This document shows positions 1-64,000 of a stretch of DNA of 64,000 nucleotides, piece after piece. The DNA comes from Fimbriimonadales bacterium. Lineage in GTDB: Bacteria; Armatimonadota; Fimbriimonadia; Fimbriimonadales; JABRVX01. The stretch lies in the NCBI GenBank assembly GCA_045862955.1, contig BTVI01000003.1, forward strand, positions 40,762-104,761. Direction: 5' to 3'. Numbering within the stretch: the stretch's first letter is position 1; the number at the start of each line of letters is the position of its first letter. The position numbers were made by a program, and so were the translations under genes. The notes beneath the pieces were generated by a model. It had not been told where the DNA came from. It did no database searches and was given only the letters and a program-made list of their open reading frames with translations.

Positions 1-30
1 GGCGGGCCCACTCGAGTCGCATGATGTAAG

Positions 31-96
31 CAAATCCACAAAAAAAAAAGTACACAAGTAACTATTGACAAAACCTGGTGGGTAGGGCAGTATATA
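31..96 (+). promoter_or_regulatory. AT-rich island upstream of the first gene: A10 tract (40-49), perfect -35-like TTGACA (65-70), TATATA (91-96)
   Basis: Read directly. The region is strikingly AT-rich for this genome. Spacing from TTGACA to TATATA is 20 nt, which is non-canonical; a weaker CAGTAT lies at 17 nt. Confidence 0.3.
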
Positions 97-127
97 AGTG
101 CTGTTGGGCTAGTGCGTGGAAACCGAG

Positions 128-1336
128 ATGCGAACGCATGTGATGAAGCCTTATACGATAGCTGCCGCCGCATACGTCCTGGCGGGCGTAGGGGGTGTCG
201 GAGCGGTGTTACTGCACGTTGGCGAACCTCGGCAGTACTCGGAACCCGTCTTCTACTATGCTCCCGACTGCCCCGGCTGTGGTGACGTGCTGCCCTCTAT
301 AAAGCAGTTGGCAGGCTTGCGTTACGTGGATATCTCGCAGGCAGACGGATACGAGCGGGCTGTCGCGGCGCAAGGCAGCCCCGAGGTCGAGGTTCCATAT
401 CTGCAACTCGTCGTAGCCGGCTCACTCCGTACTGCGGTGGGCTCGGACGAGGTCTCGGCTCTAGCCCATGCGGTCACTGCTACCGACCGCGAACGAGAGA
501 CCTCGTTCAAGGTGGCTGTTGGGCTGCTTGGAATAGTCCTGCTTGCCGGCGCCGCGTCCTGGGCTTGGCTGGGCGAGCTGGCCCCTCCTGCGGGCGTTCT
601 TCTCTCGCTTCTGGCGGCGATGAGGCCGTGCACGGCATGCGCGTCGGGGGATCGCCTGCTGAGTGCGGCAGCCTCGGTTCTGGGCGTGGCCGTCTTCCTT
701 TGCATCATGGTGGCAGCCCGAGCGCAGGCGCCGCCGAGACACGTGGCGGCCTGGCTGTGCGTAGCCGGAGCCATAGTACAGGCGGGCATGCTGGTAGTAG
801 CTCCGAAATTCTGTGTTCCGTGCCTCGGGGTAGGCCTATGCTTCCTGCTCGGCGCCAAGATGCTGCCCAACCTGCCCGTGCCTACCGTGTCGCATCCCCA
901 GAGGTCTCGCGCATGGACAGTCTTCGCCGGGGCGGCACTAGGGTGCAGCGTTGCACTGCAGGCCGCCTCATCGTCGTACTGGCCCGTTCCCAGCGGAGGT
1001 CGCCCCATCGCTGAGTATCGGGGCAAAGAGGCATCGGAGCTTGTCGGCATGCTCCCCGAGGGAGCGCCCCGGCTCGTGGTGCTGGTGGTGGCGGGGTGCG
1101 AGGCATGCCAACGTGCGGTGGGGGCGCTCACGAGGGGCGGGGTGCCCTTCATTGCAGTGCAGAGATGCAGCGAAGCTGCCGGTCCACCCTGCTTCGCCGA
1201 TGCAGCGCTAGACACCGCATACCCCACCTTTCTGGTGCTGGACGAGAGCGGGCGGATCGAGAGGATTTCGGCGGGATGGCCTTCGGGTGCAACCGCCGAT
1301 GAAGCCGTCGAGTATTACAGGAGGTGTACGCAGTGA
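128..1336 (+). CDS. Polytopic membrane thiol-disulfide oxidoreductase with two thioredoxin-fold domains (TRX-CPGC / ~6 TM with CTAC and CVPC / TRX-CEAC)
   Basis: ORF 116..1336, with ATG at 128; GTG 116 and ATG 143 are alternative starts. It has an N-terminal TM helix, a thioredoxin-like segment with CPGC, further hydrophobic helices carrying CTAC and FCVPC, and a C-terminal thioredoxin-like segment with GCEAC. Stop TGA 1334-1336 overlaps the GTG start of the next gene. Confidence 0.7.
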   Translation: MRTHVMKPYTIAAAAYVLAGVGGVGAVLLHVGEPRQYSEPVFYYAPDCPGCGDVLPSIKQLAGLRYVDISQADGYERAVAAQGSPEVEVPYLQLVVAGSLRTAVGSDEVSALAHAVTATDRERETSFKVAVGLLGIVLLAGAASWAWLGELAPPAGVLLSLLAAMRPCTACASGDRLLSAAASVLGVAVFLCIMVAARAQAPPRHVAAWLCVAGAIVQAGMLVVAPKFCVPCLGVGLCFLLGAKMLPNLPVPTVSHPQRSRAWTVFAGAALGCSVALQAASSSYWPVPSGGRPIAEYRGKEASELVGMLPEGAPRLVVLVVAGCEACQRAVGALTRGGVPFIAVQRCSEAAGPPCFADAALDTAYPTFLVLDESGRIERISAGWPSGATADEAVEYYRRCTQ

Positions 1337-1412
1337 AGCTCGACACGTTGCTGAGGAAATCCTGGCGCGGCGCCGTTGCCGTGCTTGGCGTGACGATGAT
1401 TCTGGGGCTGAT
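1078..1412 (+). repeat. High-identity duplicated block, copy 1 (3' end of the oxidoreductase gene plus the leader of the Cys-rich gene); partner at 3118-3452
   Basis: Aligned by eye at offset +2040. I count about nine mismatches over ~335 nt. Similarity ends abruptly at 1412/3452. Confidence 0.9.
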
Positions 1413-1731
1413 CCAGATGCCCGGCAGCGGGCAGGTGCCGCCACCCATAGACCCCGATGACTGCAAGCCGAGCGTTCAATCAGACACGGGGTGCAAGGAC
1501 TTCCAGTATATGTGCAGCCTACTAGGCTGGAACTGGCAGATCATCGTAGAATGCCACAGGTGGTGTTGCTATCGCGATGGATACCTATACGCGACGATCT
1601 GGGAAGTACCCTCGGCGTGTGACTGTACGCAGAACCGGACCGAGTGCTGTTCGATCTTCTTCCCGAGAAACTGCATGGAGACTGCACAGCACATGCAGAG
1701 CACGAAGCCATGCCCGCAGGTTGAGCGCTGA
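1333..1731 (+). CDS. Secreted or signal-anchored cysteine-rich protein, variant 1 (12 Cys in ~100 aa mature region)
   Basis: In-frame GTG 1333 lies 8 nt after AGGAGG (1319-1324), with a GTGA overlap on the upstream stop. The leader is basic then hydrophobic (KLDTLLRKSWRGAVAVLGVTMILGLI). The Cys framework is C-9-C-6-C-12-C-3-CC-16-C-1-C-6-CC-7-C-12-C. A paralogue lies at 3373..3762. Confidence 0.75.
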   Translation: MKLDTLLRKSWRGAVAVLGVTMILGLIQMPGSGQVPPPIDPDDCKPSVQSDTGCKDFQYMCSLLGWNWQIIVECHRWCCYRDGYLYATIWEVPSACDCTQNRTECCSIFFPRNCMETAQHMQSTKPCPQVER

Positions 1732-1911
1732 GGTTCTATGAGGAGTGACCAAGGCCGGGTACCCGGACGTGCTCGTCGCTCTCCGTTCGGGCGGTACTGC
1801 TGGGCGATCGTGCAGGGGAAAATGCGCGTGGCCCGCGGTGTCGGACGCCACTCTCCCCCGCGCGGGGCCGAGAGGTCGTTGTCGGTTATCACGTAGGAGG
1901 GGAAATCGGAC

Positions 1912-2322
1912 ATGAGCGGACTGGCGGATGAGATTCGATCGTGGCGTCCAATATACCAGTGCGTGGCGCTAGGGGCGGCCGCAGGATTCACGTTCGGCGT
2001 CTTCGCCATGGTAGGCTACTACGTCCTCGGGGAATTCAGAGGTGAGCCGACGCAGACTGTCGCTATCAGCACCCTACTCTGTGCACTTGTCATAGCGCCT
2101 TGCGAGTCTCGGTGGGGCAGAGCCGGCTTGATCTGGGCGAACGCAGCCCTAGCCGTAGTCTGGATCGCGTTCTACTTGGTGGCTGCAGCCTACACCGGCC
2201 GCGTGTTCGTCGTCGGAGGTCTACGCGGCACTATCGTGGTGCTAACCGTGCTGCCCCTGCTAGCGGCGGGCAGTAGTGTGCTGTACGTACGGTTTCGGCA
2301 TAGTCTGATGGTTGGTCGCTAA
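1912..2322 (+). CDS. Small 4-TM membrane protein (family type 1)
   Basis: ATG 1912 follows a gtaggagggg RBS. The 136-aa product has four hydrophobic helices. Paralogues lie at 3911..4327 (diverged) and 4353..4744 (degraded). Confidence 0.7.
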   Translation: MSGLADEIRSWRPIYQCVALGAAAGFTFGVFAMVGYYVLGEFRGEPTQTVAISTLLCALVIAPCESRWGRAGLIWANAALAVVWIAFYLVAAAYTGRVFVVGGLRGTIVVLTVLPLLAAGSSVLYVRFRHSLMVGR

Positions 2323-2332
2323 GAGGTGTTGT

Positions 2333-3061
2333 ATGCTCAGGCGTGGTGTGGGACTAACGCTCGTGGAGCTACTCGTGGTCACCGCAGTGATCGCCGCGCT
2401 CGCTGCGATTCTGTATCCGGTAGTCACAGTCGCACGGAAACGTGGGCAGAGCGCTCAGATCGTGAGTAACATGCGACAGCTCGCACAAGCGGTTAATGTA
2501 TATATGGATGACTACTGCCTGCGTTTGCCACCCTTAGATCCCAGGCCTCTACTGAAGAACCCGGCGGTCAGAGCCATCGCCTACTACCCACACAAGATGG
2601 CGACGCGGTCGGAGATGGACAGCGCACCGAGAGAAGAAGTTCCATTCCTCGGAGACTACGTGTACTGCCGGGAGGTGATCGGGCCGTCCGTTGGCTACGT
2701 GGTGTTTGATCACTGGCCAGACTTCTGGCGCGACCCCGACGCTGTGTGGAACCACTACTGGACGGGCGTTCCGGCTTCCCCTGTCATCCTGGTATCCCTG
2801 CACGACGCGGGCTTTCACATGCTACCCCGCCAGAAGCCGCTGTGGGCGGTCTTCGACACCAAGTATGATGATCCGCCGCCGCCACCGTGGCTTCGTTTTC
2901 CCCCTAGGGTGCTGCGCTGTCGGCTGGACACTTCGGTGCGCACGTACCGTATCTTGAGGCACATGCAGACGAACATGGTCTTCTCCTATCTGCCGCTCTG
3001 TAGGAACAGGTTTGTCTGCTGTAGGACGTGTGAGGAGGCTGGTCAATACTGTTCGGAATAG
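2333..3061 (+). CDS. Prepilin-type N-terminal cleavage/methylation domain protein with Cys-rich C-terminal tail (pseudopilin, variant 1)
   Basis: ATG 2333 follows GAGGTG. The N-terminus G/LTLVELLVVTAVIAALAAILYPV is a class III signal with Glu at +5. The C-terminal tail is CRNRFVCCRTCEEAGQYC. There is no H-X9-DG motif. Confidence 0.8.
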   Translation: MLRRGVGLTLVELLVVTAVIAALAAILYPVVTVARKRGQSAQIVSNMRQLAQAVNVYMDDYCLRLPPLDPRPLLKNPAVRAIAYYPHKMATRSEMDSAPREEVPFLGDYVYCREVIGPSVGYVVFDHWPDFWRDPDAVWNHYWTGVPASPVILVSLHDAGFHMLPRQKPLWAVFDTKYDDPPPPPWLRFPPRVLRCRLDTSVRTYRILRHMQTNMVFSYLPLCRNRFVCCRTCEEAGQYCSE

Positions 3062-3115
3062 CCTCCGACGACGTCGGGGCGAAGCCCCCCTGTCTGCTCG
3101 GTAGCGCCAGGCGAC

Positions 3116-3376
3116 TTGGTGCTGGTGATGGCGGGGTGCGAGGCGTGCGAGCGTGCGGTGGGGGCGCTCACGAGGGGCGGGGTGCCCTTCATTGCAGTGC
3201 GGAGATGCAGCGAAGCTGCCGGTCCACCCTGCTTCGCCGATGCAGCGCTAGACACGGCATACCCCACCTTTCTGGTGCTGGACGAGAGCGGGCGGATGGA
3301 GAGGATTTCGGCGGGATGGCCTTCGGGTGCAACCGCCGATGAAGCCGTCGAGTATTACAGGAGGTGTACGCAGTGA
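3116..3376 (+). pseudogene. 3' fragment of an oxidoreductase paralogue (C-terminal thioredoxin-fold domain only); may still be translated as an ~82-86 aa CxxC mini-protein
   Basis: It matches codons ~322-406 of the 128..1336 gene almost exactly and keeps GCEAC. No upstream TM or TRX1 portion is present. In-frame TTG 3116 and ATG 3128 exist. Its stop overlaps the next gene's GTG, as in copy 1. Confidence 0.6.
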
Positions 3377-3452
3377 AGCTCGACACGTTGCTGAGGAAAT
3401 CCTGGCGCGGCGCCGTTGCCGTACTTGGCGTGACGATGATTCTGGGGCTGAT
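3118..3452 (+). repeat. High-identity duplicated block, copy 2; partner at 1078-1412
   Basis: Same alignment as above. Confidence 0.9.
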
Positions 3453-3762
3453 ACCGGTGCACACGTTGGGACAGGGAACGCCCCCGCCGCCGATGCAGTG
3501 CACGACCACTTCCCATGGGATGTTCGGCTGCAAGGACTACCCTGGTTCATGCTCAACCTCAGAGACTAACTGGGACATTATCGTCGCTTGCGATCGCAAG
3601 TGCTGTTATGTCGAAGGACAACTCTACTCCGAGACGTGGACTCTTTCGTCTAACTGCTGGTGCGTTCAGCTGCAGGGCTGCTGCGATTATAATCGCAATT
3701 GCACACAGACGGCGGACATGATCAAGGACAGGTGGCCCTGCCCGCGATACCAGCAGCAGTAG
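3373..3762 (+). CDS. Secreted or signal-anchored cysteine-rich protein, variant 2 (12 Cys)
   Basis: Same RBS, GTG start and leader as variant 1, with one nucleotide difference in the leader. The mature region is highly diverged but keeps the framework C-9-C-6-C-12-C-3-CC-16-C-1-C-5-CC-5-C-12-C. Confidence 0.75.
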   Translation: MKLDTLLRKSWRGAVAVLGVTMILGLIPVHTLGQGTPPPPMQCTTTSHGMFGCKDYPGSCSTSETNWDIIVACDRKCCYVEGQLYSETWTLSSNCWCVQLQGCCDYNRNCTQTADMIKDRWPCPRYQQQ

Positions 3763-3910
3763 GAGCTTAGCAGCATGAGGCTTGAGAACGGCGGGCACAC
3801 CGCGAGTGGCTACGCGCAGGGCCTCAGGTCACACCCTCCCAGGGAGGAATTGGCGCGTGAGGAACCAGCCCCGCTTGTCGTGTTGGCGAACTTCTGAAAG
3901 AGGAATCTAA

Positions 3911-4327
3911 GTGGACGTTAGGTATCGCGGCATTTGGGACGAGGTGAGGGCATGGCCTGCATGGGTCCGTGTTCCGGCTGTCGGTGCCGCTGCCGGCGCT
4001 TCCTTTGGGGTGTTTGCATCGGTGGGGTACTATTTGGTTGGGCAGTACCGTGGTAGGCCATGGGAGATCGCCATCATCGCTGCTTTGTGGGGCGCTGCAG
4101 TTGTCGCTCCTCTGCACAACAGGTACGGCCGCGCAGCAATAGCATATGCCACCTTGCTAGCAGCAACCTTGTGGCTGCCGTTCTCTGTGTACACGGGCCA
4201 GCTTACCGCGGAGCACATGGCCACCGAGCTCTTCTATACTATTCTGTACGTCACGACATTGCCGCTCCTATCCGTCGGCACGTCGACGGTCTATACACTG
4301 ATGGAGCGGGCAATGCGTGGGCACTAG
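3911..4327 (+). CDS. Small 4-TM membrane protein (family type 2, diverged paralogue)
   Basis: GTG 3911 follows AGAGGA. The 138-aa product has the same helix layout as the 1912 gene, including the shared ...GVFA.VGYY.(V/L)G(E/Q)(F/Y)RG... segment, but low overall identity. Confidence 0.7.
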   Translation: MDVRYRGIWDEVRAWPAWVRVPAVGAAAGASFGVFASVGYYLVGQYRGRPWEIAIIAALWGAAVVAPLHNRYGRAAIAYATLLAATLWLPFSVYTGQLTAEHMATELFYTILYVTTLPLLSVGTSTVYTLMERAMRGH

Positions 4328-4352
4328 CGGTACATCCGACGAGGAGCGCTAA

Positions 4353-4744
4353 TTGGGGACGGGCGGACTAGCGGATGAGATTCGATCGTGGCGTCCAATA
4401 TACCAGTGCATGGCGCTAGGAACGGCCGCAGGATTCGCCTTCGGCGTCTTCGCCACGGCAGGCTACTACGTACTCGGGCAATTCAGAGGTGAGCCGATGC
4501 AGACTGTCGCTATCAGCACCCTACTCTGTGCACTTGTCGTAGGGCCTTGCGAGTTTCGGTGGGGCACAGCCGGCTTGATCTGGGCGAACGCAGCCCTAGC
4601 CCTAGTCTGGATCGGGTTCTACTTGGTGGCTGCAGCGGAGGTCCACTCGGCACTATCGTGCTGCTAACCGCGCTGCCCCTGCTAGCGGCGGGCAGTAGCG
4701 TGCTGTACGTTCTGTTTCGGCATCGTCCGATGGTCGGTCGCTAG
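4353..4744 (+). pseudogene. Degraded copy of the type 1 4-TM gene (start codon and RBS lost, 25-nt deletion causing a frameshift)
   Basis: ORFs 4353..4667 and 4547..4744 together reproduce the 1912..2322 protein. The segment ctacaccggccgcgtgttcgtcgtc, present near 2195 in copy 1, is absent near 4637. The ATG context acatgagcgg is replaced by acgggcgg. Confidence 0.7.
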
Positions 4745-4754
4745 GAGGTGTCGT

Positions 4755-5489
4755 ATGCTTAGGCGTGTCGTCGCACTGACGCTGATAGAGCTACTCGTGG
4801 TCATTGCAGTGATCGCCGCGCTCGCTGCGATTCTGTACCCTGTCATCTCGGGAGCGCGGAAACGTGGGCAGAACGCTCAGATCGTGAGTAACATGCGGCA
4901 GCTCGCACAAGCGGTCAATGTCTACATGGAGGACAACCACCTGCGTCTTCCGCCCTTCGACCCTAGGCCGCTGCTGAAGAACCCGGCGGTCAGAGCCATC
5001 GCCTACTACCCGCACAAGATGGCAACGCGGTCGGAGATGGACAGTGCACCCAGAGAAGAGGTTCCATTCCTCGGAGACTATGTGTACTGCCGGCAGGTGG
5101 TCGGAGTCTCTGCAAACTACTTCGTGGTTGAGCGCTGGCCCGACGTCATTTGGCGCGACCCCGACGCCGTGTGGCGCAACTACTGGACAGACATTTCGGC
5201 GTCACCTGTCATCCTGGTATCCCTGCACGACGCGGGCTTTCAGATGCTGCCCCGCCAGCAGCCGCTCGGGGACTCCGTCCCGGACACTGAACACGACAAG
5301 CCGGTCAGACCACCGCCGGTGAACTTCCCGCCGAGGGTCCTTAGGTGTAGGCTGGACACTTCGGTGCGGACGTATCGAATCGTGGAGCACATGCAAACGA
5401 ACATGGGATTCTCGTATATCCCGTTGTGTATGAACAAGTATGCCTGCTGCAAGCACTGCCAAGAGGCGGGCCAGGACTGCTCCGAATAG
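4755..5489 (+). CDS. Prepilin-type N-terminal cleavage/methylation domain protein with Cys-rich C-terminal tail (pseudopilin, variant 2)
   Basis: ATG 4755 follows AGGAGGTG. The N-terminus is [23 protein letters not shown]. The C-terminal tail is CMNKYACCKHCQEAGQDC. Confidence 0.8.
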   Translation: MLRRVVALTLIELLVVIAVIAALAAILYPVISGARKRGQNAQIVSNMRQLAQAVNVYMEDNHLRLPPFDPRPLLKNPAVRAIAYYPHKMATRSEMDSAPREEVPFLGDYVYCRQVVGVSANYFVVERWPDVIWRDPDAVWRNYWTDISASPVILVSLHDAGFQMLPRQQPLGDSVPDTEHDKPVRPPPVNFPPRVLRCRLDTSVRTYRIVEHMQTNMGFSYIPLCMNKYACCKHCQEAGQDCSE

Positions 5490-5501
5490 CGGTAGACGAC
5501 A

Positions 5502-7703
5502 TCAGGGCGACGGTGCGGTTGCCTGCTCGGTAGAACCCGGCGACTTGTAGGAAGGCAGCGGGATGCGCCATGCGCCGCGCCCGTGCGTGGCAGCCGTCAG
5601 GTAGCCGGTGCGCCGGTTGAGCGATAGGCTCTCGACCGGAGTGTGCGGGATGCCCTTGCCGAAGCGCTTCCACTGCCCTCCCCCGGTGTTCGACACGAAC
5701 ACGCCGCAATCCAGCGCCACGTAGATGTCGTCCGGTCGGGTAGGGTCAATGGCGATGTGACGCACGGGAGCATCCGGAAGGTTGTCATCTACCGAGCGCC
5801 AGGAACCACCCGCGTTTTCCGTGAGGAACACGTGCTTGTTACCGAACCCGGCCAGCCCGACGATCACCCTACGCGGCGAGCGAGGGTCTACGGCGACCCA
5901 AGTGATCCACTGCGCGGGCAGTCCCGCCGAGATGTCGTACCACTGTTCACCCGTGTTAGGAGTGACCCACATCCGCCCCCACCGGTTGCCGCAGTAGATC
6001 ACCTCGGACTTGCCATAGGCGATACCAATCGCGGATATGGGGCCGATGTCACCGCTGATAACCTTCCACGTGTCGCCCCCATCGGTGGTGCGCGACGCGC
6101 GGAGGGCCCCCGCAACCAGGATGTCCGGGTCGTTCGGGTCCATGGCATAGGGTGCATAGAACAGCGCGCCCGTGCGGTCGATCCTATCGGCGATGGACTG
6201 CCAGCTCTCGCCCCCGTCGTCCGACTGATACATGGCAAGCCCTACGTAGGTGGAATAGGCCCGCTTGGGGTTCTTATAGTTGAAGAGACTGATGCCACCG
6301 TCTCCCTGCACCGATATCCGCCACACGGGGTTGCCGCGGTACTTGAGTGTGCCGTTATCCTGTGTGCCACCAATGGCATCGTATGGGTCCCACGGGTGCG
6401 TGTCTATGGTTTCGAATTGGATGTTGGCCAGGCCGGTGTTGATGGCACGCCAGGTGTCGCCTCGGTCATAGGTGACGAACATGCCGCCATCGGTGGCGCC
6501 ATAGAGCACCTTCGGGTCGTGTGGGTCGAAGGCGTACCCGTGCCAGTCGGGATGAACGCCCCACTGGAAGGACCGTGCTGCGTCGATCCAAGTCTCGCCG
6601 CCATCCAAGCTGCGGAAGCAGCTGGAGCCCGCCGCATACACCACCTTCGGATCGTCCGGCCCGCATGCGAGGAAGTTATCGTACCAGCTGCCGTAGTTCG
6701 GTGCGTTGGGGAGGTGCACCCACGTTCGGCCGCCATCGTCTGTTCGGTACATGACGATGCCCGCATCGGTGACATAGGAGACGTACACGGTGTTGGGCAC
6801 GTCGCGGCACTGGGCGAGTTGAGTGCGACCGAAGGTGCCTGGCGCGCGCAGTCCTCCCTCGAGCATCTCCCACGTGTTCCCCGAGTCATTCGTCTTGAAT
6901 ACACCTTCTTTGGGTGGGGTCCCACCACAGGCGTAGAAGGTATCCGGCTGCTTGGGGCTGTTGACGACGTCGCGGAAGTAGCCCTCGAGCAGTCGCGTCC
7001 AGGTGTTGCCTCCATCGAGAGAGCGAAAGAGACCGCGCGATGTGGCGGCCAGCAGCAACCCCGGGATCTTGGGGCTCGCGGTCAGCTTGGCCCAATACGC
7101 GCCCGCGAACTGCTCTTCGGCCAGCAGCTCCCATGTGCGGCCCGCATCCATTGAGCGCAAGAGCCCCGCACCGAAGTAGCTGTCTCCGGAGCCGTGCGCC
7201 TCACCAGTGCCCGCGTAGATGATGTCCGGGTTGAATGGGTCGAGAATGAGCGAGCCGAAAGAGAGAGACGCCTCGAAGTCCGAGAGCGGCTCCCAACTCG
7301 CACCCCGGTTGGTGCTCTTGAACACTCCGCCGTGCGATGCGCCGATGTAGATGCGGTTGGTGTTGCGCGGGTCCACCGCGATGCTACTGACACGCCCCGC
7401 ACACTCGTACCCGCCCCATCCATCGCGGAGTTTGCTGGGACCGATGAACTCCCACGCGGGCACGTTGCCCTTGGCATCCGTCCAGTAAGGCAACTGGAGA
7501 GCGGCCAGCCAGGCCGAACGCCGCGCCTGCCACGCGGGCGCCTGGGGCGAGACGCGGAGCTGGTCGAAGTACTCCTCACGCTGCTCGAGTAGCTTGGCAT
7601 ACTGAGAGACGAGCTGTACGGGCGGGCGGTCTTGCGCGTCCTTCGGTGGGCCTATTTGTACGAGAAAGGCGGCGAGCACGACCAGCGATGCAACGAACCC
7701 CAT
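5502..7703 (-). CDS. Secreted BNR/Asp-box repeat protein, tandem beta-propeller type (GH74 / sortilin-VPS10 / Ycf48-like)
   Basis: The 733-aa product has at least 10 S-x-D-x-G-x-(T/S)-W motifs, including SMDAGRTW, SLDGGNTW, TDDGGRTW, SDDGGESW and TTDGGDTW. It has an N-terminal hydrophobic signal. Confidence 0.8.
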   Translation of the reverse strand: MGFVASLVVLAAFLVQIGPPKDAQDRPPVQLVSQYAKLLEQREEYFDQLRVSPQAPAWQARRSAWLAALQLPYWTDAKGNVPAWEFIGPSKLRDGWGGYECAGRVSSIAVDPRNTNRIYIGASHGGVFKSTNRGASWEPLSDFEASLSFGSLILDPFNPDIIYAGTGEAHGSGDSYFGAGLLRSMDAGRTWELLAEEQFAGAYWAKLTASPKIPGLLLAATSRGLFRSLDGGNTWTRLLEGYFRDVVNSPKQPDTFYACGGTPPKEGVFKTNDSGNTWEMLEGGLRAPGTFGRTQLAQCRDVPNTVYVSYVTDAGIVMYRTDDGGRTWVHLPNAPNYGSWYDNFLACGPDDPKVVYAAGSSCFRSLDGGETWIDAARSFQWGVHPDWHGYAFDPHDPKVLYGATDGGMFVTYDRGDTWRAINTGLANIQFETIDTHPWDPYDAIGGTQDNGTLKYRGNPVWRISVQGDGGISLFNYKNPKRAYSTYVGLAMYQSDDGGESWQSIADRIDRTGALFYAPYAMDPNDPDILVAGALRASRTTDGGDTWKVISGDIGPISAIGIAYGKSEVIYCGNRWGRMWVTPNTGEQWYDISAGLPAQWITWVAVDPRSPRRVIVGLAGFGNKHVFLTENAGGSWRSVDDNLPDAPVRHIAIDPTRPDDIYVALDCGVFVSNTGGGQWKRFGKGIPHTPVESLSLNRRTGYLTAATHGRGAWRIPLPSYKSPGSTEQATAPSP

Positions 7704-8028
7704 GCACTCCCGTTACGCCATCGAAATCCTCCTTCCTGCCCCGGTGACCTCGTGGCAGTAGGGGTTACCAGTATCGCAACAGTCGGCACACTGGCTGGAC
7801 CTACGCGCTGCCCACACCTGCCCATGCGGTCTCGGGTCTGCCGGCATTCGAGAGCCATGGCGCTCACGGGCGATGCGGCCAACGGTACGGGGCAGCGAGC
7901 TGAGAGCCCGTGGGCCCCTCCGCGTATTCCGCTCTCATTCCGAGCCAGCCCGCAGTAGTGGTGGAGACATCAGCGCGCAGCAGGGCGGCAGCGATCGACG
8001 GGAGACCTGTCGCGGTAAACTGAGCCCC

Positions 8029-8769
8029 ATGCGACACAAGGACCGGACCGCCTTGGTCACCGGCGGCTGCCGGGGCATCGGATTGGCGGTCGCGCTGAGG
8101 CTGGCAGAGGAAGGCGCCGACGTCGCCATTATCTCCATCTCTCCCGAGTGCGTGGCAGCGGGCGTCGAGCGCATCCGCGCCCTCGGACGTCGTTCCGTGG
8201 GTGTCCCCGCCGACGTCTCCAAGACCGAGGAGGTGGAGCGGGCCTTCGGCCTGGTGACTCAGGAGCTCGGCGACATCCACTATTTGGTGAACAATGCCGG
8301 CGTCACCCGGGACCAGCTCCTGCTGCGGATGAAGGACGAGGACTGGGACCGCGTGATCAACGTGAACCTGAGGGGGGCCTTTCTGTGCACGCGCCAGGTT
8401 ACGCGCTCGATGATGAAGAACCGCTTTGGCCGCATCGTGAACATCAGCAGCATCGTGGGCCTCGGTGGGCAGGTGGCGCAGGCGAACTATGCGGCGAGCA
8501 AGGCCGGGCTGATCGGGCTGACCAAGAGTGTTGCGAAGGAACTCGGCTCGCGGGGTATCACATGCAACGCCGTCGCCCCGGGCTACATTCAGACCGAGAT
8601 GACCCGGGACTTGCCGGAAGAGTTTCGAAGCTGGGCTGAGGAGCACGCGCCGCTGCGGCGCCTCGGATCGGTCGAGGACGTAGCGGGCGTGGTCAGTTTT
8701 CTGCTGTCCGATGACGCTGCGTTCATCACGGGTCAGACGCTGGTGGTGGACGGCGGGCTAACTCTATAG
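8029..8769 (+). CDS. fabG: 3-oxoacyl-[ACP] reductase
   Basis: SDR motifs are present: TGGCRGIG, NNAG and YAASK. It sits directly upstream of acpP-fabF. ATG 8029 was chosen within the longer ORF 7873..8769. Confidence 0.9.
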   Translation: MRHKDRTALVTGGCRGIGLAVALRLAEEGADVAIISISPECVAAGVERIRALGRRSVGVPADVSKTEEVERAFGLVTQELGDIHYLVNNAGVTRDQLLLRMKDEDWDRVINVNLRGAFLCTRQVTRSMMKNRFGRIVNISSIVGLGGQVAQANYAASKAGLIGLTKSVAKELGSRGITCNAVAPGYIQTEMTRDLPEEFRSWAEEHAPLRRLGSVEDVAGVVSFLLSDDAAFITGQTLVVDGGLTL

Positions 8770-8817
8770 GGGACCGGGCCGCCGGGTGGTGGTCCGAAGC
8801 ACGGAAGGAGTGAACTT

Positions 8818-9057
8818 ATGGACCAGGCAATTTACGAGCGCGTCGTGAAGCACGCAGTGGAGCAGCTGCACGTGAAGCCGGAGGACCTTACGCCGACGAC
8901 GTCCTTCGAGGGCGACCTCAACGCAGACTCGCTGGACGTCGTCGAACTGGTGATGAAGCTGGAGGAGGAGTTCGGGGTCGAGATCCCGGACGTGGACGTG
9001 GACAAGATCAAGACCGTCGGCGATGCCGTGGAGTACATCTCCGGCAAGCTCGGCTGA
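8818..9057 (+). CDS. acpP: Acyl carrier protein
   Basis: The 79-aa product carries the DSLD phosphopantetheine site ([13 protein letters not shown]). A GGAAGGAG RBS precedes it. Confidence 0.95.
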
Positions 9058-9072
9058 CCGACGGCGATACTG

Positions 9073-10332
9073 ATGGCTGAACGCACGCAACCGGCCCACC
9101 GCGTCGTCGTTACCGGCATCGGCGTCGTCACACCGATTGGCCTGAACCTGCGCGAGTTCTGGGAGGGCTGCCTCGAAGGCAGGTCTGGCGCGGGCCCTAT
9201 CACGCTGATGGACGCTTCGGCGTACGACTGCCGGATTGCCGCCGAAGTGAAGGGCTTCGACCCGAGCGCGTTCATGGACCCCAAGACCGTGCGCAGGTCC
9301 GACCGCTTCACGCAGTTCGGTATCGCTGCCACAGAGATGGCGCGCCAGGATGCTGGGCTAACGATCGACGAGTCGAACGCGGAGCGCATTGGCGTGATGA
9401 TCGGCTCTGGCATCGGCGGCATCGGCAAGCTGGAGGCCGAGTACGATGTGCTGATGGAGAAGGGCCCCAGTCGGGTGAGCCCTCTTCTCGTTCCCATGAT
9501 GATCCCGGACATGGGCTCGGGCATGGTTTCCATTCAGCTCGGCGCGAAGGGGCCGAACTCGTGTGTGGTGACCGCGTGCTCGACCGGCACGAACGCCATC
9601 GGAGATGCCTACCATATCATTCGTCGGGGGGATGCCGACGCGATGTTCGCGGGTGGCACAGAGGCGCCGATTACGAAGACGGGTCTCGGCGGTTTCTGCG
9701 CCGCCAAGGCCGTAACCTTCCGGAACGACGATCCGCAGCACGCCAGCCGGCCCTTCGACAAGGAGCGGGACGGCTTCCTAATGGCCGAAGGGGCAGGCGT
9801 GCTGGTGTTGGAGCGCCTGGAGTTCGCGAAGGCTCGAGGTGCAAGGATTTATGCCGAGATCGTAGGATACGGCATGACGGGGGACGCCTTTCACATCACG
9901 CAGCCCGATCCAGAGGGTGACGGGGCTTACCGAGCGATGCGCATGGCGCTCGACACAGCGGGGCTGCCGCCCGAGTCGGTGGACTACATCAATGCCCACG
10001 GGACATCCACCCCTCTGAACGACAAGTTGGAGACATTGGCCATCAAGCGAGCGTTCGGCGATCATGCCAGGAAACTCGCCATTAGTTCCACCAAGTCCAT
10101 GGTGGGCCACCTCTTGGGGGCTGCGGGGGCGGTGGAGGCCGCCGCCTGCCTGATGGCTATCCAGACCAACACGCTGCCGCCGACCATTAACTACGAGGTA
10201 CCCGACCCCGAGTGCGACTTGGACTACGTGCCCAACACGGCTCGGGACGCCAGGGTGAACGTCGTGCTGTCCAACTCGTTCGGGTTCGGGGGGCACAACG
10301 CCACCATCCTGTTCAAGAGGTTCACCGACTAG
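9073..10332 (+). CDS. fabF: 3-oxoacyl-[ACP] synthase II
   Basis: KAS II motifs are present: VVTACSTG (active-site Cys), [16 protein letters not shown] and a C-terminal FGFGGHNA. Confidence 0.95.
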
Positions 10333-10335
10333 GTA

Positions 10336-10746
10336 TTGGTATCCGAGGCTGCAGAGCTGATGCGAGCGGAGGATGTGCCTCCGGGCCACAACGAGCCGTC
10401 CCTCGCCGACCGGCGAGCGCTGGCAGGGCTCGTGATGTCTTACGTCGCTCTTAGTCTGTCCGCGCTGGCGTGGGCTACTGCGCTGGTGTTCCTCGCCGCT
10501 TTCCGCAAGGACCTCGATGTGGGCCCATGGCTGGTGCTGGGTGCCGGGATTGCGTCGCTCGCCGGGTGCGTGCTTTCGTGGATGGCTCGGCGCCGCGTGC
10601 GCGATGCCTCGCATCTGCACGCCGCGCTCGACTTCGTGTCCACGTTCGCTTGGCACGTGTCGTGGACGAGCCTCGTGGTCGTGATGTTCTGCGCATCCCA
10701 GGTCTACTCGGCCTGGCAGGCAGCGCAGGAAGAGGTGGTGCTGTAG
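10336..10746 (+). CDS. Hypothetical membrane protein
   Basis: The 136-aa ORF starts 4 nt after fabF and has 3-4 hydrophobic helices. I recognise no family. Confidence 0.5.
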
Positions 10747-10883
10747 CCTTCCTGATTGCTCGGACCGCCTGCATAGCCGCCGCCACGCCAAGTCCTGGCA
10801 GGAGTCTCTTGGTCCCATAGGCAGGCATACACGAATGTCTACATGTCGTGTACAATGGTCGTTTGCCGAAAAGGGGAGGCCAG

Positions 10884-13793
10884 ATGCCGCAGGACAAGAT
10901 CGTCGTCGTTGGAGCACGCCAACACAACCTGAAGAACATCACCGTAGAGATCCCGCGTGACAAGCTGGTGGTGATCACCGGCCTCTCGGGTTCGGGCAAG
11001 TCCAGCCTCGCCTTCGACACCATCTATGCGGAGGGGCAGCGCCGGTACGTCGAGAGCCTCTCCGTCTACGCTCGGCAGTTCTTGGGGCAGATGGACAAGC
11101 CGGACGTGGACCACATAGACGGCCTCTCCCCCGCTGTCTCGATTGATCAGAAGGGCGCCAGCAAGAACCCCCGCTCTACGGTGGGCACGGTGACAGAGAT
11201 CTACGACTACCTTCGCGTGCTGTTCGCACGGGTCGGCATTCCCCACTGCCCTCAGTGCGGCGAGCCCATCACTCGGCAGTCGGTGGAGCAGATCACGGAC
11301 GCGGTGCTCGGGCTCCCCACGGGCAGCAAGATCCAGGTGCTGGCCCCGTTGGTTCGGGGACGAAAGGGGGAGTACAGGCAGGTGCTCCAAGACGTGCACC
11401 GGCAGGGTTTCGTGCGCGTGCGAGTGGATGGCCTAATCTACGAGGTGACCGACGACATCCCGATGGACCGGTACAAACAGCACACGATCGAAGCGGTGGT
11501 GGACCGCCTCGTGGTGAAGGAGGGTATCGAGCAACGGCTAGCCGACTCCATCGAGACCGGACTGCGGCTGGGCAAGGGGCACCTGGTGATCCTGGGCCCG
11601 AACGGCGACGAGCGCATGTTCTCGGAGCAGTTTGCGTGCCCACGCTGCGACATCAGCGTCGGCGAGATCGAGCCCCGGACCTTCTCCTTCAACAGCCCGT
11701 ACGGAGCGTGCTCCGAGTGCACAGGCTTGGGTTTTCGGCGCGAGTTCGATATCCAGCTGATGGTGCCGGACTCGACCAAATCGGTCCGCGAAGGCGCGCT
11801 GGCCCCATTCATGCACAAGAGCGGTGATCCGAAGTCCTGGTACCCGGAGCTGTTCGAAGCGGTGGCGGAGCGTGTCGGCTTCGACATAGACACTCCCTGG
11901 CAAGACCTCGCTCCCAAACACGTTGCGGCGCTGATGGACGGAGTGGAAGGCAAGGTTTCCGTCCGCCTGGGCAGCCGCTTCGGACGCGCCCGCTACTTCG
12001 AGACGGATTTCCCCGGCGTAAAGGCCATCCTTCGCAAGAAGTATGAGCAGACCGAGTCCGATTGGGTGAAGCAGGACCTCGAGCAGTACATGGCGGAGCG
12101 CCCCTGCCCTGCTTGCGGCGGCAAGCGGCTGAAACCCGAAGCCCTCTCGGTGACCTTGGCCGGGAAGGCCATCTCAGACGTCACCTCGATGTCCGTGAGC
12201 CAGGCCGCCGAGTTCTTCGCTCGTCTGCCGAAGGAGTTGCGTGAGCGCGAACGCTTCATCGCCAGCCGCCTCATCAAGGAGATCCGGGAGCGGCTAGACT
12301 TTCTTAGCGGCGTGGGCGTGGGCTATCTGACGCTGGACCGGACGGCGCGGACGCTTGCGGGCGGCGAGGCCCAGCGTATCCGACTGGCGACGCAGATAGG
12401 CAGCGGGCTAATGGGCGTGTTGTACATCCTAGACGAGCCTTCAATCGGCTTGCACCAACGGGACAACCGCAAACTGATTGGGACGCTGGAGCGGCTGCGC
12501 GACCTGGGCAACACCGTGATCGTAGTGGAGCATGACGAGGAGACCATGCTGGCCGCCGACCACATCATCGACCTCGGCCCCGGGGCAGGCGAGCACGGCG
12601 GACATGTGGTCGCGGAGGGCACCGTGGAGCAGATTCGGCGCACTCCGGGGAGTATCACGGGGGCTTACCTGCGCGGCGAGCGGGCGATCCCAGTACCGGT
12701 GCGACGACGCCCGGTGAACGACAAGTGGATCGTGATCCGAGGCGCTCGCGCGCACAACCTGAAGAACGTGGAGGCGAGGATCCCGCTCGGCGTGTTCGTG
12801 TGTGTGACGGGCGTGTCGGGCAGCGGCAAGTCCACGCTGATCCAGGAGACGCTGTTTCCGCGCCTCATGTACCACGTCTACGGCACTCGAACCGTGTGGG
12901 GCCCGCACGACGACATAACCGGCATGGAGCACGTGGACAAGGTGGTGGACATCGATCAGTCTCCAATCGGCCGCACACCGCGCAGCAATCCGGCTACCTA
13001 TACCGGTGCGTTCAATATGATCCGTGATCTGTTCGCGCGCACGACGGACGCTCGGGTGCGCGGATACAAACCCGGGCGGTTCAGCTTCAACGTGAAGGGC
13101 GGTCGCTGTGAGGCGTGCCAAGGCGACGGCATCATCAAGATAGAGATGCACTTCCTACCCGACGTGTACGTGCCGTGCGAGGTGTGCAAAGGCAAGCGCT
13201 ACAACCGGGAGACGCTGGAGGTGAAGTACAAGGGTAAGTCCATCGCAGACGTGCTCGAGATGACTGTCGAGGAGGCCTTAGAGTTCTTCGGCCCAGTGCC
13301 GCCGCTCAAGCGCAAGATCGGCACGCTGATGGACGTTGGCCTAGGCTACATCAGACTGGGACAGCCTGCCACCACGCTTTCGGGAGGCGAGGCACAGCGC
13401 ATCAAGTTGGCCGACCACCTATCGAAGCGAAGCACCGGCCGAACCGTGTACATTCTGGACGAGCCGACCACCGGTCTGCACTTCGAGGACGTGAACAAGT
13501 TGCTGGGGGTGCTGCATCGCCTGGTAGATCAGGGCAACTCCGTCATCGTGATCGAGCACAACCTGGACGTCATCAAGACAGCCGATTGGGTATTGGACAT
13601 GGGACCCGAGGGCGGCGATGAGGGAGGCCAGGTGATCGCCGAGGGGACGCCAGAGCAGGTCGCGGCCACGAAGGGGACCCATACCGGGCGCTACCTGAAG
13701 GCGATGCTCAAGGGTGCGCCACGGGGCGAACTCGGTGCCAGGGACGGCCGTCCCGTGGGTGAGGCCGAACCCGCTCTCGTGGGCGAGGGCTAA
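10884..13793 (+). CDS. uvrA: Excinuclease ABC subunit A
   Basis: Two ABC modules are present (GLSGSGKSS and GVSGSGKST, each with an LSGGEAQR signature) plus CxxC zinc-finger pairs. ATG 10884 follows AGGGGAGG. Confidence 0.95.
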
Positions 13794-13865
13794 CCGGGAC
13801 GTTGCACTTGTCGGCGCCTGTGCGGGCATAATTGCTTCGGGATGCCACTTCAAGGAGGAATCATC

Positions 13866-15125
13866 ATGAGCAGGATCGGCATTCGCCTCGGACTAGCCGT
13901 AGCAGCCCTCCTCGTCTCTGTCTGCGCACTCGCACAAGACGGCTGGGACTACGAGGTGTCCATCGAGGCGCGCGTGCGCGGTGAGGCTCGCGACAACCGC
14001 GACTTCTTCGACGCCTCGAACGACCGTAGGGACGACATCTTCGGCCGATTGCGTGTCGGCTTTCGAATGTTCAACGAGGAGCAGGGGGTCTCTCTCTTCT
14101 TGCAGCCGCAGGAGTCGTACGACCAGTACTACACGCCTGCGCGCAACGATAACGACCACTACTTCGACATCTATCAGGCCTATGCGGAGTTTCAGGACAA
14201 CACCAAGGCATGGAAAGTGCGTGGCGGCAGACAGGATGTGACGATGGGGCGCAAGCGCCTCTTCGGAGCCGGCTATTGGGGCAACTTCGGACGGTCCTAT
14301 GACGGCTTGCGCATAGACTATGCTGTCACTAGCCAGGTTAACATCACCGCCTTCGGTGGCACCATTGGCTCGTCGGGCAGGCGGCCGCGGCATCCCGACA
14401 TCGGCTTAGTCTTCGGTGAGTGGAAGTCGAAGGAAGGACCCGCCGAGGTGTACTACATCTACAAGCATGACAATCTCGCGGGGATCTCCAACACCGTGCA
14501 TACGTTCGGGGCTCGGGCTGAGCGCAAACTGAAGAACGGCATAGACTTCATCGCCGAAGCTGCATTCCAGAGTGGCGACTATGGCGACAAGAGTATCGAA
14601 GCGATGGGAGCATACTTGACAGGCGGATACACGTTCCAGGCTCCCTGGAAGCCGCGGCTCGGGTTCGAGGTCACCTATGCGTCGGGCGGCGACCCCGCGG
14701 ATGACAAGTACAAGACCTTCGACCAGCTCTTCGCAATCGTCCATCCGGAGTATGGGATTGCCGACTATCAGGGCTGGCGGAACATGCGTGCGCTCATGAT
14801 TGACGTGACGGCGGTTCCCGCCAAGAACTGGCAGTTCCGTGCCGCTCATCACTGGTTCCGATTGGACAACGCGAAGGATGCCTGGTACGGCTCGACCGGC
14901 GGGAAGAACTCGGGGGCTGGAGGCACCTATCAGGACCCGACGGGAGCCGCAGGCAAAGACGTTGGTCACGAACTAGACTTGATTCTCACCTATAAGCCGA
15001 ACAAGGCTTGGGCCGCGGAGATTGGCGTCGCGCGCTTCTTCCCCGGTAGTTTCATCAAGACCATCAATGGTGGTAGTGCACAGAACTCGGACTGGGGGTA
15101 TCTGTCGGTCACCTGGTGGTACTGA
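13866..15125 (+). CDS. Outer-membrane beta-barrel porin, alginate-export (AlgE-like) family
   Basis: ATG 13866 follows AAGGAGGA. The signal peptide ends ALAQ. The product has an alternating beta-strand pattern, an N-terminal R/E-rich segment typical of the family, and a C-terminal aromatic ...VTWWY. Confidence 0.65.
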   Translation: MSRIGIRLGLAVAALLVSVCALAQDGWDYEVSIEARVRGEARDNRDFFDASNDRRDDIFGRLRVGFRMFNEEQGVSLFLQPQESYDQYYTPARNDNDHYFDIYQAYAEFQDNTKAWKVRGGRQDVTMGRKRLFGAGYWGNFGRSYDGLRIDYAVTSQVNITAFGGTIGSSGRRPRHPDIGLVFGEWKSKEGPAEVYYIYKHDNLAGISNTVHTFGARAERKLKNGIDFIAEAAFQSGDYGDKSIEAMGAYLTGGYTFQAPWKPRLGFEVTYASGGDPADDKYKTFDQLFAIVHPEYGIADYQGWRNMRALMIDVTAVPAKNWQFRAAHHWFRLDNAKDAWYGSTGGKNSGAGGTYQDPTGAAGKDVGHELDLILTYKPNKAWAAEIGVARFFPGSFIKTINGGSAQNSDWGYLSVTWWY

Positions 15126-15175
15126 CAGCTAGCTTCCGCTACATGCCGTATCCCTCGCCACTGGGAGAGGTGGGT

Positions 15176-15386
15176 CTGTGCGAGGGTGCAGCCGTGCGGG
15201 GCCGTCATGCTGAGCCTGTCGAAGCATGCCCTCGCCATCCGCATGGTAGTGCCCGTCATGCTGAGCCTGTCGAAGCATGCTGCCTCCAGACGCGCAGGTA
15301 GTAGCAGTAGAAGATCACGGGCGGCAATCGCCGTCATGCTTCGACAGGCTCAGCATGACGGCCCCGCACGGCTGCACCCTCGCACT
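15176..15386. repeat. Composite REP/MITE-like element: ~51-nt inverted arms (15176-15229 and 15333-15386) enclosing a third core copy
   Basis: Core GTCATGCTGAGCCTGTCGAAGCATG occurs at 15204(+), 15255(+) and 15333(-). The flanking gtgcgagggtgcagccgtgcggggc is matched by its exact reverse complement at 15361-15385. Confidence 0.85.
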
Positions 15387-15649
15387 GTCCCATCCTCTGC
15401 GGGTGTTGAGGGAAGCTCCTTTGGATAAGGGCGACCCGGAACCGACCACCGGTCGGGGACGAGGGCGGCTCAACCACGCTGTCCACGACTCTCGTCCCGA
15501 CGACTCCGCATCCGTCCGCCAGAACTGGGATGCCGACCCTTCCGAGGCCGCTTCGCTTCGGGGGAAGGGGGGGCCGCGCGATTCCGCCTCGACGGCACGT
15601 GGGGTGATACGTTGGCGCCTGCCACTTACTCCCACCCCACCGACCCCTT

Positions 15650-15818
15650 ATACCGTCATGCTGAGCCTGTCGAAGCATGCCCTCGCTATCCGCATGGTAG
15701 TATCCGGAGCCCGTCATGCTGAGCCTGTCGAAGCATGCTGCCTCCAGACGCGCAGGTAGTAGCAGTAGAAGATCACGTGCGGCTATCGCCGTCATGCTTC
15801 GACAGGCTCAGCATGACG
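15650..15818. repeat. Second copy of the ~160-bp composite REP unit (matches 15204-15361)
   Basis: Cores occur at 15655(+), 15713(+) and 15791(-). The sequence is near-identical to 15204-15361. Confidence 0.85.
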
Positions 15819-15977
15819 GCGTGGGACGCTGCTGCTCACGCGTGGGATGCTGCTGCTCGCTAGGCGTGGGACGCCGCTGCTCACGCGTGGGATGCTGCTG
15901 CTCGCTAGGCGTGGGACGCTGCTGCTCACGCGTGGGATGCTGCTGCTCGCTAGGAGTGGGATGCTGCTGCTCACTAG
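15819..15977. repeat. Tandem repeat, 45-nt unit x 3.5 (each unit is two ~21-24-nt half repeats, gcgtggga[c/t]gctgctgctc..)
   Basis: Units lie at 15819-15863, 15864-15908 and 15909-15953, with a partial unit at 15954-15977. The array starts immediately after the REP terminus ...GCTCAGCATGACG. Confidence 0.9.
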
Positions 15978-16064
15978 GAGCCTATTCAGGGCTGCTCAGT
16001 CTCTGACTGCGCTTGGTACACGCGATGCGAGCACGTTCGGGATGCCGCGAGGCAGAGCGCAGCG

Positions 16065-16784
16065 CTATCGCTTCTTCCGCCACCAGACGTAGCAGTTGTC
16101 GGCGTGGAGTTGATCGCGCGTCATCACCTTCGCATGGCCGTCCACGAAGGCTACCATTGCGGACTTCTTGCCGCCGTGTCGGTACTTCACAATGCCGTAG
16201 TCGGCCGTGAAGATGCGGGTGCCGAGCGTCGTGTCCATGCACTTGTATGCTTCCGGCTCTGCGATCCAGTCACCGTCTCCGTTCTCCGTCACTATGATCG
16301 TCTCGCTCGGCACTTCCACACCGTTCACACGGGCGGTCTTGTGATCCTGGTAGTCGGCGACGTTGGGGTTGACGTTGGTGAACACATCTATGTACGCCCA
16401 GTTGTTGATGCCGTACTGCCCCAGAAACTTCACCTGCGGATTGGCGTAGTAGTCGCGGCAATCCCACCCTTTGCCCTCGAAGCTAGGACAGCTGTAGAGC
16501 TCGTCCGCCTTCTGATACGGCTTGGTGATCTGCTTCCACGAGGCGTTGTCGGCGCACCAAGGTCGGTCCCACAGCCAGGTGATAGGCAGCACGTCGTCGT
16601 GGTCGCCGTAGTACATTGCGATGGCCATGCCCACCTGGCGCATCTGCTGTCCGCACACGACTTGCTTACCGTGCTCGCGAGCCCGCGAGAATACGGGCAA
16701 AAGGATGGCGGCGAGCACCGCGATGATAGCGATGACCACCAGAAGCTCGATCAGCGTGAAGGCGCTGAGCCTCGATCGATTCAT
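16065..16784 (-). CDS. Prepilin-type N-terminal cleavage/methylation domain protein (H-X9-DG-like family)
   Basis: The N-terminus is [24 protein letters not shown]. The C-terminus is ...RHGGKKSAMVAFVDGHAKVM. Confidence 0.85.
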   Translation of the reverse strand: MNRSRLSAFTLIELLVVIAIIAVLAAILLPVFSRAREHGKQVVCGQQMRQVGMAIAMYYGDHDDVLPITWLWDRPWCADNASWKQITKPYQKADELYSCPSFEGKGWDCRDYYANPQVKFLGQYGINNWAYIDVFTNVNPNVADYQDHKTARVNGVEVPSETIIVTENGDGDWIAEPEAYKCMDTTLGTRIFTADYGIVKYRHGGKKSAMVAFVDGHAKVMTRDQLHADNCYVWWRKKR

Positions 16785-17205
16785 TGTTCTTCACTCCCGA
16801 GCCACTGAGCCGCAACTTCCGTGCCGTTCGGCGCCCCCAGAATGCTTCTTGCGATGCATGCAGCTCGAATTGAGAATATCAATCTGGACCTTGAGAAATC
16901 TTAGGTCCTTTGGCTCGCAGCGCAACGAAACACAAGGTCGGAGTGTATTCTGGGCAGAGCAGGTAGCCGTGATGGAGCCTGCAGGGGAGAGCGAGGATGG
17001 AAATGGCGCTCAGTCTTACGAAGGAAGAGGCGTTTGCGCTGCTCGAGCTGGCGCTCGCCTCGGCGACGGAAGAGGACGAGGTGGGCGAGCGGGCATTGAG
17101 GAAGCTGGTAGAGGTATGCAAGCGGTACTTGAGCCAAGAGGTAGCGGTAGCCTAGGGACCGATGGGCCATCGTCCCCGAGGCTCCGGGGTAACCTCGAAG
17201 GGGAG

Positions 17206-17604
17206 GTGATCGGAGTGGCGTGTGATCGGGTTGCGCTGTCGCTGGGCATCGCGCTCGCCCTGTTTGCGGCAGGTTGCCGGCCTAGTTCCTCGGGGCGGGA
17301 GGTGGTGAAGCCCCAATCGGGTGGCGGCGCAGGCTCTCAGTTGGCTCGCAGCGACCCGTCAGCCGCGGACGGTGAAGCCCTCTTCGCCAGGCACGGCTGC
17401 ATGAACTGTCACCGATACCAGGGGAGGGGGTCGCCTACACCCGGTCCAGCGCTGGACAAAGCGGGCCAGAAAGACGCGGAATGGCACCTCGCCCATCTGC
17501 GGGACCCGCGGTCCAAGTCGCCAGATAGCGATATGCCTAGCTATGCGCATCTGCCCGACGAGGACCTCGAGGCCTTGGCCCAGTGGTTGGCGACTCGCCG
17601 GTAG
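17206..17604 (+). CDS. Mono-haem c-type cytochrome lipoprotein (CcoO/FixO-like C-terminal motif)
   Basis: It has the CMNCH haem-binding site, a DMPSY Met-ligand region, and a lipobox LFAAGC. GTG 17206 or 17215 follows GGGGAGG. The rest of ORF 16621..17604 is not credible. Confidence 0.7.
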   Translation: MIGVACDRVALSLGIALALFAAGCRPSSSGREVVKPQSGGGAGSQLARSDPSAADGEALFARHGCMNCHRYQGRGSPTPGPALDKAGQKDAEWHLAHLRDPRSKSPDSDMPSYAHLPDEDLEALAQWLATRR

Positions 17605-17778
17605 AAACGCTGTTGACTCCCGCCGAGGCGGCGTGGGATAATCCCGTCATCCCAGCGAAAAGGGGGTGGTGCAGAACGATGAGTAATTCAGATATGCGCC
17701 AGGAGGGTCGCAGGTTTTAGCGGCCGCCGGGCGCGGCGTCAGTGATGAACCGCGCCCTCCTGGCTGAAAACCTACTTC

Positions 17779-17800
17779 GCCCCGGACTTCGCTCCGGGGC
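17779..17800 (+). terminator. GC-rich hairpin (gccccgga-cttcgc-tccggggc) between the cytochrome c gene and kdsB
   Basis: An 8-bp perfect stem with a 6-nt loop, followed by gttgtactt. The U-tract is weak, and the hairpin lies only 9 nt before the kdsB ATG. Confidence 0.3.
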
Positions 17801-17809
17801 GTTGTACTT

Positions 17810-18550
17810 ATGGCTCACGTTGTCGCTGTAATCCCGGCTCGAATGGGCAGCACGCGCTTCCCGGGAAAGCCGCTTGCTCTAATAGCCGGCAAGCCCATGC
17901 TGCAGCACGTCTGGGAGCGTGTCGTAGAGGCTCGTAGCGTAGACGAGGTGTACATCTCGAGCCCGGACACCGAGATTCTGGAGGTTGCCACGCGCTTCGG
18001 CGCCGACGCGGTCCCTTCGAGCCCAGCCTGCCCCACCGGCACAGACCGGGTCGCAGAGGTTGCGGCATCCACGCTGGGTGACATCTACATCAACGTGCAA
18101 GGCGACGAGCCACTGATTCGGACGCAAGACGTGGAGGCAGTGGTGCGCCCGATGTTGCGAGATAACCCACCCGACTCCGCCAGCCTCTGCTGTCCGTGCA
18201 CCCTTCAGGAAGAAACCGATCCCAACGTGGTCAAGGTGGTGCTGGACGTGTGGGGGTATGCGCTGTACTTTTCCCGGTCGCAGGTTCCCTATCCACGTTC
18301 GCGCCAGCAGCGCGCGCTGCGACACCTAGGCATTTACGCCTTCAATCGCGAAACGATCCTGCAGTTTCCGCACCTGAAGCAGACGCCGTTGGAGAAGTCC
18401 GAAGGGTTGGAGCAGCTTCGCCTGCTAGAGCACGGCTACACGATGGCGCTCACGCGGGTCCGGCGACCAGCAGGCCCTGCGGTGGACACCCCCGAGCAAC
18501 TCGTGGAGGTCGAGCGGCTGCTATCCCGCGGGACTCGACGGTCGTCTTGA
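17810..18550 (+). CDS. kdsB: 3-deoxy-manno-octulosonate cytidylyltransferase (CMP-KDO synthetase)
   Basis: It has the N-terminal motif VIPARMGSTRFPGKPL and the length (246 aa) is typical. Confidence 0.9.
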   Translation: MAHVVAVIPARMGSTRFPGKPLALIAGKPMLQHVWERVVEARSVDEVYISSPDTEILEVATRFGADAVPSSPACPTGTDRVAEVAASTLGDIYINVQGDEPLIRTQDVEAVVRPMLRDNPPDSASLCCPCTLQEETDPNVVKVVLDVWGYALYFSRSQVPYPRSRQQRALRHLGIYAFNRETILQFPHLKQTPLEKSEGLEQLRLLEHGYTMALTRVRRPAGPAVDTPEQLVEVERLLSRGTRRSS

Positions 18551-18580
18551 GTAGTAGTTGGACGCGGGGGGTAGCGCCGG

Positions 18581-19603
18581 CTACTCGACACGGGCTTCGC
18601 CGCGGATTGCAGTGAGCAGGAAGTTCTGCACGGCGCGCTCGTCGGCAAAAGCCACCTCCTCGCGGAGCACCCACAGATCCGGCGCCCCTGGCAGCGAACG
18701 AAGCTTCACCGCGTCCTTCTCTGTGGTAACGGCCGTCATCCGGCCCAGATTGTCGAGGTCGGCAGCGCTGTAGTCATGGTGATCACCGAATCGGAGGCTG
18801 GTCACCGAGGCCCCGAGATCTCGTAGGGTCTGCTCGAAGCGCTCCGGATTTCCAATCGCTGAGACGGCCAGCACCTTCTCCCCACGAAGCAGGGCTAGTT
18901 CTCGCCGCTGTGTGCCGTCCAGCGAGCGCAACTCCTTGGGTCGCCGAGTCACATGGAACGTAGGGAGGGGAGGTAGGTTCGGGGGTGTATGGTCTCCGAC
19001 GACGAGCAGGGCACTGGCCCTCCGCAACCCACTCTTCGGCTCGCGCAGCGGGCCTGCGGGTAGGCATCGGCCGTTTCCGAAGGGGCGCGCCCCGTCCAGC
19101 ACCACGAGGTCTAGCGTGCGGGCGAGTGGCAGGTGTTGGAAGCCGTCGTCCATCAGGATCACGTCCACATCGGACCGACCAGCCACCGTTTTCGCCATCC
19201 TCACACGGTTTCTGCACACGATAATCGAGGCGTCGGGCAACGCCTCGCGCAAGAGCACCGCCTCGTCTCCCACCAGGCGAGGGTCCGCCTCTTTGCCCGG
19301 CGGCACCGCTGCACAGGGGCAGGTGCCTCCATACCCGCTGCACGAGACCAACACGCGCAGCCCTGCGCCTTGCAGAAGGTGGCCGATAGCGATGGTGACG
19401 GGGGTCTTCCCTGTCCCGCCAACCGAGATTGAGCCCACGCAGACTACGGGTACCGCAGGCTCGTGACGTTTCCGGAAGCCAAGCGCATACCACGCAAGGT
19501 ACAGCCGCCAACCCAGCGCGTACAGATGGGACGCGGGGAGGAGGGCGGCTCGCTTGAGGCGGTCGCCGTGCGCGGGCGAATCCCACAAGCCTGGCCAGTC
19601 CAT
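18581..19603 (-). CDS. lpxK: Tetraacyldisaccharide 4'-kinase
   Basis: It has the P-loop VGSISVGGTGKTP. ATG 19603 (MDWPGL...) was chosen because it avoids overlap with divergent mtaB. Confidence 0.85.
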   Translation of the reverse strand: MDWPGLWDSPAHGDRLKRAALLPASHLYALGWRLYLAWYALGFRKRHEPAVPVVCVGSISVGGTGKTPVTIAIGHLLQGAGLRVLVSCSGYGGTCPCAAVPPGKEADPRLVGDEAVLLREALPDASIIVCRNRVRMAKTVAGRSDVDVILMDDGFQHLPLARTLDLVVLDGARPFGNGRCLPAGPLREPKSGLRRASALLVVGDHTPPNLPPLPTFHVTRRPKELRSLDGTQRRELALLRGEKVLAVSAIGNPERFEQTLRDLGASVTSLRFGDHHDYSAADLDNLGRMTAVTTEKDAVKLRSLPGAPDLWVLREEVAFADERAVQNFLLTAIRGEARVE

Positions 19604-19644
19604 GGGCGGATTATGGCACCCGGCCCGTCGGGTAGGATCGGCGC

Positions 19645-20973
19645 GTGCTGACGGCTGCATTCACCACGCTAGGCTGCAAGGTCAACCAATACGAGACGCG
19701 TCGCATCGCCGAGAGCTTCGAGCGTCGGGGATTTCGCGTGGTGCCCTTCGAGGAGGCTGCCAGCGTGTACGTGGTGAACACCTGCTCCGTGACTGCGGTT
19801 GCGTCCAGCAAATCGCGGCAGATCCTGCGGCGGGCGAGACGCACCAACCCAGCCGCGAAGGTCGTGGTGACCGGATGCGAAGCGCATGCTGCGGCACGCG
19901 CGGGACGCCTGCTGCCAGAGGCCGACCTGGTAGTGCCAAACCCCGAGAAGTTGGAGACCATCTCGCACTTCCTGCGCGCGTTTCCAGAGTACGCCGCTCG
20001 TGCTGCCGCTCCGTGTGCCGATGTAACGCTCCCACGGCCACAGCGACGCACGCGTGCGGTGGTGAAGGTCCAGGACGGATGCAACGTCTTCTGTTCCTAC
20101 TGCTCGATCCCCTATACCCGTCCCGTACTTTCGAGTAGGCCTTGGCGTGACGTCGTGGAAGAGGTCGAAGAACTGGTAGCCGAGGGACATCGCGAGGTGG
20201 TACTGACCGGCGTGCTGATCGGCGACTACGGACCACACACCGGGAGCGGCGGGCCGAACCTGAGCGGACTGTGCGCCGAACTCGCGGACATTCGACGCTT
20301 GCAGCGCATCCGTATCAGCTCCATCGAGGTGACACAGGTCTCCGACGAGTTGATACGCCTGATGCGCGAAGAGCCCAAGATGTGCCCGCACCTGCACATC
20401 CCACTGCAGTCCGGCAGCGACCGGGTGTTGAGTGGCATGGGACGGCCTTACTCTCGCGACGAGTACGTAGCGAGGTGCTCGGAGGCGAAGGCTAGCGTGC
20501 GTGACCTGGCCATCACCACGGACATCATGGTAGGGTTTCCGACGGAGGACGAGACCGCGCTGGGTGACACCGTGAGAGTCGTCGAAAGAGTGGGATACCT
20601 GTCAGCACATGTGTTCCGATACTCTCCTCGGCCGGGCACACCCGCCGAGGCGCTGGGAGACTCCGTGCCGCACGAGGAGAAGATGCGGAGAAGCAGGATC
20701 GTGTGCGAGGCCGCAGCTCGCTCTGGTCGCGCCTACCGAGCCGGGTTCATCGGGCGCCCAGTGCGAGTGTTAGTGGAAAGTGTGCAACGAGCGTCGGGGC
20801 TGTTGAAAGGACACTCCGACAACTACCTCGAAGTGGAGTTCCCCGGGTCCGGTGAGCTGGTAGGTGATCTCGTCACGGTGCGAGTTCTCGCTGACGGCCC
20901 TCACTGCCTGTCGGGGGAGATCATGGAACCACACAATGCAAGGAGGACGAATGGACGGCTGCATATTCTGTAA
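19645..20973 (+). CDS. mtaB: tRNA t6A37 methylthiotransferase (MtaB-type radical SAM MTTase)
   Basis: It has the N-terminal TLGCKVNQYE, the radical-SAM motif CNVFCSYC, and a C-terminal TRAM-like segment. Confidence 0.8.
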   Translation: MLTAAFTTLGCKVNQYETRRIAESFERRGFRVVPFEEAASVYVVNTCSVTAVASSKSRQILRRARRTNPAAKVVVTGCEAHAAARAGRLLPEADLVVPNPEKLETISHFLRAFPEYAARAAAPCADVTLPRPQRRTRAVVKVQDGCNVFCSYCSIPYTRPVLSSRPWRDVVEEVEELVAEGHREVVLTGVLIGDYGPHTGSGGPNLSGLCAELADIRRLQRIRISSIEVTQVSDELIRLMREEPKMCPHLHIPLQSGSDRVLSGMGRPYSRDEYVARCSEAKASVRDLAITTDIMVGFPTEDETALGDTVRVVERVGYLSAHVFRYSPRPGTPAEALGDSVPHEEKMRRSRIVCEAAARSGRAYRAGFIGRPVRVLVESVQRASGLLKGHSDNYLEVEFPGSGELVGDLVTVRVLADGPHCLSGEIMEPHNARRTNGRLHIL

Positions 20974-21295
20974 GATCGCGTCGAAGGAGGCACCCTCTCA
21001 ATACGTTCACGAGACCGAGTACACGGTGGCTTTTCGCGATCTGAATCCCGTTGCGCCTTCGCACATTCTGATCATCCCAAAGCGGCACATACTTAACCTG
21101 GACGCCGCCTCCGCAGAGGACGCAACGCTGCTCGGCGAGATACTACTAGTAGCTGCTGCGATCGCGCGCAGTGAGGGATTCGCAGAGAACGGCTATCGGG
21201 TCGTACTGAACGTTGGGCCGGATGGCGGGCAGACCGTCGGCCATCTCCACGCGCACTTACTGGCCGGCCGCCACCTCACCTGGCCCCCGGGGTAG
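20951..21295 (+). CDS. HIT (histidine triad) family nucleotide hydrolase
   Basis: It has the GHLHAHLL triad and an N-terminal CIFCKI. ATG 20951 follows AGGAGGA. Confidence 0.9.
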   Translation: MDGCIFCKIASKEAPSQYVHETEYTVAFRDLNPVAPSHILIIPKRHILNLDAASAEDATLLGEILLVAAAIARSEGFAENGYRVVLNVGPDGGQTVGHLHAHLLAGRHLTWPPG

Positions 21296-21301
21296 TAAAC
21301 A

Positions 21302-23659
21302 TCAGACGTCGTCGTGTTCGGTGCGCGCGATGATCTCGTCTTGCAGTGACTCGCTCAGGTCGCAGAAGTAATCGCTGTAGCCGGCCACACGCACGATCAG
21401 GTCGCGGTGCTTCTCGGGGTGCCGCTTCGCGTCGCGCAGCGTGTCGGCAGTTACTACGTTGAACTGCATGTGGTGGCCGTCCAGACGGAAGTAGGTGCGG
21501 ACCAGATGTCCTAGCCGCTCGATGCCGTCGTCGCCTTCCAACACTTTCGGCGTGAACTTCATGTTCAGCAGCGTACCTCCGGTCCGTAAGTGGTCCATCT
21601 TCGCAGCGGACTTGATTACCGCTGTCGGGCCGTGCCGATCCGCACCCTGCACCGGAGAGATGCCCTCGGAGAGGGGCTCCCCTGCCCTGCGTCCGTCCGG
21701 CGTCGCGCCCGTCACCGAGCCGAAGTACACGTGACACGTGGTAGGCAACATGTTTATGCGATAGCAGCCACCGCGCGTGTTCGGACGGCCGTTAACGGCA
21801 TCGTAGTAAGCATTGAACACGGCTACCATCAGGTCGTCGGCGCAGTCATCGTCGTTGCCGTACTTCGGGCTCTTGTTCACGAGCATCTGCCTGAGCGGCT
21901 CATGCCCCTCGAAGCCGCAAGCTAACGCAGCCAGCAACTCGCTGATGCCGACCGACCGTCTCTCGAACACGTGGTGACGGATCGCAGCCAGCGAGTCGGT
22001 GATAGTGCCTATACCCACCCCCTGCAAGTAGCTAGTATTGTAGCGTGCGCCACCGGCGTTATAGTCCTTCGCGTTCTCGATGCAGTCGTCGATGATCACC
22101 GAAAGGAACGGCGCCGGCATGCGCTGCGCATACAGACGTTCGATGACGTTGCTGCCACGTAGCTTGACGTCCACGAAGTGCCGCATCTGCGCTACGAACG
22201 CCCCCATCAGCTGCTCGAAGCTCTGGAAGGTAGCGGGGGCGCCAGTCTCGAGCCCAATCCGCTTCCCGGTCCTGGGATCGACGCCGTTGTTCAGTGCGAT
22301 CTCTAGCACCTTCGGCAGGTTGAAGTAGCCTGTTAGTATGTACGCCTCTTTGCCGAACGCACCCGTCTCCACACAGCCGCTGGTGCCGCCACAACGCGCA
22401 TCCTCCAAGCTCTTGCCTTGACGCAACAACTCTTCCACTACCGCGTCGGCGTTGAACAGTGATGGTTGCCCCCAGCCCTTGCGCACGATCTTCAGTGCAC
22501 GGCGAAGGAGCCTTTCAGGATTGCGTTTGCTAAGCTGTATGTTCGTGCTAGGTTGCAGCAGGCGCATCTCGTCCACTACGTCCAGCATCAAAAAGGTGAC
22601 ATCGTTCACTCCATCCGAGCCATCCGGCCGCAATCCGCCGTGGCTGATGTTGGCAAAGTCGGTGTAGGTGCCACTCTCGGCAGCGGTAACACCAACCTTC
22701 GGGGGTGCAGGCTGGTTGTTGAACTTCACCCACAGGCACTGCAGCAGCTCCTTGGCCGCTTCCTCTGTTAGCGACCCATCTTCCAGCCCTCGCTGATAGA
22801 AGGGTAATAGGTGCTGGTCGAGCCGACCGGGGCTGAAGGAATCCCAAGTGTTCAGCTCGGTGATGACTCCCAGATGGACGAACCAGTACATCTGTAGCGC
22901 CTCGTGGAAGTTCCGTGGAGCGTTGGCTGGCACGTGCCGGCAAACCTCGGCGATACGTAGCAGTTCGGCCTTCCGTGTGACGTCTGCTTCTTGTGCCGCT
23001 TGCCTCTCAGCCTCTTCGGCGTGACGCTCGGCGAAGCGAATCAGTGCCTCACAGCACACCGACATGGCCCGCAACTGCTCCAGCTTGGCGAACGCTTCTG
23101 GGTCTGTTAGAAAGTCTAGCTGCTCGATGCGCGCTGCGATACGCTGCTGGAAGTCTCGCAGTCCGTAGTGATAGATCTTGTCGTCGGCGACAGTGTGGCC
23201 GGGAGCTCGCTGCTCCATGAACTCCGTGAAGATGCCGGCACCGTATGCGTCTTTCCACTCCGGCGTCATGGCATCGAAGATGGCTTCTCGCAAGCTCTTT
23301 CCCTTCCAGTAGGGGATAATCGTCGTCTCGTAAGCCTTGCGCGTATCTTCGTCCACGGCATAGGGGATCTTCTCGCGCGAGTCGAGGAGGTCCAAGTCGT
23401 CGAGGGTGTGGCAGCACAGCTCCGGGTAGGTGGGAGTGGCCTTCGGCGCGGGTCCTCGCTCGCCAACGATCAGCTCCCCGGGGCCGACATAGATGGTCTT
23501 GTGCTCCATTAGGTGCTGGAAGGCTCGCGCCCTAAGCATTGGGGGCGACATCGATCCGGCGTTGGCATAGAACTGGGTCATCAACAGCGCGCGCTCTGCC
23601 GAGATGCGTGGCTTCGCCCGGAGGCTCTCTTCCCTCAGCTTTTCGACACGATGGTTCAT
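21302..23659 (-). CDS. Glycyl radical enzyme, PFL2 / glycerol-dehydratase-like (1,2-eliminase type), substrate unknown
   Basis: The 785-aa product has the C-terminal glycyl-radical motif RVAGYSDYF and the Cys loop GGTSGCVETG (thiyl Cys with Glu two residues on). Confidence 0.9.
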   Translation of the reverse strand: MNHRVEKLREESLRAKPRISAERALLMTQFYANAGSMSPPMLRARAFQHLMEHKTIYVGPGELIVGERGPAPKATPTYPELCCHTLDDLDLLDSREKIPYAVDEDTRKAYETTIIPYWKGKSLREAIFDAMTPEWKDAYGAGIFTEFMEQRAPGHTVADDKIYHYGLRDFQQRIAARIEQLDFLTDPEAFAKLEQLRAMSVCCEALIRFAERHAEEAERQAAQEADVTRKAELLRIAEVCRHVPANAPRNFHEALQMYWFVHLGVITELNTWDSFSPGRLDQHLLPFYQRGLEDGSLTEEAAKELLQCLWVKFNNQPAPPKVGVTAAESGTYTDFANISHGGLRPDGSDGVNDVTFLMLDVVDEMRLLQPSTNIQLSKRNPERLLRRALKIVRKGWGQPSLFNADAVVEELLRQGKSLEDARCGGTSGCVETGAFGKEAYILTGYFNLPKVLEIALNNGVDPRTGKRIGLETGAPATFQSFEQLMGAFVAQMRHFVDVKLRGSNVIERLYAQRMPAPFLSVIIDDCIENAKDYNAGGARYNTSYLQGVGIGTITDSLAAIRHHVFERRSVGISELLAALACGFEGHEPLRQMLVNKSPKYGNDDDCADDLMVAVFNAYYDAVNGRPNTRGGCYRINMLPTTCHVYFGSVTGATPDGRRAGEPLSEGISPVQGADRHGPTAVIKSAAKMDHLRTGGTLLNMKFTPKVLEGDDGIERLGHLVRTYFRLDGHHMQFNVVTADTLRDAKRHPEKHRDLIVRVAGYSDYFCDLSESLQDEIIARTEHDDV

Positions 23660-23662
23660 CGT

Positions 23663-24547
23663 CTACGCTCCTATCGAAACCTGAAGCCCCTCGCGGGCCA
23701 CGAGGCGGCGCATCAGCTCCAAGTCCTCTGGTGATTGTGTCTCCATCGGGGGAAGGTGGTAGTCGTAGCCGAGGCGAGCGTGCTTATCGGCGGCCATCTT
23801 ATGGAAGGGCAACAGATCAACCCGCGTCACACCGAGGGACTGCACGAACTCACCGATGGCCGACAGATTCTCCTCGGTGTCCGTGATACCGGGAATGAGG
23901 GGCACCCGCACGATGACCTCCGAGCCCAGTGCCACGAGCTCGCGCAGGTTCTGCAAGATCATCTTGTTCGAGACGCCGGTGTAGATCCGATGCTGCTCGG
24001 CATCCATCAGCTTCAGGTCATACAGAAACAGGTCGGTATGTCGAGCGATCTCGCGGACGGTGGCGGTCGGAGCAAAGCCCGTGGTGTCCACCACCGTGTG
24101 TAGATCTTTCGCCCGGCAGGCAGACAGTACGCTCCCCAGAAACTCCGCCTGGAGTAGCGGTTCTCCGCCCGAAAAGGTAACGCCCCCGCCCGATTCCTGG
24201 TAGAAATCCCGGTCCTTCTCCATTTCGCGTAGCAGCTCGGGCACCGTGTACACACGTCCTACGATTTCACGTGCGCCCGTGGGGCAGGCCTCGACGCAGT
24301 CGCCGCACAGCACACACAACAGGCGGTTTTGCACCGCGCCAACCTTGCAGGAGCGAACGCAGGACCCGCAACGGATGCATCTTCCCTCCGTGAATGCTAT
24401 CTCCCGTTCCGGAGCCCGGCTCTCCGGGTTGTGGCACCATGGACACGCGAGAGGGCAACCTTTGAGGAACACAGTGGTCCGTATGCCCGGCCCATCGTGG
24501 GTCGAGAAGCGCTGGATGTTAAATACGGTACCTGTGATTTCTTTCAC
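23663..24547 (-). CDS. Glycyl-radical enzyme activating protein (radical SAM, two auxiliary ferredoxin-type clusters)
   Basis: It has the CPLACPWCHNPE radical-SAM site plus CIRCGSCVRSC and CVLCGDCVEAC. It lies immediately upstream of the GRE. Confidence 0.9.
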   Translation of the reverse strand: MKEITGTVFNIQRFSTHDGPGIRTTVFLKGCPLACPWCHNPESRAPEREIAFTEGRCIRCGSCVRSCKVGAVQNRLLCVLCGDCVEACPTGAREIVGRVYTVPELLREMEKDRDFYQESGGGVTFSGGEPLLQAEFLGSVLSACRAKDLHTVVDTTGFAPTATVREIARHTDLFLYDLKLMDAEQHRIYTGVSNKMILQNLRELVALGSEVIVRVPLIPGITDTEENLSAIGEFVQSLGVTRVDLLPFHKMAADKHARLGYDYHLPPMETQSPEDLELMRRLVAREGLQVSIGA

Positions 24548-24681
24548 GAGATGTGGTCGAGTGCCCAGAGGTTCGCCCGCTCACCGCCCATTGTATCGCA
24601 GGAGCAGGCTCGTTTCGGGCGCAGGACGCCCGATTCCATCGCAGGGCCCAGTGGGACTTCGCGCAATAGGCCACAAAGGGG

Positions 24682-24705
24682 TAGAATGGGCTCAATAATA
24701 GGAGG
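24682..24705 (+). promoter_or_regulatory. Candidate -10 (TAGAAT 24682-24687) and RBS AGGAGG (24700-24705) for acs
   Basis: Read directly. The RBS lies 8 nt before ATG 24714. There is no convincing -35. Confidence 0.3.
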
Positions 24706-24713
24706 TTTGCCCT

Positions 24714-26675
24714 ATGTCCGTTGACCAGACTGCGATTAAGGCGCTGCTCGAAGAGAATCGCACCTTTCCTCCCTCCCCCGAGTTCGTGGCCCAGGCCAAC
24801 GTTTCGGATCCTTCGGTCTATGAGCGAGCCGAAGCCGATCCGGAGGGCTTCTGGGCCGAGTTCGCCAGGGAGCTCCACTGGTACAAGCCTTGGGATACGG
24901 TGTTGGAGTGGAACCCGCCGCATGCGAAGTGGTTCATCGGCGGCAAGTTGAACGCTTCGTACAACTGTCTCGAGCGCATCATCGCCCAGGGCAAGGGGGA
25001 CAAGATTGCTCTGCTGTTCGAGGGAGAGCCTGGCGATAGCCGGACTCTAACCTACAACGAGATGCTCGAGCAGACTAACAAGCTTGCCAACACGCTGAAG
25101 TCCATGGGGGTTCAGAAGGGCGATCGGGTGTGCATCTATATGCCGATGATCCCGGAGCTCGTGATCTCCCTACTGGCCTGCGCTCGGATTGGCGCTCCGC
25201 ACTCCGTGGTCTTTGGCGGGTTCAGCGCTCAGAGTCTCGTGGACCGTATCACGGACGCTGATGCGCACTACGTGATCACTGCCGATGGAGGCTACCGCCG
25301 AGGAAAGGTGGTTCACCTAAAAGCTGCGGTGGACGAGGCACTGAAGAACTGCCCGAACGTCAAGGCTACGCTAGTGTACGAGCGCATCGGCAAGCCCGAC
25401 GTTTGCCCCGTGAACATGGTAGAGGGCCGAGACCACTGGTGGCAGACGCTCATGGCCCAGGCTTCCGACGTGTGCGAGCCCGAGCCGATGGATGCGGAAG
25501 ACGTGCTTTACATCCTCTACACGAGTGGCTCGACCGGAAAGCCGAAAGGAATCGTGCACACCACGGGCGGCTATCTCGTCGGGGCCTATGCCACCGCCAA
25601 GTGGACCTTCGACCTGAAGGACAGCGACATCTACTGGTGTACGGCGGACATCGGGTGGGTGACTGGACACACCTATATCGTGTATGGAGCGATGGCTAAC
25701 GGCGTGACGCAGGTGCTGTACGAGGGAGCTCCGGACTGGCCAGAGCAGGATCGATTCTGGGAGATCGTCGAGAAGTATAAGGTCACGATCATGTACACCG
25801 CTCCCACCGCGATCCGCGCATTCATGAAGTGGGGCGACCACCTTCCGGCCAAGCACGACCTGTCGTCGCTTCGTCTTCTCGGCACGGTCGGCGAGCCGAT
25901 CAATCCCGAAGCGTGGATGTGGTACTACGAGCACATCGGCGGCTCGCGAGTACCCATCGTGGACACATGGTGGCAGACGGAGACGGGGCATCTGCTCATC
26001 ACCCCGCTGCCAGGCATCACGGCCACGAAGCCCGGCTCCGCATGCCGCGCGTTCCCGGGAATCGGTGTGGACGTGATCGACGAGGCCGGCAACAGCGTGC
26101 CCAACGGCAGCGCCGGGTACCTAATCCTCACGCGCCCGTGGCCCGGCATGCTCCGCACCATCCACAACGACCCGGAGCGCTACGTGCGGCAGTACTGGTC
26201 CCAGTATCCGGGCCGCTACTTCACCGGTGACGGGGCGAAGAAGGACAAGGACGGCTACCTGTGGCTGCTCGGCCGCGTGGACGACGTGATGAACGTCGCC
26301 GGCCACCGTCTCAGCACCATGGAGATCGAGTCGGCTCTGGTGGACCACCCAGCCGTTGCGGAAGCTGCAGTCATCGGGAAGGACGACCCATTGAAGGGCC
26401 AGGCCGTAGCAGCGTTCGTGATCCTGAAGCAAGGCTACGAGCGCTCGGAAGAGCTGATCAGCGAACTCAAAAAGCACGTGGGAACGAAGATCGGTCCCAT
26501 TGCGCGGCCGGACGACATCATCGTGACCGCGGAGCTTCCGAAGACGCGGTCGGGCAAGATCATGCGGCGTTTGCTTCGTGACGTGGCCGAGGGGCGTGCG
26601 TTGGGCGATACCACCACGCTTGCAGACCCCGCGGTGGTCGCGGCCCTGAAGCAGAAGTACTCGGACGAGGGGTAG
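24714..26675 (+). CDS. acs: Acetyl-CoA synthetase (AMP-forming)
   Basis: The 653-aa product has [11 protein letters not shown] and a C-terminal [11 protein letters not shown] carrying the acylatable Lys. Confidence 0.95.
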
Positions 26676-26847
26676 AGTTCCCCGCTTCGTGACGTAGGTT
26701 AGGTCGGGGCGGTCCTCCGGGCCGCCCCCATCGCATCGCAGTAGGCTGTCGCTCGTAACTGCCGGATGGCAAGCGGTTGCTAAGTGCCTTTCCGAGCCTT
26801 CGCGGGTCCCCCGGCAGTGGCTGTCTTCCCGAGCTAGTCGCGGCTCC

Positions 26848-27437
26848 CATGCCTCGATGTTTGGGCTGCGGGTAGCGGCAGCCTTCCGCTCAAGACCATC
26901 CCCAGCAGCCGAACGTCGAGGCATCCAACTCGTCCATACCTCGGTGTTTCGGTTGCGGGTCGCGGCAACCTTCCGCTCAAGACCATCCCCAGCAGCCGAA
27001 CGTCGAGGCACAGACGGTGCGCGCCAACAGAAGCGCCGGCATGCGACCCCCACCCCAGCTTCGCAGACCCTCCCCCTTCCGCTTCGCTCCAAGGGGAGGG
27101 GTCGGGGCTCGCTACGGACCGTACCAGAGCACGCGCTGGCAAGCATCGCTGAACGCCAAGCGCTACCACCGGGGCTAGCCGATGCATTCGGTCCATGCCT
27201 CGATGTTTCGGTTGCGGGTCGCGGCAGCCTTCCGCTCAAGACCATCCCCAGCAGCCGAACGTCGAGGCACAGACGGTGCGCGCCAGCCGAAGGGCCGGCA
27301 TGCGACCCCCACCCCAGCTTCGCAGACCCTCCCCCTTCCGCTTCGCTCCAAGGGGAGGGGTCGGGGCTTCCCTGCCTCGATGTTTCGGCTGCGGGTAGCG
27401 GCCCCATGCCTCTGCTGCAGGAGCAGCGGAGGCATGG
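26848..27437. repeat. Composite array of a second hairpin-repeat family (~75-nt inverted-repeat units; a 172-bp unit is duplicated at 26935-27107 and 27194-27366)
   Basis: Unit: catgcctcgatgtttcggytgcgggt...ccagcagccgaacgtcgaggca, with self-complementary ends. It is followed by the hairpin ccctcccccttcc...ggaaggggaggg. A partial fourth unit lies at 27367-27437. Confidence 0.85.
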
Positions 27438-27839
27438 AGCAGTCGGCCACACGACCAACTGCAGCCTCCACGGCGAGAATGGCGAAAGCGCGCGAACAGC
27501 ACCCGACGGCCACTCTTTTCCTAGGCCTTTTCGGGACTTTATCGCGCGAGCCTATTGACACCTTGCAGAAAACCGATCATAGTGTAAGCGGTTCCGGGAA
27601 TGACCGGCCCAATCTCACCAGGAGGAGCAGATCGAATGACCAACCGCATCCGTCAGTATCTGCGGTCCCTCGCGCTGGCTAACAGCGAGGGGCTCCTGGG
27701 CGTCAATGCGTCTGCCTGGAGGAGGGTGTTGTAGGGCTTACAGCCACCAGGACGCAGCGACGCCACGGGAGCCGGAAACCCGTGGCGTTTTCTATTGTGT
27801 GTTGCGCGGCAGACGGCCTTGGGCCGTGAGGAGAAAGAA

Positions 27840-28739
27840 GTGGATGTGCTGACCAAACCGACGAGCGAGAACCCGACGTCATCGCCCCCTGAGCCGGCGG
27901 CGATCCGCGTGGATCACGTCACCAAGACCTTCATGGAAGGCGAAGGGGACGAGGAGCGACTCGTAGACTGGCGGCGGTTCCTGCCCAACCTAGGGCAGAA
28001 GCGCAAGATCAAGAAGGCCGTGGACGACGTGTCGTTCGAAGTGCGGCCCGGAGGCATCTTCGGTGTGCTGGGACCGAACGGCTCGGGGAAATCCACCCTG
28101 ATCCGCATGCTTACAACACTTCTGCTACCCGACGCGGGCCGCCTGGAAGTGTTCGGGGTGGACGTAGTGCGGCGACCGCTCGAGGTGCGCCGGATGATCA
28201 ACCGAGTGTCGGTGGAAGCGAGCTTCTTCAAGTCGCTGTCTACGGCGGAGAACCTGTTGCACGGAGCGAGGCTGTACGGCCTGGACATCATCGAGTCCAA
28301 GAACCGGGCGCTGGACGCGCTGAAGAGGCTCGGCTTCGAGATGGACCGACTTGACAAGCCTGTGATGCATCTCTCGCGCGGCCAACAGCAAAAAGTGGCA
28401 ATCGCCCGGGCGTTCATCACCCGGCCGCAGGTTTTGCTCCTCGACGAGCCCACGACCGGCCTGGACCCGCGGTCGAAGAAAGAGGTCCAGACGTTTCTAA
28501 CCGAGATGCGGGCGGAGCAAAGCACCACGGTGCTACTGACCACCCACGACATGAAGGAAGCAGAAGATCTGTGCGAGCAGATCGCCATCATGAGCCGCGG
28601 CAAGGTGGTCGCGATTGACACCGCGGAGGGCTTGAAGGCCCGAGTGCGCACCGACGGCACCGCCACGATGGAAGACGTGTTCATGGAACTGACCGGAAAG
28701 AAGTTCGAGGAGGAAGAATGGAACATCAAGGAGACGTGA
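27840..28739 (+). CDS. ABC transporter ATP-binding protein (DrrA-like, ABC-2 exporter type)
   Basis: It has Walker A GPNGSGKST, signature LSRGQQQK and Walker B LLLDEPT. The start is ambiguous; I chose GTG 27840 after GAGGAG, while the ORF opens at 27795. Confidence 0.85.
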   Translation: MDVLTKPTSENPTSSPPEPAAIRVDHVTKTFMEGEGDEERLVDWRRFLPNLGQKRKIKKAVDDVSFEVRPGGIFGVLGPNGSGKSTLIRMLTTLLLPDAGRLEVFGVDVVRRPLEVRRMINRVSVEASFFKSLSTAENLLHGARLYGLDIIESKNRALDALKRLGFEMDRLDKPVMHLSRGQQQKVAIARAFITRPQVLLLDEPTTGLDPRSKKEVQTFLTEMRAEQSTTVLLTTHDMKEAEDLCEQIAIMSRGKVVAIDTAEGLKARVRTDGTATMEDVFMELTGKKFEEEEWNIKET

Positions 28740-29308
28740 TCGAGGGAGAACTCGTGAACCTCCGCCGCACCGAGGAGCGGGACCTGCCGTTTCTTCAGGC
28801 GCTGTGGAACGACGGGCGCACGATGGCATCGGTTGGCTACCCGTTCGGTCTCGACATTACGGCGGAGGAAATGCGGCGATGGTGGGTCCGCAACGAGATG
28901 CGCAGCGAAAACGCCCGTTACGGACTCACCGATGACCTCGGACATCGTATCGTAGAGACGAAGCTCGGCCTCCCCGTCGGGGAGTCCGGCTTCAGCCAGC
29001 CTCCTAGCGGCGGTATGGCGACTCTGGAACTAAAGATCCAGGCAGACCACTGGGGCTCGGGCTACGGTAGCGATGCGTTGCGCGCTCTGATCCGCCACAC
29101 GTTCGACCACACGAATCTGGATCTCGTGGTTGTCGAGCCCGCGCTAGATAACCACCGGGCCAGGACGCTATATGCGAAGCTCGGTTTCGAGCCCAGCCCA
29201 CGGCTGGTGCTGCCAGGTCGAGAGAACCGCGGGCTGTTCATGGCGCTCAGCCGAGCCAGGTACCGCGAGGCTCAACGACCTCAGCCAGTGTTTTCGGGAG
29301 CGGGGTAA
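28718..29308 (+). CDS. GNAT family N-acetyltransferase (RimJ/RimL-like)
   Basis: The 196-aa product has the acetyl-CoA loop WGSGYGSDALRALI. GAGGAGGAAG precedes ATG 28718. It overlaps the end of the ATPase gene. Confidence 0.75.
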   Translation: MEHQGDVIEGELVNLRRTEERDLPFLQALWNDGRTMASVGYPFGLDITAEEMRRWWVRNEMRSENARYGLTDDLGHRIVETKLGLPVGESGFSQPPSGGMATLELKIQADHWGSGYGSDALRALIRHTFDHTNLDLVVVEPALDNHRARTLYAKLGFEPSPRLVLPGRENRGLFMALSRARYREAQRPQPVFSGAG

Positions 29309-29338
29309 CCCGCTCCCGTTCCGTTCAGGAGGACTGTC

Positions 29339-30508
29339 GTGACGATCCAACCTATTCGCGAAGAACACGTCGAGCCGGTGCAGCTCCTGTGGGATTTCTG
29401 CTTCAACCGCGGCGAGCGAGGCCCGCGCTTGGCTTTCGAGCAGCTATCGCACGACCGCGTGGAGACCTTCGTGGTGGCGGACGATGGAGGCTTGCAGAGT
29501 GCCTACCTCTCCATCCACTTCGATATGTCGTACGACGCGCATCGGCTGCCCATGAGTGGCATTGCGGGTGTGGCGGTGGCACCCGCGGCGCGTGGACGCG
29601 GCTATGCCCATCGCATGATGCAGCACGCCGTGATGCGCGCTAGGGAGCGCGGTATGCCTGTCAGTATGCTGTGGGCATTCAGTCTCGACTTCTATCGCGA
29701 GTTAGGGTGGGAATTGGTAGGACGCATCTACCAGTTCGAGCTACCTATCAGGGAGATACGACTCGGCGCGGAGTCGCAGCATGTGCGACAGGTGGAGCCG
29801 AACGCGTCCGACGCGATTATGACGCTCCAGAGGACGTATGCGGCTCGCTATCGCGGTGCCTGTGAGCGTGCCCAACGAAGATGGGAGCACCTGCTACGAG
29901 AGAGGGACCGGCCTATCAACATGTTCGTGTACGAGGGAGCGAGCGGACCGGAGGGCTACATGTACTATTGCCTACCACCGGTGGGAGAAGACAGGATGAC
30001 ACTGACCGAGCTGGTCGCGCTAACACCCGAGGCGCACCGAGGGCTGTTAGGCTCGATCCGACGATTGGAGATGCAGGTCGAGCACGCCCAGTGGCGCGGG
30101 CCTGCCGACGACTGGGTGCTGGTCGAACCGTACGATTCTTGCCTGCAAGTTTCGGTCTTGCGTCAGCCGATGCTGCGAGTGGTGGATCCCGGTGCGTTGT
30201 TGGCGCTGCAGTGCCGAGAGGATGTCTCGACAGACTACACGCTGCGCGTCGAGGAAGCCGAATGGGCCGGCGGTCCGACAGGCTATCGGGTGCACGTCCG
30301 TGCCGGTGTATCGGAGGTGACCCCTTGCGCGCCTGAGGATTGTGCGCTCGGCATGACGCAGCGCACGTTCGCGCAGTGCTTCATGGGTGATCCCGACGCG
30401 AGCGTGCTACGACGTGCGGGACACATCGAGGTGCGAGACGAGGCGGCTTTTCACGCGTTCCGCCAGCACTTCCCGCCCGCTGTACCCTATGCGACCGAGT
30501 CGTTCTAA
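29339..30508 (+). CDS. Eis-like GNAT acetyltransferase (GNAT plus C-terminal SCP2-like region)
   Basis: The 389-aa product contains GIAGVAVAPAARGRGYAHRMM...GMPVSMLW. Its length and layout resemble enhanced-intracellular-survival (Eis) type acetyltransferases. GTG follows AGGAGG. Confidence 0.65.
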   Translation: MTIQPIREEHVEPVQLLWDFCFNRGERGPRLAFEQLSHDRVETFVVADDGGLQSAYLSIHFDMSYDAHRLPMSGIAGVAVAPAARGRGYAHRMMQHAVMRARERGMPVSMLWAFSLDFYRELGWELVGRIYQFELPIREIRLGAESQHVRQVEPNASDAIMTLQRTYAARYRGACERAQRRWEHLLRERDRPINMFVYEGASGPEGYMYYCLPPVGEDRMTLTELVALTPEAHRGLLGSIRRLEMQVEHAQWRGPADDWVLVEPYDSCLQVSVLRQPMLRVVDPGALLALQCREDVSTDYTLRVEEAEWAGGPTGYRVHVRAGVSEVTPCAPEDCALGMTQRTFAQCFMGDPDASVLRRAGHIEVRDEAAFHAFRQHFPPAVPYATESF

Positions 30509-30526
30509 AGAAGGAAGATTGGAATC

Positions 30527-31360
30527 ATGGCATCGCCTGCGATACTCTCGACGCGTGCGGCACTAAGCTTCACCGAGCGCCAGTTCATGCTGATCAAGCG
30601 GTACTGGGGCTGGGAGGCCATGTTCTTGGTGTACACGCTGTGCAGCACGTTGGCCATCGGATACCTAGCTGCGGGACTGACGGCGCAGGGCACCGTGCAA
30701 GATGTGGGGGCGCAGCAACGGATCACCATCTATCTCTTGGTCGGGACCCTCCTATGGGGCTACCTTTCCACCTTGTTTTGGGAGCTCAGCGCAATCATGG
30801 GTTGGGAGCGTTGGGAGGGTACCATCGAGTACACCTTCATGGCGCCCGTCCCACGCTTTGCACACCTGTTCGGCATGTGTATCTATGCGATTCTCTACGC
30901 ACTGGCTCGAACGGGAGCCACTCTGCTCATCGTGGTGCTGATGTTCACACTGGCGTTTCAGAATGCTAACTGGATTGGCGCGCTGAGCGTTCTGCTCGTC
31001 GGTACCGTGTCGTTCGTCGGCATCGGGATTCTGGTAGCAATCCTGCCGCTTCTCGCACCAGAGAAGGGTCAGATGATTGCGGGAGCCATCGAAGGCATCA
31101 TGCTACTGATATCGGGTGTGTACTACCCGATCGAAGTGCTGCCAACGTGGATGCAGTGGGCAGCCCGCCTCTCGCCTGCCACATATACACTGCACGGGAT
31201 CCGCGCCTCGCTGGTAGAGGGAGCAGGCTTCTCGGCGCTAACGAACGACCTGTTGGTTCTCGGCGTGATGGGTGTGGTGGCGGTGCCGCTCGGCATGTGG
31301 CTGTTCGGTGTTGCCGAGAACTACTGCAAGCGTACCGGGCGACTTAAGCGCAGCGGGTAG
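30527..31360 (+). CDS. ABC-2 type transporter permease (DrrB-like)
   Basis: The 277-aa product has six hydrophobic segments. It is the last gene in the same-strand cluster headed by the ATPase. Confidence 0.8.
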   Translation: MASPAILSTRAALSFTERQFMLIKRYWGWEAMFLVYTLCSTLAIGYLAAGLTAQGTVQDVGAQQRITIYLLVGTLLWGYLSTLFWELSAIMGWERWEGTIEYTFMAPVPRFAHLFGMCIYAILYALARTGATLLIVVLMFTLAFQNANWIGALSVLLVGTVSFVGIGILVAILPLLAPEKGQMIAGAIEGIMLLISGVYYPIEVLPTWMQWAARLSPATYTLHGIRASLVEGAGFSALTNDLLVLGVMGVVAVPLGMWLFGVAENYCKRTGRLKRSG

Positions 31361-31429
31361 GGGGGCTCCTTCCTGCCAGGCGCGGCCACATGTGTCATGC
31401 CGAGTGCGGTGCAGACGAGCCACGGAGTA

Positions 31430-31534
31430 CGTCATGCTGAGCTTGTCGAAGCATGACGCCGAGAGCCGCATGGTAACAACTAGAGATGCAATGGTAGCGG
31501 CATCCGCCGTCATGCTTCGACAAGCTCAGCATGA
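31430..31534. repeat. REP/MITE-like hairpin element (inverted core pair 31430-31456 / 31508-31534)
   Basis: It has the same core as 15204 (GTCATGCTGAGCtTGTCGAAGCATGAC) and its reverse complement, separated by ~50 nt that contain ccgcatggta. Confidence 0.85.
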
Positions 31535-31596
31535 CGTGCCTGATCCTGCGCATGACGTGCCTGATCCTGCGCATGACGTGCCTAATCCTGCGCATG
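31529..31596. repeat. Tandem repeat, 21-nt unit (catgacgtgcctgatcctgcg) x 3 plus a partial unit
   Basis: Units lie at 31529-31549, 31550-31570 and 31571-31591. The first unit overlaps the REP terminus. Confidence 0.9.
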
Positions 31597-31648
31597 AAGG
31601 TGGCAACTACCTTAGCATGGAGGTGGCAACCAAGCAATCAGGCGCACG

Positions 31649-34600
31649 CTACCACTCCAGTGACACAGACAGGAACGTACCAGCCGGGACGCTAACAGGT
31701 TGCTCCAGCGTTACCGAGGCCAAGCCAGTAGCCGTGCGACCGAGAGTCGCCTTCACCACCTTGCCACTGTGCCGAACCACGCACGATTTCGGCGCGACGG
31801 GTGTCTGCAGCTCCAATCGTGCCACACGCACGGTGCCGTACTTCACGCGCAGCAGATCGGTCTGCCGCCGGCCTTCGCGGGTCTGGTCGAGAGCCCCCCA
31901 ACCCTGTGCTCCCGCGAAGAACGATCGATGCCTTTCTGGTGAAACCGTAGGTGCGAAGCGGATCAGGCCACGCGGTCCATCGTAGAACAGCCCCTGGGCA
32001 CCTGTCAGCACGCTCCAACTGCTCATCGCTCTGGCGTAGTGGTCCCCGCACTCGATCTCGTTCCATGGGCTACGCTCGATGGGCGGTCGCCGCCGACCGT
32101 CATAGCGGTCGTCGATCGCTTTCACGATGCGGTAGGCATCCTCGATCCTGCCACGTCGCAGCAGCATCCCGGCGATCTCGTATTCCAATCCAGTCCACAC
32201 CTCGTCGCTATACAACGTTGCCCGCGGCGGACGTCCGCCGTTCGGCCAGGTGCAGCAGAGCAAACCCCTGTCACCCGCTCCCGCGAAGTACCTCTGCTGA
32301 GGTACCTCCGCAAAGTCCTCGCGCCAGTTGTACTTGAGAATGGATGACAGTGTCGTACTAACTCTATCAGATGGCAGCAGACTTCCCAGCGAAAGGATGT
32401 CCGCCCACCACTGACCGAGTAGCTGATCCGTGTGGCAGCCGGGTCCATAGGGCAGGTCCACGTCGGGGTTGTGCTCGGGCCAGTCCTCCAGCAGCCACGT
32501 AGGCATCCCGTCCTTCTTTTGGTGCAGATGCACGTAGAACTCTCCGTTCCAAAGCACCTCGTCCAGGCGCTTCGATCCGCTCAGGTAGAGACCGCGATAC
32601 AGCTCGGCAGCCTGCCTGTCTCCGTTCAGCAACGCCATCTCCTCGCCGGCCCGCAACGCCGCCAGGTAGAGCGTGCCGATGAACGTGTTCGGCCCGTACA
32701 TGGCAGCATCATAGGTGTTCCACTGCTCATTGACCAGAACGCCATCCTTGTTCGGGTCCCAATCACGTATCACGAACTCCAGCGCCTTCTTGACTTTGGG
32801 CCACCATTCGCGTAGCCACTTGTCATCCTTCGAGTACAGGTGTTCACGGTATGCCTTTAGGATGGTGCCGAGCTGTCCGTCCACGAATGCGCCATGAGCT
32901 CGGGGTGCGCTGAGCGGCAAGGCCGTGCGATGTCTGACCGCACCATTCTCCATCATCTGCACACCGAGGTCGGTCTCCCGCATAATGCGTTCCAACTGAG
33001 GGAACAGCGCCGCGATCGTCTGCTCATAGTTGAACACGTGCGTGCAGTTCATTGGGCAGCAACCCGCACCCTCGAAAGCCGCGAACGTGCCGTCCTCCAA
33101 CCATAATACGCTCTGTGATGTCAGCGTGCTCGCCTGCGACGACACGCGCCGTACCAGCCAGTAGGGAAGGGTGGAGTCGTAAAAGGTGTCACGAAACAAC
33201 GTGGTCTCGTAGCGAAGCCGGCGGAAGTTCGCGGCGACGTATTGCGCAGCGGCCTGCGAGTCGCGGAACCACTTGGAGTACACATGCCCGAGACGGTACC
33301 TTGCTAGGTTGCGATCGTAGGTGGCATAGTGGTTCGGAAAGCTCCACGAGATGATGAATGGCACTTCACGCGTCTCGCCGGGCTTAAGACGGAACCGTGA
33401 TACCACCGCTCCGTTGTACGTAGTGCCTGGGGCACTCGGCTGTGACTTCGGAAAGCCGGCTACGGCTCTGCCCGATGAGAATAACCCCCACAAACCGGCA
33501 GGATCCGTCCAAGCGGCACGCGCGTCCGCCGATCCGTCCAACACGCTTAGGGTCATCGAACCGAACTGCGCAGCTTGCTCCGACAGCGTCGGCAGTGTCA
33601 TATGCACTGCGGTGCATCCCGGCACACGCACTACCTCATTGACATTCCCTCCGTATCCGGCGAAACGCACCCCTTCGATGACACCCACTCCATCGTAGTT
33701 CACCGCATTCTGCAGAGTGCCCATTAGCGCGACGTCCCTCTGTGTCTTGCCCGGGTTGTGCACGCGAAACACATACACGATTGCCGGAAGGCCGGAGTCC
33801 TTCGCGTTGGCAGGAACGAAGGGCGAGAAGGCCTGAAGCTCGACCCGCACAGGCAGCTTCGAATCCGAGTAGCGCAGCTCGGCAATAGGGAATTCGCCGA
33901 AGTATTCGATATCGTCGACCCCAGGCAGGCCGTACTCGGGCTCCTTTGCTAGCACCGAGGCTCTGCCGGGAGTCCAAATAACGAACATCTGCCCAGGCAC
34001 CACGCAACGTGCATTCACTTTGTTGAATATCTGCCACTTGCGCAGCTTGCCATCGCCGCACAGCGCAATGTTGCCTGCTCCAATACCGCCCATTGGCATG
34101 GAGAGGTCCGCTAGGTGCTCGCCCCGGTAGGGCTGACGCGTCGCAGGCTTTAGTAGAGAGTCGTACCACGCCTTGCGGTCGGCCTCTGCTTTCCGAATCG
34201 CTTGCTCTCGCGCACGGATCTCGGCCGGCGTCATCTCGCCCAGGTCGTCCACATTGATATGGCCCCATCCGCTCGTCGCCGTGTCTACCACCAGAAAGTA
34301 CACGTCCTCACCGACGTACTCGGACACGTCCCAGTACTTGCGCACCATCGCCTCGGCGTTTCGCCCAGTCTCGCGATACAGCGCTCTGCCGTCGCTCGCG
34401 CGCACTAACACCACGTAGGTGCGATCGGGATCGTTTCCGCCTCCGACTAACAGCGTAATCCACGGCGAACGTATGCGAAAGGTCGGTGACTGGAGGCTGC
34501 CGGTCGCAGCATCGCCCTTGCTCTCGTAGGTGCCGATGAAGTACGTACCCTGCTTGTTGAAGTTGCCGCCGTGCCGATCGTTGTCGGTGGACGCAGGCTG

Positions 34601-34768
34601 CTTGCCCAGATCGCCCACTACGGCTGTCCAGCCCTGTAGCGTACCGTCTTCGAAGTCGAAGCGTGTGAGCTGCTGCGGTATCCTCGTCGCGGCCAGATAG
34701 GACAGTGACAACGCTATCGCAACCAGTCCTACCAACAGTCGAACCTTCATCACGCCTCCTCCTTGCAC
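31649..34768 (-). CDS. GH116 family beta-glucosidase / glucosylceramidase-like enzyme with an extra N-terminal lectin-like domain
   Basis: It has the GH116-N motif MPMGGIGAGNIALCGDGKLRKWQIFN, a nucleophile-region match VNEQWNTYDAAMYGPNTFIGTLYLAAL, and an acid/base-region match DEVWTGLEYEIA. The signal peptide is followed by a ~190-aa DFEDGTLQGW... domain. Confidence 0.8.
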   Translation of the reverse strand: MQGGGVMKVRLLVGLVAIALSLSYLAATRIPQQLTRFDFEDGTLQGWTAVVGDLGKQPASTDNDRHGGNFNKQGTYFIGTYESKGDAATGSLQSPTFRIRSPWITLLVGGGNDPDRTYVVLVRASDGRALYRETGRNAEAMVRKYWDVSEYVGEDVYFLVVDTATSGWGHINVDDLGEMTPAEIRAREQAIRKAEADRKAWYDSLLKPATRQPYRGEHLADLSMPMGGIGAGNIALCGDGKLRKWQIFNKVNARCVVPGQMFVIWTPGRASVLAKEPEYGLPGVDDIEYFGEFPIAELRYSDSKLPVRVELQAFSPFVPANAKDSGLPAIVYVFRVHNPGKTQRDVALMGTLQNAVNYDGVGVIEGVRFAGYGGNVNEVVRVPGCTAVHMTLPTLSEQAAQFGSMTLSVLDGSADARAAWTDPAGLWGLFSSGRAVAGFPKSQPSAPGTTYNGAVVSRFRLKPGETREVPFIISWSFPNHYATYDRNLARYRLGHVYSKWFRDSQAAAQYVAANFRRLRYETTLFRDTFYDSTLPYWLVRRVSSQASTLTSQSVLWLEDGTFAAFEGAGCCPMNCTHVFNYEQTIAALFPQLERIMRETDLGVQMMENGAVRHRTALPLSAPRAHGAFVDGQLGTILKAYREHLYSKDDKWLREWWPKVKKALEFVIRDWDPNKDGVLVNEQWNTYDAAMYGPNTFIGTLYLAALRAGEEMALLNGDRQAAELYRGLYLSGSKRLDEVLWNGEFYVHLHQKKDGMPTWLLEDWPEHNPDVDLPYGPGCHTDQLLGQWWADILSLGSLLPSDRVSTTLSSILKYNWREDFAEVPQQRYFAGAGDRGLLCCTWPNGGRPPRATLYSDEVWTGLEYEIAGMLLRRGRIEDAYRIVKAIDDRYDGRRRPPIERSPWNEIECGDHYARAMSSWSVLTGAQGLFYDGPRGLIRFAPTVSPERHRSFFAGAQGWGALDQTREGRRQTDLLRVKYGTVRVARLELQTPVAPKSCVVRHSGKVVKATLGRTATGLASVTLEQPVSVPAGTFLSVSLEW

Positions 34769-34852
34769 TCCGTGGCGATGGCAGAACTACTCATGCTACA
34801 CCCAACCGATTGCTCTGTCATTGCCTTCAAATCCAGGTCCGGCGGCCAAAGC

Positions 34853-34957
34853 GTCATGCTGAGCCTGTCGAAGCATGATCCCGTTAGCCGCACGCTATCG
34901 AGTTAGGATGCTACCATCGCGGTACCTGACCGCATGCTTCGATGGGCTCAGCATGAC
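34853..34957. repeat. REP/MITE-like hairpin element (inverted core pair 34853-34878 / 34933-34957)
   Basis: Same core family as the elements above. Confidence 0.85.
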
Positions 34958-34999
34958 GGGTCCTCGGCTATATCGAACGCGCAACCGATCAACGCAGCT

Positions 35000-35959
35000 C
35001 TACGGGATCTCCTCCCCGCCTGCCTCCACGTTCTCCTTCGTGTAAATCCGCGTCGGCAGCACCACCTTCTTCGGTGGCGTCGCCTTATCTCGCAGGATGC
35101 GGATCACCCAATCCACGGCTTCCTTGCCGCCGGTCGGATACAAGAAGGTGGCATCCAAGATCCCCTGCTTCACGTAGTTGATCCCTTCGTGCGGCAGCGC
35201 GTCGATGCCGATAAACTTCATCTCCTTCTCGCGTCCCTTCTGCTTGGCGGCCGTGTAGGCACCATGCGCGCTGGGATCGTTGTGACCGTATACGGCATCG
35301 ATCTTGTCGAACCGCGCTAGCGCGGAGTTCATCTCCGCCATTGCGCGTGTCTCCTGCCATCCGCAGTCCGGGTCGAACACCACTTTGATCTGCGAGCCCT
35401 TGATGCCTTCGATGAAGCCGTTATGGCGGTCCTTGCCCGGCTCGGAGGTCATCAGGCCCTTCAGCTCCACCACCGTGCCCTTGCCGCCCAGTACCTTCAC
35501 GAGATACTGCCCGGCAGCACGTCCGATCTTCACGTTGTCCGCGCCGATGAACATGGTGAAGTCCTCCCCGTTCACTGCGCGGTCCAAAACTATGACCGGA
35601 ATGCCCGACTTGTACGCCTCTGCCACGGGTGCCGTGAGCGGCTCGGTCTCCTTCGGGCTGATGATGATGGCGTCTACTCCCTGCTGCATGAACTCCTTCA
35701 CGTGCTGCTGTTGCACCTCGCTCTTGTTCTGTGCATCCTTGAAGATCACACGAAGCTCGGGGTACGCCTTCGCAGCCTCCTCCACGTCTTTGTTCATCTG
35801 CTGACGCCACGGCTCGCCGAGATTGCACTGGGACATGCCCACGACGAACTGCTTCTCTGCACCGTCGCCAGATGGCCCCCGACTCTCCTTGGCAGGCCCG
35901 CCACAGCCGGCCGACAACAGAACGAGCCCAACGAGCGGGGCTAGAGTCATCCTTCGCAT
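35000..35959 (-). CDS. Sugar ABC transporter substrate-binding lipoprotein (RbsB-like)
   Basis: It has a lipobox LLSAGC and the periplasmic-binding-protein type I pattern (VVGMSQCNLGEPWR..., IGIDALP). Confidence 0.8.
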   Translation of the reverse strand: MRRMTLAPLVGLVLLSAGCGGPAKESRGPSGDGAEKQFVVGMSQCNLGEPWRQQMNKDVEEAAKAYPELRVIFKDAQNKSEVQQQHVKEFMQQGVDAIIISPKETEPLTAPVAEAYKSGIPVIVLDRAVNGEDFTMFIGADNVKIGRAAGQYLVKVLGGKGTVVELKGLMTSEPGKDRHNGFIEGIKGSQIKVVFDPDCGWQETRAMAEMNSALARFDKIDAVYGHNDPSAHGAYTAAKQKGREKEMKFIGIDALPHEGINYVKQGILDATFLYPTGGKEAVDWVIRILRDKATPPKKVVLPTRIYTKENVEAGGEEIP

Positions 35960-35969
35960 AGCGTCCTCC

Positions 35970-37010
35970 TTAGCGGCGAGAGCGGGATTGCTGGATCATC
36001 ACCGCCGCCACGATGATCCCACCTTTCGCCAGCAGGCGGTATGCCTCCTGGACGTTGTTGATGCTGAGAATCTTGTTGATGTAGGCGATGATGAGCACGC
36101 CGATGAACGTGAACACCATGCCCCCGCGTCCGCCCATCAGACTGGTTCCGCCAATGACCACCGCGGCAATCGCGTCGAGTTCGTAGGTGAAGCCCGCCTC
36201 CGAAGGGTCGCCCAGCCCGAGCCGCGCCGCGTTCGAGACCCCTGCCATGCCCGCCGTGATGCCGCAGATCACGTAAGCGAGCACCTTCGTCAGCGAAACG
36301 TTGATTCCCGAAAGTCTGGCCGCCTGCTCGTTGCCGCCTACCGCGTACAGCGTGCGGCCGTAGGTCGTGTACCGGACCACGAAGTACAGCACGACCACCG
36401 TAATCAGGAAAGCGAGCGTGATGGGCTGCAGACCTAGGCCGGGAAGTGGGGAAGTGAGCCAGTCGAACACGGGCGGTCGCCCCGCCTGATACACGTACCA
36501 CGGTTGGGCGCCCGGCTGGATCTTGATGCCCCCAGAGATCACCTTGGCCAATCCGCGTGCAGCCACCATCATCGCTAGCGTGGCGACGAACGGCTGCATT
36601 CGCAGCTTCGTCACTAGCGTGCCACTGATAAGACCCGCTACCCCACCGGCCCCCACAGTGACTGCAATCGCGGGAAGCGCTGCCCATCCGTAGCCGACCG
36701 TCAGCAGCGAGAAAAAGGTCGCGGCGAATCCGAGCAGCGAGCCCACGGCCAGGTCAATCCCAGCCGTTAGGATTACCAGCGTCATCCCGCACGCCAATAG
36801 GCCGTACTCCGCATACTCGTACAGGATATCGAGCTGCGTCGTGGGTTGCAGGAAGATGGAGTGGCCCGTCTTCAGTGAAACGGGGCTGAACGCCACCCCT
36901 AGCATGAACACGAACAGAAACGCGATTACGCCGCGAGCGCCGTCTAGAAGATCCAGAACGGTGCGCACGCGGCTGCGAGTCTGCTCTGCCGGTCCAAGAT
37001 GGGGGTTCAC
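35970..37010 (-). CDS. Sugar ABC transporter permease (RbsC-like)
   Basis: The 346-aa polytopic product resembles RbsC/AraH (..GIDLAVGS.., ..GGTSLMGGRG..). Confidence 0.85.
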   Translation of the reverse strand: MNPHLGPAEQTRSRVRTVLDLLDGARGVIAFLFVFMLGVAFSPVSLKTGHSIFLQPTTQLDILYEYAEYGLLACGMTLVILTAGIDLAVGSLLGFAATFFSLLTVGYGWAALPAIAVTVGAGGVAGLISGTLVTKLRMQPFVATLAMMVAARGLAKVISGGIKIQPGAQPWYVYQAGRPPVFDWLTSPLPGLGLQPITLAFLITVVVLYFVVRYTTYGRTLYAVGGNEQAARLSGINVSLTKVLAYVICGITAGMAGVSNAARLGLGDPSEAGFTYELDAIAAVVIGGTSLMGGRGGMVFTFIGVLIIAYINKILSINNVQEAYRLLAKGGIIVAAVMIQQSRSRR

Positions 37011-37058
37011 GGTTTGCCTTCCCGTTCCGCCCTGGGCATGGGGATTCCTGCCGACGAA

Positions 37059-37949
37059 CTAGACGGTCGTAGGCAGCCCCAGGCTCTCGAACCGCGCCAT
37101 CATCTCGCTCGTCTGCCCCTCGGTGAGGTCTAGCAAGGGTAGTCGCATCTTGCCACCGGGCAGCCCCCGTGCCCGTACGGCGGCCTTTCCAGCGGCGGGG
37201 AGGCCGTATTGGCGCAGCACATCGTTCATCGCCGACAGGCGCTCCTGAGCGCTCTCCGGATCGCCACCGGTCTGAAAGGCTCGCACCACCGCGACCGCGA
37301 GCTCCGGATAGGCGTTCGATGCCCCGCTCACCGTGCCCGCGCCGCCGAGGCGAAGACACTCCAGCAGCAGGTTCTCTTGCCCCACCATCACGCACCTGCC
37401 CGGTAGCCTCTGGAGGGCAGCACGAAGGTAATCGGGTGAACCGGAGCTGTCCTTCATCCCCAGCAGGTTCGGGTGGTCGGCAAGCTCGGCGAGCGTCTCG
37501 ATCTCGATGGGAGTGTCGGTGATTTGCGGAATGTTGTACAGCAGCACCGGCAGTCGAGCGGCGTCTAGCACCCGCAGGTAGTACTCGCGCACTCCGGCCT
37601 GCGGCGGATTCTTGAAATAGTAGGGTGGCATCACGAGAGCGGCATCACAGCCTTCTGCGGCCGCGTGCTTGTTCAGCAGGTTGGTGTCTTCGAGGTTCGC
37701 CGAGCCCGTCCCGGCGATGATGCGCAGTTTCCCGCGGTGCGTGGCGGCCAGCGTGAACAGGTCCATGCGCTCGCGCACGGTCATCGAGGCTGCCTCACCG
37801 TTGGTGCCGCTAACCACCACGCCGTCGCAACCCACCGACTCGTGCCACGCCAGCAACCGCACGAACGCCGCCGAGTCGATCCGCCCCTCCTCGTCGAACG
37901 GCGTGATCACCGCCGGAAACACCCCGAACAACCTCTGTCCCATACCCAA
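37059..37949 (-). CDS. Dihydrodipicolinate synthase / N-acetylneuraminate lyase family aldolase
   Basis: The N-terminus is ITPFDEEGRID...VVVSGTNGEAASMT, and the length (296 aa) is typical of the family. Confidence 0.8.
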   Translation of the reverse strand: MGMGQRLFGVFPAVITPFDEEGRIDSAAFVRLLAWHESVGCDGVVVSGTNGEAASMTVRERMDLFTLAATHRGKLRIIAGTGSANLEDTNLLNKHAAAEGCDAALVMPPYYFKNPPQAGVREYYLRVLDAARLPVLLYNIPQITDTPIEIETLAELADHPNLLGMKDSSGSPDYLRAALQRLPGRCVMVGQENLLLECLRLGGAGTVSGASNAYPELAVAVVRAFQTGGDPESAQERLSAMNDVLRQYGLPAAGKAAVRARGLPGGKMRLPLLDLTEGQTSEMMARFESLGLPTTV

Positions 37950-38213
37950 AGCCTACCCGACCAGGCCTCCCGCGCTCCCGCCCCCTCAGTGCCTCCTTCA
38001 TCCTTCACCACTCGCCGTGGTGAGGCAAGCATGATGTGCGATACGCAAGAGGACTTGTCAGACTAGCCACGAAGCAAGCTGCGGAGTGCCGTACTCAGCC
38101 ACCCGGTTGCCCGCGGGATTGCGGGGTGGCGCGGGACCAAGGGCGGGGATAACCGCAGTCCAACAGAAGAGTCTCCAAGAAAGTGACACTATATATGGTG
38201 TCAAGACGGTATA

Positions 38214-38489
38214 ATGATAAAGAGACGCCTTGTAGACGTCTGGAGGGACGGGAACCGTGCAGGACATCGAGTCGACGAGGTGTTGGCCGAACTGAAGCGG
38301 TTGGACTTCAGCCTCGTGCTGACGACCAAGGGCCACTACAAGATATGGCATCCGAAGCTCGAATGCTGCCCGCACTTCCCGATGGGGTTCATCTTGATAA
38401 ACCCCCATGCTTTCGGAAGGCAGGGCGAAGTCCACCCGGCCGCCATCCGGGACATACTGAAGGCCCTAGATTGGATTGAACAGGAATGA
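38214..38489 (+). CDS. hicA: HicA-like toxin (mRNA interferase family)
   Basis: The segment ..VLAELKRLDFSLVLTTKGHYKIWHP... fits the HicA pattern (L.k.GF....kGSH...hp). It overlaps the hicB start by 4 nt. Its own start is ambiguous: ATG 38214 or GTG 38280. Confidence 0.6.
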   Translation: MIKRRLVDVWRDGNRAGHRVDEVLAELKRLDFSLVLTTKGHYKIWHPKLECCPHFPMGFILINPHAFGRQGEVHPAAIRDILKALDWIEQE

Positions 38490-39082
38490 AGACGCTGAAT
38501 GAGTTGCTGAACGCCTACACGATCAAGGTCACGCCTCTGCCTGCTTCGGATGGTGGGGGGTTCGAGGCGATCTACGAAGAGCTTGCGTCAACCGCTGCCG
38601 GCTATGGTGAAACGCCTGCGGCGGCCGTTGACGCACTCCGCGAGCTTGCAGAGAACGGACTGTCGGACGAGCCGCTGGATAGCATGCCCGCACCACGGAC
38701 CCACGCGCCGTGGGCGTCGTACAGCGGGCGGGTAACGCTGCGCCTGCCGAAGACCCTCCACGCCCGCCTCGACCGGCTGGCGGACGAACAAGGCGTGAGC
38801 CTTAACCAACTGATGGTTCAGGCCCTCCAGTCCGCTGCGGATGCCCTCACCGCAGGCCTGGACTTCGGCCCCGTATTGCCCGCAACGTCTCCGTCAATCA
38901 TCGGCGAGATGCGAGAGGTTCGAGCGGCCATGGACGAGGTAGCGAGTTCATCACTCGTCGTGATTCCTGCTGTTGACTTCGAACCGCAGTATCGGCGCAC
39001 CGGTAAGAGGCACGGACTGAAATTCGAGCGCATCGGAGGTGACGATGGTGGCTACGGGCGTATCGAGCCCAGTATCTGCTGA
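38486..39082 (+). CDS. hicB: HicB-like antitoxin (HicB N-domain plus RHH) with a ~80-aa C-terminal extension
   Basis: The N-terminus TIKVTPLPASDGGGFEAIYEEL...GYGETPAAAVDALRE looks like a HicB fold. It is followed by YSGRVTLRLPKTLHARLDRLADEQGVSLNQLMVQAL (RHH), then an extra tail. Confidence 0.7.
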   Translation: MKTLNELLNAYTIKVTPLPASDGGGFEAIYEELASTAAGYGETPAAAVDALRELAENGLSDEPLDSMPAPRTHAPWASYSGRVTLRLPKTLHARLDRLADEQGVSLNQLMVQALQSAADALTAGLDFGPVLPATSPSIIGEMREVRAAMDEVASSSLVVIPAVDFEPQYRRTGKRHGLKFERIGGDDGGYGRIEPSIC

Positions 39083-39590
39083 GGAGTTCGCCGCATTCCT
39101 CTCTGGTCTCGTTATGCGGTCCATCAGGATTGTGCGCTGCGAGGCCGAGGTTGCATCGCGCCCGGCAACTGACGACTCTCAGGCCCTGCTGGAATTCGGC
39201 GAGGACGCCGAGCTGGTGACTTGCGAGGATCGAATCGCCGTGGTCCATGCAACGTACGGGGTGCGCCTCATTGTGCTTGGAGCCGACGGTGTGCCAGAGG
39301 GACAGCCGGCTGCCGAGCTCACCGTAACGTATCGAGTGGAGTACGACGTGGAGTCCCCGATGACAGAAGACATCTTCGCGGAGTTCCGTAAGGTCACCTT
39401 GCGCTTGCACACGATACCGTTTGCTCGTGAGTGGATACGCGAGACTTCAGCTCGAATGGGCATCAGACCGATCTTGCTGCCGTTGGCGCTGTCGCACCCC
39501 GCTGCCGTACCGCATCGGCCAGCGCCTGGGTCAGGCAGCCCGACGCGAGGAAAGCGAGTGCGGGCGAGCCGAAGGCCGGCTGTTGATTGA
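39039..39590 (+). CDS. SecB-like chaperone (third component of a toxin-antitoxin-chaperone module)
   Basis: The C-terminal motif LHTIPFAREWIRETSARMGIRPILLPL resembles the SecB motif (ILFPYAREcI....G.P.L.L.P.NF). The size (~160-183 aa) also fits. The start is ambiguous: 39039, 39045 or 39114. Confidence 0.55.
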   Translation: MTMVATGVSSPVSAEEFAAFLSGLVMRSIRIVRCEAEVASRPATDDSQALLEFGEDAELVTCEDRIAVVHATYGVRLIVLGADGVPEGQPAAELTVTYRVEYDVESPMTEDIFAEFRKVTLRLHTIPFAREWIRETSARMGIRPILLPLALSHPAAVPHRPAPGSGSPTRGKRVRASRRPAVD

Positions 39591-39598
39591 GAGTGTTC

Positions 39599-39678
39599 CA
39601 TGCCCCGAGCCTCCGGCTGCGGGGCCGGCAGGTGACCTTTCTCCCTCGGCGAAGCCCAGCAGCCGAGCGTCGGGGCTT
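39599..39678. repeat. Diverged solo copy of the second hairpin-repeat family
   Basis: The sequence ccatgccccgagcctccggctgcgggg...cccagcagccgagcgtcgggg aligns with the units at 26848-27437. Confidence 0.6.
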
Positions 39679-39774
39679 CCTACGCTCCTGCGACGGCGCG
39701 GTCCCTGCCTCCCCGACCCCGGTCGGTCACAGCCAGTAGCCCGGGACGCGGCCCGGGGCATAGAGGCCTGAAGC

Positions 39775-40782
39775 CTACCCCCACCGGTCGAAGAGGCTGC
39801 TGACGGACATGTCGAGGTGCACGCGGCGGATGGCTTCGGCGAGAAGCGGAGCGGCGGGGAGCACCGTCAGTTTCGGGAAGCGCTTCGTACGATCGATCGG
39901 CACCGTATCCGTGCACACCACCAGCGAGATGCCCGAGGACTCCAGCCGCTTCGGCGCATCGCCGGAAAGCACTCCGTGCGTGCAGCACGCCACCACGTCG
40001 ACCGCGCCCCGGTGGAACAGCGCATCGGCGCCCTGAACGATGGAGCCCGCCGTGTCGATCATGTCGTCTATCATGATGCACGTCTTGCCTTCCACCTCGC
40101 CAATGATCTCCATGATGTCCACCTTGTTCGGTTCCGGGCGGCGCTTGGCGATGATAGCGATAGGCGCACCGAGCTGCTCCGCGAGCCTCCGCGCCCGTGG
40201 CACGCCCGCCACGTCCGGTGACACCACCACCGTGTCCCGTAGGTGCATCTCGTGTTCTATCAGGTACTGCCCGATCAGCGGCCCCGCATACAGGTGGTCC
40301 ACCGGCAGGTCGAAGAATCCCTGAATCTGGTCTGCGTGCAAATCCACGCACATGATGCGGTCTGCGCCTGCGTTGGTGATCAGATTCGCCACCAGGCGCG
40401 CGCTAACCGGCTCACGGGGCTTAACTTTCTTGTCTTGGCGCGCATATCCGTAATAGGGCATCACCACCGAGATGCGCCGCGCAGAGGCCCGACGGAACGC
40501 ATCCAGCATGATCAGCAGTTCCATCAGGTTGTCGTTCACGGGCGCGCACGTGGGCTGAATGATGAACACGTCGTCCCCGCGCGTGCTCTCTTCGATCTGG
40601 ACGCGTATCTCGCCGTCCGAAAAGCGTGAACATCGGATCTGTCCCAACGTGGTCCCTAACGACTCGGCAATGCGCTCCGACAGCTCCGGGTTGGCGTTGC
40701 CGGTGAAGAGTTTCATTCCGGTCGGTTCGCCGATATCCATGTGGATCGCCGCCTGGGCTTTGCCTATTGTTTGGTCCGCCAT
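39775..40782 (-). CDS. prs: Ribose-phosphate pyrophosphokinase
   Basis: It contains MKLFTGNANPELSERIA, DLHADQIQGFF and the PRPP loop IMIDDMIDTAGS. The start is ambiguous among 40716, 40740, 40782 and 40794. Confidence 0.9.
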   Translation of the reverse strand: MADQTIGKAQAAIHMDIGEPTGMKLFTGNANPELSERIAESLGTTLGQIRCSRFSDGEIRVQIEESTRGDDVFIIQPTCAPVNDNLMELLIMLDAFRRASARRISVVMPYYGYARQDKKVKPREPVSARLVANLITNAGADRIMCVDLHADQIQGFFDLPVDHLYAGPLIGQYLIEHEMHLRDTVVVSPDVAGVPRARRLAEQLGAPIAIIAKRRPEPNKVDIMEIIGEVEGKTCIMIDDMIDTAGSIVQGADALFHRGAVDVVACCTHGVLSGDAPKRLESSGISLVVCTDTVPIDRTKRFPKLTVLPAAPLLAEAIRRVHLDMSVSSLFDRWG

Positions 40783-42137
40783 TTCCGTGCCCACTCCTCT
40801 TTGTTCACTTGCCGGGCCCTGCCGATTGCCAGTGCATCCGGCTCGACGTCCTCGGTGATCGTGGAGCCCGCCGCCGTAAAGGCTCCGTCCCCGATCTGCA
40901 CCGGTGCAACGAGCGTACTGTTCGAGCCGATGAACACGCCTTTGCCGATTACCGTCCGGTGCTTTCGCTTCCCATCGTAGTTGCAGGTGATAGTGCCCGC
41001 CCCGATGTTAGTGTCCGACCCGACCGTCGCATCTCCCACGTACGCGAGGTGCCCGATGCTCACATCGTCTCCAATCTGGGAGTTCTTCAACTCCACGAAA
41101 TCCCCTATCGAGCAGTTGCGTCCGACCTTTGTTCCCGGTCGCAGATGAGCAAACGGGCCGACCCGAGTACCGAAACCGATCTCGCTCTCCACCACGTTGC
41201 TGCTCAGGACGGTGGCGCCGTCCTCCACGATGCCGTCCACGATTCGCGTCCCTGGGCCGATCGTGCAGTTGCGCCCGATGCGTGTCGTCCCCTTAATGCA
41301 GCACCCCGGCTCTACGACGGTGTCCGGGCCGATCTGGACGTCCATGTCCACATAGCTGTTCTTCGGGTCGGTGATGGTCACGCCGCTCGTCGCCAGATCC
41401 TTCAGCTTGCGCATCCGCAGGACTTCGGCTGCCTGACTTAGTTGCCAGCGGTCGTTCACACCCATCAGCAGCGTGGGATCCGGCGTTGTCCAAGTAGCCA
41501 CACGGTAGCCGGCTGCTGCAGCGAGGCCGATGATGTCCGTGAGGTAGTACTCTTGCTGTGCGTTGTCCGCTTTGAGTCGTGGCAGCAGGTCGGCCAACAA
41601 CGCCACCTCGAAGCAATAGAGCGAGGTGCAGACTTCCTTGATTAGGCGCTGCTGGGGTGTGCAGTCGCGCTCTTCGACGATCCCCACCGGCTCTCCCGCC
41701 TGGTTTCGCAGCACGCGCCCGTAGCCCGTCGGGTCGTCGTACTGGCACACCGCAAAGGTGAGCTGCGCCCCCATCTCCTCGTGAGTTCTCAGCAGCGAGG
41801 TCAACATCTCGCCGGTCACTAGCGGTGCGTCGCCGGGCATCGTCAGGGCGCGCGTGGCACCCTGGTTGCGTAGCGCGGGAAGCGCTTGCATCAGAGCATG
41901 CCCTGTCCCCAGTTGCTCGCTCTGGGCAGCGTAGTCGTTCTGAGGGCCGAGCACATCCTGCACTCGCTCGGCACCGTGCCCGACAACGACGATGGGGCGG
42001 GGAACGCCTGCCGAGCGCATCGCGCGCACGCAGTGCTCGGTCAGAGGGATGCCACAGACAGGGTGGAGGGCTTTGGGTAGCTCGGACACCATGCGCGTGC
42101 CTTTGCCTGCGGCGAGGATCACTCCGGACAGTGTCAA
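40764..42137 (-). CDS. glmU: Bifunctional UDP-N-acetylglucosamine diphosphorylase / glucosamine-1-phosphate N-acetyltransferase
   Basis: It has the N-terminal LAAGKGTRM motif and C-terminal hexapeptide (left-handed beta-helix) repeats. The product is 457 aa. Confidence 0.95.
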   Translation of the reverse strand: MTLSGVILAAGKGTRMVSELPKALHPVCGIPLTEHCVRAMRSAGVPRPIVVVGHGAERVQDVLGPQNDYAAQSEQLGTGHALMQALPALRNQGATRALTMPGDAPLVTGEMLTSLLRTHEEMGAQLTFAVCQYDDPTGYGRVLRNQAGEPVGIVEERDCTPQQRLIKEVCTSLYCFEVALLADLLPRLKADNAQQEYYLTDIIGLAAAAGYRVATWTTPDPTLLMGVNDRWQLSQAAEVLRMRKLKDLATSGVTITDPKNSYVDMDVQIGPDTVVEPGCCIKGTTRIGRNCTIGPGTRIVDGIVEDGATVLSSNVVESEIGFGTRVGPFAHLRPGTKVGRNCSIGDFVELKNSQIGDDVSIGHLAYVGDATVGSDTNIGAGTITCNYDGKRKHRTVIGKGVFIGSNSTLVAPVQIGDGAFTAAGSTITEDVEPDALAIGRARQVNKEEWARKWRTKQ

Positions 42138-42163
42138 AACCGTGTGGCTCCTTACAGTGACGG

Positions 42164-42237
42164 TGGCTGGCGGGGGAGGATTCGAACCTCCACAAGCAGA
42201 ACCAAAATCTGCTGTCCTGCCCTTAGACGACCCGCCA
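42164..42237 (-). tRNA. tRNA-Gln (anticodon UUG), CCA encoded
   Basis: The reverse complement folds as a cloverleaf. The acceptor is TGGCGGG/CCCGCCA (U1-A72, as in bacterial tRNA-Gln). The anticodon stem is GCAGA/TCTGC with loop TTTTGGT. The T-arm is GGAGGTTCGAATCCTCC. Length is 74 nt. Confidence 0.9.
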
Positions 42238-42247
42238 GTGCGCCTGG

Positions 42248-42253
42248 ATTATA
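42248..42253 (-). promoter_or_regulatory. Perfect TATAAT -10 hexamer ~10 nt upstream of the tRNA-Gln 5' end
   Basis: The plus strand reads attata at 42248-42253. There is no convincing -35. Confidence 0.35.
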
Positions 42254-42347
42254 CCGTTGTAGGCGATACCCCCCGACTTGCCCAAATAGCGATGGGGAGC
42301 CGCAAGGAGCAGCTCCCCGAAAGGTTCGGCGTGTTCGCCGACAAGGG

Positions 42348-43022
42348 CTATCGGTTGCGACGCCCTCGGAACATGCGGAGCCCGATCAGGCCTAGACCAA
42401 CGGTTACGAGCGTTGCAGGCTCAGGAACGAGACCTGGGACGTACACACCGACGTTCTGACCCGAGTATCCGCCACCGGATGCAGTTGCGACCCAAAGGAT
42501 CCCCGCATCGGGCTCGTACAGGCTGTGGATTTGGAACATCAGCGCGGTGTCGGCTACGTCGGGTGACGCACTGCCTACGCGTATTGCGCTCGAGGTGGTT
42601 CCAGCCCACTCGGCATCTCCAGCAGCTTCATCTCCGATGAAAAACCACGGGATGAAGTTGACTCCCCCGCCCTTGCCACCGCCGTTACCGAGGTTTACGA
42701 ATGGCGAGATATCGGTCAAGCCGAAATAGGTGATTGCGCCAGGAACACCGGTGATGCTGCTGCCCGACACGTTCCGAATTCTATAAGAGTAGAAGTAGCC
42801 AGGATCGCCCACATGAGTGAACGCCCAGTAGTCGACATAGACATCCCCGAGGGAGACCCCCGGAACAGGATCGAGCAACACGGAACCCTGGTACAGGATA
42901 TTTACGTTGGGGTCCAAAGCATCGGGGTCGACATACGATACAGCGCCCGCCTGGACAACGAGACCAGACAGGGCGACCGTAATCAACGTCCCCCAAAACA
43001 ACCTTCTCACGGACACGGCCAT
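42348..43022 (-). CDS. PEP-CTERM sorting-domain secreted protein
   Basis: It has an N-terminal signal peptide. The C-terminus VPEPATLVTVGLGLIGLRMFRGRRNR gives PEP, a TM helix and a basic tail. Confidence 0.85.
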   Translation of the reverse strand: MAVSVRRLFWGTLITVALSGLVVQAGAVSYVDPDALDPNVNILYQGSVLLDPVPGVSLGDVYVDYWAFTHVGDPGYFYSYRIRNVSGSSITGVPGAITYFGLTDISPFVNLGNGGGKGGGVNFIPWFFIGDEAAGDAEWAGTTSSAIRVGSASPDVADTALMFQIHSLYEPDAGILWVATASGGGYSGQNVGVYVPGLVPEPATLVTVGLGLIGLRMFRGRRNR

Positions 43023-43391
43023 CGCGTACCTCCTTGATGTTCGCGATAGTTCCGGGAGTTCGGCACAACGATCACTTCGGCCGTCTAAAACTCTCCTTCA
43101 AACTATTCGCGCTGGACCAGACTGTTAAAAGCAATTGGAGACATGGGGCAATTTCCCCAGTCTCCCAGGTTGCGGCCAAAAACAACGTAGTCAGAGCTAG
43201 CTCGTGACCGCGACTTACATAGGCTGCGCGGCTGCCGTATCCCTCGGACGGCTTTGCGCCGACCGGGCGGCTCACCACTATTCTACACCAAGTTCCCCCC
43301 AATTGGTACAGGAGCGGCGGAAAAAAGGGATAAAACCGTGTCGATCCTCAGGAGCACAGACCCGTGCGCAGCCTCGTTCTGAGCGGGTACC

Positions 43392-44432
43392 GTGCTCTCG
43401 ATGAGTCACATGCTGGACGAGATGAGCGAACAGCCTCGGATTCTGCGCGGCGCCGTGGACAGGCTGTGGCAGCGCTCGGTGGCAGCGGCGAAGGCTGCCA
43501 GGAGCTGCCCATTCGTGGTGATCGCTGCTCGCGGAACCTCGGACCACGCCGCTACCTACGCCAAGTACCTGCTCGAAATCCGTTGCGGCATGCCGGTCGC
43601 GTTGGCGGCGCCGAGCGTCCTCACGTTGTACGGTGCACGGCTCCGTCAAAAGGGGTCGCTGGTTGTTGGCATTTCCCAGTCCGGTGCCGCCCCCGACGTG
43701 ACGGCGGTCGTCCAGGAAGCAAGACGGGCAGGCGCGGTGACCTTGGCCATCACCAACGAGGAGCAAAGTCCGTTGGCGCAGGCAGCGGCGCACCTGTTGC
43801 CGCTGGGCGCAGGACGCGAGCGTTCGGTCGCGGCTACCAAGACCTATACGGCCACTCTGGGGGCGCTGTTGGTCTTTGCGCACGCTCTGGTAGGTATGGA
43901 GCCTCCCAAACGCGAGATCGAGGCAGCGGCCGACGCGGTGGAATCTGCCCTAAAGGCGGCTCCTGAGATCGAGCGTATCGCGGAACGGTTCCGCTTCATG
44001 GAAGAGTGCGTTGTGCTCGGTCGTGGCTACAACTATGCCACTGCTCTCGAGACTGCACTGAAGATCATCGAGACGAGCTACGTAATGGCGAAATCCTACT
44101 CTGCCGCCGATTTCATGCATGGCCCGATGGCGCTACTGCGACAAGGCTTTCCGTGCCTAATGATGGCCAACTCGGGTCCGAGTCTGCCTGCGGTCCGGGA
44201 GCAAGCCACCAAGCTGCTCGAGCGCAAGGCCGAGCTGATGGTGTTCTCCGATGACGAGGAGATGCTGCGGCTGGCACGAGTGCCCATGCGAGTGCCCTTC
44301 TCGATCCCGGACGAGCTGGCGCCGATCGCGTATGTCGTCTATGGGCAGCTATTCGCCTACTACTTGGCAAAGACGCGTGGGCTGAATCCGGACAGGCCTC
44401 GGGCGCTCAGAAAGGTGACCCGCACGCTCTGA
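43392..44432 (+). CDS. Double SIS-domain sugar-phosphate isomerase/deaminase (AgaS / FrlB / GlmS-C-like)
   Basis: It contains VVIAARGTSDHAA, GISQSGAAPDV and VAATKTYTA, and a second SIS half. Confidence 0.7.
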   Translation: MLSMSHMLDEMSEQPRILRGAVDRLWQRSVAAAKAARSCPFVVIAARGTSDHAATYAKYLLEIRCGMPVALAAPSVLTLYGARLRQKGSLVVGISQSGAAPDVTAVVQEARRAGAVTLAITNEEQSPLAQAAAHLLPLGAGRERSVAATKTYTATLGALLVFAHALVGMEPPKREIEAAADAVESALKAAPEIERIAERFRFMEECVVLGRGYNYATALETALKIIETSYVMAKSYSAADFMHGPMALLRQGFPCLMMANSGPSLPAVREQATKLLERKAELMVFSDDEEMLRLARVPMRVPFSIPDELAPIAYVVYGQLFAYYLAKTRGLNPDRPRALRKVTRTL

Positions 44433-44447
44433 TCCAAACATGAGCAA

Positions 44448-44471
44448 GGGCCCGGTGCTTTCACCGGGCCC
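44448..44471. terminator. Bidirectional terminator-like hairpin between convergent genes
   Basis: The stem gggcccggtg / caccgggccc is a 10-bp perfect match with loop cttt. It lies between the stops at 44432 (+) and 44491 (-). Confidence 0.5.
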
Positions 44472-44490
44472 CGCCACGTCAGCGATTAGC

Positions 44491-45378
44491 CTACTGAGTT
44501 ATATCCCACTTGTACGCGTCAATGTCCGTGATCGGACCCGCGTAGTTCGCGACCACATTCGGCACGCCCGCCGCGATCTGCTGGATGGTCATGGACTTGG
44601 CATGTCCGTCCACGAACACCGTGGTGCACTTATCGGTGTGCCACGGCCAGCAGCCACCGAAAACATCCCAGGCATTCGGAAGCTCTGGGTGCCAACCCGT
44701 GTATGGGTAGTAATTGTTGCCCGGTAGCGGCCAGGTGTCCACGCGCGTTCCGTCCGGCTTTACCCACGTACGGGCAGGCGGAATGGCGATCCAGTTGCCG
44801 CCACCGAACGGCTTGCCGCTGGCATCTCTGTTCCACACCGTGTCGATGTGGAGGAACGTGTTGGCGGTCGAAGCGATGCGCCCTTCCTTCGTCGGAACGG
44901 AGCCCCAACCTGACGAAGTGGAATACACCGGGCTCAGATAATATGAGTTCATCCCGACGTTAGTGCGCAGCGACCACTCGTAGTTGCGTTCCCAGCGGTT
45001 GGCCGGTGGCGGGCATTCGCCTTCGTTGCCGTGCTGGGTTAGCTCCTTGTCGTTGGCAGTCGGGTCAGACGGGCAGCGAAAGACTGTCCACTCCTTCACG
45101 TAGCCCTGAAGGGACGTTACCCAGACTTGGTCTCTGTAGTCGTACGAACACCCCGCCCATGCTGCGGTGTGATTGGTGAGGACGAACTTGCCGTTATTGT
45201 CACCGCGATACTGCGCTTGGGCAATCGCGACCTGCTTGTAGTTCGAGATGCACTGCGAGACCTTGGCGGCTTTGCGAGCCTGTGAGAATACAGGGAATAG
45301 GATTGCAGCAAGAATCGCGATAATTGCGATGACAACCAGCAGCTCGATAAGCGTGAAACCGGTCCTTTTCATGATCAT
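44491..45378 (-). CDS. Prepilin-type N-terminal cleavage/methylation domain protein, H-X9-DG family
   Basis: The N-terminus is [24 protein letters not shown]. The C-terminus [18 protein letters not shown] fits H-X9-DG exactly. Confidence 0.9.
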
Positions 45379-45396
45379 GTTCGTAGTCCTTTGCGT

Positions 45397-45633
45397 TTAG
45401 CGTCGGCTCTTGTCGCCTGCACCAGGGAATGGTGGAGGCGTGCCGTACAGCTGATTGTTGTCCAGAACGTCTTTCGAGTTCGGGTCACTCGGCGGCATCA
45501 GGTTCGTGACGTCCGATGGGCTGTCCGTAGCAGGAGCCATGCGTACCGCAGCAAACCAGACCCCGACCCCGACTATCGCGAGGATGACGACGATACCAAT
45601 AACCTTACCCGCGGTGGTATCAAAGAAGCTCAT
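45397..45633 (-). CDS. Small single-pass membrane protein
   Basis: The 78-aa product has one TM helix (VIGIVVILAIVGVGVWFAAV) and a Pro-rich tail. It is wedged between two pseudopilin genes on the same strand. Confidence 0.45.
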   Translation of the reverse strand: MSFFDTTAGKVIGIVVILAIVGVGVWFAAVRMAPATDSPSDVTNLMPPSDPNSKDVLDNNQLYGTPPPFPGAGDKSRR

Positions 45634-45660
45634 AATAGCCTCCTTCTTCGAGAGGCGACC

Positions 45661-46563
45661 CTAATCCTGCAAGTCCCAAATGTACGCGGACTGGTCGCTG
45701 ATCAACCCGTCCCAGTTCTGAAGGCGAGAACACCCCGCAGTGAGTTCATCTGGCATCAAGCGCCGAACGTGGCCGTCGGCGAATACGACCGTGAACCCGC
45801 CGTTGTGCCAGTTCCACGCACCACCATAATAGTTGCTCGACTTCGGATCCGACTCCCATCCCTTCGGGGCCATTCGCCAATAGTATTCGTTCTGCCAGAC
45901 GACCCGTGGGAAAGTGTCCCGATTCACTGCGTTGGCAGCCAGATATCGGCAAGGAGGAACCACGACCCACTGACCCCCGCCGAATGGGCGACCTAGATGA
46001 TCCCGGCCCCACACGCTGTCCACGAAAACGAGCGTCCTCGCAGGGCTGGCGATGCTAGAAAAGCGGTTGGGAAACGCCATCCAGCCAAGCGTCACATCTC
46101 GCACGAGGGGTGAGAGGTACATGAAGTTGAACCCCAAGTTCGTTCGCAAGGACCGAACGTAAAACTCGCCCCAGTCGTCGTCAGGCGCCGCATCCACGTC
46201 GTCCCAACGCCCGACGCGAGCCGGTGTTGCACGTCCAGTGTCACCGGGGCATTCGAACACGTCTACCGACCTGGTGTACGGGTAGAGAACCTGGACCCAC
46301 GTTCGGTCGTCGGGGTCGACTCTCTCGGGGATGTAAGCGTGGTAATTGGTGGGCGGGAACCGATCGCTGTACTCGTCCATGTACATCCGCAGAGCCTTCA
46401 GCACAGCGCTGAAGTTCTCGGCGCACGAGGCACGGATCGCAGCACCGCGCGCAGCGCTCATGACAGGAAACAGCAGCGCCGCGAGGATGGCTATCACCGC
46501 CACGACGACGAGAAGCTCCACCAGCGAGAAGGCCTGCCGATGCCTCAGGTTATCGCCTCCCAC
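45661..46563 (-). CDS. Prepilin-type N-terminal cleavage/methylation domain protein, H-X9-DG family
   Basis: The N-terminus is FSLVELLVVVAVIAILAALLFPV. The C-terminus WHNGGFTVVFADGHVRRL fits H-X9-DG. Confidence 0.9.
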   Translation of the reverse strand: MGGDNLRHRQAFSLVELLVVVAVIAILAALLFPVMSAARGAAIRASCAENFSAVLKALRMYMDEYSDRFPPTNYHAYIPERVDPDDRTWVQVLYPYTRSVDVFECPGDTGRATPARVGRWDDVDAAPDDDWGEFYVRSLRTNLGFNFMYLSPLVRDVTLGWMAFPNRFSSIASPARTLVFVDSVWGRDHLGRPFGGGQWVVVPPCRYLAANAVNRDTFPRVVWQNEYYWRMAPKGWESDPKSSNYYGGAWNWHNGGFTVVFADGHVRRLMPDELTAGCSRLQNWDGLISDQSAYIWDLQD

Positions 46564-46744
46564 ACTCGATTCGAGAACAGTATATCAAAAGTCCCGGTTT
46601 TCTACAAGAGCCGCCGCGCAAGATGCTGCTGATTCGTACTCGCCGTCATCCCACTCCCAGCAAATTAATCGGTGCCAAGTAACCGAATCTCGATCACTCT
46701 TGAACCAGGAAGCCGCAGCCCTGGCTCGGCAGAGGCAGTCCACT

Positions 46745-47962
46745 TCATAGCACGAAGTGCCAGACGACGCCCGGAACGGTTCTCCTCGGGTGCGCAACGG
46801 CTCCGACCGAAAACCCCAATGGCCCCCTCCAGCCTGCGAAGAGAACTGGACCCCGTGTGGTCAAGAAGCCGCTCGCATAGAAGTCCCCGCGCGAGTTCGA
46901 GCGCCACAAGTCCAAGCCCGCCGCAACCTGCAGCCCAGACTCTCGATCGAGCATCAAGCCGATCCGAACCGTCGGAGCACCGATGGAACTCGGCGGCGAA
47001 TACGTTTCGCCAGAAAACCTCGCTGCGAAGAAGTCCGCAACCACTCGGAGTAGCCTGCGCTCCACGAAGACCGCTCCGTAGTGCCCCGTCTCCAGCCAGA
47101 GCATCGGGGGACTACCTAGTGCCTTGTGCAACTTCTCCGTGTCCGTCGCCGGAACTACCGTGTCGAACATCGCGCCAACCAGCAGAACGCGCTCGCCCAT
47201 CTCCGCGTTCACGTACGACAACGGTTCGACGTCCTTAAGGCGGGAACGCAAGCGCTCCTCCGTCCACCCGTTGCGACGCAACACCTCTCGGACGGAAATC
47301 GAAAGGGAGCTGTTCCACAGGATATGCGCAACATCTCCGCCCCCGAGCAGAAACACTCCGAACCGGAGCCTAGGCTCGGCTGCCATGCCTAGCGAAGCGA
47401 TGATGGCTCCGAGACTGACCCCTAGGACGCCGATGCGCTCTGCATCAATGAAGCTCTGAGCTTCCGCCCAGTCCACGGCACGCCGTAGGTCGGAAACTGA
47501 TTGGCGCACCATCTCCTCGAATGCGCCAACGTCGGGTCGCAGTGCCAGCGCCCCGCTGCGATACCCCGGCGGGCTGCGCTCAATGTGATAGGGAAGCGTG
47601 ACCAGCAGCGCCGCCATCCCGCGATCGTTCAGTCGCTTTGCGATGCGCTCCTCGAGGAAGTGGTCCGCGACGCCCAGCCCGTGCAACAGGATCACTGTGG
47701 GCATCGGTTCCTCGGCCCCCGCTGGGCGGATCAGCCGCGCTCGCACGATGTCGTTCTCCGGCCACTCGGTCTGATGTGCCGAGGGGAAGCTGACCTCCAA
47801 GAACCCTGCCTTCTGCACGGTCTGTGCATTGAACTCCTTGGGAGGCGCCGGAAATGTGTCGGCGGCGGACTGGCTCCATGCCGCTGCAACGCACAGCGCG
47901 GCCGCGGCAGGAAGCAGCGCACGGAGAGGTAACAGGATGGAAGATGCAGGAGGTGTCCCCAT
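46745..47962 (-). CDS. Secreted alpha/beta hydrolase
   Basis: It has the nucleophile elbow GVSLG, VILLHGLG, and Asp (MFDTVVP) and His (ETGHYG) candidates. A signal peptide follows the ATG at 47962; the ORF opens at GTG 47998. Confidence 0.7.
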   Translation of the reverse strand: MGTPPASSILLPLRALLPAAAALCVAAAWSQSAADTFPAPPKEFNAQTVQKAGFLEVSFPSAHQTEWPENDIVRARLIRPAGAEEPMPTVILLHGLGVADHFLEERIAKRLNDRGMAALLVTLPYHIERSPPGYRSGALALRPDVGAFEEMVRQSVSDLRRAVDWAEAQSFIDAERIGVLGVSLGAIIASLGMAAEPRLRFGVFLLGGGDVAHILWNSSLSISVREVLRRNGWTEERLRSRLKDVEPLSYVNAEMGERVLLVGAMFDTVVPATDTEKLHKALGSPPMLWLETGHYGAVFVERRLLRVVADFFAARFSGETYSPPSSIGAPTVRIGLMLDRESGLQVAAGLDLWRSNSRGDFYASGFLTTRGPVLFAGWRGPLGFSVGAVAHPRRTVPGVVWHFVL

Positions 47963-49937
47963 GATTGGCCTATTGATTGCCGCTCTCTCCTTGAGCACTC
48001 CCTTCGACGATGCCGCCTCCCGAGCCCTCTCCTCGGCCGGGCTGACGACCGAGACGGCGCGCTTCGATCAGAACCTGTTGCGCTTCTTCGATTTCGACGA
48101 GTTCGTTCTCGGCTCCTTCAGCGCGTATTGGGAAGCTCCGTGGCGGATCCCGACATTCGAGACCGGCATGACACAGCGTATCGTCGCAGCCATCGCGAAA
48201 CCCTCCGAGCTCCTGATGCTTACCGGAGTGCAGATCGGCATCGGTACGCGACGGACGCTCCTCGGCAATCCCATCTCCTCCATGGAGCAGTCGGCCGAGC
48301 AGAGCCCCGACTTCGCCTCGGCGCTTGCGGCTCTCGATGCTTCTGCCGGAGGAGTCGGCAGTGTCGAAAAGTTCCGCGCGGGCGCCGAAGCGGTGCCGAA
48401 GGAGGTCGCGAAAGCAGTAAGCCTTTTGGCGAACGCTGCATCGGCTGTCGTGAGGGCGCGCGAGGTGACCTTCGATGAAGTCGGCGGTCCGGCAAAGGCT
48501 TGGGACACGCTCGCCCGAGGGGACGACGAGAGCTTCGCAGCTGTGGATCGCAGTCTCCGGTTGGCTCGTGCGGTAGACCTCCGCTACATGACCTCGGCCG
48601 CAATCGACCTGACGATGGCTTGTGAGAAGGCGACCGAGTGGCTGCGTGCCGCTCCGAAAACGGACTTCCGGTACGAAGTGGAAACGGCTCTGGGTTGGGT
48701 CTGCCTCCGCGGTAACGGCTCGGATTCCTACGAGTCCCGCCCCTACTTCCTGATCATAGACCTTGCCGGTGACGACACCTACTTGGGTGGCGCTGCGACC
48801 ACATCGAGCGCGAACAGCATTAGCCTCCTCTTCGACATCGAAGGCAACGACCAGTACGTGTCGGACCAGTCCTTGGCCGGCGCAACCGTAGCCGGATCTC
48901 CACTTCGAAACAAGGGGGGCCCGTTGCCGACCACCGGAGGCGCGCTCTGCGGCGTCTCCGTGTTGTTCGACCTCGCCGGAAGGGACCTATACCGCTCGGT
49001 CGCGATGGGGCAAGGCGCAGCGCACTACGGCGTCTCCGTTGTCTGGGACCGCGCAGGCAACGACACTTACGACGGCTACACCCGCTGCCAGGGCTTCGCA
49101 GAACACGGCATCGGCATCTTAGCCGACACCGCAGGCACCGACACCTACGCCTGCTTCAGCCAGGCTCAGGGATGCGGACTGACACGCGGATTCGGCTTGC
49201 TCGCAGACGGGGCCGGTAACGACCGGTACGCAGCAAACGACACCCGGATCGACTTTCCCTCGCCTCAGACGAAGGAGCACAACGTCAGTATGGCGCAGGG
49301 TTGCGGCTTCGGCAGGCGTGCCGACTACAGCGACGGGCACTCCCTCGGGGGCGGTTTTGGCGTGCTCTGCGACGTGAGCGGCGACGATCGGTACTCTTGC
49401 GGGGTGTTCGGCCAGGGAGTCGGATACTGGAAGGCGGTCGGGCTGCTTGCCGACCTGGCGGGTAGCGACGTGTACCAGGGCATCTGGTACGTGCAGGGAG
49501 CGTGCGCTCACTTCGCCATCGGGATCCTGCACGATTACGAGGGTGAGGACCAATACGAGGCGACGATGAACATGGCGCAGGGCGCGGGTCACGACTTCTC
49601 CATCGGCCTGCTGCTCGATGGGGCGGGGAACGACCGCTACCGGGCGCCGAACCTGTCGCTCGGCGGGGGAAACGCCAATGGCATCGGCATCTTCGTGGAT
49701 TTCGCCGGCGACGACGAGTATCGAAGCAGTGGCACCACCCTGGGCAAGGCGAATGCCTCCGCAGGCGGCGTGCGGGACATCGCCCTCTGCCTCGGAGTCT
49801 TCATGGACCTCGGCGGAAACGACACCTACCCGGACGGCAGTCCCTGGGCGAAGAACGGGGCCGAGGCCGTGAACTGGACGACACAACGGGCCAAGCCCTC
49901 GGAGTCGCAGGTCGGGGTGTTCGTGGACCGACAGTAG
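47961..49937 (+). CDS. Secreted repeat protein (~11 units of a ~25-30-aa G-x-G...L-x-D-x-x-G-x-D-x-Y motif; beta-helix-like), function unknown
   Basis: ATG 47961 lies 5 nt after GCAGGAGGTG. The repeats are read from the translation, for example LLADGAGNDRY, ILADTAGTDTY, VVWDRAGNDTY and FVDFAGDDEY. Confidence 0.7.
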   Translation: MIGLLIAALSLSTPFDDAASRALSSAGLTTETARFDQNLLRFFDFDEFVLGSFSAYWEAPWRIPTFETGMTQRIVAAIAKPSELLMLTGVQIGIGTRRTLLGNPISSMEQSAEQSPDFASALAALDASAGGVGSVEKFRAGAEAVPKEVAKAVSLLANAASAVVRAREVTFDEVGGPAKAWDTLARGDDESFAAVDRSLRLARAVDLRYMTSAAIDLTMACEKATEWLRAAPKTDFRYEVETALGWVCLRGNGSDSYESRPYFLIIDLAGDDTYLGGAATTSSANSISLLFDIEGNDQYVSDQSLAGATVAGSPLRNKGGPLPTTGGALCGVSVLFDLAGRDLYRSVAMGQGAAHYGVSVVWDRAGNDTYDGYTRCQGFAEHGIGILADTAGTDTYACFSQAQGCGLTRGFGLLADGAGNDRYAANDTRIDFPSPQTKEHNVSMAQGCGFGRRADYSDGHSLGGGFGVLCDVSGDDRYSCGVFGQGVGYWKAVGLLADLAGSDVYQGIWYVQGACAHFAIGILHDYEGEDQYEATMNMAQGAGHDFSIGLLLDGAGNDRYRAPNLSLGGGNANGIGIFVDFAGDDEYRSSGTTLGKANASAGGVRDIALCLGVFMDLGGNDTYPDGSPWAKNGAEAVNWTTQRAKPSESQVGVFVDRQ

Positions 49938-50105
49938 CTAGGCTTGCGTGCTTTCGGCTCCCGGGTGCCGGCATTTCGGGCTCGATCGCACGACGGGTGG
50001 CGGATGGCATTTAGCTTGCCGAAGATTCTGATGGAGAGCTAGCCGGCGAATGTGGGAGCCCTGCGCTCATGCCGACACTTCCAGACTTGACCGACGGTCA
50101 ATCCA

Positions 50106-50141
50106 AGCGCGAAAGGCCAGCCGGGGGAGGCCTTTCGCGCT
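50106..50141. terminator. 13-bp perfect hairpin in the 445-nt convergent intergenic region
   Basis: The stem is agcgcgaaaggcc (50106-50118) / ggcctttcgcgct (50129-50141) with a 10-nt loop, followed by ctctattct. Confidence 0.4.
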
Positions 50142-50382
50142 CTCTATTCTGCCCCCCGTCGTGCACAGACCGGAGACATAGGGCTACTACAGGTGTTCCG
50201 GAGGCATTCGAGCCCGTCTGCGCTCTCTGCGGCACTTGGCGTGCTCTGCGTGAGAACCGACCCCAGGGCCTTGCTCTCGAAGCGGCCGAGAACCGCCACT
50301 GCACGGCTCAGGTGGTCGCCAAAAGCTCGCAAAGGGATCTGCCAGGATCGCAGGCGCCATCGCCGCAGTCGCCGCCGGTGCA

Positions 50383-52074
50383 TCACACCCGACGAGACGC
50401 CACCCACGCCTCCACGCGCTTGCGCAGGACCGACAAAGGCATCGGGCCCGCCAACAATAGCACCTCGTGGAACTCCTTCAGATCGAACCGTTCACCGAGT
50501 GCATCGGTAGCGTTTCGGCGGAGCTTCTGAATCTCGATCTCGCCGATCTTGTACGCCACGGCCTGTCCTGGCCAAGCGATGTAACGGTCTATCTCGTTCA
50601 CCACGTCCAGCTCGGTCTTGGGTGAGTTCTCTAGGAAATAGTCGATCGCCTGTTGCCGCGTCCACCGCTTCCAATGAATGCCGGGGTCCACCACCAGCCG
50701 AATCGCGCGCCATATCTCATAGGTCAGGCGTCCGAACTCCGCATAGGGATTGTCGTACAGCCCCAACTCATGGCCCAGCGACTCCGCGTATAGCGCCCAA
50801 CCTTCGATGTATGCCGTCCAGTGCCCGTGGCGCCGAAAATCGGGAAGGTCCTTCAACTCCATCGCCAGTGCGATCTGGAAGTGGTGCCCAGGAACCGCTT
50901 CGTGCATGGACAGCGCCGGAATCTCGTGCGTGGGTCGCGACTCGGGCTGGTACAGGTTCACGCGATAGGAACCGGCACGCGACCCGTCGTCAGCGGGCGG
51001 CTGGTAGTACGCTGCCGTGGTGTCGGGCGCGACCGCCTCGGGGATGGGATCCACGCCGTACGGCATGCGCGGAATGGTTCGAAATACCTTCACCAACAGC
51101 GGGTCGATCCGCTTTGCGAAAGCGCGGTACGCGGTGAGAAGGTCCTCGGCTGTCTCGTGAAAGAAACGCGGATCGGTCCGAAGGAACTCGAAGAACTCCT
51201 TCATGCTGCCCGTGAAGCCCGACTCTTGCTTCACCTTCTCCATCTCTGCCCGAATGCGCGCGACCTCTTGCAGGCCCGTCTCGAACACCTCGTCGGGTGT
51301 CATGTCCGTCGTGGTGTACTTGCGAACGAAGTGGCGATAGATCTCCTCGCCGCCGGGCATCTGCCATGCCCCGGCCTGCTCGTAGCAGCCCGGCAGGTAC
51401 TCCTCGTTCACGAAGGCAAGCAGCTTGCGATAGGACGGAACCACACACCCCACGATCGCGTTGCGTGCTGCCTGCCGGAGCCTGCCGGATTCTGCGTCGG
51501 AGAGCCCGGGCATGGCGACGAAGGGGCGGTAGAAGCGGCTCTGCTCGGCGTCGTCTACGATCTGGCTCTCGACTTGCCTCGGCACGCGCTGCATCACCAC
51601 GCGTGAGTGCTTGATGCCGCACCGCAACCCCTCGCGCAACAAGGAGATGGTCTGGTCCATGAGCGTAGGCAGCGCCTCCAGCCGCGCGATCCAGTCGTCG
51701 TAGTCTTTGGCGCAACCGAAAGAAAGCTGCTCGGAAAAGTTGTCTAGCGTTTGGATTCCCCCGCGTGCGTCCAGCGCGATGTAGCGCCAGTTCGTGGAGT
51801 ACTCGTCCGCCGCGGTCTTCTGCTCATCCTGGAACAGGTCATAGTTCAGCTGGTCCTCAGGGGAGAGTGCGGAGCGGTCAATCGCCTCGAGCCTTGCAAG
51901 GTTCTCCAGCGTGTGCTCGTGCCGAGCCTTGAAGCCTTCCTCGCTATGGTCGGTCCAGCGATCGTTGTAGCGCTTGTCACCTAGGTACGAGGCCCACTCG
52001 GGGTGGGCGCGCATGCGGTGCTCCCAGTCCTCGCGAAACAGCTCGTGCAGTGCGCGTGTGGCATCGTTGCTCAT
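50383..52074 (-). CDS. DUF885 family protein (metallopeptidase-like HExxPGHH)
   Basis: It has the MHEAVPGHHFQ motif and typical length and layout. ATG 52074 (MSNDATRALHELF) was chosen within the longer ORF. Confidence 0.8.
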   Translation of the reverse strand: MSNDATRALHELFREDWEHRMRAHPEWASYLGDKRYNDRWTDHSEEGFKARHEHTLENLARLEAIDRSALSPEDQLNYDLFQDEQKTAADEYSTNWRYIALDARGGIQTLDNFSEQLSFGCAKDYDDWIARLEALPTLMDQTISLLREGLRCGIKHSRVVMQRVPRQVESQIVDDAEQSRFYRPFVAMPGLSDAESGRLRQAARNAIVGCVVPSYRKLLAFVNEEYLPGCYEQAGAWQMPGGEEIYRHFVRKYTTTDMTPDEVFETGLQEVARIRAEMEKVKQESGFTGSMKEFFEFLRTDPRFFHETAEDLLTAYRAFAKRIDPLLVKVFRTIPRMPYGVDPIPEAVAPDTTAAYYQPPADDGSRAGSYRVNLYQPESRPTHEIPALSMHEAVPGHHFQIALAMELKDLPDFRRHGHWTAYIEGWALYAESLGHELGLYDNPYAEFGRLTYEIWRAIRLVVDPGIHWKRWTRQQAIDYFLENSPKTELDVVNEIDRYIAWPGQAVAYKIGEIEIQKLRRNATDALGERFDLKEFHEVLLLAGPMPLSVLRKRVEAWVASRRV

Positions 52075-52192
52075 GCTCGGCCCTCCTGGTCTAGGGCCGG
52101 AGTGTACCCAGGCCCGGGAGAGCCGTCGGAAGGAGGCTGAGCGTGCTGAAGCGAAGGGAGGACCCAGACATCGAGCCAACGGAGTTGCCCCT

Positions 52193-53296
52193 ATGATCGG
52201 TCACACCACCCTGTCGAACCTCGCTACCCTTCGGAAGTACACCTCGCGCCGAGCATCCAGCTACGACGTGGAGGGCAAGAACGCCGACGCCTGGCGCCTG
52301 AAGCCCGGCGAGTGCCGCGAGATCATGGTCACCGACAAGCCAGGTTGCATCAAGCACATCTGGTCCACCCTCGGACCCGAGGGACCGGAGTATGCCTACC
52401 CGCGCAAGATCGTGATCCGCATGTACTGGGACGGCGAGCAGACACCCAGCGTCGAAGCACCTATCGGCGACTTCTTCGGCATGGGGCATGGGATGTTGAA
52501 GGACTTCGTCAGCGCGCCACTGCAGATGGGTCCTTCCGGAGGACGGGGAATGAACTGCTGGTTCCCCATGCCGTTCAACTCTGCTCGCATCACCGTAACC
52601 AACGAGTGCTCGGTGGACCTCCACCTGTTCTTCTATATAGACTACGAGGAGTACGACGCACCGCACGGACCCGAGATCGCGCGCTTCCACGTACAGTGGC
52701 GAAGGGAGAACCCGACCCAAGGTTGGCTGACCACCCGGCTAGGCCCCGGACGCATGGAGCCTTGGCAAACCCCGAACCTGAGCGACAAAGACAACTATCT
52801 GATTCTGGAGGCGACCGGCGAGGGCCATTACGTGGGATGTCACCTAGACATAGATTGCTTCCAACGACAGGGCAACGACTGGTACGGTGAGGGCGACGAC
52901 ATGATCGTGATAGATGGCGAGCCGTGGCCGCCGCGCATGCATGGCACCGGCACCGAAGACTACTTCTGCATGGCCTACTGCCCGCAGACGGAGTACTGCG
53001 CACCCTACCACGGCCTAATCCTATACTCCGGGAACAAAGACTGGCCCTTCAAGGGCAAGAACTCGATGTATCGCTACCACATCGAAGACCCGGTGCGTTT
53101 CACCAAATCCATCCGTGTTAGTATCGAGCACGGGCACGCGAACAAGCTGTCCTACGACTACTCGAGTACGGCGTATTGGTATCAGGTGGAGCCGCACGGT
53201 CCGTTCCCGGTGCTCCTGCCTGTCGAGGAGCGACTTCCCCGACCCAACGAGCCGGGTTTCCCCGATAACTCCGTTCCCATACCGCCCTCGATTTAG
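52193..53296 (+). CDS. DUF2961 / GH172 family glycoside hydrolase
   Basis: It contains IRMYWDGEQTPSVEAPIGDFFGMGHG...GMNCWFPMPFNSARITVTNE, which is the DUF2961 hallmark. ATG 52193 was chosen to avoid overlap with the divergent gene. Confidence 0.75.
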   Translation: MIGHTTLSNLATLRKYTSRRASSYDVEGKNADAWRLKPGECREIMVTDKPGCIKHIWSTLGPEGPEYAYPRKIVIRMYWDGEQTPSVEAPIGDFFGMGHGMLKDFVSAPLQMGPSGGRGMNCWFPMPFNSARITVTNECSVDLHLFFYIDYEEYDAPHGPEIARFHVQWRRENPTQGWLTTRLGPGRMEPWQTPNLSDKDNYLILEATGEGHYVGCHLDIDCFQRQGNDWYGEGDDMIVIDGEPWPPRMHGTGTEDYFCMAYCPQTEYCAPYHGLILYSGNKDWPFKGKNSMYRYHIEDPVRFTKSIRVSIEHGHANKLSYDYSSTAYWYQVEPHGPFPVLLPVEERLPRPNEPGFPDNSVPIPPSI

Positions 53297-53355
53297 GCGA
53301 AGTGTCCGCAGGAAGAGCCAGCGCACACGCGAACGTGCGAAGAGGGGAGGATGCC

Positions 53356-54276
53356 ATGGACAAGCCCATTCACGACTTCTGCAGGCTCGGTATCGTGCAC
53401 TTCATGGCCTTTCCGCAGTGCATGAAGGGGGAGGGGCCGATCTTGGAGACCGTGACGCGGATCGCCGAGGACCCCTTCTTCACTGCCGTCGAGATCACGT
53501 GGATTAGAGACGACACGGTGCGGGATCAGGTCCGGCGCGTGCTTCGAGACGCCGGTTGTGCTTACACCTACGGCGCGCAGCCCCCGCTGCTCAGCCAAAA
53601 GCTGGACCTGAACCATCCCGAGCCTGCAGAGCGCAACCGCGCGATTGCCCAAGTGCTAGAGTGTGCGGGCGAGGCCGCCGATGTAGGCGCATCAGCGGTC
53701 GCCGTCCTTAGCGGCAAGGTGCCGGAGGACGGAGACGTCCCAGCGGCCGAGCAGCGTCTCGCCGACTCGTTAATCCAGATAGGCGAACGAACCGAGCGCC
53801 TCGGCATCGGCCTCACACTCGAGACCTTCGATTGCCAGCCATTCGGCAAGAACTGTCTTATCGGCCCGACGCACAACGCAGTCCGGCTCGCGGAGACAGT
53901 GAAGAAGCAGGTGCCTCGCTTCGGGTTGATGCTGGACCTCTCACACCTCCCGCTGCTCGACGAGACGCCACGCCAAGCTCTGGGTGCAGCCAAGGAGCAC
54001 CTCGTTCACGCGCACATGGGCAACTGCCTCTTCAGCGACCCGAACCATCCCGCATACGGCGACGAGCACCCGTTCTTCGGCGCTGAGGGCTCGTGTAACG
54101 GAGCCGCCGAACTGGCCGAGTATCTGCGCGCGCTGATGGAAGTCGGGTACCTTGCGCCGGGCGGCCAACGGATCCTCAGCTTCGAGGTTAAGCCTATCGT
54201 GACTTGGGGGCAGACGTCCGAAGACGCCATTCAGAACTGCAAGGACACCCTCGCCGCGGCATGGGTGATGGTATAG
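53356..54276 (+). CDS. Sugar phosphate isomerase/epimerase (xylose-isomerase-like TIM barrel)
   Basis: ATG follows GAGGGGAGGA. It contains ..LTLETFD.., MLDLSHL and VHAHMGN, which resemble the metal-ligand pattern of the family. Confidence 0.5.
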   Translation: MDKPIHDFCRLGIVHFMAFPQCMKGEGPILETVTRIAEDPFFTAVEITWIRDDTVRDQVRRVLRDAGCAYTYGAQPPLLSQKLDLNHPEPAERNRAIAQVLECAGEAADVGASAVAVLSGKVPEDGDVPAAEQRLADSLIQIGERTERLGIGLTLETFDCQPFGKNCLIGPTHNAVRLAETVKKQVPRFGLMLDLSHLPLLDETPRQALGAAKEHLVHAHMGNCLFSDPNHPAYGDEHPFFGAEGSCNGAAELAEYLRALMEVGYLAPGGQRILSFEVKPIVTWGQTSEDAIQNCKDTLAAAWVMV

Positions 54277-54289
54277 GAGGAACCGTATC

Positions 54290-54871
54290 ATGATGCTCGT
54301 CGTTTCGCTCGATGACTTCCTCGAGGCGATCAAGCGCCACGATCCGACTGGACAGCGCACCGTGTACCGGCACGTGACCAATATCCCCTCCGCTGCGGGC
54401 TCCAGCTCGTTGTTCGGCGGCGGTCCGTCCAACCAGGGCCATATACTCCACGTGACTTACGGGGTGCCGCGGGAGGGGTTCGTCATCGCCGCAGAGGGCC
54501 TCGTCGGTTCCATGCAGGAGGTATCCGACTTCGAGTACACCCTGAAACAGCACGGCATCACGGTGGTAGAGGGGGTTTGGATGGACCAGCCACCGCAAGG
54601 TGCCCGCCAGCCTGCCGCCGAGCGAGTGGCCCCCACAGGCCAATATTGGGTCGCTGCCGTCGCCTATCAGAGTGCCGAGGACGAGCCCGGCCTGTGGATG
54701 GACGCGTTCGACCGCGAACCCAACGAGGAAGAGGTGCTGCGGGCTATGTATGACGAGTTCGTGCGCTCGGGCGACCTGGTGGATGCCAGTTACGAGGACT
54801 TCGTGACAGAAGCCACCCCCACCGTGCAGATTGCAAGCGCCCGCGACATCCAGGAGTGGATGAGGCAGTAG
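54290..54871 (+). CDS. Hypothetical protein
   Basis: The 193-aa ORF lies 13 nt after the preceding gene. I recognise no family. Confidence 0.5.
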   Translation: MMLVVSLDDFLEAIKRHDPTGQRTVYRHVTNIPSAAGSSSLFGGGPSNQGHILHVTYGVPREGFVIAAEGLVGSMQEVSDFEYTLKQHGITVVEGVWMDQPPQGARQPAAERVAPTGQYWVAAVAYQSAEDEPGLWMDAFDREPNEEEVLRAMYDEFVRSGDLVDASYEDFVTEATPTVQIASARDIQEWMRQ

Positions 54872-54886
54872 CCCTTAGCTCTGAGC

Positions 54887-55615
54887 CTACAGCACGTGAT
54901 CGCTGCCGATGTCGGTGAGCGTCCGGAACTTCGCGCCCTTCGCTCTCAGCGCGGCGATGGCATCGCGTAGAACATGCACCTGGTTCACGTAATCGTGCGC
55001 ACCGAGCACGATCACCTTGCCCGGCTGCGCCTGATTCTCGATGACGTCGGCAATCGAGTCCGGCTTGTCTATGAACGCGGGCTGGTTCTTCCCGATGCTG
55101 ACCGGAATGCACAGCAGCTTGGACGGTCCAGGCTTCTTCACGTCGTCGGGATCGGGGTGGTATGGCTGATGCGGCGCCCCGGTCCAGTCCACGAAGAGTT
55201 TGTAGTCGCTGTCGGGCACCGGGCTCGAGTCCACCAGCACCCCGACATCCTCCAAGTACTTGATGTCCGAGGCCTGCAAGGCGAAGCACCCGGCTCGGAA
55301 CGAGGTGGGCTTGATCAGGTGAGATTTCAGCACGTCCTTGGCCATGCGGATGATCGCGCCACGCTCGCGCTCATCCTCTACATAGCCGTTTTGATTCTCG
55401 AAGTGCACGTGCATACCAATCTCGTGCCACGAGGGGATTCGGTGTAGGTACTCCCTGTAGTAGAGGTCTGCGTTTGCAGTCGGGACCTTCTCGGAAACGT
55501 AGATGAGCCACGTGATGGGAACCATGAACTCCTCGGCGATCTTCACGATCTCCGGTGTGAAGCAGCGGTTCTCGTTGGCTGCTTCACAGTCCACGGTTAT
55601 TGCAACCGTCGGCAT
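54887..55615 (-). CDS. Putative polysaccharide-deacetylase-fold protein
   Basis: The 242-aa product starts VAITVDCEA... and has His-rich segments (HVHFEN) suggestive of a deacetylase-type beta/alpha barrel. The assignment is weak. Confidence 0.4.
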   Translation of the reverse strand: MPTVAITVDCEAANENRCFTPEIVKIAEEFMVPITWLIYVSEKVPTANADLYYREYLHRIPSWHEIGMHVHFENQNGYVEDERERGAIIRMAKDVLKSHLIKPTSFRAGCFALQASDIKYLEDVGVLVDSSPVPDSDYKLFVDWTGAPHQPYHPDPDDVKKPGPSKLLCIPVSIGKNQPAFIDKPDSIADVIENQAQPGKVIVLGAHDYVNQVHVLRDAIAALRAKGAKFRTLTDIGSDHVL

Positions 55616-55621
55616 CGCGGG

Positions 55622-57625
55622 TTAACCTCCTTCATCTATCCGCACCTCGTTGGGAGTGAGGCGGATTTCATAAGTCTTTCCTCTCAATCGGACCCCTTTG
55701 AGGGTCAGGCTGCGCCAGCCGGTCGGGAGTAAGGAGCCTGCTCGCAGCGTGTAACCCCCATTCAGAGACTTCTCCGCGCTGGGCCGGCTTCCTCTCCGCC
55801 GGGGTGCCTCACCCGGGGGCAGAACCTCCAGCCCGGCGAAGCCATACAATACCGCCTGGAGGCACCCGCCTGCACCCGTTAGGAAGTATGTCCGCGGAGT
55901 TCCTTTGCGTTTCTCCGAGAACTGCAACCCCGGATTGCGCAGGAAGCGTTCGTAGCTCTTGCGAAAGTACCGCTCGGCCTCCTCGCGACGGCCCAGCCGT
56001 GCCGCGATGATGGAGTGGATGGCGTCCGCCATGGCCGGCCCGGTCTCGATCACCTTGTCTTTGTAGCGATCGAACATTCGCGCTTGAATGGCTGTGGGCA
56101 TCGGCAGTCCGAGCGGGAAGAGGGCAAGCAGCGCCGCGGCCTGTTTGTACGAGATGAGCTTATCGCCTTCGTAGGTCAGGAACGACTTGTCTGCGTCTCG
56201 CGCAAAATAGAGGCCGTCCGCGAGCGCGCGCCACGCGTTGGCTTTCTGCGGCTGGTGGCGCGCCCCCTCCCGCAGGCACCACGCTGCCAGGGCATTGGTA
56301 TACAGGTCATCGTCCACTAGTTCGCCCTCGTCCGGGCTGATCACGCGTCGGATGTGCCCATCCTCGATCCTCGACTCCCAGAACTCGGCGACCCGCCGCG
56401 CGAGCTCGGGATACCCTTGTAAGCCGATGCCCCAATCCATAGCCTGCCGTGCCGCGAACAGTACGTCTCCCGTGATGTGGATCTCCTGCTGAAACTCGGG
56501 CGGCGCGCCCTCTTCGCCCTGCGGAGTGGATTCCCAAGGGTAGAGTGCGCCCTGGAACCCCTTCACCCGCGCGTTCGCTATGGCCTTCGGTAGGAGTTCG
56601 ATCCGCTTGGCAAGTGCCTGCTGCACCGCTTCGGGGCGGAAAGGGAGCAGCGCCGGCAGCATCCAGATCTCTTGGTCCCAAAAAATGCGCCCGCCGTACC
56701 AATCCGACGAGAAGCCCATGGGCGGAAAGAACCCCGCCCCCGAGGACTGATACAGATTGAACAGCCAGCTCCGCACGAGCTGCTGGTCCTCTACGCTGCC
56801 ATCGATCTGGATGTCGCCGCGCCACAGTTCGCTCCAGGCGGCCTTCGAGTCCGCGAGTGCCTCTTCGAACCCGGGCGGCTCGGCGGGGTCCTCGGGTTCC
56901 GTCAGGCGGACCGAGTGTTCCAACACCAGACGGTCACCGGGGCGCAGGTTTCCGTTCCAGGCCCAGTGCTCACCGTCGAATATGATCCTTCCCGAGCCGC
57001 CCCGAGATGCCGCGGCCGACGACCAGTAGGAAGGCTCGGCTCCTGCCGCTTCGTACCGGCACAACACGATCTGCCGCGTGCGCTCTAGCACCAAGGCAAC
57101 GGCCGCCTTTCCGCCGGTGGGGGAGAGAACCGCCTTCAGCATGCACTCGCGCTCCACGCCGACTTCGTATCGCACGGAGGCGACCTCGGGTACGGCTCGG
57201 CTGAGGAAGAGGCTGACGGACACCGATCCCTCCACGCGACCCGAACGCCAGCGATAGCGCGTCTGCAGCAGGCCGTCCTTCATCTCCAGCTTCTGCCGAT
57301 ACCCCGTTCCCGTGTCGGGCTCGATGGGGTTGCGGTTGACGACGAAACGCGCCGTCATCGGGTTGGGCTGCGGGGCGATGCCGAGGCCGGCGTATCGATC
57401 GGCACGGTACAGCGGCAGGTTCTCTCCGCCCGGCCCAGTGCCATCGCCCAGCGCCCCCGCTTTCATCCCCATCAGCCCGTTCGAGAGGTAGATGCCCTCG
57501 GGCGGTGGGGAGTTGCACACGATGGACCACGGCTCGGGTGGAGCGGGTGGCACGGGCGCTGGAGGCGACGGCCGATGGCACCCGGCAGCGACTGCGAGCA
57601 GCAGCACCAGACCGATGAGGCGCAT
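55622..57625 (-). CDS. GH65-like (alpha/alpha)6-barrel glycoside hydrolase/phosphorylase lipoprotein
   Basis: It contains GALYPWESTPQGEE and EIHITGDVLFAARQ, which resemble GH65 catalytic-region motifs. A lipobox LLLAVAAGC follows ATG 57625. Confidence 0.55.
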   Translation of the reverse strand: MRLIGLVLLLAVAAGCHRPSPPAPVPPAPPEPWSIVCNSPPPEGIYLSNGLMGMKAGALGDGTGPGGENLPLYRADRYAGLGIAPQPNPMTARFVVNRNPIEPDTGTGYRQKLEMKDGLLQTRYRWRSGRVEGSVSVSLFLSRAVPEVASVRYEVGVERECMLKAVLSPTGGKAAVALVLERTRQIVLCRYEAAGAEPSYWSSAAASRGGSGRIIFDGEHWAWNGNLRPGDRLVLEHSVRLTEPEDPAEPPGFEEALADSKAAWSELWRGDIQIDGSVEDQQLVRSWLFNLYQSSGAGFFPPMGFSSDWYGGRIFWDQEIWMLPALLPFRPEAVQQALAKRIELLPKAIANARVKGFQGALYPWESTPQGEEGAPPEFQQEIHITGDVLFAARQAMDWGIGLQGYPELARRVAEFWESRIEDGHIRRVISPDEGELVDDDLYTNALAAWCLREGARHQPQKANAWRALADGLYFARDADKSFLTYEGDKLISYKQAAALLALFPLGLPMPTAIQARMFDRYKDKVIETGPAMADAIHSIIAARLGRREEAERYFRKSYERFLRNPGLQFSEKRKGTPRTYFLTGAGGCLQAVLYGFAGLEVLPPGEAPRRRGSRPSAEKSLNGGYTLRAGSLLPTGWRSLTLKGVRLRGKTYEIRLTPNEVRIDEGG

Positions 57626-57753
57626 GAGGCCATTTTGGCAGACCGGCTGAGCCACAGGGCGCGGACGGCGCGGATACCACGAGCGGTCATAATAGCCGCG
57701 AAGCCGATGGCTCGCCGACACGTCGGACTCTAGACACCTCGGCCACTGGGAGA

Positions 57754-59508
57754 ATGCGCTTGAGAAGGTTGACGTCCCTGCTCGTTAGTTTGATGGCCCT
57801 TGCGTTGCTCTTCCTCGTCCCGGGCTGCGGCGGGGGCGGGGGGCTGAACTTCGGCTCGCTGCAGTTCGTAGTGCAGTGGGCCGGCGACGGCCCGAACGGC
57901 GAGACACCCGGCAGCGTTCGCGTCACGCTTTTCCGGGGCACGCAGCAGGTGGCGCAGGGCCTCATCCCGCGCACGGGGCCTGCGGATGCGGGCGAATTCG
58001 GTTCTCTCGCGCCGGCCACCTATCGCGTCTCTGCCGAAGCGTTCACCTCCTCCGATGGCTCCGGCACGGCCTTCGCCTCCATCGACACGCTAAAGCAGGT
58101 TACGGCTGGGCTGCCTACGATGTTCGTGTCGGCTGTGGGTACAGCACCGACGTCGGTGTCGGTGACACCTTCCACCGTGACCGTCCGGGTGGGAGAGACC
58201 GTGCGCCTGTTTGCGATGGCCAAGGACGCCACGGGGTCCGCGGTGTATGCGGCACCGGGCAGCTTCGAGTGGAGCTCTGCGGACGAGGAGATCGCCGTGG
58301 TGGACGCGGGGGGACTCGTGCGCGGCATGTCCACGGGTGCCACCACCATCACCGCTCGCTACGTGCCGACAGACCTCAGCGCGCAGGCAGGCGTGACCGT
58401 AAGTGGCGGCACGCGGACCAAGTACACCATTCTGGTCTTCCTGAACGCGGCGAACGACCTGGACACGTACTCGGACTTGAACGTGAATCAGATGGAAATC
58501 GCGGCGAGCAACCCACAGGTGCGCATCGTCGTACAGTGGAAGCGCATCGGTCAGTTCTCCCCGCCTTGGACCGGAACGAGGCGCTATCTGATCGTGCATG
58601 ACACCAATCCCAACGTCGTCAACTCTCAGCTACTGGAAGAGATGGGCCCGAACGTGGACATGGGAGACTGGCGAACGCTGCGAGATTTCGTGGATTGGGG
58701 AATGAGCAGCTATCCGGCGGATCACACGGTGTTAGTGATGTGGGATCACGGCTCGGGTTGGCGTACCCGCGCGGCGGGCGGCTCGCGCGGTGTGTCGTTC
58801 GACGATGGCACCGGTAACTACATCAAGACATGGGAGCTGGCACAAGCACTCGAAGCCACACCTAAGCTGGACATCCTGGCATGGGATGCCAGCCTGATGC
58901 AGATGCTGGAGGTGGCCTACGAGGTGAAAGACGTCGTAAACTACGTCGTGGGGTCGGAGGAAAGCCCGCCGGGTGCCGGCTACCCCTACGATGCCATCAT
59001 AGCACGGCTTGCTGCGAACCACAACATGAGTCCGAGAGACTTCACCAAGGTGTTCGTGGAGGAGATGATCCGTGCGTACGGTACCAACTCGAACATCACC
59101 CAGTCGTCACTGGATGCATCGAAGCTGGGCGCCTTGGGAACGGCGGTGTCGTCGCTCGCAGACGTGCTGATAGCCAAGAGACCCTTCTATGCGATACAGA
59201 TGCAGAACGCGCGGCAGTCGGCGGAAAGCTACTCGTATTACCCCGAGTATAAGGACCTGAGCGATGTCTGTTCTCAGCTGGCGCAGAAGACGGGTGACAA
59301 CGACATAGCTAACGCTTGCGCCGTGGTGCAGGCGGCGGTCTCCGCCGCAGTGGTGGCAGAGGCGAGTGGGAGCCTGCATCCGAGAAGTCATGGCGTTTCC
59401 ATCAACTACCCCACCGCTGCGCAGTTCTCCACTCAGAGGTCGGCCTACAGCCTGCTCGCCTTTGCGCGACTGACATCATGGGATGAATGGCTGTTGGTTG
59501 CTCCCTAG
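57754..59508 (+). CDS. Clostripain (peptidase C11) family homologue with Big_2-like domain; catalytic Cys position is Ser
   Basis: It has a lipobox LFLVPGC and a Big_2-like segment (VTVRVGETVRLFA...EWSSADEEIAVVD). The C11 motifs are ILVFLNAANDL, MWDHGSGW (His) and AWDASLMQ, where the family normally has DACLM. Confidence 0.7.
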   Translation: MRLRRLTSLLVSLMALALLFLVPGCGGGGGLNFGSLQFVVQWAGDGPNGETPGSVRVTLFRGTQQVAQGLIPRTGPADAGEFGSLAPATYRVSAEAFTSSDGSGTAFASIDTLKQVTAGLPTMFVSAVGTAPTSVSVTPSTVTVRVGETVRLFAMAKDATGSAVYAAPGSFEWSSADEEIAVVDAGGLVRGMSTGATTITARYVPTDLSAQAGVTVSGGTRTKYTILVFLNAANDLDTYSDLNVNQMEIAASNPQVRIVVQWKRIGQFSPPWTGTRRYLIVHDTNPNVVNSQLLEEMGPNVDMGDWRTLRDFVDWGMSSYPADHTVLVMWDHGSGWRTRAAGGSRGVSFDDGTGNYIKTWELAQALEATPKLDILAWDASLMQMLEVAYEVKDVVNYVVGSEESPPGAGYPYDAIIARLAANHNMSPRDFTKVFVEEMIRAYGTNSNITQSSLDASKLGALGTAVSSLADVLIAKRPFYAIQMQNARQSAESYSYYPEYKDLSDVCSQLAQKTGDNDIANACAVVQAAVSAAVVAEASGSLHPRSHGVSINYPTAAQFSTQRSAYSLLAFARLTSWDEWLLVAP

Positions 59509-59518
59509 GACGGTACTG

Positions 59519-61897
59519 ATGAACGTACGAAGTCTGCGTTCTGTTTGTGCGTTTCTGTTCGCATCGCTCGGCGCCACCTCTCATGCCGTGTTCTCTGGCA
59601 CCTACGTAGACGCATCGGGCCAGGCGCATGCCTGGCAGGTGTCCGCCGAGAACGCGCTGATCTGGGATGGGCAGCCCTGGGTGCCGCTAGGACCTATCGT
59701 ACCGGCCTCAGAGACGGATCGCCTAGCAGCCGTTGCGTCGGCAGGGTTGACAGGCGTGTTGCTGCGCTTCCCGCTGGACGCGCCGCTGGCTGCGGTTACG
59801 GATGCCGCGGAGAAAGCAGGTCTACCTTACGTGCTGTCCCCGGAGGGGGCTGCACCTATGGCCTCGGGGCACTTCGTGATGCCGCAGTCCTACCGAGTAG
59901 CTAACATCAAAGGAGAGATGGACCTGCGATTGCGCGTGCCAGGGTCAGACACCACCTTTTGGGTGCTGGTAGAGGCAGATACCTATGGCATCGTGACGGT
60001 TGGCCATGCCAAAGTGGACGCAGGGTTCGCTACCATACTGGTCAGGCCGAGGCGAACCGGCAATTACGTCTTGCTGCTCTATCCGCACGCTACGGCCGGC
60101 AACGTCGTGGACCTGTGGGAAGGGTATGACCTACGGCGCGACACGCTGTTAGCGAAGTTGCGTGCAGCGCGGCTCGGTCCTGGCCTGCGAGCGATCGCGG
60201 ACCCCCTGGGGGAGCATCCCAACTGGTACGACTTCCGTCGCCGCTTCGTTCCCGAGTCGGCCCTGTTCCGGCTCGAGTTCGAAAGGTACCTATCTCGCAC
60301 GTATGGTGCCGTTCACAAGCTGGCAGAACGGTGGCAGTTACAGGGAATGGACCTCGACAGCTTCGGTGAGGCCGCTCGTATGGTACCCCTCTTCGCCGAG
60401 GGCCGCGGCATTCCCTATCTCTGGGATCCCGATACGGACAAGCTGCGCGCAGTGGCCCGAACGTCGAAATACTGGCAGGATATGGAGGCGTTTCTACAGG
60501 GTGCCGCCGTAGAGCGGGCCTCGAACCTTGCCGCGGCTCTTCGCCGCGTGGCGGATGTTCCGGTGGTGTACACCTGGCGGGGTTGGTCGGCAACGACGCA
60601 GGACAAAACCGCCTCCGGGCAGGGGTTAGGTATCACCGGCTTCGGTAGCGGGTTCTCGGCCGCTTCCACCTATGGCGCACATGCCGTGGGTGCTTCGCTG
60701 ACGTGGCTCGAGCCTCCATGGCTACCCGCGCTCGTCATCGCACCGGATCCGTCTGGTGGTAGGTACGATTCGGCGAGTCCGTGCGCCAGTGCAGTGGCCG
60801 CGTTGGCTTCGGTCGGTGCCAAAGGATTTTTCGTGCGGAGTGCACTCGATGATGACAGCCTCCGAGCACTCGTCGCGGCCTCCCATGGCATCGCTGACGC
60901 CGGCTACAGCCCGAAGACACTGGAGTTTCCCGAGACCGCGCAGACACCCGCGGACGTCATGCAACTGCCCGGAGGTGTGTGGTGGGTGCCGAGCCCTCGC
61001 GCGGGTGCGAGGCTCGACTTCGGTGAGACGCTCGAGGCGTACCGCATCACACGACCAGACGGCACCGCTACGGTGTTGTGGTCGCGCGCAGGTCGCCAGC
61101 AGGTCTCACTTCGTGCCTTCGAGCCTCGCAGCGTGCGCGTAGCCGCAGCCGACGCAACCCTGATCGAGCCCAGGGTGCGCCGCGACGGCCTCACGGTAGT
61201 GGTAGACGAGTCGCCGATCGTACTCCTAACACAGGGAGAGATCCCCGTGCCCGAAGTGGTGTTCAAAGAGACCGACGACGCCCTGCGCGCCCTGTTCAAG
61301 GATGATACATTGGTAGGGACGGACCTGTCGGACCTGAAGTATGACTACAACCTCGCAGTCGAGAGTGCTCCTCGCAGCCCCGGTGCGGCCTACTTGAAGC
61401 TGCGCGAGGTGTATTGGAAGCTGTTAGGTCGCCTCGGGCGATACATCTGGATCGAAGGTGAGTCGCCCTCGAAAACCACCTTCGGCTATGTGGAGTCCTC
61501 TGCTGCTGCGATGGAGGGCAGTTGCCTGGTAGTGGATACCCCCTTCGAGCCGTTAGGCGGCGCGTACACCGCATCCTATGTGGTCAACGTTCCGAGCGAT
61601 AGCACGATGCAGCTCTATCTAGCCGGTAGCCTGCACGAAGGGGGCACTCTGCGGTTCGAGTTTCAGATCGACGACGGGACACCGGTGCCATTTCGCTCAG
61701 AGCCCCTCTCGAGGTACGGTGGGCGATTCGCATGGTACGACGGTGGGGTGGTATCTCTGAAAAAGGGCAGGCGTACACTAACTATCTCAGTACGTGGTGA
61801 GCCCGGGGCCTACTATGACGCCGCGATCGATGCCATCACGCTGACCACGGGCAGCTTCCGTCCCGTCGGCACCCGAAAACCCTCAGTCACCAAGTGA
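59519..61897 (+). CDS. Large secreted hypothetical protein (~792 aa)
   Basis: The long ORF has a signal peptide (MNVRSLRSVCAFLFASLGATSHA). I recognise no family. It sits among CAZyme genes. Confidence 0.65.
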   Translation: MNVRSLRSVCAFLFASLGATSHAVFSGTYVDASGQAHAWQVSAENALIWDGQPWVPLGPIVPASETDRLAAVASAGLTGVLLRFPLDAPLAAVTDAAEKAGLPYVLSPEGAAPMASGHFVMPQSYRVANIKGEMDLRLRVPGSDTTFWVLVEADTYGIVTVGHAKVDAGFATILVRPRRTGNYVLLLYPHATAGNVVDLWEGYDLRRDTLLAKLRAARLGPGLRAIADPLGEHPNWYDFRRRFVPESALFRLEFERYLSRTYGAVHKLAERWQLQGMDLDSFGEAARMVPLFAEGRGIPYLWDPDTDKLRAVARTSKYWQDMEAFLQGAAVERASNLAAALRRVADVPVVYTWRGWSATTQDKTASGQGLGITGFGSGFSAASTYGAHAVGASLTWLEPPWLPALVIAPDPSGGRYDSASPCASAVAALASVGAKGFFVRSALDDDSLRALVAASHGIADAGYSPKTLEFPETAQTPADVMQLPGGVWWVPSPRAGARLDFGETLEAYRITRPDGTATVLWSRAGRQQVSLRAFEPRSVRVAAADATLIEPRVRRDGLTVVVDESPIVLLTQGEIPVPEVVFKETDDALRALFKDDTLVGTDLSDLKYDYNLAVESAPRSPGAAYLKLREVYWKLLGRLGRYIWIEGESPSKTTFGYVESSAAAMEGSCLVVDTPFEPLGGAYTASYVVNVPSDSTMQLYLAGSLHEGGTLRFEFQIDDGTPVPFRSEPLSRYGGRFAWYDGGVVSLKKGRRTLTISVRGEPGAYYDAAIDAITLTTGSFRPVGTRKPSVTK

Positions 61898-62434
61898 CCG
61901 CCCAGCCTGACAGCTGCAGCCCTCTCTCTTGCCTTTGTGCCACTCGCTTAGCCTCTGCCCGCGACAGCCAACATGGGTTTCGACAGTAGCGCCAGAGGCA
62001 TGGCTCATAGAGCGACCCCTGAGCCCGTCCAACCCGCGACATGCTGCAATTTTCCTGATATTCTGCACCCGGTACTGCTGAGGGTCCTTGGATGTTGGAC
62101 GAGTGTGCTCCGCCTTCGGGCCCAGTGGGTCGGTCTTGCGACTGGCGTCGGTTGACGGCGTCTTTAGCGTGGATGCCGCTAGCGGTCCTTGTGGTGGCCC
62201 TAGCCGCCGGCATCGCGAGCAAGCTGATAGGGTAGCAGTTGGCCCCAAGCACTGCCTCTTCACTCCGTTGGGCCTTCATCACTCACCCCACCTGCCCGAA
62301 GCGCGCGCAACTGGAAGCGGCGACAAGGCGCATCCTGGGATTGAAGTCCTCGACTGATCGAAGTCCGCCGATCGGGCTACCTGTTCTGTGCCCACTGTTC
62401 CCCGAGCCTGGCAGGCCGAAGTAGCCGGTCAGCA

Positions 62435-64000
62435 TTAGCGCGCAGGTGTCAGTCGAACTGCCGCGCCGCCGCAGGGTGCCAGGGGGACTGTTATCACGTC
62501 TCGCGACGTGACGGCGAGCGTCTCGACTAGCATCTTCTCCGGATGCTCGTCGGCATCCGGGGCGTCCCGAAACACCTGTGCACTGAACCGCCCATCGCCT
62601 AGCATGGTCAGGGGCACATCCACCGTCCTCGCTCGTGAATCCGTCATCGCACCGATGTACCACTCGTTTCCGGAGCGCCTTGCGAGCACGATGTACTCGC
62701 CTACCGAGCCCGCCAGGTACCGGGTCTCGTCCCACGTGGTAGGTACCGTGCGAAGGAACTCCAGGCCCGACTGTCCACGATAGTGGGACGGGTGGTCGCA
62801 CACGCACATGTAAGGGCTCTCGTACACCACGAACAGCGCCAGCTCGTTCGCCCTGGTGCCCATCACCTGTGTAGGACTGCCCATGCGGAACTGCTCGGGC
62901 GTGCGATTCAGGAATCCACCCGGGGTGTAGTCCATCGGACCGCAAAGCATGCGCGTGAATGGTAGCGTCACCTTATGCTCGGGAGTGCAACGGGTAGAGA
63001 ACTTGTTGTACTCATTGCCCAACACCCCCTCGCGTGTCATCAGATTCGGGTAGGTGCGTCGTAGTCCCGTGGGCTTATATGCACCGTGGAAGTCAATCAT
63101 CAATCGGTGCTTTGCTGCTTTCCGAACCACCTTCTCGTACCAGTTCACCATCTCCTGATCGTCCCGCTGCATGAAGTCGATCTTCACGCCTGCGATCCCC
63201 CACTTCTCGAAAAGTGCAAAGGCCTCGTCCAGCTTGCGATCCAGGTCGGACCACCACGTCCACAGCCACAAGCGCACACCCTTCGACGCGGCATAGCGTA
63301 TCAGCTCCTGCATATCCAACTGCGGGATCACCCGTGTTACGTCCGAATCGGGCTTGTCCGGCTCTCCATACCACTGCCAGTCTATCAGTTGGTATGGCCA
63401 CCCCATCTCCCCCGCAAAGTCTATGTACAGCTTGTTGGTCTCCATGTCCATCTTGGCGTCGCCGGTCCACCAGTGGTCCCAGGCCGACATGCCAGGGCGA
63501 ATCCAAGACGTATCCTCGATGGCGCAGGGCCTGCTCAGGTTCAGGATGAGGTTCGACTCGATTAGCTTGCCAGGGTGCTCGCCTATCATCAGCACGCGCC
63601 AGGGCGAGTAGTGAGGGGTGCGCGCTGCTACCAGACCTTGGCCCGAGGGAAGAGGGGATACGATCGTCCGTACGGCCGAGACTTCTCCCTCAGCGGACGG
63701 TGCCACCCCACACACATACATGCCTGCCCAATCGGTCAGCTCCGCCTCGGTGATGGCCACATAGGCGTGCTGGGTCCTCACGAGCAGCGGCATCCCGATG
63801 ATGTCGGTGGGCTTCAGGTCACGCATCGTGCCCTTCGCGTACTCCGACTCCTGGTGCGACACGTAGGAGCCGTGGTTCGCGGCCCACACGGTCGGGTTGC
63901 TGGCAAACCGAAACTCGGTGTCCTCACGCAGCAGGGTGAAGCGTTCCATCCCCTCCTGCCTCGGCAGAAACACTCGGAATGCCACCCCATCATCGTACGC
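62435..64000 (-). CDS. GH97 family alpha-glucosidase/galactosidase (5' end beyond the window)
   Basis: It contains GVKIDFMQRDDQEMVNWYEKVVRKAAKHRLMIDFHGAYKPTGLRRTYPNLMTREGVLGNEY, a GH97 signature region. The reading frame stays open to the window edge. Confidence 0.8.
   Translation of the reverse strand, partial: AYDDGVAFRVFLPRQEGMERFTLLREDTEFRFASNPTVWAANHGSYVSHQESEYAKGTMRDLKPTDIIGMPLLVRTQHAYVAITEAELTDWAGMYVCGVAPSAEGEVSAVRTIVSPLPSGQGLVAARTPHYSPWRVLMIGEHPGKLIESNLILNLSRPCAIEDTSWIRPGMSAWDHWWTGDAKMDMETNKLYIDFAGEMGWPYQLIDWQWYGEPDKPDSDVTRVIPQLDMQELIRYAASKGVRLWLWTWWSDLDRKLDEAFALFEKWGIAGVKIDFMQRDDQEMVNWYEKVVRKAAKHRLMIDFHGAYKPTGLRRTYPNLMTREGVLGNEYNKFSTRCTPEHKVTLPFTRMLCGPMDYTPGGFLNRTPEQFRMGSPTQVMGTRANELALFVVYESPYMCVCDHPSHYRGQSGLEFLRTVPTTWDETRYLAGSVGEYIVLARRSGNEWYIGAMTDSRARTVDVPLTMLGDGRFSAQVFRDAPDADEHPEKMLVETLAVTSRDVITVPLAPCGGAAVRLTPAR

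Follow-up and report, generated by a model that had tools for sequence, protein, structure and literature searches.

The conotoxin and defensin superfamilies combine a conserved signal sequence and a divergent mature region with an invariant cysteine framework. Orphan modules of the CDI (cdiA-CT/cdiI) and Rhs systems are displaced downstream and keep an upstream conserved fragment that is usable as recombination homology. MauD and MauE are disulfide machinery dedicated to a single Cys-rich substrate, the methylamine dehydrogenase light subunit with its six disulfides, and DsbL/DsbI are another such case. [quoted passage not shown] The locus analysed here can be set beside each of these. It lies in a window of 64,000 nucleotides, the whole stretch of DNA that was analysed, from a Fimbriimonadales metagenome-assembled genome (MAG; NCBI GenBank GCA_045862955.1, contig BTVI01000003.1), and collinear units and repeat families place an operon module, A/B/C/D, twice in tandem within it.

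Organisation of the duplicated locus

The module comprises the tail of A, a four-CxxC membrane oxidoreductase-like protein, followed by B, which is secreted and has 12 Cys, by C, a small protein of the membrane, and by the type IV pilin-like D; unit 2 also holds X, a paralogue of C. The order is A-head, then A-tail-B1-C1-D1 and 56 nt, then A'-tail-B2-X-C2(psi)-D2, then a BNR gene, with the following features.

Gene A: 116..1336, + strand; 406 aa, polytopic in the membrane, four CxxC motifs (ORF, Cys positions, hydrophobic segments)
Near-identical tract, copy 1: 1078..1412, + strand; 8/335 mismatches against 3118-3452, max-chi-square break at 1413
B1: 1333..1731, + strand; 132 aa, secreted or anchored, 12 Cys, identical to P0001
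C1: 1912..2322, + strand; 136 aa, small hydrophobic multi-pass membrane protein
D1: 2333..3061, + strand; type IV pilin/pseudopilin-like, the ATG at 2333 being the homologue of the D2 start
Duplication junction: 3062..3117, no strand; ~56-nt remnant homologous to 5490-5547 (three-way alignment)
Near-identical tract, copy 2: 3118..3452, + strand; counterpart of 1078-1412
A' remnant: 3118..3376, + strand; truncated A 3' end, 86 codons (tblastn and alignment)
B2: 3373..3762, + strand; 129 aa, identical to P0007, ortholog of the sister-lineage protein P0002
Exchanged cassette: 3453..4453, + strand; runs from the B2 core over a 148-nt intergenic region and X into C2 (first ~33 codons)
X: 3911..4327, + strand; 138 aa small membrane protein, C paralogue (39% aa identity)
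C2: 4353..4744, + strand; duplicate of C1 (91 residues compared, 86% aa identity)
D2: 4755..5489, + strand; pilin-like, mosaic against the sister-lineage D

The locus appears to be a tandem segmental duplication of the operon module, the tandem order being known from one MAG contig. The DNA matching the junction remnant, 5490-5547, lies directly 3' of D2, where the BNR gene on the minus strand has its 3' end. The remnant, only ~68% identical to it, abuts sequence from mid-A; the two sides show 2 nt (TG) of microhomology and patchy CCCGGC...TG similarity, and the join of the duplicated units is placed at 3116/3117. A repeat family, D7, pairs 2882-3082 with 5310-5510.

The CxxC motifs of A are CPGC (residue 52), CTAC (172), CVPC (233) and CEAC (328), and its TM core lies between two soluble thioredoxin/glutaredoxin-like domains; the motifs are kept in A-like genes at four other loci. 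No Pfam or NCBIfam family reached threshold, Pfam gave no MauE/DoxX, DsbB, VKOR or Me-amine-dh_L match, and Grx/Trx matches were weak (Pfam E = 0.09). A PDB profile search (E 0.13-3) returned a Trx fold in 14 of 16 matches, and the soluble CxxC domains matched Trx-fold proteins only. We regard A as a putative dedicated thiol-disulfide oxidoreductase. By tblastn its remnant A' matches A residues 317-406 at 92-94% aa identity. A' retains the C-terminal Trx-like domain without the membrane part, and it still supplies B2 with an SD and a stop/start overlap.

B1 starts with GTG at 1333, in agreement with the NCBI gene call, overlapping the TGA of A as GTGA behind an AGGAGG at 1319-1324. The cysteine spacing given in a preliminary description of the sequence, C-9-C-6-C-12-C-3-CC-16-C-1-C-6/5-CC-7/5-C-12-C, is exact in both proteins, with all 12 Cys aligned, and 40/101 aligned core residues are identical (28/89 without Cys). 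B1 and B2 share one fold, for which there was no counterpart in PDB or BFVD (B1 AF2 model, pLDDT 75), and no Pfam or NCBIfam family was above threshold. The B family of secreted 12-Cys proteins is uncharacterised and very rare, with only six clusters found among ~15 billion proteins (1.84 billion representatives / 5.8 billion clusters). The family alignment keeps 12/12 Cys, and the leaders of distant members are unrelated to that of B1 and B2. All six clusters lie directly 3' of an A-like gene, with a stop-start overlap wherever the junction is visible, and have genes for a pilin-like protein and a small membrane protein as neighbours. The variant core repertoire foreseen earlier was not found: two cores are known among the ~15 billion proteins, that of B1 having no second copy (a cluster of one member), and every related assembly carries the single B2 core, an outcome that the preliminary description had itself named as weakening its reading.

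C1 has three clear TM segments and possibly a fourth by hydropathy scan, and matched no Pfam or NCBIfam family. C2 is probably a pseudogene, a 25-nt deletion at ~4636 causing a frameshift and the loss of the last TM segment; between the two copies dS is 0.075 and dN/dS ~0.9. X is always linked to B2, and it too had no Pfam or NCBIfam family above threshold. D1 begins with a cleavage/methylation helix and carries a CC..C..C cluster at its C-terminus. Both D proteins pass the TIGR02532 cut-off of 16.3 (D1, 17.4 bits), and PilA/GspG entries of PDB align with D over residues 9-62 (E = 4e-6).

The near-identical tract and exchange with a sister lineage

About nine differences had been reported between 1078-1412 and 3118-3452; with the copies aligned at a constant 2040-nt offset we counted eight (1088, 1105, 1109, 1111, 1161, 1216, 1258 and 1383), or 97.6% identity. 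The tract spans the end of A (last 86 codons), the SD, the GTGA overlap and the start of B (first 27 codons, in B1 the n- and h-regions of the signal peptide). It reaches 255 nt into A, a part that is the truncated remnant in unit 2, and about three-quarters of it is the 3' end of this upstream gene, not B leader. At the same offset the units showed no similarity left of 1077. The abrupt collapse noted at 1412/3452 was confirmed: 50-nt sliding identity dropped from 0.96-1.00 to 0.56 within one window, mismatches were dense from 1413 onward (136 over 304 columns, after only 8 over the 333 columns before), and a single-breakpoint max-chi-square test on the alignment of units 1 and 2 of the window (W1 and W2) placed the break at 1413/3453 (chi2 = 163; 0/1000 permutations as high). 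The flanks, earlier put at about 80% identity, are not uniform: C1/C2 reach ~92-96% nt identity, and D1/D2 ~80-87% with patches near 55%.

Between W1 and W2, dS was 0.047 in the A-tail and 0.094 in the leader, whereas synonymous sites in the B1/B2 cores are saturated (pS 0.72; dN/dS ~0.28). Tract and core therefore differ in age and not in constraint alone, and the cores are old alleles or paralogues rather than fast-evolving sequences. The cliff itself is a recombination breakpoint, or crossover point, at which young homogenised sequence meets an old divergent allele.

The sister lineage has one unit only, A-B2-X-C-D-BNR, at L001/L002/L003 and L012-L014. Right of the cliff, W2 equals L001 from 3453 for about 1 kb, intergenic DNA included, with 966/988 (97.8%) identity over 3453-4440 against ~80-88% in the flanks, and a right-hand breakpoint falls at 4454 (chi2 436; 0/1000 permutations as high). 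A core-bearing cassette has thus really been exchanged, with the leader as its left anchor, in line with the earlier proposal that the tract could swap cores. Within the tract W1 and W2 share ~30 differences from L001 and differ mutually at 8 sites, which bears out its reading as a gene-conversion or recombination product; in agreement with L001 the eight split 4:4 between W1 and W2, on three sequences only. The dS of the window against L001 is 0.32-0.35 in the A-tail, 0.72 in BNR and 1.19 in the A head, on a genome background of 0.7-1.2, as against 0.032 in the B2 core (4 nonsynonymous and 2 synonymous changes) and 0.009 in X (one aa difference).

The first ~100 nt of C1/C2 are ~91% identical to L001 C, while the C core is replaced between lineages (~45% nt identity), producing a second cliff at 4454. 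D1 has a dS of 0.63 to D2 and 0.72 to L001 D, the latter equal to genome background; D2 against L001 D (dS 0.33) alternates between patches of 97-100% and others of 70-87%. The mosaic in D is finer than simple models of any kind predict. The sister-lineage A carries two frameshifts and some strains have a 107-nt deletion in B2, so that the module is dispensable there; X, C and D are intact while B and A decay.

Proposed history and competing explanations

A duplicated mosaic operon with an inferred folding/export module is, in our judgement, the probable explanation of the locus and the best one. Points against it are the fine mosaic of D, a tandem order known from a single MAG contig, the absence of a PDB or BFVD match to the B fold and of a Pfam or NCBIfam family for A, B, C or X, and the dispensability of the module in the sister lineage. 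The units are a mosaic of at least three ages. The A-tail with the B leader and the C genes (dS 0.05-0.09) have been homogenised within this genome, by gene conversion between units, from W1 to W2 or the reverse, or as the youngest surviving part of the duplication. The segment 3453-4453 (dS 0.01-0.03) was exchanged very recently with the sister Fimbriimonadia lineage, before or after the duplication, through a left crossover between 3441 and 3453, at the cliff, in what encodes the signal-peptide c-region of B, and a right crossover at ~4454 within C. The B1 and B2 cores are the ancient component. We infer that A-B-C-D is a conserved four-gene module dedicated to oxidative folding and export. 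Its A protein, which has two CxxC pairs in the membrane besides the two Trx-like domains, most likely forms or rearranges B's six disulfides in the periplasm. The stop/start overlap would couple translation of B to A. B itself is predicted to be a disulfide-rich beta-sheet-plus-helix protein, secreted or anchored, which the pseudopilin-like D, also with C-terminal Cys, could present or export, C and X acting as small membrane partners. Because X moves with the B2 core as one cassette, it is probably the specific partner of B2, as C1 is of B1, and the pairing could be immunity-like or receptor/chaperone-like. The A-tail with the leader and the C 5' end could serve as homology arms for swapping core-plus-partner cassettes between strains.

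The immunity-like option extends to an account that makes B a toxin or bacteriocin, rich in disulfides and exported, gives C and X the role of its cognate immunity proteins in the membrane, and sees in unit 2 (with the divergent L001 C) an orphan or extra module for inter-strain competition whose A'-tail and leader provide swap homology, as in orphan cdiA-CT/cdiI or rhs tips. It is a functional sub-hypothesis compatible with the mosaic operon, and we consider it unlikely. The joint travel of the B2 core and X, the small membrane-protein gene always beside B, the second cliff between the well-matched start and the replaced core of C, and the upstream-gene fragment at the head of unit 2 all suit it. 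However, the conserved B N-terminus is only a 27-residue signal peptide with no delivery domain, B1 and B2 are one fold and not unrelated toxin domains, Pfam and NCBIfam gave no toxin, immunity, ABC/C39 or T6SS/CDI family, and the repertoire is two cores in an extremely rare family. The decay of B and A beside intact X, C and D in the sister lineage would fit toxin loss with immunity kept, or plain dispensability.

A chimeric assembly, in which an A-B1-C1-D1 strain and an A-B2-X-C-D strain were falsely joined as a tandem array, is very improbable. The sequence is metagenome-assembled, related single-B2-unit populations occur in other samples, and a 335-nt near-identical block is the type of repeat at which assemblers switch strain; but such a switch yields replacement rather than tandem order, the novel join shares only ~2 nt, far below any assembler k-mer, the low identity of the junction remnant to its counterpart leaves no duplicate read path, and C2 has a 25-nt deletion of its own. 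Scarcely tenable, and already largely refuted, is a conotoxin/defensin-like diversification, by which a recent duplicate would have its core under positive selection and its leader kept by purifying selection or a special mechanism; the conotoxin/defensin/bacteriocin-style picture of the preliminary description is likewise not supported. The sharp boundary near the signal-peptide/mature junction, the invariant Cys framework and the 4 nonsynonymous against 2 synonymous changes in the B2 core relative to L001 speak for it. Against it, the saturated core under a dN/dS of ~0.28 and the tract at dS 0.05-0.09 differ in age, and the tract is not leader-specific, running on into an A remnant that has no reason for conservation in unit 2. 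In addition, the B2 core is 98% identical across lineages despite the background dS, and hence not fast-evolving, the cores number only two, and distant leaders are unrelated.

Comparison with known systems

Like the conotoxins and defensins, B1 and B2 have a conserved leader, a divergent mature region and a fixed Cys framework. Unlike them, B has synonymous sites that are at saturation in the core but hardly altered in the leader, so that the pattern is due to recombination; there are two copies here, and the leader is not kept across the wider B family. As in the CDI/Rhs orphans, unit 2 keeps an upstream fragment followed by a variable part and a small partner gene. However, the locus lacks both a large delivery protein and a VENN/PxxxxDPxGL demarcation, the variable parts of B are mutually homologous, the toxin and immunity roles are putative, and the retained fragment comes from another gene, A, not from the variable protein. 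The likeness to MauD/MauE or DsbL/DsbI, a membrane redox protein and Trx-like partner beside a small six-disulfide periplasmic protein, is one of analogy only: the sequences are unrelated, A is a fusion of two Trx-like domains with a two-CxxC TM core, and the A-B operon includes pilin-like and small membrane-protein genes. D1 and D2 have the N-terminal cleavage/methylation segment of type IV filament prepilins (TIGR02532; GspG/PilA), but D shares the N-terminal helix only, and its globular part with the C-terminal Cys cluster is without known relative.

The lpl cluster differs from the present locus in being a large array rather than two units, in having its anchor in mid-paralogue and not across the boundary of two unrelated genes, and in its unrelated protein family; inter-lineage import is seen here besides intragenomic events. 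In both, tandem secreted paralogues have variable segments shuffled by recombination at a conserved segment (here the A 3' end with the B 5' end), and the exchanged unit crosses ORF boundaries, here running from the B core through the intergenic region and X into the 5' end of C.

Anatomy of the duplicated region

The region belongs to a MAG of Fimbriimonadales (Armatimonadota). The genes around the two copies of the Cys-rich gene are listed below.

Features of the duplicated region (window coordinates)
116-1336: A, four-CxxC membrane oxidoreductase-like gene
1333-1731: B1, secreted 12-Cys protein
1912-2322: C1, small membrane protein
2333-3061: D1, type IV pilin-like protein
3062-3117: junction
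3118-3376: truncated A' tail
3373-3762: B2, secreted 12-Cys protein
3911-4327: X, small membrane protein
4353-4744: C2, small membrane protein, broken by a 25-nt deletion near 4636
4755-5489: D2, type IV pilin-like protein
5502-7703, minus strand: BNR/sortilin-like gene

Two collinear units, 1078-3117 (unit 1) and 3118-5547 (unit 2), meet in a novel head-to-tail join at 3116/3117, where DNA from downstream of D is fused to mid-A with about 2 nt of microhomology. Directly behind D1 lie 56 nt whose homologue, the 56 nt behind D2, forms the 3' end of the BNR gene. This post-D homology and the microhomology join into mid-A are together the signature of a head-to-tail segmental duplication, the duplicated unit extending from A codon ~321 to just beyond D.

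C2 lacks 25 nt of C1 (2189-2213; gap at window 4629-4640), with the frame shifted and the last hydrophobic segment lost. The dN/dS of C1 versus C2, about 0.9, fits a decaying C2 and is expected of a pseudogene. Between B2 and X, several related assemblies annotate a 40-codon ORF (MRLENGGHTASGYAQGLRSHPPR...; window 3775-3897, L002:9492-9614 on a sister-lineage contig) as a gene; its few inter-lineage differences are mostly nonsynonymous, and it may therefore not be genuine. An unrelated ORF of 52 codons (1738-1896) lies between B1 and C1.

Repeats were also seen elsewhere in the window. A ~112-nt repeat has four copies (window 15251-15974, 31427-31538 and 34849-34960), two of them inverted relative to 34852-34960, and alternating 21/24-nt tandem repeats with a 45-nt period occupy 15818-15974. 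Both kinds sit in an apparently non-coding gap between outer-membrane-like and pilin-like genes, and look like a dispersed intergenic repeat element. At 26847-27368 a 77-nt repeat occurs three times within about 520 nt, two of the copies being extended to 178 nt at 97% identity, and these repeats overlap long ORFs on both strands.

Near-identical tract, breakpoints and the sister lineage

The tract copies 1078-1412 and 3118-3452 are 97.6% identical at a constant offset of 2040 nt, with eight mismatches (1088, 1105, 1109, 1111, 1161, 1216, 1258 and 1383). They contain the last 86 codons of A, an AGGAGG (1319-1324), stop and start overlapping as GTGA, and codons 1-27 of the Cys-rich gene, the leader; the true start of B1 is the GTG at 1333, the same as in the NCBI protein record P0001. 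Left of 1077 the sequences of the two units are unrelated. At the other end, identity between them in sliding 50-nt windows falls from 0.96-1.00 to ~0.56, mismatches are dense from 1413, and a single-breakpoint max-chi-square analysis places the break at 1413 (chi2 163, matched by 0/1000 permutations). The near-identical block and abrupt cliff of the preliminary description are thus confirmed, and its 12-Cys spacing is exact. Its figure of ~80% identity for both flanking genes did not hold, the C genes being about 92-96% and the D genes about 80-87% identical. Its proposal of a recombination tract able to swap cores was right in substance, the region being a three-way mosaic with a crossover at the cliff.

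This mosaic was read from an alignment of unit 1, unit 2 and a sister-lineage contig, L001, with dS and dN obtained as Nei-Gojobori estimates. Three sister contigs (L001-L003) were reached via the B2 ortholog P0002 and three (L012-L014) via a shortened variant, P0008, and all six carry a single unit, A-B2-X-C-D-BNR.

Synonymous divergence (dS) between unit 1 (W1), unit 2 (W2) and the sister lineage (L001; its D gene, L_D)
A-tail, W1 vs W2: 0.047
Leader, W1 vs W2: 0.094
C1 vs C2: 0.075
B2 core, window vs L001: 0.032
X, window vs L001: 0.009
A-tail, window vs L001: 0.32-0.35
D2 vs L_D: 0.33
D1 vs L_D: 0.72
D1 vs D2: 0.63
BNR, window vs L001 (background): 0.72
A head, window vs L001 (background): 1.19
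B1 vs B2 core: saturated (pS 0.72; pN 0.45; dN 0.69)

Throughout the A-tail and leader the window copies are near-identical and have about 30 differences from L001 in common, the paralogues being closer to each other than to the ortholog, as homogenisation predicts; the eight differences within the tract split 4:4 by copy in their agreement with L001. From 3453 to ~4440, unit 2 and L001 are identical at 966/988 positions (143/148 in the intergenic region), a low-divergence segment that includes non-coding sequence and has sharp breakpoints at ~3441-3453 and 4454, as expected of an imported cassette. Its dS, 0.01-0.03, compares with background values of 0.72-1.19. The last window-specific state in unit 2 lies at 3441 and L001-type sites begin at 3453, which places the crossover of the B2-X exchange within those 12 nt, in the c-region of the signal peptide. 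A second cliff lies inside C at 4454 (chi2 436, matched by 0/1000 permutations). Over the stretch aligned by BLAST, the window copies and L001 agree at about 91% in the first ~100 nt of C (~33 codons); in the C core the window copies are 91-96% alike and the L001 C is only about 45% identical to C1/C2. The comparison at this cliff covered window 4440-4744 and L001:11068-11423; similarity returns at the start of D, and D2 and the L001 D are patchily alike, at 70-100% identity.

Sequence of three ages meets at 1413/3453. To the left it is homogenised inside this genome; to the right of 3453, in unit 2, lies a cassette almost unchanged relative to another lineage; to the right of 1413, in unit 1, lies an ancient B1 allele, otherwise unseen. 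An old duplication may have been followed by conversions, or an L-like unit may have been imported by homology-facilitated illegitimate recombination and converted later. Three sequences and a finely mosaic D do not allow these orders of events to be told apart. Tandem duplication, gene conversion and allelic cassette import, which together explain the cliff, are textbook processes of bacterial genome dynamics; the example is unusually clean because stretches of three widely differing ages are divided by one breakpoint and the exchanged unit crosses ORF boundaries.

Other explanations of the cliff fit less well. A chimeric assembly is unlikely, since only about 2 nt are shared at the junction that the tandem order requires, and the 56-nt remnant there is diverged. 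Selection on translational coupling or on the signal peptide was rejected as the cause of tract conservation, since conservation extends to synonymous sites and to A', itself a truncated remnant. The dS pattern also rejects a recent duplicate driven apart by diversifying selection. The B1 and B2 cores are identical at 40/101 residues with a dN/dS of about 0.28, a value that is uninformative because synonymous sites are saturated (pS 0.72), and mature B has no nonsynonymous excess relative to the leader of the kind that defines conotoxins and defensins. B2 itself is 98% conserved between lineages with a background dS of 0.7-1.2. The conotoxin- or defensin-style hypervariable core put forward in the preliminary description is therefore not borne out, given the synonymous saturation, the conservation of B2 and a block that is mostly the tail of the upstream gene; nor is a repertoire of variant cores on one leader, as only two cores were found and all related assemblies carry the single B2 core.

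The sister lineage also carries lesions in this module. Its A gene (L001:8798-9798; also in L002, L012, L013 and L014) is split by two frameshifts, the first just after a CTAC motif and the second the loss of 1 nt from a C-run lying ~25 nt upstream of the position that matches the duplication boundary of the window. The same split calls (178 + 163 aa) recur in five independent assemblies, and A is thus probably a real pseudogene there. Relative to L001:10238-10344, L012 (at 10238), L013 and L014 have a 107-nt deletion inside B2 that yields the 96-aa P0008, in a population 99.5-99.9% identical to L001. X, C and D are intact despite these changes. With the frameshifts and the deletion, the module is dispensable and decaying in the sister lineage.

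The B family and its operon

When 5.8 billion clusters were searched by word index, B1 and B2 were the only members retrieved; exhaustive HMMER scanning of 1.84 billion representatives contributed three remote relatives, and a profile search one further. The family and its operon were thus found only six times in about 15 billion predicted proteins, and the 12 Cys are kept in every one of the six B clusters. An end-to-end alignment of B1 and B2 pairs all of these Cys, and their leaders are Sec-type, with K/R in the n-region and a hydrophobic h-region; the leaders of the other four clusters are unrelated, ordinary signal peptides with AXA-like sites. An AF2 model of B1 from three sequences was too poor for use (pLDDT 54). 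With a 7-sequence alignment it became usable (pLDDT 75 overall, 75-94 over residues 40-132), and the confident mature domain has four long strands and a C-terminal helix, a fold without a significant match in PDB or BFVD. B, C and X matched no Pfam or NCBIfam family.

Where flanks are visible, each B cluster directly follows an A-like gene and has a pilin-like and a small membrane-protein gene beside it. The A stop overlaps the B start in the window and at the remote loci L004, L007-L010 and L011, and the genes run ABCD in the window and at L011, and ABDC at L004 and L007. The A-like proteins conserve four CxxC motifs across five loci, plus an extra C-terminal Cys pair. Beyond the C-terminal CxxC a Pro is conserved as well, at the place where a Trx fold would have its cis-Pro loop. 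Among Pfam and NCBIfam models, A gave only sub-threshold Grx/Trx matches, those to Pfam Glutaredoxin and Thioredoxin_2 falling below gathering (E 0.02-0.09), and 14/16 matches of an A profile to PDB sequences (E 0.13-3) are Trx folds. The conserved motifs and these matches together make 'oxidoreductase' a reasonable but unproven label. D1 and D2 score 17.4 and 17.5 bits against TIGR02532 (cut-off 16.3), as expected of a prepilin-type N-terminus, D residues 9-62 match the N-terminal helices of PDB PilA/GspG (E = 4e-6), and at L007 and L011 the D-like genes reach the Pfam N_methyl threshold. The prepilin helix of D also occurs in three minus-strand genes elsewhere in the window (16065-16784, 45199-45378 and 46345-46548; 45-53% identity over about 60 residues), from which the D C-terminal domain is absent; this lineage encodes many pilin-like proteins.

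Full-length A scored against none of 8000 word candidates, probably swamped by hydrophobic words. Neither the B profile nor a 26-nt A-tail DNA pattern matched GTDB species genomes or JGI metagenome contigs, collections evidently without these lineages. The region has no similarity to phage records, no sigma-70-like promoter was found in it, and its terminator-like matches are not convincingly above shuffled expectation. Rfam has no family in the operon region; the sole match in the window is a tRNA gene (42167-42237, minus strand). An ECF sigma factor and zf-HC2 anti-sigma pair lies upstream of the operon in L001 (L001:7039-7883) and downstream in L007 (L007:6267-7387), and may be an operon regulator or a coincidence.

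The B family and the four-gene operon are uncharacterised and extremely rare. This operon, a conserved module around a 12-Cys protein without a known fold, is the more valuable by-product of the analysis. Its putative oxidoreductase is apparently dedicated and unusually built, combining two Trx-like domains with two membrane CxxC pairs, and its pilin-like protein is private.

Proposed function and relation to known systems

We infer that A would oxidise or isomerise the six disulfides of B in the periplasm, and it perhaps also acts on the C-terminal Cys cluster of D. Translational coupling would link B synthesis to A, the pseudopilin-like D may export or display B, and C and X could be membrane partners. 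X co-transfers with the B2 core, and C1 comes after B1. The B2 core and X being inherited or transferred as one block, and B1 being followed by C1, B2+X and B1+C1 are putative cognate pairs, perhaps of an immunity-like or a receptor/chaperone-like kind; the recombination arms would be the conserved segments at the A-tail/leader and the 5' end of C. Taken as a whole, we consider it rather improbable that A-B-C-D is an undescribed, very rare export module in which B is an effector with six disulfides, oxidatively folded by a membrane oxidoreductase of its own, and a dedicated pseudopilin presents or exports it, with B2+X and B1+C1 as specificity cassettes swapped between strains through these arms. 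If so, it would be a new polymorphic effector-partner system (toxin-immunity or kin-recognition) in Armatimonadota, and should core-plus-partner cassettes be specificity modules, polymorphic effector systems would extend to a new protein family and phylum; otherwise this is a small uncharacterised oxidative-folding operon.

A polymorphic toxin-immunity system of the CDI/Rhs type is compatible with the cassette behaviour, but fails the defining architectural tests. In contrast to the large conserved delivery region and demarcation motif of CDI/Rhs proteins, B has a signal peptide of 27 aa as its conserved part, and instead of unrelated C-terminal toxin domains, B1 and B2 are homologous over their whole length. 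No toxin family or delivery domain was matched in the operon, and an immunity role for X or C1 is putative. A class II bacteriocin with a double-glycine leader was rejected, the leaders being Sec-type and no ABC or C39 gene lying in the operon at any locus. The case is overall a clean, well-explained recombination mosaic accompanied by an orphan operon, and a new mechanism is not demonstrated. Orphan CDI/Rhs modules and pilin cassette conversion are related in concept to what was found here. The closest documented precedent is the S. aureus lpl cluster, in which variable parts are shuffled by recombination at conserved segments and the inherited unit spans adjacent ORFs (PMC2568036).

Follow-up and report, generated by a model that had tools for sequence, protein, structure and literature searches.

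To our knowledge, DsbB, VKOR and MauE are the only membrane families known or proposed to generate periplasmic disulfides. VKOR carries four conserved cysteines together with a conserved Ser/Thr (PMC4555120). A 2026 preprint has put forward MauE/MauD, with a CXC motif as the active site of MauE, as a third route to disulfides, and reports that about 20% of the species surveyed have neither DsbB nor VKOR nor MauE (bioRxiv 10.64898/2026.03.05.709764). Here we analysed 64,000 nucleotides from a Fimbriimonadales bacterium (GCA_045862955.1, contig BTVI01000003.1, positions 40,762 to 104,761), a stretch that we call the window, and found at its beginning a gene for a membrane protein whose nearest known system is that of the VKOR-Trx fusions (PF07884 plus Trx; for example the Synechococcus VKOR, PDB 3KP9/4NV2, and the cyanobacterial proteins named "vitamin K epoxide reductase family protein"). 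Judged by its sequence, it belongs to a previously undescribed membrane family, found in Armatimonadota. This oxidoreductase probably makes disulfides in the Cys-rich secreted protein encoded alongside, and may have to be added to DsbB, VKOR and MauE as another kind of bacterial enzyme that forms disulfides.

The gene is the longest open reading frame at its position (116/128 to 1336, Table 1): translation from the ATG at 128 yields 402 aa, and a GTG at 116 constitutes an alternative start. A sigma-70 promoter scan of positions 1-5600 returned no site, and a TTGACA spotted by eye at 65-70 was discarded as a promoter element as it fails the spacing rule. Hydropathy denotes TM1 plus six more helices, and the AlphaFold2 (AF2) model (pLDDT 84, pTM 0.71) places helices at residues 8-32, 106-142, 152-165, 176-198, 203-224, 230-248 and 258-280, while residues 37-104 form a Trx-like domain of the beta-alpha type and residues from about 310 to 402 a Grx-like one. 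The CxxC motifs begin at residues 48 (CPGC), 168 (CTAC), 229 (CVPC) and 324 (CEAC). Both hydropathy and AF2 thus bear out the architecture read in a first-pass annotation of this DNA, namely a TM helix, a Trx domain with CPGC, six TM helices with CTAC and CVPC at their outer ends, and a Trx/Grx domain with CEAC.

In the N-terminal domain, aa 48-51 (nt 269-280) are the CPGC and P90 is probably a cis-Pro; the domain has the order beta-alpha-beta-alpha-beta-beta in the model, and it matches Pfam Thioredoxin weakly (E=0.12). The C-terminal domain has the Trx fold, with the order beta-alpha-beta-alpha-beta-beta-alpha in AF2, the C324-E-A-C327 motif (nt 1097-1108) at the start of helix 1, the cis-Pro P366 before beta 3, a covarying C347/C355 pair and G383-W384. 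The family profile found PDB glutaredoxins at E=1.3e-4, and 19 of the 43 members matched Pfam Glutaredoxin at E<=0.1 (best 2.9e-5), the 402-aa query itself scoring 13.4 bits, under the 22.9-bit cut-off. In agreement, Foldseek with the full AF2 model against PDB returned Trx/Grx matches only, with probability 1.0, though at E-values of at least 0.017.

Table 1. Features of the oxidoreductase locus, with positions counted from the first letter of the window.
Feature	Position	Strand	Basis
Thiol oxidoreductase gene, 402 aa, seven helices, four CxxC	128..1336	+	ORF list, translation, ~45 full-length homologues, AF2
TM1, signal-anchor helix, aa 8-32	149..223	+	Hydropathy, AF2 helix 8-32
N-terminal Trx-fold domain, aa 37-104	236..439	+	AF2, weak Pfam match
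TM2 (~aa 124-144) and TM3 (aa 152-165), short cytoplasmic turn between	497..622	+	Hydropathy, AF2, K/R counts
C168-T-A-C171, short outer loop TM3/TM4, proposed shuttle pair	629..640	+	Invariant 43/43
TM4 (aa 176-198) and TM5 (aa 203-224)	653..799	+	Conservation, AF2, K/R counts
P226-K-F-C229-V-P-C232, N-terminus of TM6, proposed quinone-facing pair	803..823	+	Conservation, AF2, HHalign
TM6 (aa 230-248) and TM7 (aa 258-280)	815..967	+	AF2, K/R counts, HHalign
C-terminal glutaredoxin-like Trx-fold domain, aa ~310-402	1055..1336	+	Profile, Pfam, Foldseek, conservation
Cys-rich protein 1, 135 aa, signal peptide, 12 Cys in mature part, proposed substrate	1324..1731	+	ORF, homologues
Small 4-TM membrane protein, 136 aa, cassette member	1912..2322	+	ORF, counterparts
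Pilin-like protein, 249 aa, prepilin-type N-terminal methylation motif, Cys-rich C-terminus	2312..3061	+	TIGR02532, GspG
Orphan copy of oxidoreductase 3' end (aa 313-402, 92% identical), without membrane part	3104..3376	+	tblastn
Second cassette, partly diverged	3364..5489	+	ORFs, repeat comparison
Second-cassette Cys-rich protein 2	3364..3762	+	
Second-cassette 4-TM protein 2	3911..4327	+	
Second-cassette 4-TM copy, frameshifted	4353..4744	+	
Second-cassette pilin-like protein 2	4755..5489	+	

An exhaustive search yielded about 45 full-length relatives with 17-33% identity, and all the named ones are "hypothetical protein" entries of Armatimonadota/Fimbriimonadaceae MAGs; the taxonomy of the family is that of 6 named MAG proteins and one soil-metagenome protein (locus-tag prefix BH11ARM2). 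A word-seeded homologue search gave no matches with the 402-aa query and at least 4 with the family alignment, and a scan of the GTDB species-representative genomes with the query alone and with family subgroup A9 gave no relatives. C168xxC171, P226, C229xxC232 and C324xxC327 are invariant in 43/43 sequences, far beyond chance, Q218 and P366 are near-invariant, and G383-W384 is likewise conserved. The N-terminal CPGC is missing in 42/42 relatives and restricted to the window's lineage, so the family signature consists of three CxxC motifs; the four per polypeptide that had been described at first hold for the window protein and not for the family.

Counts of K/R over the 43 sequences place the N-terminus, the TM4-5 loop and the TM6-7 loop on the inside, and both membrane CxxC loops and both Trx-like domains on the outside. 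The N-terminal segment is K/R-rich throughout the family, which predicts a cytoplasmic N-terminus. The positive-inside rule therefore supports an outward topology of the CxxC loops and Trx-like domains, as the first-pass annotation had presumed for the latter. TM4 and TM5 are joined by a K/R-rich cytoplasmic loop and TM5 bears Q218, while the C168xxC171 loop is a flexible outer one with few K/R and a lower pLDDT. C229xxC232 lies immediately before or at the start of helix 230-248, a position that in the model is the classic redox-active geometry of a CxxC at a TM helix N-terminus. TM7 then brings the chain back to the outer side, as does TM5 in bacterial VKOR-Trx fusions. The window encodes LpxK and KdsB and the organism is a diderm, so that a periplasm exists.

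Along the chain, the family has its parts in the order known from the VKOR-Trx fusions: first a pair of Cys in the periplasm, then two TM helices, then a TM helix that opens with a CxxC, a linker TM and finally a periplasmic Trx-fold CxxC domain; it also shares their outward-facing predicted topology. It differs from them in its first Cys pair, which has the CxxC form and sits in a short loop (aa 166-175, some 10 residues, with no cap helix in AF2) where VKOR has spaced cysteines in a long capped loop between its TM1 and TM2, in the extra TM1, Trx-like domain and TM2 upstream of the core, and in the carrier, a minimal Grx-like domain with the additional C347-C355 pair. VKOR begins its last core TM helix with a CxxC, to which C229xxC232 corresponds by both AF2 and HHalign, and no conserved Ser/Thr of the VKOR type was identified in the family. 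The initial impression of an architecture that is not a recognised one withstood the searches: the Pfam/NCBIfam models of VKOR, DsbB, DsbD/CcdA, MauE and DoxX were all unmatched by the query and 41-43 relatives, even at E<=10, sequence searches of PDB with the query, the membrane profile and the family profile gave no membrane-domain match and no VKOR, and Foldseek with the membrane-only model gave nothing significant against PDB or BFVD. As for the resemblance to VKOR-Trx, DsbB or DsbD/CcdA that had been suggested, the first stands by the collinear Cys motifs, short of a clear full-length match. DsbB had no HMM match, and membership in DsbD/CcdA, as in MauE and DoxX, was rejected for lack of an HMM match and by the type of motif.

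A somewhat unlikely explanation is that the membrane domain truly belongs to the VKOR superfamily by common descent, however far it has diverged, and that the protein is just one more VKOR-Trx fusion with an N-terminal extension. In its favour, HHalign aligns the family collinearly to VKOR-Trx with probabilities of 92-95%: against a 15-sequence VKOR/VKOR-Trx profile (probability 92%, E=5e-7, 186 collinear columns, aa 177-368), C229xxC232 falls on the VKOR TM4 CxxC, TM7 on the VKOR linker helix and the Grx CxxC on the Trx CxxC. The motif context [K/R/D][F/L]CxxC is alike in both families, and Synechococcus VKOR (3kp9, 4nv2, 4nv6) provides the sole thiol oxidoreductases among the weak membrane-only Foldseek matches, but with E-values of 5-8. 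Moreover, the Pfam VKOR model (PF07884) matches neither the query nor any of the 43 full-length members at E<=0.1, nor any of the 41 membrane domains at E<=10, and the loop that defines VKOR is replaced by the short one. The membrane part alone reaches an HHalign score of 22.5 (P=0.0045, probability 8%), above 80/80 shuffled controls and above the 18.7 of VKOR versus DsbB with the same profiles, and it falls to 12.0, the null level, when the four membrane Cys are masked to Ala, which leaves no residual VKOR similarity beyond the cysteines. The full-length score owes much to generic Trx-fold similarity: reversal of the VKOR membrane part leaves an alignment that scores 37. The signal of the collinear alignment comes from the Trx part and the cysteines. 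A scan of viral contigs for VKOR returned none, and a word-seeded search with a Synechococcus VKOR fragment gave no matches.

The reading that we prefer, to which we give even chances, is that of a thiol oxidase which resembles VKOR, is linked to quinone, has a Grx-like carrier tethered to it and is dedicated to its own cassette. It draws on the conserved residues, the outward topology, the Grx/Trx-like C-terminal domain and the cassette, and also on the collinear HHalign alignment to VKOR-Trx and the membrane-only score above the shuffled controls. One chain would join the role of DsbB/VKOR (de novo disulfide formation) and that of DsbA (transfer to substrates). The periplasmic Grx-like domain, tethered by TM7, would oxidise the cysteines of exported substrates through C324xxC327, which would be re-oxidised by the loop pair C168xxC171; electrons would then pass to C229xxC232 at the TM6 N-terminus, and this pair would be re-oxidised by a membrane quinone. 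The primary substrates would be those of the cassette, that is, the translationally coupled secreted 10-12-Cys protein and probably also the Cys-bearing pilin-like protein. Only in the window's lineage, the N-terminal CPGC may add a second carrier or an isomerase site. Counting against this reading, both Cys loops lack the length and mobility of the VKOR/DsbB shuttle loops, neither sequence comparison nor Foldseek gives the membrane domain a significant likeness to VKOR or DsbB, the HHalign membrane signal is lost when the four Cys are masked, and the orthologue of a sister MAG is frameshifted.

The protein could instead be a disulfide isomerase or reductase whose membrane CxxC pairs and Grx-like domain shuffle or reduce wrong disulfides of the 10-12-Cys substrate, with electrons from quinol or another periplasmic reductant, which we regard as quite improbable. 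Such a substrate needs isomerisation as much as oxidation, the window's lineage has two Trx-fold CxxC domains as in PDI, and the direction of electron flow in an oxidase is one that we infer. However, no conserved cytoplasmic cysteines were found in the family alignment, which argues against electron import of the DsbD/CcdA type, the Pfam models of DsbD/CcdA are unmatched, and the order of the motifs is that of the oxidase VKOR-Trx. Even less probable is a metal-handling or sensing protein, where the four invariant membrane Cys, as two CxxC knuckles, would coordinate a metal ion or an Fe-S cluster on the outer membrane face. Paired CxxC motifs are a common Cys4 metal-site signature, and DUF2085 (E=0.05-0.27) and an Fe-S motif family (E=0.011) are faintly matched, but by one member each and below threshold. 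Besides, C229xxC232 sits at a helix N-terminus, which is redox-like and not a beta-knuckle, and both the Cys-rich neighbours and the fused Grx-like domain, which has a CxxC and a cis-Pro, point to thiol-disulfide chemistry.

The dedication to a cassette that forms part of our preferred reading agrees with the gene neighbourhood. The oxidoreductase comes first in a cassette, with a secreted Cys-rich protein, a pilin-like protein and a 4-TM protein, that is kept in 10 divergent loci. Its stop overlaps the start of the Cys-rich gene in several of them, window included, so the coupling to a 12-Cys substrate-like gene pointed out by the first-pass annotation extends well beyond this DNA. Homologues of Cys-rich protein 1 with a common Cys framework adjoin the oxidoreductase in other loci, and the Cys-rich profile gave no matches in PDB. 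Counterparts of the 4-TM protein (about 135-150 aa, 4 TM) are present in all cassettes examined, and pilin-like counterparts bearing N_methyl occur in other loci. The two pilin-like proteins of the window (2312-3061 and 4755-5489) score 17.4 and 17.5 bits with TIGR02532 (cut-off 16.3) and resemble the GspG N-terminus at E=2.5e-5 and 3e-6, with no family match for the rest of either protein. PADLOC defence models gave no matches on any of the cassette proteins. The orphan copy of the oxidoreductase 3' end goes with a 344-bp repeat of 96.8% identity (1077-1420 and 3117-3460). It is most unlikely that the gene is a decaying, non-functional remnant in the window's lineage: the sister MAG orthologue has two frameshifts, present in several samples, so that the gene is dispensable, other assemblies contain fragmentary or deleted versions (P0001, P0002, P0004), and the window carries the orphan 3' fragment and a frameshifted 4-TM gene, but the window copy is intact over 402 codons, keeps all the invariant family residues and gives a confident AF2 model.

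A conserved, unannotated family with three invariant CxxC motifs, a VKOR-like layout and no detectable sequence signature of VKOR, DsbB or MauE is a concrete candidate, and one that can be tested, for a further way of generating periplasmic disulfides. Since the enzyme, its carrier and the likely substrates are all encoded in one place, the system stands on its own and should be easy to move into E. coli, with C168, C171, Q218, P226, K227, C229, C232, C324 and C327 as ready mutagenesis targets. The four-gene Armatimonadota module may supply a secreted Cys-rich effector, serve as a pilus accessory or make a bacteriocin. A bolder proposal, unlikely in our estimation, is that the family evolved independently of DsbB, VKOR and MauE and would be the fourth class of membrane enzymes that generate disulfides de novo, with a CxxC in each of two short loops and a Grx-like carrier tethered to the core. 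The enzyme would belong to a mobile, polymorphic cassette of Armatimonadota (secreted Cys-rich effector or bacteriocin-like, 4-TM immunity-like and pilin-like proteins) as its private folding catalyst, and recombination at the conserved 3' end of the oxidoreductase gene would bring in new effector/immunity variants.

With DsbB/DsbA the family has in common the two periplasm-facing redox Cys pairs, the small, helical build of the membrane protein and its service to a Trx-fold carrier, and the DsbB TM1 motif Q...LL..(K)PCxxC resembles Q218...PKFCxxC. It differs in that the carrier is fused rather than separate, in having seven TM helices versus the four of DsbB, in its CxxC coming second and not first, and in being without a long second loop; both loops are short, PF02600 gave no match, and HHalign to a 4-sequence DsbB alignment was insignificant (P=0.11 over 26 columns). 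DsbD/CcdA/ScsB are likewise polytopic membrane proteins flanked by periplasmic redox domains, DsbD having a soluble domain on each side of the core. Unlike the Armatimonadota family, DsbD draws electrons from cytoplasmic thioredoxin and uses single Cys in mid-membrane Pro-Cys motifs (TM1, TM4), reachable from both sides, whereas the conserved Cys of the family form two CxxC pairs at the outer face (no HMM match to PF02683 or PF13386). MauE/MauD follow a similar logic of a dedicated catalyst; here the carrier is fused and the motifs are CxxC, not CXC, with no Pfam match to MauE/DoxX. BdbA/BdbB of B. subtilis are dedicated thiol-disulfide oxidoreductases that go with sublancin. Such dedicated enzymes also occur in other bacteriocin loci, as PedC with pediocin (PMC4919988) and the oxidoreductases of the Blp cluster (PMC10059821). 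As in those loci, the Armatimonadota oxidoreductase is co-operonic with a small secreted disulfide product and a small membrane (immunity-like) protein. The bacteriocin-locus enzymes are ordinary members of the DsbB or Trx families, unlike this one, and the product here has about 80-100 aa, 10-12 Cys and a Sec signal peptide, in an operon that adds a pilin-like protein.

The longest frame at this site, starting at 116 or 128, yields 402 residues from the ATG at 128 and carries CxxC motifs at positions 48 (CPGC), 168 (CTAC), 229 (CVPC) and 324 (CEAC), with hydrophobic segments corresponding to one N-terminal helix and six further ones; the frame, motifs and helices described in the first-pass annotation were all recovered. 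Upstream, we found ten consecutive A (40-49) and a TTGACA (65-70) with non-canonical spacing to the nearest TATA-like hexamer, and a sigma-70 promoter scan of 1-5600 reported no site.

An exhaustive phmmer search over 1.84 billion cluster representatives retrieved 51 matches, about 45 of them 300-440 aa long and, at 17-33% identity, alignable over the greater part of their length. With the oxidoreductase as query, a word-seeded search of 5.8 billion proteins gave no match, and no relatives emerged from scans that covered each GTDB species by one genome, run with the oxidoreductase and with one subgroup. The family is rare. One phmmer match (P0033) was discarded as a spurious repeat protein. 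Also, a 107-aa metagenome protein (P0004) fuses a portion of the N-terminal Trx-like domain (~aa 54-95) to the C-terminal Grx part (aa 343-402), with the entire membrane domain deleted from between them. All named members are labelled 'hypothetical protein'; five come from Armatimonadota or Fimbriimonadaceae/Fimbriimonadia MAGs, and the sixth is a soil-metagenome record whose locus-tag prefix, BH11ARM2, we infer to denote an Armatimonadota bin.

In an alignment of the oxidoreductase with 42 relatives, C168, C171, P226, C229, C232, C324 and C327 are invariant, and Q218, A330, C347, C355, P366, G383 and W384 nearly so. The four members without C347 lack C355 as well, as expected of a structural disulfide. 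Since the N-terminal CPGC is missing from all 42 relatives, the family signature is three CxxC motifs, the fourth being a lineage-specific feature common only to the window protein and a close sister lineage. The reported presence of four CxxC motifs in one polypeptide thus holds for the window protein and not as a family trait.

Against Pfam and NCBIfam, the oxidoreductase had no VKOR, DsbB, DsbD/CcdA, MauE or DoxX match, its sole matches being sub-threshold ones to Glutaredoxin and Thioredoxin on its two soluble segments, and the PDB sequence library gave no match. Pfam Glutaredoxin was matched by 19 of the 43 members (best E=2.9e-5) and Pfam membrane oxidoreductase families by none, while 41 isolated membrane domains did not match VKOR, DsbB, DsbD/CcdA, MauE or DoxX even at E<=10. 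The earlier view that the arrangement is not a recognised one withstood these searches, with no clear full-length match to a known VKOR-Trx or DsbD architecture.

For profile comparisons by HHalign, the VKOR input comprised human VKORC1 (sequence checked against 6wv3), a VKOR-like protein of Takifugu and a fragment from Synechococcus (both taken from the output of that check), one metagenomic bacterial VKOR-Trx, four eukaryotic VKORs and, from plasmids of cyanobacteria, Kineococcus and Priestia, eight proteins annotated as 'vitamin K epoxide reductase family'.

HHalign comparisons of the family with VKOR and DsbB profiles
Comparison	Score	P or E	Probability
Full family vs 15-sequence VKOR (186 collinear columns, aa 177-368)	55.1	E=5e-7	92%
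Full family vs thinner 8-sequence VKOR	62.0	2.3e-8	95%
Grx domain vs VKOR Trx domain	29	4e-5	69%
Full family vs VKOR, membrane part reversed	37	2.1e-4	46%
Membrane domain vs VKOR membrane domain	22.5	0.0045	8%
Same, four invariant Cys to Ala	12.0	0.3	0.2%
Membrane domain vs DsbB	14.9	0.11	0.5%
VKOR vs DsbB, same profiles	18.7	0.039	1.3%

At full length, TM4 and TM5 fell on VKOR TM2 and TM3, PKFCxxC on the VKOR CxxC, TM7 on the linker helix and the CxxC of the Grx domain on that of the Trx domain; generic resemblance between Trx folds accounts for much of this score. None of 40 fully column-shuffled profiles (maximum 15.9) and none of 40 locally shuffled ones (maximum 20.8) reached the membrane-only score, which fell to the null level upon masking of the four cysteines. 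Judged by these profiles, the redox-motif arrangement is VKOR-Trx-like, and nothing beyond the cysteines ties the membrane domain to VKOR. VKOR is defined by a long capped loop with spaced cysteines, whereas the family has a CxxC loop of ~10 residues. None of these results demonstrates that the family belongs to VKOR, DsbB, DsbD or MauE; that we are dealing with an extremely divergent VKOR seems rather unlikely, and would be a point of classification, not of mechanism.

The AlphaFold2 model built on the family alignment (pLDDT 84, pTM 0.71) contains the N-terminal helix, Trx-like domain, helix set and Grx-like domain of the proposed architecture, and a membrane-only model (pLDDT 81) was concordant. 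Helix 230-248 has C229xxC232 exactly at its N-terminus, and C168xxC171 lies in an interhelix loop of lower confidence. When K and R were counted per loop across the 43 sequences, the N-terminal segment and the TM4-TM5 and TM6-TM7 loops had ~2.0 each (net charge +1.5 to +1.8), the loop following TM1, the C168 loop and the segment following TM7 were near-neutral, and the conserved K227 was the only K/R of the C229 loop. By the positive-inside rule, the N-terminus is predicted inside and the C-terminus outside, an orientation in which the two membrane CxxC loops would face away from the cytoplasm, as would the two Trx-like domains. Genes for LpxK and KdsB in the window show the organism to be diderm, so outside means periplasm; the counts therefore support, as a predicted topology, the periplasmic Trx domains of the first-pass annotation.

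Features of the window and segments of the oxidoreductase
Feature	Position	Strand	Remark
Oxidoreductase gene	128-1336	+	
N-terminal helix	aa 8-32		AlphaFold2
Trx-like domain	aa 37-104		AlphaFold2; beta-alpha-beta-alpha-beta-beta, CPGC at start of first helix
Long helix	aa 106-142		AlphaFold2
Further helices	aa 152-165, 176-198, 203-224, 230-248, 258-280		AlphaFold2
Grx-like domain	aa ~310-402		AlphaFold2
Cys-rich gene	1324-1731	+	signal peptide, then 12 Cys in mature part
4-TM gene	1912-2322	+	
Pilin-like gene	2312-3061	+	
Second cassette region	3104-5489	+	
Orphan Grx-like fragment	3104-3376	+	
344-bp repeat	1077-1420, 3117-3460		96.8% identity
Second Cys-rich gene	3364-3762	+	53% identical overall (protein)
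Second 4-TM gene	3911-4327	+	39% identity
Frameshifted copy of first 4-TM gene	4353-4744	+	about 82-86% identical; ORFs 4353-4667 and 4547-4744
Second pilin-like gene	4755-5489	+	82% identical
BNR/Sortilin-Vps10 repeat gene	5502-7703	-	
N_methyl and PEP-CTERM genes	16065-16784, 44491-45378, 45661-46563, 42348-43022	-	
ORFs without Pfam match (E<=0.001)	47829-49937, 59483-61897, 54887-55615, 26121-27458	+, +, -, -	702, 804, 242, 445 aa

The neighbourhoods of nine distant relatives (L001, L004, L005, L007, L008, L009, L044, L045 and L046), together with the window, hold the same four-gene module in ten of ten loci: the oxidoreductase, a secreted Cys-rich protein (106-171 aa, 6-12 Cys) built on the common framework C...GC...C...W...CCY...C...CC...C...CP (alignment A6), a pilin-like protein (~200-250 aa) bearing a prepilin methylation motif and usually a CDxxDxW(R)xxC loop, and a 4-TM protein (~135-150 aa). 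Gene order differs between loci, the Cys-rich gene being usually directly 3' of the oxidoreductase gene and often overlapping its stop codon. In the window it starts 13 nt ahead of that codon, and the previously suggested coupling of both genes is borne out by this overlap and by the Cys-rich partner of every locus. Synteny kept at 20-30% protein identity is strong evidence for a functional link, and the Cys-rich and pilin-like proteins are the putative substrates. The loop, as CD(P/A)xDxW(R)xxC, occurs in most cassette pilin-like proteins (L004, L005, L007, L008, L009, L045, L046); both window copies are without it and end in a Cys cluster, PLCxNxxxCCxxCxEAGQxCSE. In L001 (4124-7152), L005 (1193-3229) and L046 (2032-3216) the cassette adjoins defence- or mobility-type genes (SIR2_2 with a DUF87/HerA-like ATPase, KAP NTPase, phage-type integrase), which suggests that it sits in a variable island.

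The window cassette is partly duplicated. The 344-bp repeat spans the final 87 codons of the oxidoreductase gene and the first 32 of the Cys-rich gene (signal peptide), and past it the sequences diverge sharply, a distinct 4-TM gene, a frameshifted copy of the first one and a pilin-like gene following the second Cys-rich gene. A sister MAG (Fimbriimonadia HRF45, L002, contig Ga0307753_100032) has one cassette only, of the second (B2) type. Its oxidoreductase orthologue (7977-9100, 80.7% nucleotide identity) carries two indels, one of +2 immediately past the CTAC codons and one of -1 at codon 313, the start point of the orphan fragment. With these indels on a contig present in three samples, and also in one Logan assembly, the gene is dispensable in this close relative, and its 3' end looks like a recombination site for swapping downstream modules. 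The layout, with its orphan fragment, recalls polymorphic toxin/immunity loci with their 'orphan module' arrangement. The BNR/Sortilin-Vps10 repeat gene lies directly downstream of the cassette, a position that it also has in the sister MAG. Elsewhere, the window contains three more prepilin-type (N_methyl) genes, one matching DUF1559, and a PEP-CTERM protein, typical of Armatimonadota-like genomes. Some of the long ORFs without Pfam match may be shadow ORFs, the sequence being 62% GC.

Given the VKOR-Trx analogy, the outward topology, the Cys-rich neighbours and the fact that no inner cysteine is conserved, we consider it about an even chance that electrons would pass from substrate thiols to the Grx-like C324/C327, then to the loop pair C168/C171, then to C229/C232 and finally to quinone, at an acceptor site lined by Q218, P226 and K227. 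An isomerase or reductase role is improbable, a Cys4 metal site formed by the four invariant membrane cysteines still more so, and a decaying gene, as the indels of the sister MAG might suggest, is the least credible reading.

Membrane thiol oxidoreductases working with a Trx-fold carrier, sometimes dedicated within one operon, are a known kind that includes VKOR-Trx, DsbB/DsbA, MauE/MauD (bioRxiv 10.64898/2026.03.05.709764) and the oxidoreductases in bacteriocin loci. The family, undescribed and unannotated, falls outside each of these by the membership criteria tested, and it has a design of its own: its two CxxC loops are short, an additional Trx-like domain sits at the N-terminus, and the gene belongs to a four-gene cassette.

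Follow-up and report, generated by a model that had tools for sequence, protein, structure and literature searches.

A recombining two-gene cassette with a degraded paralogue in a tandem locus of a Fimbriimonadales bacterium

Near the start of the window, the 64,000-nt stretch of DNA analysed here, two tandem copies of a small gene cluster encode a secreted protein followed by a membrane protein, which raises two questions: whether these two genes are exchanged as one unit and, if so, whether they act as a toxin and its immunity protein. The genes are ordered A-B-C-D on the same strand, overlapping or with short gaps (Table 1). They encode a multi-CxxC membrane protein (A), a protein with a Sec signal and 12 cysteines (B), a four-TM protein of about 137 aa (C) and a pseudopilin-like protein (D). 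The two copies of the unit, each running from the middle of A to just past D, occupy 1060-3082 and 3100-5510, and pairwise block alignment gave offsets between them of 2040, then 2447, then 2422 nt. At the duplication junction, the homologue of the D2 3′ flank, which takes in the final codons of the convergent BNR gene, meets mid-A sequence, with a microhomology of only a few bases. Copy 2 is a mosaic along its entire length, D2 included. Rfam had no match within 1-6000, and a promoter and terminator scan returned no promoter-like sites and terminator-like matches solely within coding sequence. No defence or phage family was matched by PADLOC and PHROGs, and the operon contains neither typical bacteriocin export or processing genes nor genes of T5, T6 or T7 secretion.

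Table 1. Positions of the features discussed in the text, numbered from the first letter of the window
Feature	Position	Strand	Description	Basis
A1	116..1336	+	membrane protein, 406 aa	ORF, sequence, hydropathy
B1	1333..1731	+	132 aa	ORF, hydropathy
C1	1912..2322	+	intact, 136 aa, four hydrophobic segments	ORF, hydropathy
D1	2333..3061	+	242 aa; prepilin-type N-terminal cleavage/methylation motif, Cys-rich C-terminal tail	
Duplication junction	3083..3100			pairwise block alignment, sequence itself
A′ fragment	3104..3376	+	copy of the final 90 codons of A1	
B2	3373..3762	+	paralogue of B1, 129 aa	
Tract very probably exchanged	3450..4400	+	B2 core, 148-nt spacer, C2, and RBS, start and 5′ end of the next C gene; boundaries ± about 30-50 nt	
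C2	3911..4327	+	intact, four TM, 138 aa, GTG start	
RBS and start of C1′	4341..4355	+	GAGGAG 4341-4346, 6-nt spacer, TTG 4353	
C1′	4353..4744	+	C1-type gene with a 25-nt deletion	alignment, ORF, hydropathy
D2	4755..5489	+	pseudopilin-like paralogue of D1, 244 aa	

The A1 protein displays about five to six hydrophobic segments, 15 cysteines and the CxxC motifs CPGC, CTAC, CVPC and CEAC, and these motifs suggest a dedicated thiol-disulfide oxidoreductase. The AF2 model, computed from A1 alone, reached a pLDDT of 45.8 and was unfit for fold comparison; at this low confidence, it places a strand-CxxC-helix (thioredoxin-like) arrangement at residues 45-66 and 321-340. Sub-threshold glutaredoxin/thioredoxin matches were obtained for residues 322-401 (Pfam, E = 0.094; TIGR02196, E = 0.05; PHROG 22, E = 0.031). 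The DsbB/BdbB and VKOR models did not match, no thioredoxin-fold model was significant and the comparison with PDB sequences came back empty. A word-indexed homology search had no return either, low-complexity words having probably saturated its candidate list. In both copies the A stop overlaps the B start (GTGA at 1333-1336 in copy 1). The A′ fragment, 92% identical to A1 in amino acid sequence (dS 0.075; about 5% of positions differ), still has the CEAC motif, and it overlaps the B2 start through GTGA.

The B1 protein harbors a Sec-type N-terminal signal with one hydrophobic segment (residues 10-32), and a 12-cysteine core of about 100 aa follows. Comparison with B2 revealed that the 27 N-terminal signal-peptide residues are all identical and that 12 of the 12 cysteines are kept, with cores about 41% identical. 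B is thus made of a conserved N-terminal export part and a hypervariable C-terminal part, which is the architecture of polymorphic toxins. Neither B nor C matched an entry of Pfam, NCBIfam, PADLOC, PHROG or PDB, and word-indexed searches with B and with C1 yielded nothing beyond the locus's own proteins and the version carried by another Fimbriimonadia species (L001). Structure prediction of B from the two-sequence alignment gave a pLDDT of 54.6, unfit for a fold search. The preliminary description had C1 directly following B1; a spacer of 180 nt lies between them, and the corresponding spacer of copy 2 measures 148 nt. The spacer ORFs (1738-1896 and 3775-3897) were considered as an extra gene and rejected as probably non-coding, given that their mutual similarity is not significant (E = 0.28) and given the faster divergence of the spacer compared with C2.

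C1, with AGGAGG at 1895-1900 ahead of its ATG at 1912, is identical to the NCBI protein AMXMBFR61_02780. In agreement with the earlier description of copy 2 as a diverged C1 paralogue followed by a C1 copy, C2 shares 39% amino acid identity with C1 (E = 5e-22), with a dN of 0.65 and saturated dS. The C2 gene of the window differs from that of the other species at 2 of 417 nt, and a protein identical to C2 is encoded in a second species, L024. Within one clade, C types are 40-50% identical, compared with 75-91% for D. At their 5′ ends, C1, C1′ and the C3 gene of the relatives are 92% identical over a block of about 100 nt, and the bodies that follow have 45-50% nucleotide identity. An exhaustive HMMER search of 1.84 billion representatives identified just four real C clusters, one of them outside this clade. 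The relatives likewise carry two tandem C genes: in L001 and L024, an intact C3 lies downstream of C2, and no B3 was found anywhere. Extra (orphan) C genes are found downstream, either frameshifted (C1′ in the window) or intact (C3 in L001 and L024).

Comparison of copy 2 with L001 delimits the unit that moved. Between 3430 and 4360, only 16 of 931 positions differ (98.3% identity), whereas the neighbouring BNR gene is 85.9% identical, uniformly 80-92% along its length (Fisher p = 5e-32 for the mismatch rates of tract and BNR gene). The dS against L001 follows the same order, with 0.009 for C2, 0.11 for B2, 0.33 for D2 and 0.72 for BNR. Informative sites are copy-1-like up to about 3450, L001-like from there to about 4400 and then copy-1-like again; the first switch lies where the conserved B signal peptide ends, the second in the conserved block at the 5′ end of the C gene, and both blocks are common to all alleles. 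Because the tract ends in shared blocks, we infer that the B core and C move as one unit by homologous recombination. The swappable B-core and C module of the preliminary description is thus supported by a tract of about 1 kb that is nearly identical to L001 between flanks that are not. Purifying selection was rejected as the source of the B2-C2 near-identity, since this extends to synonymous sites and to the spacer. Positions 3393-4400 are matched at 100% by an independent Logan contig (L025, 3 samples), which ends before the 25-nt deletion; an identical B2-C2 contig is present in DRR491769. The co-occurrence of B2 and C2 in two species counts as a single transfer event; three genotypes are available in all, and B1-C1 was seen once. 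Read from these alignments, a recent exchange with another species, together with a C1′ pseudogene, is very probable. The locus would then be a clean natural case of between-species cassette exchange, with defined breakpoints and a paralogue in early decay.

The frameshift announced for the C1 copy was confirmed: exactly 25 nt, corresponding to 2189-2213 in copy 1, are missing between 4635 and 4636. Since all the other members of the C family keep the longer in-frame form, this difference is a deletion in C1′. Identity with C1 before and after it is 94% and 90% for nucleotides, and 86% and 80% for amino acids. The deletion removes TM4, leaving an ORF of 104 aa (4353-4667; TM1-3), annotated at this length by NCBI as AMXMBFR61_02830, with the old C-terminus in another frame up to 4744. 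The gene was also said to have lost both its ATG and its RBS; the ATG is indeed absent, yet GAGGAG-N6-TTG is present. The TTG opens the same reading frame as MGTGGLADEIRSW, and the start context is almost base-for-base that of the intact 143-aa C3 gene, located at the same position in L001. Judging by this correspondence, the altered start came with the L001-like tract and is not a product of decay.

C1 and C1′ are separated by 20 nonsynonymous and 7 synonymous changes (dN/dS of about 1.1), compared with a dN/dS of 0.15-0.23 for D and 0.05 for BNR; with an omega of 0.22 as in D, the probability of such changes is 3e-4. C1′ is under relaxed selection, its changes being at the neutral ratio. As an intact C1 exists in copy 1, 2.4 kb upstream, C1′ is redundant and would be free to decay. 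The redundancy proposed in the preliminary description therefore holds through this twin, and the arrival of C2 as its simple cause does not. Similarly, of the proposal that a module was placed ahead of an older C gene, the transfer stands, while two histories are compatible with the data. In one, the downstream C gene is the older one, left in place by the swap; in the other, copy 2 was of the L001 type and gene conversion from C1 replaced the body of its C3.

D1 and D2 passed the cut-off of TIGR02532 (17.4 and 17.5 bits, respectively, for a cut-off of 16.3), with a hydrophobic segment at residues 4-36, and D1 scored 15.9 bits with PF07963, under the cut-off of 21.2. The best full-family likeness is to GspG, over the first 55 residues (E = 2e-5 to 3e-6), at 24-27 bits for a TIGR01710 cut-off of 88.85. 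D2 is 78% identical to D1 in amino acids (dS 0.63) and consists of patches of L001-like and copy-1-like sequence. A scan of the genome collection with the D alignment detected one full-length relative of the globular part, L004/L005, the other matches being generic pseudopilin N-termini; the matches listed from a metagenome scan contributed nothing of use. A partial match in L008 (41% identical) was set aside, the gene being an ordinary pseudopilin-like one that lacks a C-like neighbour and has a C-terminal FLDGH motif. D itself is not flanked by genes for secretion or pilus machinery. The gap between C and D is 10-21 nt in the window and in L001, and in L004 the genes overlap or lie within 33 nt. 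This L004 locus, distant and outside the clade, has C next to a D-like gene in a different neighbourhood, without A or B within 10 kb; it ties C to D rather than to B.

How the locus functions was weighed on this basis. Overall, an exchanged toxin/immunity-like cassette with a degraded paralogue is the best explanation, at slightly under even chances. Taken by itself, a toxin/immunity function is tentative and a little less probable; the terms toxin/immunity and cognate pairs, both from the preliminary description, derive from the architecture of the genes. According to this scheme, B would be a disulfide-rich secreted antagonistic protein, bacteriocin-like, that the translationally coupled A would oxidise, and C would be a type-specific membrane-embedded protector against B. 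The extra downstream C genes, C1′ here and C3 in the relative, would be left-over or orphan protectors. The scheme gives D no role and leaves the distant C-D locus lacking A and B unexplained. A broader proposal, in which A-B-C-D would form an undescribed antagonism system of Armatimonadota, is unlikely: B would be a six-disulfide Sec toxin folded by A, its own fused oxidoreductase, and released or presented by the dedicated pseudopilin D, the B-core/C cassette would be swapped between species by recombination at two conserved anchor blocks, and C would be kept as protection after the loss of A and B.

Part of the evidence can be turned around. In the sister strains L001 and L024, the A gene is broken up into three frames, and one sister strain has a 107-nt deletion in B2, but C2, C3 and D are intact; such decay of A and B fits retained immunity or a B-independent C-D function. 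C could thus be an accessory membrane partner of D, involved for instance in its assembly, anchoring or stabilisation, with B as a variable disulfide-rich protein displayed on or secreted through the apparatus, and exchange of the B core and C would serve surface diversification (phage or predator avoidance, adhesion specificity) and not antagonism. Such a partnership would resemble the situation in Pseudomonas aeruginosa (tfpO/tfpX/tfpY/tfpZ), where accessory genes come with particular allele groups of the type IV pilin. The constant position of C immediately beside D, the persistence of D and C only in L004, the intact C2, C3 and D of the decaying sister loci, and the restriction of the Cys-rich D tail to loci with A and B all speak for such a partnership. 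The exchange itself speaks against it, since C2 travels with the B2 core and not with D. Moreover, D2 is 91% identical to the D of L001, yet the adjoining C1′ is only about 50% identical to C3, and C1′ is broken next to an intact D2. We consider this partnership rather unlikely.

More doubtful still is that paralogues simply turn over neutrally in a tandem array prone to recombination, with duplication, gene conversion and inter-strain recombination shuffling segments of A′, B, C and D. Such turnover would dispense with any type-specific relation between B and C and make C1′ a redundant duplicate being lost, as its intact twin and dN/dS of about 1 would allow; the patchwork extending through copy 2, D2 included, and the A′ fragment, an obvious duplication remnant, are what such turnover produces. 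However, the sharpest and best conserved exchanged tract is exactly the B core with C2. In addition, divergence between types is far greater in B cores and C bodies than in the flanking genes, yet any one type is conserved from species to species; neutral turnover is not expected to yield distinct allele classes that persist so long.

An assembly artefact, with the tandem, the mosaic or the 25-nt deletion arising from joined reads of co-existing strains, is very improbable: the deletion is known from one MAG assembly at contig level, exact-protein look-ups of C1, C1′, D1, D2 and B1 found no second assembly covering it, exact runs common to both copies exceed typical k-mers in length and a related species occurs in similar samples, but a k-mer graph would not create a join with the mere microhomology of 3083-3100, A′ differs from A1 at 5% of positions and is hence a separate sequence, the L025 contig matches 3393-4400 perfectly and breaks where the copies share exact runs of at least 30 nt, as expected with both copies present, and tandem C genes occur in the relatives too.

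If B and C are an antagonism pair, no such system would have been described before in Armatimonadota; it would be built from families without annotated relatives, and its Cys-rich effector, exported by Sec, would come with a disulfide enzyme of its own and a pseudopilin. If C serves D instead, the locus would point to a new accessory factor for the pseudopilin-like families, very large and uncharacterised, that occur in Armatimonadota and the Planctomycetes-Verrucomicrobia group. The families are limited to a handful of uncultured genomes, hence an immediate reach that is limited.

Known systems resemble individual parts of the locus. First, D has the N-terminal motif and hydrophobic helix of type II secretion pseudopilins and type IV pilins, but it falls far under the GspG cut-off and has no adjoining machinery genes. 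Secondly, the translational coupling of the multi-CxxC A to the 12-Cys B recalls the sublancin operon, sunA-sunT-bdbA-sunS-bdbB with sunI, whose own thiol-disulfide oxidoreductases form the peptide disulfides and which has a separate immunity gene (PMC6391423). Unlike that operon, the locus has no ABC transporter/peptidase and no glycosyltransferase, and B is of the Sec type and about three times larger. Thirdly, in Staphylococcus aureus the membrane-depolarising T7SS toxin TspA is countered by TsaI, encoded by polytopic membrane immunity genes arranged in strings; these tsaI genes have a single conserved block at the 5′ end, the rest being variable, and their strings contain pseudogenes and show little recombination (PMC9484751). 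The C genes similarly encode small polytopic membrane proteins in non-identical tandem copies, with a conserved 5′ block of about 100 nt and a pseudogene. In contrast to TsaI (DUF443, five predicted TM), C has four TM, recombination is evident, T7SS is absent and the host is a diderm of the Armatimonadota; a Pfam scan found no DUF443 match in C1 or C2 at E ≤ 1, so that the resemblance is one of organisation only.

The closest parallel in layout is provided by the Rhs and CDI systems (rhs-CT/rhsI, cdiA-CT/cdiI), in which homologous recombination in the conserved part brings in new modules, older modules or immunity genes stay behind downstream and lineages share modules (PMC3967940). The B-C pair has the same conserved N-terminal part and hypervariable C-terminal part, and a small gene, putatively type-specific, immediately downstream. 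It differs in that B is small (about 130 aa, Sec signal, 12 cysteines) and not a giant Rhs or CdiA protein, that only C is left behind, with no old B-core fragment, and that there is no homology. The recombining two-gene cassette with its degraded paralogue is real, and it constitutes a variant of the polymorphic-module pattern.

The locus carries two tandem copies of a cassette encoding a multi-CxxC membrane protein (A), a 12-Cys protein with a Sec signal (B), a four-TM protein (C) and a pseudopilin-like protein (D). Repeat finding and pairwise alignment delimited the tandem units at 1060-3082 and 3100-5510, along which the offset between copies changes from 2040 to 2447 and then to 2422 nt. 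In both copies, the stop codon of A overlaps the start codon of B in the sequence GTGA, and 10 nt separate C from D. The duplication junction (3083-3100) fuses the D 3′ flank, with the final BNR codons, to the middle of A and displays only microhomology, which favors a real duplication over a graph artefact. The A′ fragment retains an 86-aa frame that opens at a TTG (3116-3376). The CEAC motif and the overlap with B2 in GTGA are preserved, membrane and signal segments are absent, and the only role of the fragment may be to maintain the translational coupling of B2. Upstream of A1 lie a run of about ten A (41-50), a TTGACA (65-70) and a TATATA (91-96). A sigma-70 pattern scan of this region returned no promoter, the 20-nt spacing between the two hexamers exceeding the scan's pattern.

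Genes of the two cassettes and mosaic segments of copy 2
Feature	Position	Strand	Description
A1	116-1336	+	406 aa; multiple hydrophobic segments; motifs CPGC, CTAC, CVPC and CEAC
B1	1333-1731	+	132 aa with 12 Cys; one hydrophobic segment of signal type at the N-terminus
C1	1912-2322	+	136 aa; four hydrophobic segments
D1	2333-3061	+	prepilin-type N-terminus; Cys-rich tail
A′	3104-3376	+	fragment covering the final 90 codons of A
B2	3373-3762	+	B1 paralogue
C2	3911-4327	+	C1 paralogue
C1′	4353-4744	+	C1-type gene, frameshifted
D2	4755-5489	+	D1 paralogue
BNR/sortilin-like gene	5502-7703	convergent	downstream of D2
Copy 2 segment	3100-3449		copy-1-like
Copy 2 segment	~3450-4400		L001-like
Copy 2 segment	~4400-4750		copy-1-like
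Copy 2 segment (D2)	4750-5490		alternating copy-1-like and L001-like patches

C1 is identical to the NCBI protein AMXMBFR61_02780 from a Fimbriimonadales MAG (phylum Armatimonadota). As the preliminary description had it, C2 is a diverged paralogue of C1 (39% identity, E = 5e-22). The first 27 residues of B1 and B2 are invariant and their 12 cysteines are all shared, with cores about 41% identical. Each B-C spacer holds a short ORF (1738-1896, 52 aa; 3775-3897, 40 aa) beginning with MR and provided with an RBS-like sequence, the 40-aa one being predicted by gene callers in relatives. Because these ORFs exhibit no significant mutual similarity and divergence is faster in the spacer than in C2, they are probably non-coding.

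The description of C1′ as a near-identical C1 copy with a frameshifting deletion was confirmed: nucleotide identity is 94% upstream and 90% downstream of the deletion, and exactly 25 nt, corresponding to copy-1 positions 2189-2213, are absent. Since every other C family member retains the longer in-frame form, the deletion arose in C1′; it puts TM4 out of frame and leaves a 104-aa ORF with TM1-3. The supposed loss of the ATG and RBS, also taken as decay, did not stand, as a GAGGAG (4341-4346) followed after 6 nt by a TTG (4353) opens the C1′ frame, and the same GAGGAG-N6-TTG arrangement starts an intact 143-aa gene at the equivalent position in a related genome. The differences between C1 and C1′ comprise 20 nonsynonymous and 7 synonymous changes (dN/dS ~1.1, compared with 0.15-0.23 for D and 0.05 for BNR), a nonsynonymous excess with a probability of 3e-4 under omega 0.22. 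Together, the frameshift and this ratio indicate relaxed constraint on C1′, and the intact C1 located 2.4 kb upstream is enough to account for its redundancy.

Word-indexed searches with C1 and the B profile recovered nothing beyond the proteins of the locus itself and one related assembly. When the C profile was run exhaustively with HMMER against 1.84 billion cluster representatives, four real clusters emerged: C2, C1/C1′, a third type named C3, and a distant 139-aa protein, P0008. Loci L001, L002 and L003, from a JGI/NCBI MAG (HRF45 Fimbriimonadia) and two Logan assemblies, harbor a single cassette, arranged A, B2, C2, C3, D, BNR. In L001 (8774-10004), likewise in L002 and L024 (4343-5573), and in L003, A is spread across three overlapping frames, implying two frameshifts, and independent assemblies show the same split; the B2, C2, C3 and D genes downstream of it are all intact in L001. 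L024, from a further MAG of the L001 species (99.9% identical, layout unchanged), carries a 107-nt internal frameshifting deletion in B2 (5806/5807, equivalent to L001 10238-10344) that leaves a 99-aa ORF, while its C2, C3 and D are intact and its C2 protein is identical to that of the window. Downstream of this deletion, 36 of the 46 differences between L024 and L001 fall within about 270 nt at the BNR 3′ end (7692-7959 versus 12232-12499), a clustering that suggests another small recombination patch adjoining the cassette.

Copy 1, copy 2 and L001 were aligned together, and the informative sites revealed copy 2 as a mosaic. Between 3430 and 4360, only 16 of 931 nt differ from L001; C2 differs at 2 of 417 nt (dS 0.009), and dS reaches 0.11 for B2 and 0.33 for D2, within which the L001-like stretches are 95-100% identical. 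By comparison, BNR shows 85.9% nucleotide identity to L001 (dS 0.72), uniformly distributed at 80-92% over the full gene length (Fisher p = 5e-32 for the contrast with the tract). Synonymous sites and the non-coding spacer of the tract are likewise near-identical to L001, so the identity reflects recent shared ancestry through inter-species recombination rather than protein-level constraint. The tract starts where the conserved B signal peptide stops and finishes in a 5′ block of the C gene, about 100 nt long, over which C1, C1′ and C3 are ~92% identical, their bodies sharing only 43-70% nucleotide identity. Given these boundaries, the transferred unit comprises the B core, spacer, C2 and the start of the following C gene, the last of which explains the L001-type TTG start of C1′. 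The B2-C2 tract is independently corroborated by L025, a Logan contig from three samples with 100% identity to 3393-4400. This contig breaks off precisely where exact runs of at least 30 nt are common to the two window copies, which lends indirect support to two copies being present. Judged from the sequences compared, a recombining cassette containing a pseudogene is very probably the correct description.

The proposal that a B-core and C module was swapped in ahead of a resident C gene holds for the exchanged tract; for the order of events, an alternative also fits. In the history first proposed, copy 2 would have been copy-1-like, and L001-type DNA would have replaced the B core and placed C2 before the resident C1-type gene. 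Conversely, copy 2 may have been L001-like, with gene conversion from copy 1 overwriting the C3 body and other patches. Both are compatible with the data, and both are complicated by uneven dS values (D1/D2 0.63, A′/A1 0.075, C1′/C1 0.06-0.10), which imply that layers of the array differ in age.

At accepted thresholds, A, B and C had no match among PDB sequences or among the families of Pfam, NCBIfam, PADLOC and PHROG. Three weak thioredoxin/glutaredoxin hints, concordant with one another (E = 0.03-0.09), came from the last 80 residues of A. D scored above threshold for the prepilin N-terminal domain model TIGR02532, and no specific pseudopilin family model passed. Three more genes of the window, all on the minus strand (16413-16784, 45199-45378 and 46345-46563), share a D-like prepilin-type N-terminus (tblastn matches limited to the N-terminal part, E = 4e-3 to 2e-7), and tblastn around them found no C-like neighbor. 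AF2 models of A and B were too low in reliability for use. Function was therefore argued from gene organization, across three genotypes and one distant locus, all from uncultured organisms.

On this basis, B and C may form a toxin/immunity pair, a tentative assignment that we rate somewhat short of probable. It would account for a B protein with an invariant export signal, a hypervariable core and a fixed cysteine scaffold, translationally coupled to a multi-CxxC membrane protein, and for a small polytopic membrane protein encoded 3′ of B, equally hypervariable and apparently co-transferred with the B core. Extra orphan C copies downstream, one of them degraded, and the persistence of C genes in sister strains while A and B decay would fit as well. 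The operon contains no recognizable export or processing genes, which this assignment leaves unexplained. The main rival explanation is that C works with the pseudopilin-like D, B being a variable displayed or secreted partner. It draws on the adjacency of C and D in every locus and on L004/L005, a distant Fimbriimonadia MAG in which, at L004 9312-10420, a D-like gene (45% amino acid identity to D1) is followed by the sole C homologue outside the clade, with no A or B homologue within 10 kb and unrelated neighboring genes; both points also weigh against toxin/immunity. However, the type of C adjoining D does not follow D, and C2 moves along with B instead of D. The first in-frame ATG of the L004 C-like gene overlaps the D stop, the called start lying 33 nt downstream. 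The L004 D-like protein lacks the Cys-rich C-terminal tail, which therefore co-occurs with A and B.

Under the toxin/immunity reading, the organization resembles several known systems. TsaI membrane immunity genes form strings with a single conserved 5′ block (PMC9484751), like the tandem C genes. Orphan Rhs modules, created and reused by recombination (PMC3967940), recall the left-over downstream C genes, and the sublancin operon, with its own thiol-disulfide oxidoreductases and a separate immunity gene (PMC6391423), parallels the association of the CxxC protein A with B and a separate C. Polymorphic modules with left-over immunity-like genes are a genetic pattern of a known kind; new here are the phylum, the protein families and the way they are paired with a pseudopilin and a dedicated CxxC membrane protein.
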